Source: Staphylothermus hellenicus DSM 12710 (GTDB taxonomy: Archaea > Thermoproteota > Thermoprotei_A > Sulfolobales > Desulfurococcaceae). From it: DNA of 32,000 nt. The stretch spans positions 960,001 through 992,000 of the forward strand of contig NC_014205.1 of the NCBI RefSeq assembly GCF_000092465.1, given 5' to 3'. This document shows, piece after piece, positions 1-32,000 of the stretch. Position 1 is the stretch's first letter, and each line of letters begins with the position of its first letter. Position numbers and translations under genes: made by a program. Under the pieces are notes generated by a model that was not told where the DNA came from, did not search any database, and worked only from the letters and a program-made list of their open reading frames with translations.

Positions 1-576
1 ACTTGTAGTTGTCCATGCATATTTTGGTGTTCCACTACTTCTCTGTATACCGGTGTTCATGTATGCTTCATTATCGTATAGGATGTATAGGAAGTCATGT
101 CCACGTTCAGCTGCACCGCTTAGACTCTGTAATCCTATATCAAATGTTCCTCCATCACCGGCGAATACTACTACGTCAACGTGATCCCATGGTAGTCTAC
201 CTGTTTTCTTTAATGCTTTAATAGCTGATTCAACACCGCTAGCTGTAGCCGCTGCGTTTTCGAAAGCGTTATGTATCCATGGAACAGCCCAGCTTGTATA
301 TGGGAATATTGTTGTTGCTACTTCTAAGCATCCAGTAGCGTTTACAACTATTGTTGGTCCGCGGAACGCGAAGCTTGCTAGTTTAACTATTATTGGGGCG
401 GCGCATCCAGCACATAATCTATGTCCCGGTAATAATGCTGATCTTTTTTGCTCAGCCAATTGTCTAGGATTTAGTATTAATGGTAATTCACCTTTCCATC
501 CAGGCTCAAATATCCATAGCTTATATGCTGGTTCACCTTTCTTTATGGGGATTTGGGGTAGGGTTTGTGCAGGCAT
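1..576 (-). CDS. 2-oxoacid:ferredoxin oxidoreductase (POR/VOR type), beta/TPP-binding subunit; C-terminal part runs off the window
   Basis: Not in the ORF track because it is open at the window edge. My minus-strand translation from ATG 576..574 reads [30 protein letters not shown]...[18 protein letters not shown]...[52 protein letters not shown]. It has the GDG...N TPP motif and N-terminal Cys residues. AGGAGGTGGA lies just upstream of the ATG. It starts 16 nt after the alpha subunit stop. Confidence 0.9.
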
Positions 577-592
577 ATGATCCACCTCCTAA

Positions 593-1870
593 TTACTCCC
601 TTACACCTAGGAATCTAAGCTTGTTCTCAACAACTCCTTTCTCTGCATCTCTTAATAGTTCCTCAAACATTTTCTCGATGAGTTCTGGTGGTGCATCTCT
701 TCCGCCAAGCCCGTATATGTAGTTTACTAGTAGTGGTTTCTTCCTGTAATCATATAGTGATGTGTTGATCTCGAGGAAGCTTTGACCATAGCTTCCAAAG
801 CTTATGCCTCTATCCATTACTCCTACAACCTTAGCGTTTTTCAGCAGCTCAGCTATTTCTCTGTGTGGGAATGGCCTAAACATTTTTATCCTAATCATTC
901 CCACCTTCTTTCCTTCCCTCCTCAACTTCTTAACTATATGCCTAACTGTTCCAGCAGTGCTTCCAAGCACAGTAACTATTACGTCTGCATCTTCCACCTC
1001 GTATGGAACAAGTATTCCATCACCATATTTTCTACCGGTTAGCTCATACCATTTCTCATTGACTTCTTGTACTACTTCTGGAACTCTCTTCATTGCTTCT
1101 ACTTGGTGCATTTTATGCTCAAAATAGTAATCGTATAGGTCTAGTGGTCCGAATGTTAATGGCCTTGCAGGATTAAGCATTAACGGCACTTCTTCATCGA
1201 AGTAATCAACTTTCACCTTTGGAACTTTACGGTATCCTCCTAGGAATTCATGTACTTTCTCATCAGGCAATATCCTGATGTTTTCTAGTGTGTGGCTTAG
1301 GAAGAATCCATCCAGGTTTACCGCTACAGGTAATAATACTCTTTCATCCTCAGCGATCTTGAATGCCTGAATAACTGTATCATATGCTTCCTGAACATTT
1401 TCAACGAATAACTGGATCCATCCAGAATCCCTCATTCCATAAGCATCGCTGTGATCACAGTGGATATTGATTGGAGCTGATAATGCACGGTTAGCAACAG
1501 CTAATACTATAGGTAATCTAAGACTTGCAGCAATATATAGGATCTCCCACATCAAAGCCAAACCATTAGCTGCAGTCGCTGTAAAAGCCCTAGCACCTGC
1601 AGCTGCGGCTCCAACAACTGCACTCATAGCTGAATGCTCTGATTCTACCGGTACAAACTCTGTGTGTACCTCGCCATTTGCTACAAACTCCGAGAACTTC
1701 TCAACAATAATTGTTTGCGGCGTAATCGGGTAGGCTGCGACAACATCTACTAAGCTCTGCTTAGCAGCATATGCTACTGCTTCATCTCCATTAACAGTTA
1801 ATAGTTCTTGTTCTTCAAGGGGTATTATAGGGGTTTTAACTGCTTCAGTCATGTGATCCCACCTCTTCAC
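593..1870 (-). CDS. 2-oxoacid:ferredoxin oxidoreductase (POR/VOR type), alpha subunit
   Basis: Contains AAYPITPQT, ESEHSAMSAVVGAAAAGARAFTATAANGLALM and a conserved core typical of POR/VOR alpha. GTG 1870 overlaps the delta stop (GTGA). An alternative ATG at 1852 is preceded by GAGGTG. Confidence 0.9.
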   Translation of the reverse strand: MKRWDHMTEAVKTPIIPLEEQELLTVNGDEAVAYAAKQSLVDVVAAYPITPQTIIVEKFSEFVANGEVHTEFVPVESEHSAMSAVVGAAAAGARAFTATAANGLALMWEILYIAASLRLPIVLAVANRALSAPINIHCDHSDAYGMRDSGWIQLFVENVQEAYDTVIQAFKIAEDERVLLPVAVNLDGFFLSHTLENIRILPDEKVHEFLGGYRKVPKVKVDYFDEEVPLMLNPARPLTFGPLDLYDYYFEHKMHQVEAMKRVPEVVQEVNEKWYELTGRKYGDGILVPYEVEDADVIVTVLGSTAGTVRHIVKKLRREGKKVGMIRIKMFRPFPHREIAELLKNAKVVGVMDRGISFGSYGQSFLEINTSLYDYRKKPLLVNYIYGLGGRDAPPELIEKMFEELLRDAEKGVVENKLRFLGVRE

Positions 1871-2157
1871 TCAGTCGGTTCAGGGACCATGGTGATCGCG
1901 TTAACTGGGCATTCATGTGCACATATACCGCATCCTTTACAGTAATCATAGTTGATCACGATTTTTTCTCCATCCCATACAATCGCCATGTCGGGGCAGA
2001 ATATCCAGCACAGCATGCATTTAACACATTTATTTAAGTCAACAACCGGTCTTAACGCTCTCCAATCTCCTGTTTTATAATCTGTTGAAAGCCTGTAGGA
2101 AACAGCTCCTAAGGGCAGGTCTTTCCAGCCACGGGGTTCTTTATGTGTAGAAGTCAA
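1867..2157 (-). CDS. 2-oxoacid:ferredoxin oxidoreductase delta subunit (2x[4Fe-4S] ferredoxin-like)
   Basis: Two CxxCxxCxxxCP motifs: CVKCMLCWIFCP and CKGCGICAHECP. Size is 96 aa. It sits between the gamma and alpha subunits. Confidence 0.9.
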   Translation of the reverse strand: MTSTHKEPRGWKDLPLGAVSYRLSTDYKTGDWRALRPVVDLNKCVKCMLCWIFCPDMAIVWDGEKIVINYDYCKGCGICAHECPVNAITMVPEPTE

Positions 2158-2162
2158 TTCTT

Positions 2163-2753
2163 TTACACCTCCTTAGCCAGCTTATAAGCTTCTTTTATTA
2201 ATGCAATATTCTTCTCAGCTATGGAGCCAGGGAATCTCTTTTTCACAGCTTTTTCTATGCTTTCAAAACTAACTATTGGCGCAGCCTTTATTAATGCTCC
2301 GATCATGGGAGTATTTGTTATGGGTCTCTTGAGAATATCTAGTGCTAGCTTTGTAGCAGGTGTTACCACTACTTTGTATTCGTCTTTCTTAATACCAAGC
2401 ATATTATAGAGTTTATCTGTGTCGCCTTCATAGTTAACGATAATTAATCCGTTCTTTTTTAAACCACTCACTACATTTACATTCTTCAATAATGTCGGAT
2501 CTAGTACGATCACTATGTCGGGTTCATACACCATGCTGTGTAAATCAATTGGTTCATCACTAATACGTGTAAATGCTAGGATAGGAGCACCTGATCTTTC
2601 CGGTCCGAATGCTGGAAAACTCTGAACATGCTTGCCATCATATGCAGCCGCCATTGCTAATAAGTTGGCAGCAGTCCATGCACCCTGACCACCACGACCA
2701 TGCCAGCGAATCTCAAGCATATATCTCACCAACATCATGGAAGTGTTTCTCAT
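2163..2753 (-). CDS. 2-oxoacid:ferredoxin oxidoreductase gamma subunit
   Basis: EIRWHGRGGQGAWTAANLLA is the canonical gamma N-terminus. The more likely start is ATG 2720 (MLEIRWHGRGGQG), preceded by GGTGAG. Confidence 0.88.
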   Translation of the reverse strand: MRNTSMMLVRYMLEIRWHGRGGQGAWTAANLLAMAAAYDGKHVQSFPAFGPERSGAPILAFTRISDEPIDLHSMVYEPDIVIVLDPTLLKNVNVVSGLKKNGLIIVNYEGDTDKLYNMLGIKKDEYKVVVTPATKLALDILKRPITNTPMIGALIKAAPIVSFESIEKAVKKRFPGSIAEKNIALIKEAYKLAKEV

Positions 2754-2931
2754 ATTAATTGGAGTAAAATATTACTTATTAATCCTTCGACTCAAATGAT
2801 AATATACACATCTCAATAATCATGAAGTAGACTATAGTAAAAAACTTTAAGCGTTTTCGTCGAAAAAAATAAACTATTATGATAATTCCACTGTAGCTGA
2901 CTGAACTGATAATTTTTTATTATATCATTAA

Positions 2932-3267
2932 TCAGCCTTCTTCCTTACCTGTCTCAGTTGTTTCTTTAGTTGAGGTTTGCTCCTCCTCTATTTTCTCTTC
3001 TTCCTTTTCTTTCTCCAGCTTCTTAAGTTCTTCTTCTACCTCTTTTTCTATTTCTTCGATTGGCTTAGGTGGTGGAGTGGTTGCTAGAGTATATCCGATC
3101 CAGCCTAGTATACCGAATACTACAAGGATAATTACAACATTAGTTAATTTGATAACTAGCCAATCTAAATCAGCGATGGGCGGAAAGAATACTAGCCATA
3201 TATATGCTATGATCACTATGATGGATATTATTAACAACCCGGAACCGATTACTTTATCACTTACCAT
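2932..3267 (-). CDS. small membrane protein with two predicted TM helices and a Glu/Lys-rich C-terminal tail; function unknown
   Basis: Two hydrophobic stretches (GLLIISIIVIIAYIWLVFF and VVIILVVFGILGWIGYTLA) are followed by EEIEKEVEEELKKLEKEKEEEKIEEE. No family recognised. Confidence 0.5.
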   Translation of the reverse strand: MVSDKVIGSGLLIISIIVIIAYIWLVFFPPIADLDWLVIKLTNVVIILVVFGILGWIGYTLATTPPPKPIEEIEKEVEEELKKLEKEKEEEKIEEEQTSTKETTETGKEEG

Positions 3268-3435
3268 CCTAATACACCAGAATTTATTTGATCAATAATA
3301 TAATTATTATACAGCTTTAGAAAATAAATCTAGCCCTAAAATACATTATATAAACACATAACTATTCTATATGAGTATGAGAAAGCTTATCAATAAATGC
3401 AATATTTTATAGTAATGAAAATAACATAGTAGTAT

Positions 3436-3510
3436 CTGGATGAAGAAAGATGACGCAGATGACCGTGGATGGGATGATTTTGCAGGGACTACCCGCTGAC
3501 GTTGATGGAT
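3436..3510 (+). ncRNA. possible small RNA (box C/D-like words, irregular spacing)
   Basis: A locally G+C-enriched patch in an AT-rich intergenic region. GATGA occurs four times (3439, 3449, 3458, 3473) and CTGA once (3495-3498). A small hairpin GCAGGG-ACTA-CCCGC lies at 3482-3494. A TATA-like ATATTTTATAG sits about 30 nt upstream. The spacers do not fit the canonical 12-nt C/D geometry. Confidence 0.25.
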
Positions 3511-3564
3511 AGTTCTAAATACAACTATGTTATATATGTTATAAATGCAGAGAATCCTTAAGAG

Positions 3565-3873
3565 GTGATTTTCATCAGTATTGCTGAAAGTGTTAAACTG
3601 TTGAAGTGTGCTATTGAGGAATATATTAGGAAGACTGGTGGACAACTTGTTATAGAGGATCATAGTGTAGAGGTATATTTACCAGTTGTCATAGATGAAG
3701 TTCCAGGGGGAGTGCAGTTTAAAATGAAAGGTAGAATCGAGAATGATTATATTGTGGTAGAGGAGTGTACAGTAACTGTTGAAAATGAGTCCCACAATAT
3801 TAAACCAGTTGATCTCATGAATTGGACTAATTATGTTAACGAGAATTTTTCTTATGCATGTAAATCTTCTTAA
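3565..3873 (+). CDS. hypothetical protein (102 aa), immediately upstream of the two-subunit OFOR genes
   Basis: GTG start lies about 20-25 nt downstream of TTATATATGTTATAAATG (TATA-like), so the mRNA may be leaderless. It ends 8 nt before the next gene. No motif recognised. Confidence 0.35.
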   Translation: MIFISIAESVKLLKCAIEEYIRKTGGQLVIEDHSVEVYLPVVIDEVPGGVQFKMKGRIENDYIVVEECTVTVENESHNIKPVDLMNWTNYVNENFSYACKSS

Positions 3874-3881
3874 TTTCTTCT

Positions 3882-5663
3882 ATGGGTGATCCACGTATGG
3901 CTGCAAAGAATTCCATCCAGGTCTTAATAGCTGGTCCAGCTGGAAGCGGAAACATTACAAGCGGTTTAGTTATTGCTAGAGCCCTTCATAAGCTAGGATA
4001 TCACGTAATAGGTGTATCCGAGTATCCCAGTCTTATAAGAGGGGGACACACAGTATACTGGGTGAGAGCAGGAGTAGAAAAAATCTATGAACTATATAGG
4101 ACAAGCGATTATATTGTTACATTTGATGAAACAACATATACTAGGCAAGAAAAGGATTTCCGCGGAGACAGTATTGTAGTGTTTGATCCCGATCTCGTAA
4201 AACGTGATCCTCCACGAGGAATTAAATACGAAGCACCTATGAGAAAAATTATTCGTGAATACAAGTTAAAACCTATAACAACGAACATGTTAGCCACAGG
4301 TGTGATCGCTGGATTAATGGGGATTCCTCTCGAGGAAGTGGCTTGGTCAATAAAGTATCAGTTTAGAGGAAAAGAGAAAGTAATTGAAGAAAACGTTAAA
4401 GCAGCTATGATTGGCTACGAATACGTAGCTAAACACCCATTAACAGCTCAGACTTATCGTTTAGAACCATCGAAACCATGGGGTCCAAGAATACTGTTGA
4501 CGGGTAATGAAGCAATAGGCTTAGGATTCGTTAAAGGGGATCTAAGACTATATGTAGCATATCCTATGACCCCTGCTTCTCCACTCTTACACTTCATGGT
4601 TAGAGTGATGAAAGATAAGAACATACCAGTAATACAGGCGGAGAACGAAATAGCTGCTGCACAAATGGCTCTCGCAGCTACGTGGGCAGGGGTTAGAGCC
4701 GCTACAGGTACGAGTGGTGGTGGATTCGCATTGATGAATGAAACACTTAGTGAAGCTGGTATGTTAGAGCTACCGCTAACCATAGTTTTAGCTATGAGGC
4801 CTGGTCCAAGCACTGGAATGGCTACTCATTCAGCACAAGAAGATATGCTCTATAGCTTATTTGCTGGACATGGGGAATTCCCGAGAATAGTTGTTGCACC
4901 AGCTGATCAGGAGGATGCATATTATAGAGCGGTTGAAGTATTAAATCTTGGCTGGAAATACCGGGTTCCAGCAATAATATTAGTTGATAAACACCTAGCT
5001 GAAAGCATTAGATCAGTTCCCGCATTCAGAGAAGATCTAAGCCTTGATTATGGAGCATTAATACCGAGAGAAGAAGCTGAGAAGAGAATAGGGGAGGGAT
5101 GGGAGTTTAAACCATACATGGATACCGAAACAGGTGTTCCACCATGGGTACCGCCGGGTACGAAGGGAGCATTGGTTAAGGCAGATAGTAGTGAGCATGA
5201 TGAAAGAGGTATTGTAACAGAAGATCCTGTTAATGCTGATAAACAATATAGGAGAAGGATGAGGAAGGAAGGATATCTTAGAAGAGAACTTGAAGAAAAA
5301 TATGAGGTACTAAGAGTATATGGTGAAGAACCAGATAAAACTGACCTAGTTATTTTAACGTGGGGTTCGGCGGCTTGGGCAAGCTTGGAGGCGAAGAAAC
5401 TATTGTCTAAAGACGGCGTTGATTTAAGTATAGTACAAGTGATTTATCTATGGCCTTTCCCAAGAAGAACATTTATAGAGACAATGAAGAAATACAAGGA
5501 TAAACCTATTGTTACCGTGGAATACAATTATCGTGGACAACTAGGGATTTTAGCATATATGGAGACAGGTGTGAAGACAAGTGGGCATATAGGAAAAGTT
5601 GATGGAAGACCGTTTAGAGCAGAAGACCTTGCATCTAAGATCAAAGAATTTTTAAAATCTTAA
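3882..5663 (+). CDS. 2-oxoacid:ferredoxin oxidoreductase, fused gamma-alpha large subunit (two-subunit Sulfolobus/Aeropyrum-type OFOR)
   Basis: The N-terminal gamma-like domain (IAGPAGSGNITSG) is fused to an alpha domain (YVAYPMTPASPL, ENEIAAAQMALAATWAGVRAATGTSGGGFALM). The likely true start is ATG 3897, preceded by GGTGATCC (anti-16S-like). Confidence 0.9.
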   Translation: MGDPRMAAKNSIQVLIAGPAGSGNITSGLVIARALHKLGYHVIGVSEYPSLIRGGHTVYWVRAGVEKIYELYRTSDYIVTFDETTYTRQEKDFRGDSIVVFDPDLVKRDPPRGIKYEAPMRKIIREYKLKPITTNMLATGVIAGLMGIPLEEVAWSIKYQFRGKEKVIEENVKAAMIGYEYVAKHPLTAQTYRLEPSKPWGPRILLTGNEAIGLGFVKGDLRLYVAYPMTPASPLLHFMVRVMKDKNIPVIQAENEIAAAQMALAATWAGVRAATGTSGGGFALMNETLSEAGMLELPLTIVLAMRPGPSTGMATHSAQEDMLYSLFAGHGEFPRIVVAPADQEDAYYRAVEVLNLGWKYRVPAIILVDKHLAESIRSVPAFREDLSLDYGALIPREEAEKRIGEGWEFKPYMDTETGVPPWVPPGTKGALVKADSSEHDERGIVTEDPVNADKQYRRRMRKEGYLRRELEEKYEVLRVYGEEPDKTDLVILTWGSAAWASLEAKKLLSKDGVDLSIVQVIYLWPFPRRTFIETMKKYKDKPIVTVEYNYRGQLGILAYMETGVKTSGHIGKVDGRPFRAEDLASKIKEFLKS

Positions 5664-5676
5664 AAGAAATAGAGGG

Positions 5677-6564
5677 GTGAATAATATGTCCATATATAGA
5701 CAACCCGTATCCGAAACAGGAGCAGTTATAACATGGTGTCCTGGATGCGGTAACTTCGGAATTCTCCAAGCATTTAAGAAAGCTGTGAACGAATTAGGTA
5801 TTGAGCCTTATAGACTCGCAATAGTGACAGGCATAGGTTGTCACGGTAAATTATCGAGTTATATTAATGTTAATTCTATACATACAATACATGGAAGAGT
5901 ATTGCCAATGATCACAGCAATTAAGGCTGTTAATAAGGATCTCGTTGTAGTCGGTTTTGCCGGTGACGGAGATCAATACGGTATTGGTGCAGGACATCTT
6001 CCCCATGTTGTTAGGAGAAATCCTGATGTAACATTAATAGTGCATAACAATACAGTGTATGGGCTCACCACGGGACAGGCTTCACCTACAACTGAGAGAG
6101 GACAAGTTACTAGGACAACTCCTTGGGGTCAGTGGGAAGAACCAATTAATCCTATAGCTATGATGGTGGCTTTAAGAGCTAGCTTTGTCGCTCGAGGATT
6201 TGCTGGAGACGTAGAGCATTTAAAATACATTATTAAGGAAGCCATTAAACATAAAGGATTCAGCTTCATAGATGTATTACAACCATGTGTAACATTCGAT
6301 AAACTACACACATACACATGGTATAGGCAACGCATATATAAGTTAGAGGAGACAGGACACGATCCTACTAACTGGGAGGAAGCAATGAAGAAAGCATATG
6401 AGTGGGGAGACCGTATACCTATAGGGATAATTTATAAAGAGGAAAAGCCTACAATGGAGGAACTACTAGAACCAATTAAGAATAATCCGCCGCTCGCATA
6501 TATACCGATACAGCAAAAACCTATAAAGGACTTAATGGAAAAACATGTTTCATTAACCAAGTAG
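5677..6564 (+). CDS. 2-oxoacid:ferredoxin oxidoreductase beta (TPP/[4Fe-4S]) subunit of the two-subunit OFOR
   Basis: Contains WCPGCGNFGIL, GIGCHGK and FAGDGDQYGIGAGH...HNNTVYGLTTGQ (TPP motif). The likely start is ATG 5686, 6 nt after GAGGGGTGA. Confidence 0.9.
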   Translation: MNNMSIYRQPVSETGAVITWCPGCGNFGILQAFKKAVNELGIEPYRLAIVTGIGCHGKLSSYINVNSIHTIHGRVLPMITAIKAVNKDLVVVGFAGDGDQYGIGAGHLPHVVRRNPDVTLIVHNNTVYGLTTGQASPTTERGQVTRTTPWGQWEEPINPIAMMVALRASFVARGFAGDVEHLKYIIKEAIKHKGFSFIDVLQPCVTFDKLHTYTWYRQRIYKLEETGHDPTNWEEAMKKAYEWGDRIPIGIIYKEEKPTMEELLEPIKNNPPLAYIPIQQKPIKDLMEKHVSLTK

Positions 6565-6630
6565 TTTTTTCCTAAAAATTATTCATTACAAATATAAAGG
6601 CAACATATTAGTCTTAAAATAATATGGGGT

Positions 6631-6730
<100 letters not shown>

Positions 6731-6751
6731 TTTACATAAATACTAGTAATC

Positions 6752-7219
6752 CTAAGTACTGGTTATATTGTGGATATTCCTAAGTCTCTCCCTAATCTCA
6801 TCGATATCAGGGTGTTTTTCCCCAATACTATTAATAGCTGATATGACAAGCTTTAATCCAATAAGTGTTTTCGTTAAAAACGCCCTGCTTATTCTAAGGA
6901 ATTCATTTATTCCTTTCGATGTAGGATGATATAGTATGATTTTTCTCCTACCTTTATATTGTATCCTCTTCTCAATAAATCCTTCTTCAAGAAGCTCGTT
7001 CAGTATCCTATAAATTGTACCAATTGAAGGTTTCTCTATTAGTTCTAATCCATGTATCAGATCCAATAATTCCTTATATATTCCATATCCATGTATTTCT
7101 CTATTCTTAATTATAATCCCCAAAACTTTGATTTTAAATACGCTTCTAAACTTCTTCTTTCTAGTCTGCATATTTATTCCCATTATGTTTTTATCCAGTA
7201 AGATTTTTAATCTAGTCAT
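6752..7219 (-). CDS. PadR-like winged-helix transcriptional regulator
   Basis: HGYGIYKELL...PSIGTIYRILNELLEEGFIEKRIQYKGRRKIILYHPTSKGINEFL matches the PadR wHTH pattern. It is divergent from the MATE transporter. The true start may be an internal Met. Confidence 0.7.
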   Translation of the reverse strand: MTRLKILLDKNIMGINMQTRKKKFRSVFKIKVLGIIIKNREIHGYGIYKELLDLIHGLELIEKPSIGTIYRILNELLEEGFIEKRIQYKGRRKIILYHPTSKGINEFLRISRAFLTKTLIGLKLVISAINSIGEKHPDIDEIRERLRNIHNITST

Positions 7220-7236
7220 ATATAAATATCTTCTGT

Positions 7237-8640
7237 TTGAATATATTCTGGTGGAATATATTGCGTAGAGGCGCGAGCGAAGATTTACATGTGCTTAGGA
7301 AAAGAATACTAAAGGGAGACATAGTTAAGACTGTTCTATGGCTAGCTTGGCCTATAATATTAGCGAATCTAGTTAATATGTCATATAATCTTATAGATGC
7401 TTACTGGCTAGGAAAACTCGGTAAAGAAGCTTTTGGAGCGCCCACTGTTAGTTGGCCTTTAATAATGCTTTTCTACTCTATTGGATTTGGATTCTCACGT
7501 GCAGGAATAGCGTTGATTGCACAATATGTTGGAGCTGGAAATTTAAAAATGGCTAATAAATCAGCTGGTAATCTTTTATCATTTATGGCGCTTATCTCTT
7601 TATCAATTAGTGGAATAGGATATTTTCTATCCCCACCTATACTTAGCTTAATGGGTGTTCCACTAGATATTTATCCTTACGCAGTCGAGTATATACGTAT
7701 AATCTTTATTGGAGTACCCATAGCATTTATTGGTTTCGCATTCAATACTATAGCGAATAGCTTGGGAGATACCAGGACACCAACCTATATTAATATAGTA
7801 TCATCTTCTACAAACATGGTTTTGGATCCACTATTTATTTTTGGATATTTCGGTTTTCCCGCAATGGGGGTTAAGGGAGCGGCTGTTGCAACTGTTCTGT
7901 CTAGATCGATAGTATCGATTATAGGATCATACTTGTTATTCACAGGTTATCGCGGAATAAAAATAACTATAAACGATTTGGGAATCGAGAAATGGTGGAT
8001 TAAAAAAGTTGTATCAATAGGAACACCGCTGACAATACAGCAATCATCTAATTCTCTAGGATTCACGATCATGATGAGTATAGTGAGCAGATTTGGATCA
8101 GTTGCTGTTTCTGCTTATGGTGTGGCTATTAGAATAATTGATGTATTATCAGCGTTTACATGGGGGATCAATAGAGCCTTATCAATAATGGTTGGGCAAA
8201 ACCTGGGAGCAGAATACTATGATAGAACAAAGACTATTGTTAAGAAAACCATGTGGTTAACAACAATAATACTAGTAATAGGATCAGTATTTATATTCTT
8301 AACAAGAGATCTGACTGTTGCATTTTTCGTTCCCGAAAAAGATGTTATCATGGAGGGAAGTAGGGTTTTAGCCATATTTACATGGTCTATACCTTTCTTC
8401 GGACTATTCTTTCTAGGAGGAGCGGTTGCGGGAGGTTCTGGGCATACAAAGATCTTCGCTATAATATCTATTATTAGGCTATGGGTACTGAGAATTGGAT
8501 TTAGCTATTTATTAGCTCTAGTCATGGGGATGGGGACTATTGGTATATGGGTAGCAATGGCTATAAGCAATATTGGTGCGGGATTACTGGCTCTACTATG
8601 GGTATTTAAAGGTAGTTGGGCTAGGAGAGTTATTGATTAG
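7237..8640 (+). CDS. MATE family multidrug/compound efflux transporter
   Basis: About 12 hydrophobic segments in roughly 460 aa. The N-terminus (LWLAWPIILANLVNMSYNLIDAYWLGKLG) and mid-repeat (IGTPLTIQQSSNSLGFTIMM) are typical of MATE. The TTG start is uncertain. Confidence 0.85.
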   Translation: MNIFWWNILRRGASEDLHVLRKRILKGDIVKTVLWLAWPIILANLVNMSYNLIDAYWLGKLGKEAFGAPTVSWPLIMLFYSIGFGFSRAGIALIAQYVGAGNLKMANKSAGNLLSFMALISLSISGIGYFLSPPILSLMGVPLDIYPYAVEYIRIIFIGVPIAFIGFAFNTIANSLGDTRTPTYINIVSSSTNMVLDPLFIFGYFGFPAMGVKGAAVATVLSRSIVSIIGSYLLFTGYRGIKITINDLGIEKWWIKKVVSIGTPLTIQQSSNSLGFTIMMSIVSRFGSVAVSAYGVAIRIIDVLSAFTWGINRALSIMVGQNLGAEYYDRTKTIVKKTMWLTTIILVIGSVFIFLTRDLTVAFFVPEKDVIMEGSRVLAIFTWSIPFFGLFFLGGAVAGGSGHTKIFAIISIIRLWVLRIGFSYLLALVMGMGTIGIWVAMAISNIGAGLLALLWVFKGSWARRVID

Positions 8641-8645
8641 AAAAC

Positions 8646-9869
8646 TTATTCATACCTTAAAGCTACAGCAGGGGGGATTTTTGCGGCTCTATAAGCTGGA
8701 AAGATGCTACCCACTATTCCAACCATTATAGTTAATAATATGGTTAAAGATACATTGAATACATTAATGTCAGGTCGCGCACTAATTATAATTTCACTTG
8801 TCCCACTAGAAATCACTAATCCCCTTGAAGCCATAGCATATGCTCCCACAACACCTATTGATATACCTATAACTGCGCCAATGAGGCTCATAACTATTCC
8901 TTCAGCAATAATTAAAACCAGTACTTGACCATCTGTGAATCCGAGAGCTTTCATAACACCTATCTCTCTAGTTCTTTCAATAACAGATGTTATCATAGTA
9001 GCTGCAACACCCGCGATAGCTACTGCAAAAGCTGCTAAGCTAGCAGAAAAAGTCATGAAGCCGACAGCGCTTGATATTGATGAAGCTATTTGAGCGAAGG
9101 CTAGGAAAGATATAACATCTACGCTTCTACCATATATGTTCCTTATAGTATTTGTTACATTATTAATCATGGAGGGATCCTTAACATATAATAGGATCCC
9201 ACTCCATTTCTTAACTCCTAAAAGCTTCTCGGCCCCATTCATGCTTATAAATATTGTTTTATCAGGATTTAATAATGCAGCTCCACCATACTTCTCTAAT
9301 ATAGCTGATATCGCTAGGCTTACATGTTTTATTTCCAGCTCACCCCCGCTCTTCACTTTAACTACTTTAACACTGATCACATCTCCTAATCCATATACTT
9401 CTCTACCTTCATCATTATATGCTATATCATGCCCAACAATGCATTTACTGATCTCCGTAGGTGAAGGTATTTCTCCCATACTTATTTTTAGACTTGGTAT
9501 AGCCTTGAAAAGGAAATCATAATTAACAGCATAAATAAATACCTCTTCCTCTTTTCCTCCAATCCTCATCGTTCCCTGTGTTGAATAGAATGGTGATGCA
9601 TCTACTACTCCATTAATTGTTTTTAAAAATTCTAGATCATCCTCTGTAACAGTGTATTCATCAGTAGACATTACTACTACAAGGTTCTGGCCGAACCCCT
9701 GTATTTGTTGGACAATATAGCGTGAATAACCACTAGTAACACTATTAATTGTGATCAGTGCTAATGGCCCAATTGCTATTCCAATAATCGTAAGGACTGC
9801 TCTTACCTTCTTCTCTGATAGGGTCTTTATCGCTAATCTAATGATGTCGCTGATAAACATTGTTATCAA
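8646..9869 (-). CDS. FtsX/MacB-type ABC transporter permease (4 TM, large extracytoplasmic domain)
   Basis: The N-terminus LAIKTLSEKKVRAVLTIIGIAIG forms TM1. An extracytoplasmic region of about 230 aa follows, then a C-terminal FtsX domain (ERTREIGVMKALGFTDGQVLVLIIAEG...AYRAAKIPPAVALRYE). The likely start is ATG 9860. Confidence 0.85.
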   Translation of the reverse strand: MITMFISDIIRLAIKTLSEKKVRAVLTIIGIAIGPLALITINSVTSGYSRYIVQQIQGFGQNLVVVMSTDEYTVTEDDLEFLKTINGVVDASPFYSTQGTMRIGGKEEEVFIYAVNYDFLFKAIPSLKISMGEIPSPTEISKCIVGHDIAYNDEGREVYGLGDVISVKVVKVKSGGELEIKHVSLAISAILEKYGGAALLNPDKTIFISMNGAEKLLGVKKWSGILLYVKDPSMINNVTNTIRNIYGRSVDVISFLAFAQIASSISSAVGFMTFSASLAAFAVAIAGVAATMITSVIERTREIGVMKALGFTDGQVLVLIIAEGIVMSLIGAVIGISIGVVGAYAMASRGLVISSGTSEIIISARPDINVFNVSLTILLTIMVGIVGSIFPAYRAAKIPPAVALRYE

Positions 9870-9879
9870 CCATTTTATC

Positions 9880-12800
9880 TTAGTGTTCCCATTTTCTCTT
9901 CGTATATCTATGTAGTAGATAGAATATAGATGCCAAGAATACGCCTACCATAATAGTCACTATTATATAGTATATTGTGTAATCTTGTTTTTCCGTAGTA
10001 GTAGCGATAGGTGTTCTAGCTTCTTCAACTATTTTTACCGGCAAGCTGAACTCCTTCTTATAAATCCCGTTATAATCATCTCTATATCCTAAGATTAACG
10101 TGATATTATGTGTGGGGGGATTCTTTATTTTAGCTTCAAGCCTAAATGCTGCTTGTGAAGCTGGGTCGATATCGCCGATAAATGATAGTGCTGAGTAGTT
10201 CTCATATACTAGTTTAACATATGTGCTTCTAGCACTAGATACGCCGTAATTTATAATTAAGCCATTAACCACTAATTTTCCACTACTATATTTTACACTA
10301 ATGTCTGGAGAAATCTCTAAATCTATGAATGGGGCAACTCTAGCTGCAACTGTTGTGTTTAGAATGTTAATATTTCCACTTATATCCCTATACATTATGT
10401 TAGCACTAAACGAGATTGTTAGAGAAGAGACTGATGCCCCACCATAACTTATTGATACCGGATTATATATCACCATGTACCTAATTGTTTTGTTTGTTCG
10501 GCTCTGAATAGTGCCTACGTATTTAACATTGTCTAATGGTACAGCGTTCATAGATGCTGGTGCAAGTAGTATATAGGTGTCATAGACAGCGTTTTCACTG
10601 GGATTAGTAATGATTAAATCAATATATCCCGTACCATTATCGAATACTATTAGAGGAGTTTTAGGCAGGACATCAATTTCTAGCGGTTTACCTATAACTA
10701 TGAAGGGTATCGATATATTAATTACATGTACACTGCCCCAGTGATCAACGAAGTTTATTGCTCCATGTATCTTGGAGTAATAGGGTTTTGACAGGTTAAG
10801 GTTTAGTTTTAGTGTAAACGATAAATAATCTCCCAAGCTAGCTGATTGTCCCGAAGGCATTGATTGTTGCATAAGTAGTGTAGCTAGTTGTTGTTGAAGA
10901 TTCTGTGATGCCTGAATGGATGGTATTATCGCTTGCGGTGTTATATTTACTACCCTAGTATTCGTTACTGAATATGTTATATTATCTGGTAGTACTCCGG
11001 TAAAGTATATACCATTCATTGATGGTATCTCATTGTTTCTAACAATGAAGTAATAGGTTGCACCATGGATTACTAGTGGAGGCTGGCCGCCGAGCCAACC
11101 ATATTGTATAGTTGTTAATGCTTTTTCGGGATCCTTTATTTCCAATACTACCGGGATAACTATAGATTTCCTATACCCGCCATTGTTTGCGTATACATAG
11201 TAGTCAACAATGATTTTCGCATTATATATTCCTGGATCAACATCTCCTATGTCAAGTGTGAATGATGCTGTAAATGTTTGTAGAGACTGTACTGGTCCCT
11301 CAACATAGTATAAATCGTCATGTATATTGTGGGGTACTATATTGTTTGGAGGCAATATTTTAACCACTATAGAGCCTATACCATATGGTTCGAGATTAGC
11401 TAGGGTAACCGTATAAACTGTTTTCTCCGATCTAGGATATACCGGCCAATTATTTATCCATCCACTTGAAACCAAATATATGCTATTATTATTTAATTGT
11501 GCACCATAGCTTGGTAGATCCAATTTTATACTGTATTCTTTCTCCATGTTATTATATGATCCATATATTCCCTGGAGATAACTGGTTTTAACAATAAATT
11601 CTTTCATTCCTGCAGACGTGTCTTGTAGGTCTAGATAGAATGTAATGGTACATGTTGCACCAGCAGCTAGCGTGTTGCAGACTTGATCATTGTTTAAGAC
11701 TTTTATTGATTTATCCAGGGGTATTATCTTTGATCTAAAAGCATATACTGGGTATTCACCCAAGTTGAGAAACGTTAATGTTAATGGTGCTTTTTTATCG
11801 CCGGGATATATCGTGGTTGGAGTGTTTGTTCCCCAATAATGTCTAATGAGGAGTATTCTCGAGGCATATTTTGATGGATCCTCTATTGTTACATTGTAGT
11901 AGATAGTTTGTTTATGTTTTACTAAAGCACCATTACTGTTAATGAACATTTCAATATTTAGTTTTAACATATAAGTTCCCGGTGTAATATTCCCTACTCG
12001 TAACACATATGATATGGTCGTAGAGGATCCGCTCAACAAATTATTTATGAATTGAGTATTAGACCCAATAACCTCTATCCCATGAGGAGATTCTAGTTCG
12101 ACTTTTAGAGAAGTGATTGTATCTCTGAAATTGTTTAACAATATAAAACTAATGATTTCACCATTGCTATTTGGTAGTAAGGGTGAGGGTTGTCCTTGAT
12201 AAGTTGTTCTTACACCTAATACTATCAAGGGGTTAAATGGTGAATTAATACTTAAACATACAATTATAGACTTATTTGCTTCATATACACCGTTTCCATG
12301 CTCCATGACTGCGTTTATAGATAGGTTAAATACTAGATGATCAGACTCAATACTATCTAGGTTTAAACCGTTGAATGTAATAGTGAATGCTTGGAGATAA
12401 TTAATATTATTATTTATAACCCTAACTATTTCTTTTTCACCATTAGGACCATATACTCCGCTTGGCAAGTACAGCTTAAAAATTATTTCACGTATAGTAT
12501 CCTGTGAGAAGCTTTGAAACGTTAAATATAATCCTACATTGTCAGCAGATGAAGATATAGTATCTGTCGTCCATCCCTTATCTATCAATGAAATATTTAG
12601 TGAAGGCTTAAGTATAGTTAATATGATGACGTATGTCTTATTAAGCCAAGTTTGGCTTCCATCAATGGTTATTAGCATTGATTGTTTTAGTACAATATAT
12701 GTTGTTCCGGTAATATTGTTTGAAATATTTATATTATCATAGTTGAGGCTGAAAATGTCTCCATATGTTAATGGATTATTAACAACATATATGTCATAGT

Positions 12801-14535
12801 TGTCGCCGGTGTTCTCCGAGGTTATACCGTTAGGATAATATATTACTGTATAGATCTTATTGATAGTTGTATCAGCAACTATTTGTTCAACGACACTAAG
12901 CGATGCTCCGTTTTCTCCAGCATATGCTTTTCCTCCTCTCCAATAATAATTCAATATATTTATGGGGTCAACATATGGATTACTAATTTGTATTATTAAT
13001 GTATAATTCAATAATACATTAGAATATGATCCATCAGCATTTCTCAGTAGTAGAAATAATGAGAGCTTCGCAGTATAGTTTCCGGGTCTCGCCTCCGCAG
13101 ATACATCTATTGGGGAGAAAGTTATTGTGGTATATGAGTTACTTGGAATAGCGATGTTATCGTGTATTATGGTTTCTGGATAGAATACCTTTTTATCTAA
13201 GTATAATATAGCTGTTCCACTAACTACATCTGAGTAATCCTTATTGATAATTATCACTCTCAACTCTTGATCAATTGATCCAGGATATACTTTATAATTG
13301 CTCCAATAAACATTAAACACATCTATTTTGGGTAGTGAACGGTTTAGTTTTATATAGAAAGAGTTTGTCCAATTAACCCAGTAAGATGATCCTTTATACG
13401 TTACTACTCCGTGAAACTCTATATTTACAATAATATAAGATATATTCTCCTCTATGCTTAAACGATCAGATGTAACAGTAAATGTATTACCATAGTTTAT
13501 CGGGCCCCTAACAACTACTACTGAGCTATGGGAGCCATTAATAAATTCTGCATTATGAACACTTATCTTTGCAACTAATACATTGAGAGTTGAGGAATCC
13601 ATGCTCTGCATTGTGACATAGAATCTCGTATTTCTACTTCCAGGTAATGGATGATTAGTTGCTAATCCATAATCTAATATGGTGTATCTATAAGGAGGTG
13701 TTTTCTCTATTGTTATGTTGAATGGTATTGTTGTATTATCATTATATACTACTCCATCACTAGTCGCCATTTGCGCAGAAATTTTCAAATACCCACTATA
13801 TCTTCCCGGCTTAGTATCAGGCAATATTTCTAAATTATCTATTGATATTGTAAATACTTGGTTTGAAACAATATTTGATATGGATGTTCTTGAACTATTG
13901 GGTTTAATGAAGCTTGGCAGTTCAACTTTTACATCAGCATATCTGATTGTTGAATTACCTGTGTTTTCAAGCTCTATAACCAGAGTTACTGGATTAGCTC
14001 CTGGGTATCCGTATGGTGTAAAATATGATTCTCTAAACGATATGGATAAGCTGGGATATGGTTTTACTTCAGCAACGATCACGTGTTGCTCTGACATAAA
14101 TGTATTGTTGGACTTATATGTTATATTTAAGTTAAACGAATATGTTCCTGGCGAGACATTTTTACTAACATCTATGCTGTATTGAAACCTAACCATTTCG
14201 CCTGGCGAAACCTTCTCAACAACGTTTCCATCAAAATCCCTTGCTGCACTACAACTACTTGTAACTACAGAAAATCCCTGAGGGAGATCGATACATGCAT
14301 AAATATTGGATGCATTAATTGTTGTATTAGAATAATACATAGCATCCACGAGCAAAACAGCATTTTTACTTCCAGGATAAACATCTCCACCCGTGGATGA
14401 CCTAAATTTTACGTTTTTAATTTCGAAATAAACAGTGGAACTACTAGTAGTGTTTCCAATATTAAATATAGGATACATGGAGAGAAGTATCGATATTAGT
14501 ATAATCATTGAAATAAGTCTGAATACAGATTTCAT
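9880..14535 (-). CDS. giant (1551 aa) secreted, membrane-anchored surface protein built of about 10 degenerate beta-sandwich (CARDB/COG1361-like) modules; probably N-glycosylated
   Basis: N-terminal signal/anchor is MKSVFRLISMIILISILLSMYP. The C-terminus has a Thr-rich stalk, a TM helix and a basic tail (TPIATTTEK...IIVTIMVGVFLASIFYLL-HRYTKRKWEH). A paired PG signature recurs (see findings). I count about three dozen N-x-S/T sequons by hand. No catalytic motif seen. Confidence 0.8.
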   Translation of the reverse strand: MKSVFRLISMIILISILLSMYPIFNIGNTTSSSTVYFEIKNVKFRSSTGGDVYPGSKNAVLLVDAMYYSNTTINASNIYACIDLPQGFSVVTSSCSAARDFDGNVVEKVSPGEMVRFQYSIDVSKNVSPGTYSFNLNITYKSNNTFMSEQHVIVAEVKPYPSLSISFRESYFTPYGYPGANPVTLVIELENTGNSTIRYADVKVELPSFIKPNSSRTSISNIVSNQVFTISIDNLEILPDTKPGRYSGYLKISAQMATSDGVVYNDNTTIPFNITIEKTPPYRYTILDYGLATNHPLPGSRNTRFYVTMQSMDSSTLNVLVAKISVHNAEFINGSHSSVVVVRGPINYGNTFTVTSDRLSIEENISYIIVNIEFHGVVTYKGSSYWVNWTNSFYIKLNRSLPKIDVFNVYWSNYKVYPGSIDQELRVIIINKDYSDVVSGTAILYLDKKVFYPETIIHDNIAIPSNSYTTITFSPIDVSAEARPGNYTAKLSLFLLLRNADGSYSNVLLNYTLIIQISNPYVDPINILNYYWRGGKAYAGENGASLSVVEQIVADTTINKIYTVIYYPNGITSENTGDNYDIYVVNNPLTYGDIFSLNYDNINISNNITGTTYIVLKQSMLITIDGSQTWLNKTYVIILTILKPSLNISLIDKGWTTDTISSSADNVGLYLTFQSFSQDTIREIIFKLYLPSGVYGPNGEKEIVRVINNNINYLQAFTITFNGLNLDSIESDHLVFNLSINAVMEHGNGVYEANKSIIVCLSINSPFNPLIVLGVRTTYQGQPSPLLPNSNGEIISFILLNNFRDTITSLKVELESPHGIEVIGSNTQFINNLLSGSSTTISYVLRVGNITPGTYMLKLNIEMFINSNGALVKHKQTIYYNVTIEDPSKYASRILLIRHYWGTNTPTTIYPGDKKAPLTLTFLNLGEYPVYAFRSKIIPLDKSIKVLNNDQVCNTLAAGATCTITFYLDLQDTSAGMKEFIVKTSYLQGIYGSYNNMEKEYSIKLDLPSYGAQLNNNSIYLVSSGWINNWPVYPRSEKTVYTVTLANLEPYGIGSIVVKILPPNNIVPHNIHDDLYYVEGPVQSLQTFTASFTLDIGDVDPGIYNAKIIVDYYVYANNGGYRKSIVIPVVLEIKDPEKALTTIQYGWLGGQPPLVIHGATYYFIVRNNEIPSMNGIYFTGVLPDNITYSVTNTRVVNITPQAIIPSIQASQNLQQQLATLLMQQSMPSGQSASLGDYLSFTLKLNLNLSKPYYSKIHGAINFVDHWGSVHVINISIPFIVIGKPLEIDVLPKTPLIVFDNGTGYIDLIITNPSENAVYDTYILLAPASMNAVPLDNVKYVGTIQSRTNKTIRYMVIYNPVSISYGGASVSSLTISFSANIMYRDISGNINILNTTVAARVAPFIDLEISPDISVKYSSGKLVVNGLIINYGVSSARSTYVKLVYENYSALSFIGDIDPASQAAFRLEAKIKNPPTHNITLILGYRDDYNGIYKKEFSLPVKIVEEARTPIATTTEKQDYTIYYIIVTIMVGVFLASIFYLLHRYTKRKWEH

Positions 14536-14610
14536 TTTATCTTCCCCAATATTTCTTCATTACCTTATCATATTGATAATAGTATATTTCGTACCGAGTT
14601 AAATAATTTC

Positions 14611-15330
14611 TCACTTCACAGTTTGAAGAATACATTTATCAGGTACGGGTTTTTCTTCTCTTATTATTACTCCGTCTCTCAATATGTATATTTTCTGCGT
14701 ACAATTAGCCACTTCAGGATCATGTGTTACCATTATAATTGTTTGTCCTTTGCGATTAAGATCTATAAATGTTTTAATAACAGACTTAGCTGATTTTCTA
14801 TCTAGGTTTCCAGTGGGTTCATCCGCTAGTATTATCTCTGGTTCACCTACTAGTGCTCTAGCAATGGCTACTCTTTGTTGCTGGCCACCACTAAGCTGGT
14901 TTGGATGTTTAGGTAGCCATGATAAGTCTCCACCAGCCATTAATAATGCTTTTTTGACCCTTTCTATTCTTTCTTTCCTAGGGATTTTCCTAACGATTAG
15001 AGGTAACTCAATATTTTCAAGAACTGTTAACCTATTTATGAGGTTAAATGATTGAAATACAAAACCTATTTTCATATTGCGTATGCGAGCTAGTTGTTTT
15101 GATTTTAGTTTTGAAACATCTATGCTGTCTATTAGTATTTTTCCTTCAGTGGGATGATCTAGTAATCCGATCATGTTTAGCAGTGTTGTTTTGCCTGAAC
15201 CGCTTGGCCCCATTATTGATATGAACTCTCCTTCGTATACATTTAAGTCTACTCCTCTCAAACCCCACGTGACTACTTCTCCTACTCTATAAAGTTTTTT
15301 GACCCCTACTAGTTCTATAACCTTCTTCAT
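14611..15330 (-). CDS. ABC transporter ATP-binding protein, LolD/MacB-type
   Basis: Walker A GPSGSGKTT, Q-loop, signature LSGGQQQRVAIARAL, Walker B IILADEPTGNLD, H-loop VTHD. Confidence 0.92.
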   Translation of the reverse strand: MKKVIELVGVKKLYRVGEVVTWGLRGVDLNVYEGEFISIMGPSGSGKTTLLNMIGLLDHPTEGKILIDSIDVSKLKSKQLARIRNMKIGFVFQSFNLINRLTVLENIELPLIVRKIPRKERIERVKKALLMAGGDLSWLPKHPNQLSGGQQQRVAIARALVGEPEIILADEPTGNLDRKSAKSVIKTFIDLNRKGQTIIMVTHDPEVANCTQKIYILRDGVIIREEKPVPDKCILQTVK

Positions 15331-15351
15331 TTCAATACATCACTTATAGAT

Positions 15352-16212
15352 CTATCCCTTAATAATGCCCTGCTTCAATAAGCCAATGAATCTTTTACCG
15401 TTAAAGAACTTTGTTTTTACTCCTCTAACCATGAGTATTCTATCTATTTCTTCCTCACCCATTTTTCCCGGGTCATATGTTTTTGATCCTAGTATAAAGT
15501 TGCATGTATAGTTGAAGCTTGGAATCCACACCCAATACTCTGCTAGATGGGGAAATACCTTGGACAAATTATTATATACATAATCATATGCTTCCCTATA
15601 ATAGAAACTATTACCTGCTTGGGTAACAACTACTCCATCCTCACCAAGTATCCTATGTATTTCCCGGTAAAACTTCTCGGAATACAATGGCTTAGCTACT
15701 TCTCCCGCATATGGATCTGTTAAATCAAGAATCACTACATCGTAGTAGTTATTTGGAGCTTCTTTGACATATTTTAGCCCATCCATTATGATTACTTTTG
15801 CTCTCTTATCATAGAAGCTTCCCTGATGCATGTATTCGAGATACTTTTTCGAGAACTCAACAACTTTCTCATCAATATCAACCATTACAGCTTCCTCAAC
15901 AGTTTTATGTTTAAGTACTTCTCTAAGAGTTGCCCCCTCTCCTCCACCTATGATTAATACTTTTCTAGGATTTGGATGCAGAACCATGGCTGGATGAACT
16001 AGTGATTCGTGATAAATATATTCATCTCTCTCAGTGCTCTGAATAAGATTATCTATAATTAATGCTCTCCCAAAATCTTCTAATTCTGCAAGCATTATTT
16101 CTTGGTAAGGAGTCTTTTCTGTTACGAATACTTTTTTAACTTTGAACAAAGACGCTAGCTTTGGGCTAGTAGGCTCTATAATGAATAACCCGCCGGTAAT
16201 ATAGTCTTCCAT
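15352..16212 (-). CDS. speE: spermidine synthase / polyamine aminopropyltransferase
   Basis: Contains LIIGGGEGATLREVLKH, VMVDIDEKVVEFSKKYL, DVVILDLTDP and YHESLVHP, the typical SpeE fold motifs. Confidence 0.9.
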   Translation of the reverse strand: MEDYITGGLFIIEPTSPKLASLFKVKKVFVTEKTPYQEIMLAELEDFGRALIIDNLIQSTERDEYIYHESLVHPAMVLHPNPRKVLIIGGGEGATLREVLKHKTVEEAVMVDIDEKVVEFSKKYLEYMHQGSFYDKRAKVIIMDGLKYVKEAPNNYYDVVILDLTDPYAGEVAKPLYSEKFYREIHRILGEDGVVVTQAGNSFYYREAYDYVYNNLSKVFPHLAEYWVWIPSFNYTCNFILGSKTYDPGKMGEEEIDRILMVRGVKTKFFNGKRFIGLLKQGIIKG

Positions 16213-16319
16213 GATGCCCGCCTCAATACATGTTTTACACGTATTTTATTCTCATTATAGAACATATTATTATTAATATCCTTACTAGAAAATAATGTAT
16301 AGGTTTACGGGGGTTCAAT

Positions 16320-17465
16320 GTGGATGAAAACGAGCTTATAAATAATTTGAGTAAAGCATTGGGCATTGAATACGAGAAGCTCTCAAAACATATAGGTAGA
16401 TCTATTAGGTTAATGAAGTATGGTGAACTGAACTATGCCGTCTTAAGAAGAGATCTCCTAGGATACCGTGAAGGAACAACTATCTTGCTTGGAGACGAAC
16501 CATTAATAGTTCACGGATACCCCAGTATTCAAAGATTAGCGTTTATCGAAGGAGTATCTAAACATATGATAGATAATGTTGTAGTAGAGGAGAAAATGAA
16601 CGGCTATAATGTCAGAATAGTTTATTATATGGGGAACATATATGCGATCACACGTGGAGGATATATTTGTCCATATACAACAGCTAGAATAAGAAAACTA
16701 TACTTTAAAAACATTAAGCTAGCCCATCAAGAATACCCAGACATAGTTTTAGTGGGCGAAGTAGTAGGGACGGAAAATCCCTATGTAGTATATGATTATC
16801 CCGAAGCTAGAGGATTTGATTACTTCATATTTGACACTATGAAAAAAGATAAATTACAACCCCTGAAAATAAGAGACGAAATAGCCGAGAAGTACAGCTT
16901 GAAAGCAGTAAGAGTACTGGATATTATTGATAAGAAAGATATTGATGGGTTAAAATCAATTATAGACAGGTTAGAGAAGGAAAGAAGAGAAGGTGTAGTA
17001 TTAAAAGATCCCTATCACCGTGTTCCACCGCTAAAATATACAACAATATATATTAATATAAGAGATATCTGGGAAGGAATGAGGCATCCCTTCGATGAAG
17101 GAAGAGGATACCTGTTTTCTAGAATAGTAAGGCTAATAGCACAAGGATATGAATATGACTGGAACAATGCTGAGCTAGATAGGATAGCATTAAAACTAGG
17201 AAGAGCAATTCTAGAACCCGCAATTAATTCTTTGAGAAAAAGAGCTAATGGAGAAATTATTGCGTCAAAATATACATTGGTGTTTCCCTCAGAAGATGAT
17301 CTATCAAAATATATAGAGTATGCAGAATCTATAGGAATGGACTTTATATTCAGAGTTGTTGAGAAACGAGAAGATGGATGCATAGTTGTTGAATTATTCA
17401 AAATGAAGGAAACACACAACATATATACGAAAATGCTTAAAACTGGTTATTCACCTCTTGACTAA
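16320..17465 (+). CDS. ATP-dependent RNA ligase, Pab1020 (Rnl3) family
   Basis: The nucleotidyl-transferase motif I is VEEKMNGYNVRIVY (KxxG lysine). Also present are GEVVG and EGVVLKD motifs. The 381-aa size matches the family. Starts at GTG. Confidence 0.8.
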   Translation: MDENELINNLSKALGIEYEKLSKHIGRSIRLMKYGELNYAVLRRDLLGYREGTTILLGDEPLIVHGYPSIQRLAFIEGVSKHMIDNVVVEEKMNGYNVRIVYYMGNIYAITRGGYICPYTTARIRKLYFKNIKLAHQEYPDIVLVGEVVGTENPYVVYDYPEARGFDYFIFDTMKKDKLQPLKIRDEIAEKYSLKAVRVLDIIDKKDIDGLKSIIDRLEKERREGVVLKDPYHRVPPLKYTTIYINIRDIWEGMRHPFDEGRGYLFSRIVRLIAQGYEYDWNNAELDRIALKLGRAILEPAINSLRKRANGEIIASKYTLVFPSEDDLSKYIEYAESIGMDFIFRVVEKREDGCIVVELFKMKETHNIYTKMLKTGYSPLD

Positions 17466-17730
17466 TCCAGGGTGTTCATGCATGGTTGCTTACGAGGTAA
17501 GAGGAGAAAAGATAAAGCTAGCCATAGATCATAAGAAGAAATTATATGCAACATTTATTATTGAATCATACGAAGACACAGACGAATACGTATATATTGA
17601 TCCTGAAGAAATATTGAAGCTGGCCGATCAAATTAGGAACTTAAAGAATAAACACTACAAGGCAGCAAAAGATAAGGAAATAGACCATATAGCTTACAAT
17701 ATATTAGAAGCTATCCCAGTTGAGGAATAA
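17458..17730 (+). CDS. hypothetical small acidic protein overlapping the RNA ligase 3' end
   Basis: The ORF overlaps the ligase stop by 8 nt. The more likely start is ATG 17482 (MVAYEVRGEKIK...). No family recognised. Confidence 0.45.
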   Translation: MTNPGCSCMVAYEVRGEKIKLAIDHKKKLYATFIIESYEDTDEYVYIDPEEILKLADQIRNLKNKHYKAAKDKEIDHIAYNILEAIPVEE

Positions 17731-17780
17731 GAGGAAAAATTTTGTATATAATATAAATTCGATAAAAAGAATTAATTTTA

Positions 17781-17809
17781 GAAAAATATACATAAGAAAA
17801 ATATACATA
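17781..17809 (+). repeat. perfect tandem direct repeat GAAAAATATACATA x2 (15-nt period) in the promoter region of the 17833 gene
   Basis: Read directly: 17781-17794 and 17796-17809 are identical. Each copy carries a TATA-like AAATATA. The pair lies 24-52 nt upstream of ATG 17833. Confidence 0.6.
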
Positions 17810-17832
17810 TTAAGTTTATATGGTGTAATTTC

Positions 17833-18486
17833 ATGGGTAAAATGGAAGTTATAGATATAGATAGCGGTAAACCAAAATTGTCTATCGGTAGGAGAAAATA
17901 TGCTCTTGAAGAAGTGGATGAAACACATTATCAAGCAATAGTATCATATAGAACACTATCCAAGTATATATTCCAAGACTTACCAGCCCCTGAAACCCTT
18001 AGAGGAAACATACTAATAGAGTTTCTACCATTCACTAAGAAAAGCGGTGAATACGCATATGAATCCAAAGGGCTGAGATTCTTTGGCGAAGCAAGTGTTT
18101 GGCGGGATAATGAACGAGGCCATGTCTACTTAGAACACACAGTTTATACTTCTAAATACTCTTTTAATGCATGGATTCCAATTGATCTATACACATTTAT
18201 AATAGTTAAAATAGCCAAGGAGCTTGGTTTTGAAGCAGAAGTTTACCGTGATGAAGCTAATGTCGTAGTTGAAATAGAAAAAACTTATCCATTAGATACA
18301 CCTGTAAGAATAGCACTACTTGAGATCAAAGAAATCGATAGAAAAGCACGCCGTACGCTTGATAAAATCCTATCGAAAATAAAGAAAAAAGACATCAAGA
18401 TCTTAGCTAAAGAGCTAAATACTTCAACAGAAGAAATTCTAAATATATTAAAGATGCCGGAAGAAAAACTTTCAACTCTTCCATAA
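17833..18486 (+). CDS. hypothetical protein (217 aa)
   Basis: Long ORF with typical coding composition and an ATG start. The C-terminal segment DIKILAKELNTSTEEILNILKM is HTH-like. No family recognised. Confidence 0.6.
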   Translation: MGKMEVIDIDSGKPKLSIGRRKYALEEVDETHYQAIVSYRTLSKYIFQDLPAPETLRGNILIEFLPFTKKSGEYAYESKGLRFFGEASVWRDNERGHVYLEHTVYTSKYSFNAWIPIDLYTFIIVKIAKELGFEAEVYRDEANVVVEIEKTYPLDTPVRIALLEIKEIDRKARRTLDKILSKIKKKDIKILAKELNTSTEEILNILKMPEEKLSTLP

Positions 18487-18567
18487 ATATTATTTATTAG
18501 AGCCAGCCATTGGCCCGATATTCTGAGAGTTGATGAGCGAGGCCTCAGATGACCTAATGGTTAAGGG

Positions 18568-19305
18568 ATGATACGTATAGATCCTCCTAGGTGTTCCGTA
18601 TTGGAAATATATGTTGGTACTTCAGGCTGGATGTATGATTGGAACGAACTAGGTAGTTTTGACTGGTATGTAAAGTATAGTGGGCTCAACGCTGTAGAGT
18701 TGAATGCTAGTTTCTACAGGTTTCCCTTTAGAAACCAAGTTCTTTCCTGGAGCCGTAAAGGCAGAAACCTTAGATGGAGCATTAAAGTTCATAGAAGTAT
18801 TACGCATTATAGAAGGCTCTCCGAATCAGCTCTCAGTATCTGGAAGAAATTCTATGATTTATTCTCTCCCCTAGATAAATATGTGGATTTCTATCTTTTC
18901 CAGATGCCACCAAACTTTGTATATAAAGATAGGAATATGGAGAAAATTAAGAAGTTTTATGAAGAATCTGGTCTTGAGGAAAGATTTGCATTAGAAATAA
19001 GGCATCCTTCATGGTTTAACGAATACTTTATAAATTGGTGTTCAAAGCTGGGACTCACCCTTGTCTCCATAGATGCACCTATTGGAACATGGATCGTTAA
19101 TACTAATGGAATAATCTATCTTAGAATACATGGTAAGAAATACTGGTATGCATACGATTACAGCTGGGAAGAATTAGAAGAGCTTGTTGAGAAAATGACC
19201 AGGTTAAAACCATATAAAATATATGTATTCTTCAACAATGATCATTGGATGCTAAGTAATGCTAGATTAATGAAGCAAATACTCGAAAAACAAATACGGA
19301 GATAA
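18568..19305 (+). CDS. DUF72 (YecE/UPF0759) family protein
   Basis: YVGTSGWMYDWN...LNAVELNASFYRFP...WSIKVHRSITH...YLFQMPPNF matches the DUF72 signature pattern. Confidence 0.8.
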   Translation: MIRIDPPRCSVLEIYVGTSGWMYDWNELGSFDWYVKYSGLNAVELNASFYRFPFRNQVLSWSRKGRNLRWSIKVHRSITHYRRLSESALSIWKKFYDLFSPLDKYVDFYLFQMPPNFVYKDRNMEKIKKFYEESGLEERFALEIRHPSWFNEYFINWCSKLGLTLVSIDAPIGTWIVNTNGIIYLRIHGKKYWYAYDYSWEELEELVEKMTRLKPYKIYVFFNNDHWMLSNARLMKQILEKQIRR

Positions 19306-19324
19306 CTCATGGTGTATAGATAAC

Positions 19325-20359
19325 TTGGTAAAACACCAACGTATACCATCCATTGATAATATTCTTAGAGATATATACATTGAACCAAGTATTGTTTCTA
19401 GAAAACTTGCAAGTAAATACAGGTACTTACCATATATGATCGAGAGATATATTAAGATCCTTGGAATCAATGAAACAATAGATCTTCTAAACACGTTCGA
19501 GAAACCTTTGAAACCGGTAGTAAGAACCAATACGTTACTAATAGATGAGGATACATTATATGAGAGACTCAACCAATTAGGGTTTAAACTTGAAAGAATA
19601 AATTGGAGCAGAGAGTCTTTTAGAGTAGCGTCAGCTCCTAAATCGCCAAGCATAGGTGCTACACACGAGTATTTAAAGGGATACTATTATGTTCACCGAG
19701 ACTCAGCTAGTCTCGTACCAGTAAAGTTGTTAATGCATGAGTTTGAGGGAGATGTTCTAGATGCATGCGCTGCTCCTGGAGGAAAAGCCACGTATATAGC
19801 ACAAATACTTAATAACAAGTATGAAGTCCTTGCAAATGATCTAGTACTTTATCGTTTAAAAGCATTAATTGGACATGTTGCTAGAATGAGAATAAAAGAC
19901 ATAGTTGTTACATGGTCTGATGCAAGAAAACTACCGATCCTTATTGATAAACGATATGGTAGAGTACTACTTGATGTTCCATGTAGTGGAGAAGGAACAA
20001 TAATGTTTGATCAAGGACGTAAAACTAGGACTTCCCTGAAAGACTTAGCGAGAATAGCTAGGAGAGAAACCGAGATCTTATTATCAGGAATAGATATGCT
20101 CGAGGAAAACGGTATCCTAGCATATGTTACCTGTAGCATAGCGCCTGAGGAAAACGAATATGTTGTTGCAAAAGTATTAGAGATGAGAGACGATGTTGAA
20201 ATCGTTAAGCCACCCCTGAAATTGTTTGATTGGAGTCCTTGGCTTAAAAGTTATCTAGGAATGGATTTCCCTGACGAGTTTAGGTATTGTATTAGGATTT
20301 GGCCACATATTCATGGTATGATAGGTTTAACTACGTGCTTATTAAGGAGGATTAAATAA
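19325..20359 (+). CDS. NOL1/NOP2/Sun-family RNA cytosine-C5 methyltransferase
   Basis: SAM motif DACAAPGGKATYIAQ. Catalytic Cys motifs are LLDVPCSGEGT and YVTCSIAPEENE. Confidence 0.88.
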   Translation: MVKHQRIPSIDNILRDIYIEPSIVSRKLASKYRYLPYMIERYIKILGINETIDLLNTFEKPLKPVVRTNTLLIDEDTLYERLNQLGFKLERINWSRESFRVASAPKSPSIGATHEYLKGYYYVHRDSASLVPVKLLMHEFEGDVLDACAAPGGKATYIAQILNNKYEVLANDLVLYRLKALIGHVARMRIKDIVVTWSDARKLPILIDKRYGRVLLDVPCSGEGTIMFDQGRKTRTSLKDLARIARRETEILLSGIDMLEENGILAYVTCSIAPEENEYVVAKVLEMRDDVEIVKPPLKLFDWSPWLKSYLGMDFPDEFRYCIRIWPHIHGMIGLTTCLLRRIK

Positions 20360-20874
20360 TGAGTAATAAGCATAAATTGAGAATTTCACTTGGTAAGCTT
20401 AGCAAAAAATACAAAGACTCATTGTTTTCTTATGTAAAAAACGTTTTAGAAGCAGATCCTGTAAAGTATCTAGGCCATGATCTTTACTATGTTTGTCTAA
20501 ATACGAACTGCTTCATTAGTAATGGCGCAGGCAAATACCATAAGCTCACAATGCTTTACAAAGGAGTCTGGATAGGAGTAATAATAAATAATAAACCGTA
20601 TTTATCGCCGGAAATATACGAGGAAATATATCGTGATATTAGGACTTATCGAGCAGCAATAATTGTTGGTGAAAAAGGTGTTAAAAACTTTCTATATGGA
20701 AACGATATCTTAGAGCAGAGTATTATTGCGGAGTATCAACCGCTCGATCAACCAGTTGCAGTAATCGATCACTTAGATGGAAAGGTCATCGGGGTGGCTG
20801 AGAGAGTTGTTGGTCGTGGAAAAATTTATCAAAACATATATGATCTAGGGTTTTTCCTCAGACTCTGGGGATAA
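20359..20874 (+). CDS. Nip7-like PUA-domain RNA-binding protein (UPF0113)
   Basis: The C-terminal PUA-like block is GEKGVKNFLYGNDILEQSI...PVAVIDHLDGKVIGVAERV...IYQNIYDLGFFLR. Size is 171 aa. The ATG overlaps the upstream TAA (ATAATG). Confidence 0.7.
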   Translation: MSNKHKLRISLGKLSKKYKDSLFSYVKNVLEADPVKYLGHDLYYVCLNTNCFISNGAGKYHKLTMLYKGVWIGVIINNKPYLSPEIYEEIYRDIRTYRAAIIVGEKGVKNFLYGNDILEQSIIAEYQPLDQPVAVIDHLDGKVIGVAERVVGRGKIYQNIYDLGFFLRLWG

Positions 20875-20912
20875 AACCTATATGGTCCTAAACAAATTGC
20901 TGTATTAATTAT

Positions 20913-22100
20913 TTATTTTGTCGCCATCCTCTTCCATAAACTAGTTAATAATATAGGTGTTACAATACTAGTAACATATATTACGAATATTGTTGCAGCA
21001 ATCATTGAATCAGTAACCACACCATATCCTTTCCCAAGAGCCGATACTACGAGTGCGACTTCAGCTCTAGGCAGCATTCCAACACCAATGAATAATGAGC
21101 TTTTCCAGTCAAGTTTATCGAGCTTAGCAGCTAATCCACATCCTAGAATCTTGCCGGCGAATGCGGCTACTAATACTATGCCTATGAAGCCTAAATATTC
21201 TATATGAGTAACATATGGTTTAATATCTATTGATGCGGCAGATAATACGAAGAATATAGATGCAAATATATTAGGTATCAAACTAAATCTACGCATAACA
21301 TTCTCAACACCTTTAACCTCGCTGAAGGCTAAACCTACAAGGTACGCGCCGACAACAAGGCTTAAATTAACTTCTACAGTGGCCCATGCAATAATAAGGG
21401 TTAATCCCAGCAGGAAAGCGATGATTGAATCTTCTAAACGACTTATATGTCTCATCAACCCCCAGATAAACCTAGAACTTTTATGGAGCAAGAATAACGT
21501 AATAATATAGAATGATATTGCAATAATAGCTGTTAAAAATAATTCCTCTATCATTGCAGTTCCGGTTGTTACCGTGGCTTTTGCTAAGCCAAAAACTATT
21601 AATCCACCAACATCGTCAAGAACAGCTGCACCTAGAATTACTGTAAAATACATTGTTCCAAGTGCTCCAACATCTGTCAATGTCTTAACAGTTAGACCGA
21701 CACTAGTGGCCGTTAGTATTGTTCCCAGAAAAATGCTTTGAGCACTGTTTAGCCCGGCTAAAATGCCTGCAAGATAACCTAGTATGAAAGAACCAATGAT
21801 ACCGCCAGCTGCGACTAGTAAACTACTCCTTATACTTCTCATGAACTGCGTAAACTTGGTTTCTAGTCCTGCCAGGAATAATAGGCTTATAATCCCTATC
21901 CATTTTATAACATCTAAGTAATCAATAATTTCCGGAGTTATTAAGCCGAGAACTGAGGGGCCCAGTATAATACCTGCTAAAATATCTCCTAAAATAGGGG
22001 GATAACCATAATAACTAATTAGCTCTTCCAAGAGCTTTGCAACAATAATAATAATGGATAATATTAGTAATAATTCTGCTGCATCAGCTTCAGCTATCAC
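20913..22100 (-). CDS. cation:proton antiporter (CPA2/Kef/NapA-like), membrane domain only
   Basis: About 11-13 TM segments. The N-terminus is LLEELISYYGYPPILGDILAGIILGPSVLG. No C-terminal KTN/RCK domain. Confidence 0.85.
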   Translation of the reverse strand: MIAEADAAELLLILSIIIIVAKLLEELISYYGYPPILGDILAGIILGPSVLGLITPEIIDYLDVIKWIGIISLLFLAGLETKFTQFMRSIRSSLLVAAGGIIGSFILGYLAGILAGLNSAQSIFLGTILTATSVGLTVKTLTDVGALGTMYFTVILGAAVLDDVGGLIVFGLAKATVTTGTAMIEELFLTAIIAISFYIITLFLLHKSSRFIWGLMRHISRLEDSIIAFLLGLTLIIAWATVEVNLSLVVGAYLVGLAFSEVKGVENVMRRFSLIPNIFASIFFVLSAASIDIKPYVTHIEYLGFIGIVLVAAFAGKILGCGLAAKLDKLDWKSSLFIGVGMLPRAEVALVVSALGKGYGVVTDSMIAATIFVIYVTSIVTPILLTSLWKRMATK

Positions 22101-22106
22101 TTTTCC

Positions 22107-22691
22107 TCATCTTAGCCATTGTTTTTCAATATTACCTATAATATTATCGATGTCTATAAGAATAATATCTTTTTGTCCAAGTAGTTTATCGGTAAAGATT
22201 ATTCTTTTCCACCTATTAGATCTTGTGATCTCCTCTATGATCTTTATTATCATGAAAACTTTAACAGCAATTTTATATTCGTTCCTAAATATCTTGCTTG
22301 GATCACTATTCCTTATTTTCTCAATATGTCTAGTAATCCATGGACATGCACCGCTTACTCTTAATGTATTATCATCAATACCTATTATTAATGGGAACAT
22401 TTTACAGGAATATGGTTTCTTATCATGTATTATGCATAAACCTTTCTCTGATAGAAATGGGCATTTTCCATTAATTATCCATCGATAAAATACAACTGTA
22501 TATCTGTTATTATTTATTTTATAGCCCATATAGGGTTTAAATACCAATTTCTTACCTTGTCTTTCACCTATTTCAAGAAGAATTCTTCTTTCCCAAGGAA
22601 AAACAAGGGGGCAATCATTTATATGTTGAAAATTACAGCATATATCCCCACATAACATACACTTAAATTCCAGCATCTCCTTATACCTCAA
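22107..22691 (-). CDS. YkgJ-family Cys-cluster protein (CxxCxxCC, UPF0153/COG0727)
   Basis: N-terminal CMLCGDICC plus CPFLSEKGLCIIHDKKPYSCKMFP, characteristic of the putative Zn/Fe-chelating domain. Confidence 0.7.
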   Translation of the reverse strand: MRYKEMLEFKCMLCGDICCNFQHINDCPLVFPWERRILLEIGERQGKKLVFKPYMGYKINNNRYTVVFYRWIINGKCPFLSEKGLCIIHDKKPYSCKMFPLIIGIDDNTLRVSGACPWITRHIEKIRNSDPSKIFRNEYKIAVKVFMIIKIIEEITRSNRWKRIIFTDKLLGQKDIILIDIDNIIGNIEKQWLR

Positions 22692-23411
22692 TTATAAGCT
22701 TAGCTGTGTATATAGTCTGAGTAGATCCGATACGTCAAATTGTTTTGGTAATCTAATATAGAATTTAGATATGAGTTCTGTGTAATAATTTATTATTTGC
22801 TCACTAACTATTCGAACCAAATCCTCAGGGATATTATTATGATACAAAGAATCCAGCAATCCCATAGCTGGGTAATATATTGATTTAAGCATGTTTTCAG
22901 CAAGATTAAAAGCATCAATAATTAATGTTTTCCCCTTACACTTTATTGCAAGCGATAAATAGCCTGCTTTATACAGTAGCATTTTATTTGTAGAGACAAA
23001 ACATATCTTGTCTTTCTTCATCCAGCACTTATATTCTTTTTTCAGCATATCTTTCCATTTCTTCTTTAGAAATTCGTTCCCGATCCTCTCAAAGATTTTC
23101 CTAAAATTCTTGTATTTAGTTATAAATAACCCGTTTAACTCACTATATATAGGCCTATATATTCCTAGATCCCAGCTACTCAGCTTCTCAATGCTTGCAT
23201 GATCTACTCTATAAATGTAACCTACTATGTATCTTTCAGATTTATTTTCTAGCTCCATAATTATATTGGAGAAACCATATATTGTCTCTATATTTGGTAA
23301 CAGTTTTTCCCTAGATAGTATATTAAATATCCTAGCCGTATTATTGCCAACATAATATGGAATACGCCCTAAACATGCGAGGAAATCGCCTAATACACTA
23401 TCCATTTTCAC
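22692..23411 (-). CDS. hypothetical protein (239 aa), directly abutting the YkgJ-like gene
   Basis: Long ORF with an ATG start. Its stop codon is immediately adjacent to the next ATG (22691). No motif recognised. Confidence 0.6.
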   Translation of the reverse strand: MKMDSVLGDFLACLGRIPYYVGNNTARIFNILSREKLLPNIETIYGFSNIIMELENKSERYIVGYIYRVDHASIEKLSSWDLGIYRPIYSELNGLFITKYKNFRKIFERIGNEFLKKKWKDMLKKEYKCWMKKDKICFVSTNKMLLYKAGYLSLAIKCKGKTLIIDAFNLAENMLKSIYYPAMGLLDSLYHNNIPEDLVRIVSEQIINYYTELISKFYIRLPKQFDVSDLLRLYTQLSL

Positions 23412-23458
23412 ACCTAGTTAATAAACAATATTAGGATATAAGTTATAAATGATTGTGT

Positions 23459-23531
23459 AGAGGCGGAGCCCTCGCCCGCCAGAGGCTCCCGTTGTAGGGA
23501 GAGCTATGATGGCGGGTTCCGTCGGGCGGCA
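23459..23531. ncRNA. G+C-rich structured element (candidate small RNA or 5' leader), family unknown
   Basis: About 69% G+C by hand count (51 of 74 nt), with AT-rich flanks. Helices: GGAGCC 23465-70 with GGCTCC 23484-89; CTCCC 23486-90 with GGGAG 23497-501 (mutually exclusive with the first); CCCGCC 23475-80 with GGCGGG 23511-16. TATA-like boxes lie on both sides. Confidence 0.4.
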
Positions 23532-23554
23532 TATATCTTTCAATTGTTGCTGAA

Positions 23555-24103
23555 TTGGTGGGCCTATTGCCTAGGAGATACCGTGTTGAAACATATAGTG
23601 GAGACATGATAGTTGCTGAAATAATCGATAATGGTAAACAAGAAGTCATAGTTAAGTTGCCGGGTTTGAAGGGAGAGATAAAGGCTAGAATAAAGAAGAT
23701 AGTTGATGAAAACACTATTCTTGTAGAAATAAATGATAAAATATATAGAGTATATATGAGTGGGGATGGGATCCTAATAAACGATGAAGTATCTCTAATC
23801 AATAAAATAATTGAATTAATACCTATTGGGCTAAAATCAAGCTATTCAGAGAAAAAGATAACCACTATTATTAGGAAAGGAGAGATAAGAGCCCCATTAT
23901 CAGGTAAAATCATTGATATAAAAGTTAAACCCGGAGATAAAGTATCATTTGGAGACGTTGTAGCTTTAATGGAGTCTATGAAAATGGTTACCGAGATCAA
24001 AAGTGACGTAGACGGTATAGTAGAGGAGGTACTTATAGAAAAGGGTAAAGCTGTAAATAAAGGTACATTGATTATGCGTATAAAACCATTAGAGAAGAAG
24101 TGA
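23555..24103 (+). CDS. biotin carboxyl carrier protein / biotinyl-domain subunit
   Basis: The C-terminal biotinyl domain is IRAPLSGKIIDIKVKPGDKVSFGDVVALMESMKMVTEIKSDVDGIV, with the MKM biotinylation motif. The start is uncertain (TTG 23555, GTG 23558 or ATG 23606). Confidence 0.8.
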   Translation: MVGLLPRRYRVETYSGDMIVAEIIDNGKQEVIVKLPGLKGEIKARIKKIVDENTILVEINDKIYRVYMSGDGILINDEVSLINKIIELIPIGLKSSYSEKKITTIIRKGEIRAPLSGKIIDIKVKPGDKVSFGDVVALMESMKMVTEIKSDVDGIVEEVLIEKGKAVNKGTLIMRIKPLEKK

Positions 24104-24230
24104 ACTGCTCCCTGCGTAAGCGGGGAGTTTCTCCCGTTCCACCCGCCTTCACGGCATGGGGGTTTCATCTGGGAGTTTTGGGGGGTTCACGGCTCCCCTA
24201 TCCCATGCCTCCCATTAAGGCATGGGCTAT
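24104..24230. ncRNA. G+C-rich structured element between convergent genes, family unknown
   Basis: Helices: GGCATGGG 24153-60 with CCCATGCC 24202-09, enclosing GGGAG 24171-75 with CTCCC 24193-97. An alternative pairs CCCATGCC with a second GGCATGGG at 24219-26. CTCCC 24108-12 or CTCCC 24131-35 can each pair with GGGAG 24123-27. One G:U extension favours the + strand weakly. Confidence 0.45.
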
Positions 24231-24345
24231 ATTGATTATATCATCCAAATTTCTATACGGGAACATCCCGAAAAACATTAGTTTACCAGTATATTTAAAC
24301 CTTACGGAAAGGGGTCTTACAAGCGACGGGAAGATAAAACATATG

Positions 24346-25911
24346 TTATAACGGTATGTTTCCATGCTTCCTAGGCACTATATGAAGCATTTCCTCCTTC
24401 TTGGTCTTCAATACTTCTAGTGCTTTATAGATTTTTAACCGTGTTAGTGCCGGATCAATAATGTCATCAACATATCCTAGCTCAGCTGCTCTATATGGAT
24501 TAGCAAATATTTTTCTATATTCAACAAGTTTTTCTTCTAGATATTCTTTGGGATTAGGTTGTTTAGCGGCTTCTTTCCTATAAAGTATTCGTACAGCTCC
24601 CTCTGGACCCATAACAGCTATCTCTGCTGTTGGCCAAGCATATACTATGTCTGCGCCAAGAGACTTACTGCCCATAGCTATGTATGCACCTCCATATGCT
24701 TTTCTCATTATTACTGTGATAATGGGGACTGTTGCTTCTGAATATGCATATAGGATCTTGGCTCCATGCTTTATTATCCCTCCATGTTCCTGGTCTATTC
24801 CAGGCATGAATCCTGGAGTGTCAACAAATGTTATTATTGGGATATTGAATGAGTCGCAGAACCTTACAAATCTAGCAATTTTATTAGAGGCATCTATATC
24901 TATAACCCCAGCATTAACCATTGGTTGATTAGCAACTATCCCCACAGTGAACCCACCTATTCTCCCAAACCCCACGACAGCTGAGCGAGCATAGTCTCTA
25001 TGAACCTCTAAGAAGTCGCCATCATCTAGAATTCTCGTAATAACTTCTCTTACATCGAATGGTTTCATAGGATCCGTTGGCACTATTTCGTATAGTTCAT
25101 CTGTTCTCCTATCGATAGGATCGCTTGTTTTAACATATGGGGGATCTTCGTCGAAGCTATTTGGCAGATAAGACAACAACTTCCTAGTAAGCTGGAAAGC
25201 ATTATCTTCATCATCGGTTACAAAATGAGCAACACCACTTGTAGCGGAGTGTATATGTGCTCCTCCGAGTTCCGTAAATGTTGTTTCTACACCTGTTGCC
25301 GCTTTAACAACCTCCGGACCAGTGATGAACATGAATGCATTCCTAACCATTATTATGAAATCCGTTAATCCTGGACTATAAGATGCTGCTCCAGCACATG
25401 GTCCAAGTATTAAGCTTATTTGTGGAATAACTCCACTAGCTTTAACGTTCGCTGCAAATATTCGTCCACTACCATGTAGTGATGCTACACCCTCCTGTAT
25501 CCTTGCCCCTCCAGAATCATATAATCCGATCACGGGTGCTCCTGTTTCAATAGCCATATTAATTGTTCTAACAATCTTATCCGCGTGTGACTCACCAATA
25601 CTTCCCCCCATTACTGAGAAATCCTGTGCATAAATATATACTAGTCTCCCATCTATTCTGCCATAGCCAGTGACTACGCCGTCTCCATAATATTTGATCT
25701 TATCTAGTCCGAAATATGTGGAACGATGTACTCTCATCCATTGAAGCTCCTCAAAAGATCCTGGATCAAGAAGCCTCTGTATCCTGTCTCTAACCCATAA
25801 CTTCCCTTTTTTCCTCTGTTTTTCTATCTTCTCCGTTCCTCCGCCAAGTATTGATTTCTCACGGTATTTCTTGACTTCTTCAATTAGGTCTCTGATATCT
25901 TTTTTATTCAA
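24346..25911 (-). CDS. acyl-CoA carboxyltransferase subunit (propionyl-CoA carboxylase beta / methylmalonyl-CoA decarboxylase alpha family)
   Basis: 521 aa. Motifs include GKLWVRDRIQRLLDPGSF, DFSVMGGSIGE, PVIGLYDSGGARIQEG, ISLILGPCAGAASYSP and RKAYGGAYIAMG. Confidence 0.92.
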   Translation of the reverse strand: MNKKDIRDLIEEVKKYREKSILGGGTEKIEKQRKKGKLWVRDRIQRLLDPGSFEELQWMRVHRSTYFGLDKIKYYGDGVVTGYGRIDGRLVYIYAQDFSVMGGSIGESHADKIVRTINMAIETGAPVIGLYDSGGARIQEGVASLHGSGRIFAANVKASGVIPQISLILGPCAGAASYSPGLTDFIIMVRNAFMFITGPEVVKAATGVETTFTELGGAHIHSATSGVAHFVTDDEDNAFQLTRKLLSYLPNSFDEDPPYVKTSDPIDRRTDELYEIVPTDPMKPFDVREVITRILDDGDFLEVHRDYARSAVVGFGRIGGFTVGIVANQPMVNAGVIDIDASNKIARFVRFCDSFNIPIITFVDTPGFMPGIDQEHGGIIKHGAKILYAYSEATVPIITVIMRKAYGGAYIAMGSKSLGADIVYAWPTAEIAVMGPEGAVRILYRKEAAKQPNPKEYLEEKLVEYRKIFANPYRAAELGYVDDIIDPALTRLKIYKALEVLKTKKEEMLHIVPRKHGNIPL

Positions 25912-25993
25912 TTCCTGATAACACCTTATGAAGTATAAATGATTAAGGAATATCTGTTAATTATTGGGTTGTTATTATTAATAAAAATAATTA

Positions 25994-27175
25994 TTATGTT
26001 CTCTTTAATACGGTGACGGTAGTATATGTTCCAACCCCGCCAATATTTTGGGTAGCAGCTATTTCTGGATCGCTTGCTTTATAGCCTGGAAAGTCTCCTC
26101 GCAGCTGCATAGTAGATTCAACTATTTGATAAACACCTGTAGCTCCTACCGGGTGTCCTCGAGCTTTTAGTCCACCGCTAAAGTTTACCTCTGGCTTATC
26201 GCCTTTACCGAATCTTCCCTCTCTCCATAGTTTGGGGGCTTCACCCTTTGGAGCAAATCCCATGTCTTCTAATGCGAGATAGCCTGTTATGTGGAAAGCA
26301 TCATGTACTTCTACATAATCTATGTCTTTCGCCTTAATACCAGCCATTTTATATGCTTCTCTACTAGCTTTGATTGTTGATTCTAATGCTAACAAGTTAT
26401 TTCTAGAGCCGAGATCGACAGAGTCGGTAGCCAATGCTGCTCCTTTAACCTCTACTAAGACATCTCTCCCCATAGTTTTAGCTATTTCTTTAGCTTTCTC
26501 TTCTCCCCTAACAAGAATAGTTACTGCGGCACCATCACCTATAGGTGAGCAATCAAATAAATGCAGGGGATCAGCAACTACGGGGCTTTTGAGAATAGTC
26601 TCTAAAGTAGTCTTTCTAGGTAGTTGGGCATAGGGGTTATACGAGGCATACTCGTGCATTCGCAAAGCCCAATAGGCAAAATCTTCGCGGGTATAATTAA
26701 ACTTGTTCATGTAGAGACGGGCAACCATAGCGTTTAACCCTGTAAAGCTTACGCCATAAAACAATTCATGCTCTGCATCAGCTGCTTGAGCTAATGCTTT
26801 AGTAACCACTGAAGTCAAGTTTTCTGTTAACTTCTCCAAACCACCCACTGCTACAACATCAGCTAAGCCTGATTTAACCAGGCTATAACCAGCATAGAAT
26901 GCAGCACCCCCGCTACCACATGCTGCCTCGACTTTAAAAGCTGGAACTCCTCTAAGACCACTGTGATCAGCTAGCAAGGCGGCGAGGCTATCCTGCTCCA
27001 TTAAAACACTAGAAGTCATATTCCCAACTACGAGCGCTTTCGGCTTTAATCCGCCGGCGTCATCAATTGCTTTCAATAATGCTTCAACAAATAATTCTCT
27101 ACCGCTACGATCATAGAATCTGCCAATCTTAGTCATACCCACGCCTACAACATAGACCTTATCCAAACTTCTCAC
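25994..27175 (-). CDS. thiolase-family acetyl-CoA C-acyltransferase (archaeal/SCP-x-like type)
   Basis: Contains VVGVGMTKIGR, the active-site region EAACGSGGAAF, the C-terminal GGLKARGHPVGATG and NIGGVG. Confidence 0.9.
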   Translation of the reverse strand: MRSLDKVYVVGVGMTKIGRFYDRSGRELFVEALLKAIDDAGGLKPKALVVGNMTSSVLMEQDSLAALLADHSGLRGVPAFKVEAACGSGGAAFYAGYSLVKSGLADVVAVGGLEKLTENLTSVVTKALAQAADAEHELFYGVSFTGLNAMVARLYMNKFNYTREDFAYWALRMHEYASYNPYAQLPRKTTLETILKSPVVADPLHLFDCSPIGDGAAVTILVRGEEKAKEIAKTMGRDVLVEVKGAALATDSVDLGSRNNLLALESTIKASREAYKMAGIKAKDIDYVEVHDAFHITGYLALEDMGFAPKGEAPKLWREGRFGKGDKPEVNFSGGLKARGHPVGATGVYQIVESTMQLRGDFPGYKASDPEIAATQNIGGVGTYTTVTVLKRT

Positions 27176-27276
27176 CTAGGATATAATAAATACAAAATTA
27201 CCTGATTTATTAACATATATTCTTCTATTAGCCGTGTCCCTTAAAACATTATTTCGCAATACATAATTGTTGTGAG

Positions 27277-27609
27277 GTGATGTTTTTGGGAGTTGATGTT
27301 TTAGCGAATAGATTGATCAAGTATGTTGTAAGAAGAGCTGTTGGGTTACCAGCTGACGATCTAGAGCTTCAAAGAATAGTGGGTTCATCAAGATATATTA
27401 TTATGCGAAAAGCTGTTGGAGAAGTTGCTTCAACTATTGTAACCGAGAAAAACGGGCATTTAAGATGCGGTATATGCTTACGTGGACCATTTACTAGGAA
27501 AGGCTTATACCTTCACTTAATACGGGTTCATGGTAATGAAATATTATCAATGATAGAGGAGAAATATAGGGAGATCTCGAAAGTGTATAAAGACAATGTT
27601 TGGTATTAG
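27277..27609 (+). CDS. small protein with a single C2H2-type zinc-finger pattern
   Basis: CGICLRGPFTRKGLYLHLIRVH fits C-x2-C-x12-H-x4-H, including the conserved F and L positions. GTG/ATG start. Confidence 0.55.
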   Translation: MMFLGVDVLANRLIKYVVRRAVGLPADDLELQRIVGSSRYIIMRKAVGEVASTIVTEKNGHLRCGICLRGPFTRKGLYLHLIRVHGNEILSMIEEKYREISKVYKDNVWY

Positions 27610-27676
27610 ATTAAACCTTAATGAATTAATTATGAAATAGTAGTTATCTCATCAGCTATTATTTGAGAAATACCAT

Positions 27677-28813
27677 TTATGAATTGTTATTAACGAATTC
27701 ATAATCAATCATTTCTAAGACCACATATGTTAGTAAATGCTTCTCCTCTATTTCCTGCGTAGATTTAGCGGATTGAACAGCATAGTCTCCTTTCCTAATT
27801 CTCTCTATAACTATTGTTGGAAGAATATAGAATGCAGCGTTTCTTATATGATCTAATCCTTTACCTAAGCTAGCTGTTAAATCGATTCTTAACCATCCCC
27901 AGGGAGGAATATAAGTTGCAACCCATCCATGTCCCCCTCCACCCTTAAATACATAGATGAAATACCCGTTGGCTTCAGTTCCCTTATAGTAATAATTCTT
28001 TGATATATATATAAATCCGATTTCAAGATAGCTAGGAATTTTAAAAGCACGAAGAACAGTGATCAACAAATTAGATTGATCATCACAATCTCCAGCTCCT
28101 TCAACGAGAACCTCCCAGGGATGTCTAGGCGGTATTCTAGTGGAGTAAACAATGTTTTTATCGAACCAGCCCAATACATCTAGAACTAGAGACAAAGGCT
28201 TATCCTTATTAATGGTTTGACTAAGGTATTTTAGTAGTAACTGTATCAATGGATTAGTATAATTCCACAACTCTGTCGGCTCCGTATTGTTCATAAATAA
28301 TTCTTGAGGAATATCATCCCACGTACCAGCCTTTTCCATAAGAGTACTCGTATTGTATGTGTTGAAATCAGCTATCGTTAATGCACGATCCTTACGATTA
28401 ATTGAAACATTATATTCTACCCCTACAAAAATCGTATCATCGGGTTTAAGCGTTGAATTAGCCAGAGGAGTTTCAATGATTAAGGATGCAGTATCTCCTG
28501 ATCCAATGATGCGGTAACTACTAGTACTATTCTCAACATATGCCTTCACACCAACCACTCGTTGATCAGAAAGATCCAATGGATAATCAAAAACGAAAAG
28601 ATCCGTTTCATTTAGATGAATAGATTTTCTTCCCAAATTTGTTACATTACCATATATTTTAACCCCAACAACATAATTCTCTAAGTCGAGTCTTCTATTA
28701 ATTGAAAAACCATAGTTATTAAACATCCCATGGGAAATACACGCGCTACATAATATCATTATAGCCAAGAATATAGGTATGATTTTCATATTTACATACA
28801 TAAAACAAATCAT
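27677..28813 (-). CDS. secreted/membrane-anchored transglutaminase-like cysteine protease-fold protein
   Basis: The signal-like N-terminus MKIIPIFLAIMILCSAC suggests ATG 28789 as the start. A sequon-rich N-domain of about 200 aa follows. The TGase core is GAGDCDDQSNLLITVLRAFKIPSYLEIGF ... GGGGHGWVATYIPPWGWLRIDLT (Cys, His, Asp). Confidence 0.8.
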   Translation of the reverse strand: MICFMYVNMKIIPIFLAIMILCSACISHGMFNNYGFSINRRLDLENYVVGVKIYGNVTNLGRKSIHLNETDLFVFDYPLDLSDQRVVGVKAYVENSTSSYRIIGSGDTASLIIETPLANSTLKPDDTIFVGVEYNVSINRKDRALTIADFNTYNTSTLMEKAGTWDDIPQELFMNNTEPTELWNYTNPLIQLLLKYLSQTINKDKPLSLVLDVLGWFDKNIVYSTRIPPRHPWEVLVEGAGDCDDQSNLLITVLRAFKIPSYLEIGFIYISKNYYYKGTEANGYFIYVFKGGGGHGWVATYIPPWGWLRIDLTASLGKGLDHIRNAAFYILPTIVIERIRKGDYAVQSAKSTQEIEEKHLLTYVVLEMIDYEFVNNNS

Positions 28814-28864
28814 CTCATAAAATCATTCTTTCCCATATAACCTAGTTTCGATAAACCTCTCTAA

Positions 28865-28966
28865 TTATTGTTTTTCTCTAATTTTCTTCCCTATAAGGCC
28901 GTGGAAGAAGTACCAGGCAACAAATACTCCGATCATTAATCCTATACCTAAACTTATCCCAAACAC
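28865..28966 (-). CDS. possible 33-aa hydrophobic micro-protein (below the ORF-track threshold)
   Basis: My translation from GTG 28966 reads (M)FGISLGIGLMIGVFVAWYFFHGLIGKKIREKQ*. It has one TM-like helix and a basic tail. It lies between the PqqD-like and TGase-like genes on the same strand. The only support is the ORF and its composition. Confidence 0.25.
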   Translation of the reverse strand: MFGISLGIGLMIGVFVAWYFFHGLIGKKIREKQ

Positions 28967-29058
28967 AAGAGCATTTTTACTTCATCGAAAAATATTAAAC
29001 CAGAAAATATGTTATAAAAAATTAATAATTAATGTTAATGATAAACATTTATTGTATC

Positions 29059-29388
29059 TTAAGCGAATCTTATTAGGCCAGCATGAGATAGACTATGTAG
29101 GGATAGAACTAATGGCTCTATAACTTCTGACTGTTCTACTTTTATATCGCTACTCATTCTTTCAAGGATTTCGTTAACAGTGTGTTCTCCATCGCATAGC
29201 AACCATACATAATATGCTAATGCAGATAGCTCGTATGCTTCTTTCTCAGATTTAGCAACATAGAATTTCTCATCTTCTTCACCTAGGAAAACTCCTTGTC
29301 GAAGAGGCTTCAGCGTCTTTATTTCGTTAAACATTTCGTTAGCGTTTATTTTTTCTTCAGACTGCTCATTAGAGTTCTCTGCATACAT
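29059..29388 (-). CDS. PqqD-family (RiPP-recognition-element-like) small protein
   Basis: KPLRQGVFLGEEDEKFYVAKSEKEAYELSALAYYVWLLCDGEHTVNEILERMSSDIKVEQSEVIEPLVLSLHSLSHAGLI matches the PqqD pattern: beta-strands, then N/S-x-A-x-x-W-x-L-x-DG-x-TV-x-EI ... L-x-x-GLI. Confidence 0.6.
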   Translation of the reverse strand: MYAENSNEQSEEKINANEMFNEIKTLKPLRQGVFLGEEDEKFYVAKSEKEAYELSALAYYVWLLCDGEHTVNEILERMSSDIKVEQSEVIEPLVLSLHSLSHAGLIRFA

Positions 29389-29405
29389 AATAGTTCCCCT
29401 ACCTA

Positions 29406-29861
29406 TTATTTTCGCCTATAAATGCCTCTTCCCTGCCTATAGAATCCTCGCCTACGTGAACCAAATCCTCTTGTATTAGGTGCTGTTGGTTGATCTTCGG
29501 GTATTTCTTCTGCTGAAGGAACTTCTTTATAGTCTACTTCGCTAACCTCAGTACTCCTCCCAATATTGATCTGGACTTTTCCACGATAACTAGTTGTCCA
29601 AGCACCTTTTATATCTACAACTTTGTCTTCTTCAAGAGTCCCAGCTTTACTACCCCATAGTGTTGCATTTACTCTGCCTGTTTCATCTCCAAGCACAGCA
29701 TTACTAATTGTTCTAGGCCCTTTCCTTGTCTGGATTACTTTGGGCGGAGATGTTTCTAGTACTCTAGCAGTTATATGTACTCCTTCTTCACCATCTTTTA
29801 GATCTATAATGTTTTTCTTAGGAGAAGATGAGGAATTTATTATATCTGACTTTTCGGACAT
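29406..29861 (-). CDS. ssb: crenarchaeal single-OB-fold single-stranded DNA-binding protein
   Basis: HITARVLETSPPKVIQTRKGPRTISNAVLGDETGRVNATLWGSKAG...IKGAWTTSYRGKVQINIG closely parallels Sulfolobus SSB. It has an RG-rich C-terminal tail. Confidence 0.9.
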   Translation of the reverse strand: MSEKSDIINSSSSPKKNIIDLKDGEEGVHITARVLETSPPKVIQTRKGPRTISNAVLGDETGRVNATLWGSKAGTLEEDKVVDIKGAWTTSYRGKVQINIGRSTEVSEVDYKEVPSAEEIPEDQPTAPNTRGFGSRRRGFYRQGRGIYRRK

Positions 29862-29927
29862 TACGTGTTTCGACTCCTATACGAGTTATGTATATGGGTT
29901 CTGACTATATTATGAGGAACAGTAGGC

Positions 29928-29935
29928 TTTAAATA
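29928..29935 (+). promoter_or_regulatory. candidate TATA box (TTTAAATA) for the downstream G+C-rich RNA
   Basis: TTTAAATA lies about 30 nt upstream of the point where the G+C-rich structured region begins (about 29964). It sits in the divergent intergenic region with ssb. Confidence 0.35.
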
Positions 29936-29963
29936 TTTCGGATTATATTTTTAATATTGGTTT

Positions 29964-30155
29964 GTGTCCCTATGGGTTGATGGGAGCTATGCTCCGAGAC
30001 CCATGGGGCTTGCTGTAGATGGGAGGCCCGTGCCGTTGGCCTCGACAGCCGCCCATGACCCCACAACCCTCTTTTAGGGTTGTGGGAGAGGTGGAAGTCC
30101 CTACCGTAGATATAGCCAAATATATAAACACACAGAATGATACGGTAGGGGCAAA
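29964..30155 (+). ncRNA. highly structured G+C-rich RNA candidate (about 190 nt), family unknown
   Basis: H1 is a 10-bp helix, 29968-77 with 29999-30008 (one U:G favours the + strand), enclosing hairpin GGAGC-TAT-GCTCC (29983-95) and a UGAUG/GAG internal loop. H2 is GAGGCC 30023-28 with GGCCTC 30038-43, inside ATGG 30019-22 with CCAT 30053-56. H3 is a perfect 11-bp hairpin, 30060-70 with 30076-86. H4 is a 12-bp helix, 30097-108 with 30141-52, around an AT-rich 32-nt loop. Confidence 0.55.
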
Positions 30156-30282
30156 CGGTTAATATATATTTAGGGTAGGAACATATAATGCTATTTTCGA
30201 AGCATTTATATGTTTTGTTTCGTAGGAAATGTTTACATATATTGTTTATCTGGTATTGTATTTAATGATGATATATGTGTCT

Positions 30283-30440
30283 GTGCCCAGTATGTAGTGG
30301 GAGAATTAGCATCGAAAGGGCACTCAGGCTGGAAGCTTGCTCAGGATGAGGGGTGTATCTGTTCTCCCTGAAATGAGAATAGAGAGGGGAAGGCTGGCCA
30401 TAACTTTTGTTGTTTTTGCTACAGCTGGCTAGAACGGTAA
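30283..30440 (+). ncRNA. second G+C-enriched structured RNA candidate, family unknown
   Basis: GTGCCC 30283-88 pairs with GGGCAC 30318-23. TCAGG 30341-45 pairs with CCTGA 30367-71, with an ATGA bulge and a G-rich extension. CTCAGG is directly repeated (30323-28 and 30340-45). T-tracts at 30405-08, 30413-17 and 30468-73 could terminate a + strand transcript. The only ORF here (30262-30459, minus) looks spurious. Confidence 0.4.
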
Positions 30441-30632
30441 TCATTCGATATAGATCCATATGTGTTATTTTTTCTAAAAATCAAGCTCCTAGCTTATCTA
30501 GAAAGAGCGGTTTTTAGATAGCATGTTTATCAACGTATTTATCCCTATATACAAATACATTTATATAATGGTATAAGTGAATGGGAGCCAGGATGTTTCC
30601 TTATATTCTAGGTTTTCAATATAGAAAGTGAT

Positions 30633-31088
30633 CTATGTAGGATTGATCTTTGTTATTATTTCTTCTATTATAGACTTACATTTTTGAATGGTTTTTCCAC
30701 AGTAGAAGAGGTGGGAAAGGTCTTTGGGCTTGTCGCTGCAGCCAAAACCTTTTATTGGTTCTAATACGTTGGTTAGGGTTCTTGATAGGAATGATTCATA
30801 GTCGAAGCATTTATTTCTGGAGCATTCTATTATTAAATAATCTATGATCTCGGCCTGTCTACATGTTAGCAGATAATCTATGTGCCAAAACAGTTTCTTT
30901 CTTTTTCCAAGATGCCTCATTATTCTAGAATATAATCCGCCTTTTCCAAGAGCTGAACCTAAATATATGTAGATGCCTGGTTTTATATTGAATATTCTCC
31001 CGCTCCTAGTAGTTATTCTACATGTTTTTCCCACTTTTATGAATAAAACATAGTATCCTTTACTTTTCGGGATATCGTATTTACTCAT
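30633..31088 (-). CDS. DUF123 / GIY-YIG-like (Uri superfamily) putative endonuclease
   Basis: KGYYVLFIKV...GIYIYLGSALGKGGLYSRIMRHLGKRKKLFWHIDYL matches the DUF123 signature (G-x-Y-x-Y-x-GSA ... R-x-x-RH ... WHIDYL). Confidence 0.7.
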   Translation of the reverse strand: MSKYDIPKSKGYYVLFIKVGKTCRITTRSGRIFNIKPGIYIYLGSALGKGGLYSRIMRHLGKRKKLFWHIDYLLTCRQAEIIDYLIIECSRNKCFDYESFLSRTLTNVLEPIKGFGCSDKPKDLSHLFYCGKTIQKCKSIIEEIITKINPT

Positions 31089-31170
31089 AAGTATCTTGTC
31101 CCCCCGATTATAAACAAAATTGAGTGTCTACTATATTATTTGGATAATAAATGATTTATAGGTGGTTTAG

Positions 31171-31470
31171 TTGATACGATCAATAAGGAGGAAGGAGAAG
31201 TCAAGTTTAGATTCTATAGTTGAAGATATGAAATATACTGCTAGAATACTTGCTGGGGGACCCGATGAAAGAGGGGAAAAGCTTCTTAAAGCAAGCGGGT
31301 TCTTCCTCGTTGTCCCTGATCCAACAATGATTTCTACAAGCATTGGTCTTTCAATGATAGTTACTGGAAAATTATTAATGAAGAGGAGAAAGAAGGGTAT
31401 AAAGGATTATATTGAAAAATCCATTATTGAAATGAGGCATTTAAAAGAATTAGCCGAAGAACTTATTTAA
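31171..31470 (+). CDS. hypothetical small protein with one central hydrophobic segment
   Basis: The TTG start is preceded by AGGTGG at 5-nt spacing. It has a TM-like FFLVVPDPTMISTSIGLSMIVTGKLLM and a basic/acidic helical tail. Confidence 0.5.
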   Translation: MIRSIRRKEKSSLDSIVEDMKYTARILAGGPDERGEKLLKASGFFLVVPDPTMISTSIGLSMIVTGKLLMKRRKKGIKDYIEKSIIEMRHLKELAEELI

Positions 31471-31490
31471 ACACATATATATCCTCTATT

Positions 31491-31550
31491 TATGGGATGA
31501 AGAGCCCGGTTTTCAGCTGATATATGCTGAGGAGTTGCTCAGCTGACCAT
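31491..31550 (+). ncRNA. box C/D-like small RNA candidate, or alternatively a palindromic terminator hairpin
   Basis: Layout: GGGATGA (31494-500), 16 nt, CTGA (31517-20), TATA, TGCTGA (31525-30), 12 nt, CTGA (31543-46). ATGG 31492-95 is complementary to CCAT 31547-50. However, the two TCAGCTGA palindromes (31513-20 and 31539-46) can also pair with each other. T5 follows at 31555-59. Confidence 0.3.
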
Positions 31551-31627
31551 ATTATTTTTGCTTTGCAATTTATTAGGGATTATACTTTATACTATTACGG
31601 GATTCCCTAAGCATAGAGGGTTATGTT

Positions 31628-32000
31628 ATGGAACAAGGATTTTCGCAACTGTTGAATAAAGCACATAAGTTCGTCGAGGAATTAGCGAGGCCATTTGTTG
31701 GTAGGGAAGAAGAGGCGAAAGTAATAGCATTAGCTATTATATCAGGTGAACACGTCGTCTTAATAGGTGAGCCCGGCACTGCTAAGTCAGCATTGGCTAG
31801 GAGAGCTGCTGAGCTCATCAATGCCAAGTTCTTCAAATATTTATTAACAAAATTCACCGAGCCAGATGAATTATTTGGCCCCCTCGACATTAATGCGTTA
31901 AAACAGGGCAAATATGTGCGTATAACACATAATAAATTACCAGAGGCAGAAATAGCTTTTATTGATGAAATATTTAATGCTAACTCAGCAATACTAAACA
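31628..32000 (+). CDS. MoxR/RavA-like AAA+ ATPase, N-terminal part (runs off the window)
   Basis: Not in the ORF track because it is open-ended. My translation reads [64 protein letters not shown]...[44 protein letters not shown]. It has Walker A GEPGTAKS and Walker B FIDEIF. Confidence 0.88.

Follow-up and report, generated by a model that had tools for sequence, protein, structure and literature searches.

A giant Ig-array surface protein gene accompanies a MacB/FtsX-type ABC transporter in Staphylothermus hellenicus and related archaea

The window analysed here, a 32,000-nucleotide stretch of the Staphylothermus hellenicus DSM 12710 genome, contains a minus-strand row of three genes encoding an ABC ATPase of the MacB/LolD class, a 1551-aa surface protein (hereafter the giant) and a permease with MacB_PCD and FtsX domains (Table 1). 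An ORF recheck reproduced the coordinates originally predicted for all three, including the 75-nt spacer between the ATPase and giant genes, and explained the reported giant-permease gap of 10-19 nt, which depends on the permease start chosen: a TTG codon gives a protein of 407 aa, and the NCBI call, the ATG at 9860, one of 404 aa. The 75-nt spacer carries a Shine-Dalgarno-like GGGGA motif ~8 nt 5' of the giant ATG, lacks a T-run terminator, and might hold a separate promoter for the giant. Across orthologous cassettes this spacer ranges from -28 to +157 nt.

Table 1. Features of the cassette and its immediate context, in window coordinates.
Feature	Position	Strand	Basis or remark
PadR-family regulator (context), candidate neighbourhood regulator	6752..7219	-	PF03551 3e-10
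MATE efflux transporter (context)	7237..8640	+	PF01554 8e-62
Type VII ABC permease, 407 aa	8646..9869	-	PF12704 plus PF02687
Permease extracytoplasmic domain, aa ~45-268	9066..9737	-	MacB-type, between TM1 and TM2-4
Giant surface protein gene, 1551 aa plus stop	9880..14535	-	ORF
Giant short Thr-containing linker, TM helix (aa 1523-1541), basic cytoplasmic tail	9883..10026	-	Hydropathy
Giant D10-D12, aa 1137-1503, membrane-proximal module	10027..11127	-	Kept in most distant relatives
Giant D8-D9, aa 889-1136	11128..11871	-	Cys953/Cys962 pair; missing solely from the 832-aa form
Giant D3-D7, aa 282-888, expandable spacer	11872..13692	-	Whole-domain loss/gain among homologs
Giant D1-D2, aa 37-281, distal 'head' pair	13693..14427	-	Conserved; near-invariant Cys81/Cys95
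Giant N-terminal hydrophobic helix, aa 1-24	14464..14535	-	Hydropathy; AF2 helix
Spacer between ATPase and giant genes, 75 nt	14536..14610	-	Sequence inspection
ABC ATPase, MacB/LolD/FtsE class, 239 aa	14611..15330	-	PF00005 3e-35; catalytic motifs intact

The ABC components are intact, belong to the MacB/Lol class and include an ectodomain of full size. A motif check of the ATPase found the Walker A, Q-loop, LSGGQ, Walker B with its Glu, and H-switch elements all intact. Its top NCBIfam matches are DarD, MacB, LolD and FtsE (200-239 bits, all under the equivalog cut-offs), in keeping with the LolD/MacB-type assignment first proposed, and its nearest solved homolog is MJ0796 (9e-67), followed by Spr0694, LolD, MacB and BceA; PsdA, like BceA, is among the close solved relatives. 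In the permease, Pfam places MacB_PCD at aa 25-244 and FtsX at aa 275-400, while hydropathy gives four transmembrane (TM) helices, TM1 at aa 24-42 and three at the C-terminus, with an ectodomain of ~225 aa, close to the ~230 aa originally predicted for this FtsX/MacB-type permease. Its orthologs are 44-70% identical, and the alignment reveals subfamily-invariant ectodomain motifs, PFYxTQ (93-98), YGGAxxxxPD (194-203) and WxGI (222-225). The NCBIfam models LolCE, MacB and ADOP match the permease under their cut-offs; LolCE is the closest curated model and aligns over the full length (94 bits against a cut-off of 362). Profile comparison likewise gave full-length alignments to Aggregatibacter actinomycetemcomitans MacB and to LolE, with LolE/LolF and Spr0695 among the best solved relatives. 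The FtsE model scores 200 bits on the ATPase (cut-off 265) and the FtsX model 28 bits on the permease (cut-off 225). A reduced FtsX-type ectodomain was considered and ruled out, as MacB_PCD is full-size and FtsX_Gpos covers only aa 228-390, at 28 bits.

The giant is 100% identical to an S. hellenicus 'S-layer domain protein' and 83% identical to Smar_1439. AlphaFold2 (AF2) models it as a signal/anchor helix, 12 beta-sandwich domains of Ig/CARDB/NEW3-like type (D1-D12), a linker and a C-terminal TM helix (model residues 755-785, aa 1520-1550), with pLDDT of 90.4 and 86.7 for its two halves. The N-terminal helix is poorly conserved (17% identity) and may act as a Sec signal peptide or stay uncleaved as a signal-anchor, and the basic tail reads HRYTKRKWEH; these features agree with the original prediction, whose 'Thr-rich stalk' was overstated, the region being a linker of 16 residues, TPIATTTEKQDYT. 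The giant has 34 N-x-S/T sequons, where shuffling its own sequence gives 21.8 +/- 4.1 and the earlier hand count gave 'about three dozen'. A Pfam search returned a weak NEW3 match (28 bits) and nothing else, and searches of NCBIfam, PADLOC, PHROGs and PDB sequences were empty. As first thought, no enzymatic motif or catalytic fold emerged from sequence searches, AF2 or Foldseek, the last of which matched the models to generic tandem Ig/MG arrays only. Nowhere does the giant resemble a MacA/HlyD adaptor or known channel, and no membrane-proximal beta-hairpin is evident in the AF2 model. The giant is a TM-anchored, non-enzymatic array of Ig-like domains.

Over class-level distances, the genes for giant and permease have stayed together as an almost inseparable pair, often with overlapping ends. 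Among 80 species-level genomes holding this permease subfamily (Desulfurococcales, Ignisphaera, Bathyarchaeia and Nezhaarchaeales), 79 have a giant homolog immediately upstream of the permease gene on the same strand, and the subfamily was never seen without a giant. Spacing is mostly -4 to +22 nt; 17 pairs overlap by 4 nt in our ORF calls, and independent gene calls at L001, L090 and L093 also overlap, which suggests translational coupling. The ATPase gene adjoins the pair in 42 of 58 complete cassettes and lies elsewhere in the locus in 8 more; it is detached in about a quarter. Because the arrangement recurs in 79/80 genomes while the genes flanking the cassette are unrelated between loci, it lies far beyond chance. 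Gene order is also kept in Nitrososphaerota relatives, found by profile search only (E 1e-28 to 1e-65), where the giants are barely alignable and the pair is still kept; the cassette extends across much of the TACK archaea. Conservation at this level is typical of subunits of one complex, and a functional tie between the giant and the MacB/FtsX-type ABC is strongly supported by gene order. The original prediction had cast the giant as partner or cargo of the ABC, through extraction, insertion or conformational control: synteny, whose absence from related genomes had been named as grounds for rejection, upholds the tie, but lends no support to partner over cargo and favours none of the three mechanisms.

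Giant homologs differ in length by whole Ig domains in the middle of the protein, while both ends are kept. Their sizes are quantised at 832, ~942, ~1068, ~1195, ~1430, ~1565 and ~1680 aa; segments absent from shorter forms map to aa 282-765, and column occupancy across D3-D7 is 0.49-0.82. D1-D2 are the most conserved domains (identity 0.39 and 0.35), occur in nearly all length classes and retain invariant YPGS and Y/T/D/Y columns. D10-D12, with the motifs NYGxSxARSV, FIGDIDPASQxAFR and YRDxYN and a Gln-rich helical insert in D10 (aa ~1205-1235), are kept in the minimal 832-aa form, and remote representatives match the giant mainly over this module in profile searches. Conserved membrane-proximal domains and TM helix beside a variable middle point to contact at the base of the rod, although their retention would be equally expected were the giant a recognised cargo. 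Divergence of the permease ectodomain correlates with that of D10-D12 (rho 0.63), D1-D2 (0.60) and the ATPase (0.44), weak evidence, since shared vertical descent could by itself produce a mirror-tree signal of this strength.

We found no experimental characterisation of the ATPase-giant-permease arrangement in the literature, as originally stated, but a claim of complete novelty has to be moderated, because Makarova et al. (2014/2015) had noted SalXY-type ABC genes beside S-layer-like and Yip1-family genes in Methanococcales, Thermococci and Archaeoglobi, and predicted defence/antimicrobial-peptide transport or membrane remodelling (PMC4158269, PMC5898192). These loci include the type to which MJ0796, the best solved homolog of our ATPase, belongs. 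The MJ0796-ortholog locus of Methanocaldococcus FS406-22 has, besides a Yip1 gene and a permease with MacB_PCD and FtsX domains, a CARDB protein of 507 aa; the last two domains and TM helix of this protein are homologous to D11-D12 and the TM helix of the giant (hhalign 95.7% probability, E 1e-8). In contrast to the TACK giants, which have 6-13 domains and lie between ATPase and permease, this protein is short (about 4 domains) and encoded upstream of the ATPase, in a locus interleaved with small membrane proteins of 170 and 134 aa. A comparable design occurs among the PySLP-like 'colossal' S-layer proteins of Thermoproteota. In Pyrobaculum, a hollow hexameric pillar is built from a membrane-anchored Ig-array protein; PySLP of Pyrobaculum arsenaticum shares with the giant a long stalk of tandem Ig-like domains, a C-terminal TM helix, a basic cytoplasmic tail and Ig domains that are gained or lost in particular lineages (bioRxiv 10.64898/2026.08.21.746120). 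PySLP, however, is the lattice-forming S-layer protein, with no ABC transporter in its gene neighbourhood. In Staphylothermus, tetrabrachion already forms the S-layer.

MacAB-type pumps such as S. pneumoniae Spr0693-0694-0695 and Bacillus YknXYZ share with the S. hellenicus system the ATPase class, a 4-TM permease with a Porter/Sabre-size ectodomain, and an arrangement of three genes, one of which encodes an extracytoplasmic accessory protein anchored in the membrane; of the solved structures, Spr0694/0695 and MacB rank among the closest to its ABC components. In monoderm bacteria this accessory is viewed as a bridge across the space beyond the membrane, and MacB homologs with adaptors have been proposed to clear the 'periplasm' (PMC5985334). 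The archaeal accessory differs in being a predicted 12-domain Ig array with a C-terminal anchor, whereas MacA/HlyD-family adaptors are anchored N-terminally; moreover, there is no TolC, the gene order is ATPase-accessory-permease, and the archaeal host is covered by an S-layer canopy.

With a probability of roughly 0.45, we infer that the three genes encode one envelope machine, in which a homodimeric type VII ABC works with a dedicated, C-terminally anchored, N-glycosylated rod of 12 Ig domains. Mechanotransmission is established for MacB, LolCDE and FtsEX; here, ATP-driven closing and opening of the ATPase dimer would move the permease ectodomain, and this motion would act on the membrane-proximal module, D10-D12 plus TM. 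The adjustable rod, probably oligomeric, would span the pseudo-periplasm toward the S-layer canopy and fill the role of MacA-type adaptors in bacteria, including monoderms, receiving what is pumped out of the outer leaflet or pseudo-periplasm and blocking its return to the membrane. The cassette would then be a variant of type VII ABC machinery with an uncharacterised extracellular rod component. Its physiological role, the weakest step, may be to resist or expel, on induction, toxic compounds or peptides of amphipathic character, a suggestion drawn only from neighbouring genes: the recurrent divergent PadR gene and the nearby efflux genes of the MATE and ABC-2 types. Of all genes directly beside the cassette, PadR occurs most often (15 of 122 flanking genes); it adjoins roughly a fifth of loci and mostly diverges from the ATPase gene. 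MFS genes also occur near cassettes.

The giant could instead be the substrate of the ABC: exported by Sec, with its C-terminal helix in the membrane, it would have its anchor extracted or repositioned in a LolCDE- or Aat-like manner and then be released, handed to the S-layer or turned over. This deserves consideration but seems unlikely to us. LolCDE/LolDF also act on a membrane-anchored extracytoplasmic protein, the giant being the candidate client, and LolCE is the closest curated permease model; giant and permease genes pair 1:1, conservation of the membrane-proximal module, TM helix and basic tail is what a recognition element would show, and type VII ABCs are increasingly viewed as outer-leaflet extractors of hydrophobic moieties (PMC12646458). 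The Lol scores nevertheless fall far under equivalog cut-offs, a single permease gene implies a homodimer rather than a LolC/LolE pair, and there is neither LolA/LolB nor a lipobox client, the candidate being held by a TM helix which, with its basic tail, is the usual way of anchoring surface proteins permanently in Thermoproteota. Cassette neighbourhoods show no conserved acceptor or chaperone that could take up an extracted hydrophobic helix, and stand-alone giant-like paralogs (L004, L091) manage without an ABC. Less probable still is an FtsEX-like actuator without transport, FtsEX being a type VII ABC that acts through a dedicated extracytoplasmic protein such as EnvC, PcsB or RipC: ATP would switch the conformation of the rod to remodel or monitor the S-layer or envelope, for example in growth, division, adhesion or vesicle release. 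FtsEX-EnvC/PcsB set a precedent for mechanotransmission, both giant ends are conserved, and an adjustable length could match the membrane-to-S-layer distance; Yip1 flanks the cassette in Bathyarchaeia, and Yip1-family and SpoIIM-like membrane proteins accompany the system there and in Methanocaldococcus; Makarova et al. read these proteins as a sign of membrane remodelling or vesicle formation. Yet the permease ectodomain is of full MacB/Lol type, the FtsE and FtsX models match under cut-off, the giant lacks a coiled coil or any effector, enzyme or hydrolase-activating domain, no hydrolase is consistently linked to the cassette in the neighbourhoods examined, archaea have no peptidoglycan, and local control by a PadR-type regulator is more in line with a response to stress or toxins than with housekeeping morphogenesis.

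That regulation, together with BceA and PsdA among the ATPase's close relatives and the 2014 view that euryarchaeal SalXY-type loci serve the transport of antimicrobial peptides or a membrane-associated defence, could favour BceAB-like sensing and detoxification, in which antimicrobial peptides, viruses or toxins bind to the giant as a large extracellular surface or decoy, the ABC releases or removes them, and PadR provides induction. The faster-evolving distal part of the giant, variable in domain number, is what an exposed ligand-facing surface would be expected to show, but the D1-D2 head is its best-conserved part rather than hypervariable, PADLOC and PHROGs yield only generic ABC matches, and neither a BceB-like 10-TM permease nor a two-component system was found at the locus; we regard this reading as doubtful. 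Finally, the giant might be an ordinary surface or adhesion glycoprotein that shares at most its regulation with the ABC operon, as the giant-like proteins without ABC neighbours and the mobility of the ATPase gene relative to the pair would allow. Retention of the pair in 79/80 genomes and Nitrososphaerota despite near-complete turnover of giant sequence, gene overlaps and unrelated flanks make this highly improbable.

In the S. hellenicus window, the MATE gene is convergent with the permease gene and divergent from the PadR gene, which pairs with it and not with the cassette. In L009, the closest relative, this PadR/MatE pair likewise lies beside the cassette.

The three co-directional minus-strand genes of the Staphylothermus hellenicus cassette, encoding an ATPase, a giant surface protein and a permease, are recovered as open reading frames at exactly the positions of the original prediction, with 75 nt separating the ATPase and giant genes and 10-19 nt separating the giant and permease genes. 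The ATPase matches PF00005 at 3e-35 and has a complete set of catalytic motifs (Walker A, Q-loop, LSGGQ, Walker B+E and H-switch). Its best NCBIfam models are DarD, MacB, LolD and FtsE, none of which reaches its equivalog cut-off, and its nearest solved relative is MJ0796 from Methanocaldococcus jannaschii (9e-67), followed by Spr0694, LolD, MacB and BceA. The permease contains PF12704 MacB_PCD (aa 25-244) and PF02687 FtsX (aa 275-400), with hydropathy placing TM1 at aa 24-42, an ectodomain of approximately 225 aa after it, and three TM helices at the C-terminus; these assignments agree with the MacB/LolD-type ATPase and the FtsX/MacB-type permease with a ~230-aa ectodomain that had been proposed. 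A profile built from six permease orthologs can be aligned over its whole length with both MacB (5lil) and LolE (7arh), and FtsX-specific models cover the C-terminal membrane part only, so the ectodomain is of the full MacB/Lol type rather than the reduced FtsX type. With a nucleotide-binding domain and a four-TM permease, the cassette ABC is, as judged from sequence, a member of the type VII (MacB/FtsX-fold) superfamily. Membership of this family suggests mechanotransmission, in which ATP would drive motion of the ectodomain without substrate passage across the membrane (PMC5985334).

Genes of the cassette and its immediate flanks in the window
Feature	Coordinates	Strand	Basis or remark
PadR regulator	6752-7219	-	divergent from MATE gene
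MATE efflux transporter	7237-8640	+	abuts permease 3' end
Permease, 407 aa from TTG start	8646-9869	-	ORF; NCBI start is ATG at 9860 (404 aa)
Giant, 1551 aa	9880-14535	-	ORF
ATPase, 239 aa	14611-15330	-	ORF, PF00005
Spermidine synthase (speE) gene	15352-16212	-	ends 21 nt before ATPase start

Among six contigs carrying progressively more remote homologs of the giant, ABC genes surround the giant in five despite unrelated flanks, and are missing around the homolog on the remotest (L004, 25% identity). A search with the permease alignment covered a single genome for each GTDB species, and giant and ATPase neighbours were called using our own ORF calling and phmmer. This yielded 80 loci from Desulfurococcales, Thermogladius, Ignisphaera, Zestosphaera, 'Sulfolobales' MAGs, Bathyarchaeia and Nezhaarchaeales. 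The original prediction had tied the giant functionally to the ABC transporter and expected their gene order to be conserved among relatives, and this is borne out at species level: in 79 of the 80 loci, all but one 2.9-kb contig, the gene directly upstream of the permease encodes a co-oriented giant homolog. Spacing between the two genes is mostly -4 to +22 nt, with four-nt overlaps in 17 cases, and overlaps also appear in independent gene calls at three loci (L001, L090 and L093). Of 58 complete cassettes, 42 have the ATPase gene next to the giant on its upstream side; elsewhere it is divergent, downstream, farther upstream or beyond the flank. Given this near-constant adjacency and a movable ATPase, the giant-permease pair forms the invariant core of the cassette.

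An exhaustive search of 1.84 billion representatives with a profile of the giant returned 1703 relatives at E<=1e-3, of which 134 reach E<=1e-30, the remote ones including proteins from Nitrososphaerota and Metallosphaera. Giant-permease adjacency is retained in three of four remote representatives examined (L090 from Nitrososphaerota, L093 and L092), two of which preserve the complete order ATPase-giant-permease, their genes overlapping, and the remote Metallosphaera relative stands alone with no ABC. The permease subfamily is never found without a giant, whereas giant-like proteins can exist without an ABC transporter. Two giant-like paralogs stand alone, with no ABC genes nearby. One, of 1251 aa, comes from a MAG (L004, 6001-9756), where its neighbours are PaREP1/HEPN genes; the other, of 864 aa, is from Metallosphaera yellowstonensis (L091, 5001-7595). 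The ABC-linked clade is therefore only a part of the Ig-array family. Desulfurococcus amylolyticus encodes two distinct permease paralogs, each ~61-62% identical to the window permease, which occur together on a 22,689-nt contig (homologs P0068/P0072) and likewise in a 1,307,099-nt genome (P0071/P0075); this suggests that the genus has either duplicated the cassette or builds its permease as a heterodimer. Context look-up for P0276 from Geoglobus gave no result.

The giant is 100% identical to an S. hellenicus protein named 'S-layer domain protein' in UniRef and 83% identical to Smar_1439 of S. marinus. Of the domain families suggested as searches for it, NEW3 provides its single Pfam match, a weak one (PF10633, 28.1 bits against a cut-off of 24.4, aa 100-140), and CARDB (PF07705) was undetected in the window protein and weak or faint in its homologs. 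Searches of NCBIfam, PADLOC, PHROGs and PDB sequences with the giant gave no match. Modelled with AlphaFold2 as two halves, using 38 homologs each (pLDDT 90.4 and 86.7), the giant is predicted to begin with a helix (aa 1-24), which is followed by twelve beta-sandwich domains, each ~120 aa (D1-D12), then by a short linker, a TM helix at aa ~1520-1550 and a basic tail. The signal/anchor, TM helix and basic tail of the original prediction thus stand, and its 'Thr-rich stalk' reduces to a linker of 16 residues. The giant has two conserved Cys pairs and 34 N-x-S/T sequons; shuffled versions of it lead one to expect 21.8 +/- 4.1, and the original prediction had counted about three dozen. Compared with the PDB by Foldseek, the models resemble only tandem arrays of a generic Ig/MG/ASH kind (hydin, mastigoneme, alpha-2-macroglobulin/C5), with TM scores of 0.1-0.3. 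The predicted structure is a rod of Ig-like domains with neither a catalytic fold nor a coiled coil, and fits the COG1361/CARDB/NEW3 'S-layer domain' surface proteins, which are a structural class that carries no functional assignment. The sole non-beta element of the modelled ectodomain is a Gln-rich helical insert in D10 (aa ~1205-1235), which is a candidate docking element. This insert, IQASQNLQQQLATLLMQQSMPSGQSASLGDY at window ~10831-10923, has low pLDDT, and its QL..QQ...KGD positions are partly conserved.

Several other identities for the giant were considered and rejected. Tetrabrachion, or the main S-layer protein, was ruled out by the lack of a coiled coil in the models, where the terminal TM segments are the only long helices and nothing resembles a long right-handed coiled-coil stalk, and by the lack of a match among PDB sequences, which include the solved tetrabrachion stalk fragments; the presence of the giant's family in lineages with other S-layers also opposes this reading. 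A hidden enzyme or a thioester protein resembling alpha-2-macroglobulin was discarded because the A2M/C5 matches are low-TM generic MG/Ig arrays and because Pfam, NCBIfam, PADLOC and PHROGs lend no support; together with Foldseek, these searches contain no catalytic match, consistent with the earlier reading that the giant has no enzymatic motif. An anti-phage defence system was likewise rejected for the cassette, as PADLOC matches only generic ABC/LolE-TM.

Giant homologs fall into discrete length classes (832, ~942, ~1068, ~1195, ~1430, ~1565 and ~1680 aa) that are spaced by roughly one domain. When mapped onto the window giant, D1-D2 (aa 1-281) and D10-D12 with the TM helix (aa 1134-1547) are present even in the 832-aa form, and D3-D7 are gained or lost as whole domains. 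Identity peaks in D1, D9, D12 and D2, and the part that remote relatives still match comprises the membrane-proximal motifs NYGxSxARSV, FIGDIDPASQxAFR and YRDxYN. The permease (44-70% identity among orthologs) and the ATPase evolve far slower than the giant (25-35%), and the permease ectodomain contains the subfamily-invariant motifs PFYxTQ, YGGAxxxxPD and WxGI. In mirror-tree comparisons every part of the cassette co-varies (rho 0.37-0.70), the ectodomain correlating best with D10-12 and D1-2 of the giant, a weak signal that does not discriminate coupling from shared descent.

Along with the core genes, we identified recurrent families among the 122 genes immediately flanking the 80 cassettes, of which PadR (15) is the most frequent, followed by Yip1 (9) and peptidase M28 (7). 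PadR genes are usually divergent from the ATPase gene, accompany the relocated ATPase at two loci (L028 and L030) and directly follow the permease at two. The PadR/MATE pair also flanks the cassette of the closest relative (L009; MatE 4333-5712, PadR 5653-6231), and DrrA-type ABC-2 ATPases occur in 21 cassette flanks. In nine Bathyarchaeia loci a gene for a Yip1-family membrane protein is convergent with the permease gene, 1-97 nt after it (L035, L036, L038, L047, L053, L055, L070, L071, L074 and others), with further Yip1 genes at 9456-10595 of locus L007 and at 4288-4941 of the Methanocaldococcus locus considered below (L089); Yip1 may be a fourth, lineage-restricted component. In five Ignisphaera loci (L027, L050, L057, L061 and L078) the gene directly after the permease, ~16 nt away and co-directional, encodes a peptidase M28 of ~520 aa; a signal peptide is not evident in the ORF as called, so its link to the cassette may be incidental.

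Collectively, the evidence supports the view that the ABC transporter and the giant form one machine. We favour, at a little below even odds (roughly 0.45), a model in which the giant is a lasting extracytoplasmic partner of the ABC transporter. The permease ectodomain would act on the giant at its conserved membrane-proximal module, and the length-adjustable Ig rod would span the pseudo-periplasm, giving the giant an adaptor-like role comparable to the one that MacA-type proteins are proposed to have in monoderm bacteria (PMC5985334); the likely physiological role would be PadR-controlled expulsion of amphipathic toxic compounds. From encoded together to binding each other, and from there to efflux, each step is one that we infer. 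The cassette differs from MacAB-TolC in that its accessory protein is a predicted Ig array rather than a MacA/HlyD adaptor, and neither a MacA/HlyD-family adaptor nor a TolC-like exit duct was found in the window or among the 122 immediate neighbours.

Were the giant instead cargo, as in a Lol/Aat-like system, the relatedness of the permease to LolE would be accommodated, but the cassette falls outside LolCDE, with the permease scoring 94 bits against TIGR02212 lolCE (cut-off 362), the ATPase 207 bits against TIGR02211 LolD (cut-off 308) and a single permease gene, and we consider this unlikely. An FtsEX-like actuator of the envelope strikes us as distinctly unlikely. The cassette also falls outside FtsEX proper: the ATPase scores 200 bits against TIGR02673 FtsE (cut-off 265), and the permease 28 bits against FtsX_Gpos (cut-off 225) over aa 228-390 only, its ectodomain having full MacB_PCD length in place of the reduced Porter + X-lobe form. 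A decoy or detoxification role akin to BceAB, whose ATPase is among the solved relatives, is improbable, and the complete lack of a mechanistic link between giant and ABC is scarcely credible beside the conserved synteny. A bolder reading, tentative and open to considerable doubt, sees in these loci an ancient envelope machine of archaea that has so far gone unrecognised. It would occur throughout TACK lineages and, in a reduced version, in Methanococcales, and in it a type VII ABC motor in the membrane would be mechanically coupled to an oligomeric, length-adjustable Ig pillar reaching the S-layer.

The locus of the MJ0796 ortholog in Methanocaldococcus sp. FS406-22 (L089) starts with genes for a SpoIIM-like protein and Yip1. 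After these, at 4955-9204, the ATPase gene lies between one for a CARDB surface protein of 507 aa and one for a MacB_PCD/FtsX permease, with membrane proteins of 170 and 134 aa encoded before and after the ATPase, respectively. The last two domains and TM helix of the CARDB protein are homologous to D11-D12 and the TM helix of the giant (profile-profile probability 95.7%, E 1e-8). Neighbourhoods of this type were mentioned by Makarova et al. (PMC4158269, PMC5898192), in whose account Yip1/arCOG01996 genes and genes for S-layer proteins accompany SalXY-type ABC genes; the roles predicted there were antimicrobial-peptide transport/defence or remodelling of the membrane. We found no description of the TACK ATPase-giant-permease cassette in the literature and no experimental study of any such system, as the original prediction had supposed, and Smar_1438-1440 are unmentioned in the S. 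marinus genome paper. The system would add a new class of partner to a known kind of machinery; comparative-genomic papers note it only peripherally, and it is experimentally untouched. Pyrobaculum PySLP, a colossal, membrane-anchored Ig-array protein that makes up the S-layer lattice, forms hollow hexameric pillars 37 nm long (bioRxiv 10.64898/2026.08.21.746120). The giant likewise has an Ig array, a TM helix and a basic tail, but where PySLP has a membrane-proximal beta-hairpin its modelled D12-TM region is a low-confidence linker with no clear hairpin, and the PySLP neighbourhood has no ABC transporter.

The cassette supplies a concrete, conserved candidate partner with a module map in which base and head are conserved and the spacer is adjustable, making the role of MacB-type ABCs in S-layer-bounded cells directly testable, and it bears on how material or force passes across the wide archaeal pseudo-periplasm. 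Type VII ABC transporters (MacB, LolCDE, FtsEX, BceAB and YbbAP) are defined by their action on extracytoplasmic partners; to our knowledge, all characterised partners are bacterial, and we know of no partner or function for any of the many type VII transporters encoded by archaea, including MJ0796, which is among the most studied ABC ATPases. If correct, the envelope machine would be an archaeal counterpart of adaptor/exit-duct systems or an ATP-driven cell-surface actuator, and would give this textbook ATPase its first physiological context.

By manual reading, the speE-ATPase gap (15331-15351) lacks a T-run and includes the Shine-Dalgarno-like motif GTGATG, and the ATPase gene may therefore be transcribed by read-through from speE; a T-run follows the permease stop. 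A Spermine_synth gene also lies a few kb upstream of the Thermogladius cassette (L003). The other surrounding genes of the window are housekeeping genes unrelated to the cassette. Four ORFs of 110-239 aa (17833-18486, 22692-23411, 23443-23802 and 27277-27609) have no Pfam match at E<=1e-4, and a Pab1020-type RNA ligase (RNA_ligase + Lig_C; 16320-17465), apparently unrelated, is divergent from the speE/ABC block.

Follow-up and report, generated by a model that had tools for sequence, protein, structure and literature searches.

Results

The intergenic region upstream of ssb

The window, by which we mean the whole 32,000-nt stretch of Staphylothermus hellenicus DSM 12710 DNA that was analysed, carries on its minus strand an ORF (29406-29861) that is 100% identical to the OB-fold SSB of S. 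hellenicus and is separated by 771 nt from a DUF123 gene. The corresponding gap measures ~90-96 nt in S. marinus F1 and in two Staphylothermus MAGs, and the homology between S. marinus and S. hellenicus (89% identity) that runs from ssb up to 29917 resumes only within the DUF123 gene at ~30654, so that the candidate described here lies within S. hellenicus-specific DNA. The candidate is a G+C island (29964-30155) with a G+C content of ~49% in 200-nt windows and a peak of 68% in 80-nt windows, against a mean of 36.8% for the window as a whole. When folded, the plus strand of 29960-30160 reached -89.6 kcal/mol compared to -66.2 ± 4.8 kcal/mol for dinucleotide shuffles (n = 200), a z-score of -4.93 with none of the 200 shuffles folding as well; the minus strand gave z = -4.37. 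The single-sequence fold of the window copy includes a perfect 11-bp hairpin (30060-30070/30076-30086). A sequence-only reading of this DNA had described the segment as a G+C-rich, densely base-paired RNA candidate preceded by a promoter, and on these points it was right: the plus-strand fold is far below that of the controls, all four helices that it had drawn are present, and a TATA box (TTTAAATA, 29928-29935) lies in front. The output of a bacterial promoter/terminator scan was disregarded, as such a scan is inapplicable to an archaeon.

The same reading had found no ORF, had assigned the RNA to no known family and had proposed searches against Rfam and among relatives. Searching the whole window with Rfam 15 at the gathering score yielded only a tRNA elsewhere and zero matches in the candidate, and at E <= 10 over 29850-30500 there was one noise match only, RAGATH-35. 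No ORF longer than 53 aa overlaps 29964-30155, and two spurious ORFs inside the RNA, once looked up, had nothing on record. Exact 21-mer comparison with viral contigs and blastn against a phage collection gave no match either. The claims of no ORF and no known family nevertheless stand only in part: the segment is the dead remnant of a tnpB C-terminal coding region (see below), and the RNA, absent from Rfam as it is, is assignable to a class already known, that of the omega/reRNA guide scaffolds of TnpB nucleases.

In 59 ssb loci fetched for Desulfurococcales and related organisms, and additionally in S. marinus, neither nhmmer nor blastn detected a counterpart of the RNA beside ssb. The ~30 nt directly upstream of the ssb start (29862-29893, TACGTGTTTCGACTCCTATACGAGTTATG) are 84-100% identical across several Desulfurococcales genera (loci L001-L027) and, judged by this conservation, may serve ssb as a leader or regulatory element, whereas the remaining intergenic DNA is not conserved.

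Homology to the 3' ends of tnpB genes

A sensitive blastn search with the intergenic DNA against plasmids returned a single match, the 3' end of a TnpB gene on Pyrococcus abyssi plasmid pGE2 that is annotated as 'IS200/IS605 family accessory protein TnpB-related protein'. With relaxed scoring, positions 29978-30176 (~200 nt) are colinear with the last ~170 nt of pGE2 tnpB plus ~30 nt downstream, and in this alignment each helix is preserved despite the differing sequence. The pGE2 protein, for which a protein search retrieved 923 homologs, belongs to a TnpB family of ~432 aa that includes ISDka1 orfB (Desulfurococcus) as well as members from Thermogladius, Aeropyrum, Vulcanisaeta, Caldivirga and Pyrococcus, and that has D186, E274 and D359 as invariant acidic residues of the RuvC type. 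The homologous segment was present at the tnpB 3' end in all 80 of the metagenome loci that were fetched. An nhmmer profile built from 77 sequences, each comprising the last ~190 nt of a ~432-aa tnpB and the transposon right end (RE), and from which the window had been excluded, matched 29968-30158 over model positions 1-192 (E = 1.5e-43), with no second match anywhere in the window. Homology thereby refines the boundaries of the RNA from 29964-30155 to 29968-30158.

In the resulting 78-row alignment, conservation ends sharply after ...AGGGACAAACGG (...AAACGG), and the sequences beyond are unrelated between elements; in the window copy this RE terminus is at 30158. Among the 69 relatives with a traceable tnpB frame, the tnpB stop nearly always ends 10 nt before the end of RE, the stop codon TAG of full-length elements being located in the 3' strand of the fourth helix (H4). 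In full-length relatives the last ~180 nt of tnpB together with a further 10 nt encode the RNA, which terminates at the RE sequence ...AAACGG. Overlap with the tnpB 3' end, abutment on RE and a variable flank beyond define the position of a TnpB omega RNA, or reRNA (PMC8612924, PMC10055086), and the segment thus occupies that position.

Two metagenome loci harbour partial, degenerate copies of the same RNA, both on the minus strand and both without the first helix (L076:935-1076 and L134:274-404), the former located where a truncated tnpB-like frame from another subfamily ends. Decayed remnants of the scaffold module thus also occur. Among the matches listed, sequence identity within the TnpB family is 73-81% between hosts labelled Thermoprotei, Archaeoglobales, Hyperthermus and an Asgard MAG (Freyrarchaeum), and falls to about 56-60% when the Thermococcales plasmid copy is compared. 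Such values suggest frequent horizontal transfer among hyperthermophiles.

A conserved RNA structure

The features of the locus are compiled in Table 1.

Table 1. Features of the IS607-type mini-element and its right flank (positions in the window)
Feature	Position	Strand	Description
Left end (LE) remnant, IS607-type	29916..29967	+	matches LE of full-length relatives
Very probable omega RNA (reRNA) scaffold = RE	29968..30158	+	four conserved stem-loops, invariant 3' tail AAACGG
H1	29968..30008	+	lower stem 29968-29978/29998-30008, internal loop, upper stem 29983-29987/29991-29995
H2	30023..30043	+	30023-30028/30038-30043; loop ends in invariant CCGUU (30033-30037)
H3	30049..30094	+	basal stem 30049-30057/30087-30094 (CCNCC/GGUGG), hairpin 30061-30067/30079-30085
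H4	30097..30152	+	30097-30107/30142-30152; variable A/U-rich loop
3' flank, putative guide position	30159..30178	+	TTAATATATATTTAGGGTAG, directly 3' of RE

The consensus structure comprises 47 pairs in six helices, for which covariation was assessed over the 78 sequences. Standard pairs occupy 96.9% of the cells, compared to 33-47% when the partners are slid by 1-3 columns; both sides of the pair are altered in 32 of the 47 pairs (9-18 in the slid controls) and in 455 cells (41-95 in the slid controls), and none of 500 column shuffles reached the observed covariation values. The changes are spread over the structure, with both partners altered in 10 of 11 pairs of the H1 lower stem (93.4% of cells paired), in 5 of 6 pairs of H2 (98.6%), in 6 pairs of the two H3 helices (98.4% and 96.7%) and in 9 of 11 pairs of H4 (97.1%). 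Since these compensatory changes lie within a coding region and are inexplicable by protein constraint, they reveal a conserved RNA. G-U pairs are abundant (for example, columns 108-141 are U-G in 65 rows) and compatible with the tnpB-sense strand only, which corresponds to the plus strand of the window and agrees with the orientation proposed by the sequence-only reading.

The terminal part of the H2 loop (CCGUU, 30033-30037) is complementary to the tail AACGG (30154-30158) in 76-78 of the 78 sequences, and the two segments plausibly form a candidate pseudoknot next to the guide, for which covariation lends no support because both segments are invariant. A lower stem of H2 (GCUGU/ACAGC) that appears in the single-sequence fold is not preserved in relatives and was excluded from the consensus. 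All family members contain the motif GAUGGGAG twice, in the window at 29976-29986 and 30015-30025, where it opens the H1 upper stem and H2, respectively, and both times it encodes DGS in the protein frame; as read from this repetition, a hairpin module may have been duplicated within the scaffold. The mini-element described below further suggests that the 5' end of the mature form of the RNA is the first base of H1.

A gene-less mini-element of the IS607 type

In full-length relatives tnpB is directly preceded by a gene whose product has an HTH_17 and then a Resolvase domain and, judging from this domain order, is an IS607-type serine recombinase, TnpA. These elements are ordered as LE, tnpA (HTH and serine recombinase), tnpB (~432 aa) and RE. 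At their left ends the flank gives way to GGGGCAGAAACnn-TTAAATAT-TTCAAATTATATCATTTTGTATCGGAGAATAGCAG and then to the ATG of tnpA (i.e. the element begins with GGGGCAGAAACnnTTAAATATTTCAAATTATATCATTTTGTATCGG...), and the window reads GGAACAGTAGGCT-TTAAATAT-TTCGGATTATATTTTTAATATTGG at 29916-29959. The LE of the window copy consists of the terminal GG (29916-29917), the TATA box of the tnpA promoter noted above and a piece of the tnpA 5' leader, and the spacing from the terminal GG to TTAAATAT is 13 nt in the window and in the relatives alike. Only 7 of 13 positions of the LE terminal motif match the left end of one full-length relative (L073), and this divergence makes mobility doubtful. The junction between LE and scaffold lies at about 29960-29967, from where homology switches directly to the first base of H1 at 29968, tnpA and the whole of tnpB upstream of the scaffold being deleted. 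Delimited in this way by comparison with its relatives, the insertion is a 243-nt gene-less mini-element (29916-30158) in which an LE with the tnpA promoter is fused to the scaffold and RE.

The element is bordered by GG at LE and by GG at RE (30157-30158) and is inserted at a GG dinucleotide immediately before the ssb promoter, which is ~20 nt from LE. The insertion site is empty in S. marinus F1 and in the two Staphylothermus MAGs: in S. marinus, AAGAGGGG is directly joined to TTAATATA, with TTAATATAAT following the GG, and the window resumes with TTAATATATAT after RE, the first ~10 nt of the 3' flank matching the S. marinus empty site. The flank sequence itself (TTAATATATATTTAGGGTAG) occurs only once in the window. 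Thus, the target is a GG site, without a target-site duplication, and we found no inverted repeat joining 29916-29930 to 30145-30158. GG target, GG termini and lack of duplication are the published behaviour of IS607 elements (PMC6188088), and the window element follows these rules for ends and target, terminal inverted repeats being absent as well. It lacks the serine-recombinase gene that defines such elements, and with tnpA deleted it is a non-autonomous derivative. With both ends present and no protein-coding gene between them (no ORF >53 aa), it has the make-up of a standalone, PATE-like element.

An independent read set of the same organism (Logan SRR3925462) yielded two contigs that end within the element, L066 coming from the ssb side and stopping at 29997, L148 coming from the DUF123 side and stopping at 30079. 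The intervening 29998-30078 is unassembled in the SRR3925462 contigs, which fits a repeat and a coverage gap over the most G+C-rich part alike; the left contig stops at 29 nt past 29968, as expected for a repeat boundary at k = 31. A second copy identical through 29998-30078 would share the stop codon located there (see below) and would thus not be an intact tnpB. The other end of the same contig (L066/L148) is at ~24264, near another G+C island at 24100-24235.

To the right of the mini-element, ~470 nt (30159 to 30632-30654) are absent from S. marinus and the Staphylothermus MAGs, and this extra DNA replaces the last codons of the DUF123 gene. It includes a second G+C-richer stretch (30280-30400) that is unstructured, with z about +1.1 on both strands; its ORFs had zero Pfam matches, and the stretch itself has no similarity to the fetched loci. 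Directly past RE, positions 30165-30179 of the putative guide flank (TATATTTAGGGTAGG) are 87% complementary to the 5' strand of H4 (30100-30114), the flank featuring a near-copy (TAGGGTAGG) of the H4 3' strand (TACGGTAGG, 30141-30149), and pGE2 has TTAGGGT about 11 nt past its own RE. This likeness between flank and H4 may have arisen by chance, may reflect an alternative pairing or may be what is left of an older right end.

A dead tnpB frame with an intact RNA

The family protein consensus reads ...GDGSxAPSPxGLxVDGSPVPLGSTATHDPIxIPKSLWARWKSLP..., and in the window the former tnpB frame reads ...VDGSYAPRPMGLAVDGRPVPLASTAAHDPTTLF before a stop. The frame is disrupted by an upstream TAA, by an in-frame TAG in the H3 hairpin (30075-30077, spanning the hairpin loop and the first base of the 3' arm) and by a frameshifting 1-nt deletion. 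The RNA, on the other hand, forms 46 of the 47 consensus pairs (family mean 45.5, range 41-47) and differs at only 4 of the 83 columns that are >=90% conserved; two of these four are the two sides of a single pair that changed from G-C to U-A in a compensatory manner. From these comparisons, tnpB coding is dead in the window copy, and its RNA is as intact as the copies attached to live genes. The insertion is young, as it is absent in the sister species and hence younger than the split of S. hellenicus and S. marinus, and the intact structure may reflect this recency rather than selection.

Other features of the window

The G+C island at 24100-24235 (+) begins directly after the stop of a biotin/lipoyl-like ORF, and its fold consists of four strong hairpins (-61.1 kcal/mol, z = -3.1), with no match in Rfam and none in the plasmid collection. 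A short G+C island (up to 68%) at 23448-23540, with TTATAAAT ahead and AUGAUG inside, has a modest fold (z about -1.8 to -2.0 on either strand) and no Rfam match, and may be a small RNA. The tRNA detected by Rfam is a gene with a 26-nt intron at 6631-6727 (+; 56.2 bits), and ARAGORN reported no tRNA over the whole window.

Discussion

Homology to the tnpB 3' end and RE, a conserved structure on the sense strand, and an abrupt end at RE with a non-conserved flank beyond all point to a guide scaffold of the TnpB type. Because no tnpB is found in cis in the window, the copy is a standalone one, and we conclude with high confidence that this stretch represents the omega RNA (reRNA) scaffold from an IS607-type element that has lost tnpA and tnpB. 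The covariation, taken together with what is known from other TnpB families, argues that the 3' region of the ~432-aa TnpB family would yield an omega RNA, and by the same analogy the 3' flank would act as its guide. There is published precedent for PATE elements that have no genes but encode omega RNAs (PMC10691335, PMC10055086), and for standalone omega RNAs that act in trans (PMC10691335).

The strong fold, the lack of an Rfam family, the promoter in front and the position beside ssb would also suit a novel structural or regulatory RNA of the host that has nothing to do with mobile elements, and the sequence-only reading leaned this way in presenting a structural RNA candidate next to ssb. 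We nonetheless consider such an RNA very improbable: nothing like it adjoins ssb in the 59 Desulfurococcales loci and in S. marinus, the insertion is a mobile element that the sister species lacks, and the end-to-end homology that the RNA shares with hundreds of transposons, at their tnpB 3' ends and RE (seen with pGE2, in the 80 loci and in the profile match), refutes it. Still less credence, next to none, can be given to a drastically reduced RNase P-like RNA or to a K-turn RNA bound by L7Ae. The words GAGGUGGAAGUCC and ACAGAA do resemble CR-I and CR-V and flank both strands of one helix, but no RNase P model of Rfam scores even at E <= 10, the CR-I-like GAGGUGGAAGUCC is a conserved word of the TnpB-family RNA that also codes for ...ARWKSL..., and ACAGAA lies in the variable H4 loop without being conserved in the family, so that the sequence-only reading had rightly turned this resemblance down. 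Its suggestion of a K-turn/L7Ae-like site in H1 fared less well: the internal loop of the window copy is indeed GAUG/GA, but the 3' side of this loop is AA in 68 of the 78 members and GA in the other 10, leaving the tandem G.A unconserved, and the geometry read from the window copy misfits the consensus K-turn. Both variants are refuted at the level of family membership.

A different matter is whether the standalone scaffold is an inert relic, i.e. a decayed IS607 copy with no effective transcription or TnpB partner that is intact only by recency, and this we regard as quite possible, if somewhat short of probable. In favour of a relic, the insertion is S. hellenicus-specific, its tnpB frame is dead, the LE terminal motif has diverged, partial degenerate copies exist in other metagenome loci (L076:935-1076 and L134:274-404), and no S. 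hellenicus TnpB of the ~432-aa family was among the best 120 matches listed in either of two protein searches; IS elements find no mention in the S. hellenicus genome paper. Set against decay are the perfect consensus TATA box that is retained at a workable distance from helix 1, the retention of 46 of the 47 pairs and of 79 of the 83 highly conserved columns (one difference being a compensatory pair), a G+C content that is still high in a 37% G+C genome, and a deletion endpoint that coincides with the first base of helix 1. That the mini-element is a working, promoter-equipped guide-RNA gene, used in trans or, without a family TnpB, exapted by the host, appears unlikely to us; in the exapted form, the RNA could possibly be a structured divergent transcript that acts on the adjacent ssb promoter, ~20 nt from LE.

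In S. hellenicus, tnpA and nearly all of tnpB were lost by an internal deletion, and the tnpA promoter now lies ~30 nt upstream of the first scaffold helix. If the standalone omega RNA is expressed, it might work as follows. From the LE TATA box, centred at ~29931-29932, transcription is predicted to start at ~29958-29960, i.e. 8-10 nt before H1, such that the primary transcript would approximate the scaffold itself and read into the flank TTAATATATATTTAGGG (TTAATATATAT...) as guide. The standalone omega RNA could be loaded in trans by a compatible TnpB made elsewhere, which could then cleave the allele that lacks the element (GG with the same flank behind it), favouring homing or retention of the element, a role shown for IS605-type TnpB (PMC10055086). 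Without such a TnpB, the RNA would be a young, still-intact relic.

The closest known systems are standalone omega RNAs and PATE-like derivatives of IS200/IS605 elements (PMC10691335, PMC10055086), which likewise consist of ends and scaffold with no effector or transposase gene, and as in those systems the window element would need a TnpB in trans. Unlike PATE-like elements, it derives from an IS607-type (serine recombinase) element, resides in a hyperthermophilic crenarchaeon and has the transposase promoter of its LE fused directly to the scaffold. It shares with ISFba1, whose reRNA is derived from RAGATH-18 (PMC11061315), the descent from an IS607-type element with a TnpB RNA-guided nuclease, and the two scaffolds are of similar size (187 nt in ISFba1, PMC11061315, and 191 nt in the window), each with several stem-loops, abutting RE and with the guide beyond. 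The TAMs reported for other IS607 TnpBs are G-rich (AGGAG or GAGGG; PMC11061315), and the empty site corresponding to the window element, with ...AAGAGGGG (GAGGGG) followed by TTAAT, can be set beside them. In contrast to ISFba1, there is no sequence or Rfam similarity to RAGATH-18, the TnpB of the window family is longer (~432 aa versus ~390 aa), and the tnpB ORF contains all of the scaffold but its last 10 nt. The omega RNA of ISDra2 TnpB (PMC8612924) is comparable in arising from the tnpB 3' end plus RE, in taking its guide from the RE flank and in serving homing or retention, whereas ISDra2 has the ends of a Y1-transposase (IS200/IS605) element, another RNA fold and TAM, and a bacterial host. 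Haloarchaeal sotRNAs (RF02656, RF02657; PMC12558985) and Sulfolobus SisTnpB1 (bioRxiv 10.1101/2023.03.06.531077) provide archaeal precedents of TnpB-associated, sense-overlapping guide RNAs, but belong to different TnpB clades, and the RF02656 and RF02657 models fail to match the window. Thus, the locus presents an unannotated archaeal omega RNA family in a promoter-plus-scaffold mini-element, which is a known kind of element and no new type of RNA.

For annotation, the locus illustrates that a G+C island in the A+T-rich genome of a hyperthermophile is sometimes a transposon guide-RNA module rather than a host RNA gene, and that such a module, being covered by no Rfam model, is left unannotated. 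For a very widespread family of ~430-aa TnpBs, the alignment defines how the omega RNA is structured and where exactly its 3' boundary lies; this is a family with >900 homologs in Thermoprotei, on a Thermococcales plasmid and in MAGs labelled Archaeoglobales and Asgard. The S. hellenicus mini-element is a natural promoter-plus-scaffold unit of this family, and the hyperthermophile origin of the family may interest those who search for compact, thermostable RNA-guided nucleases.
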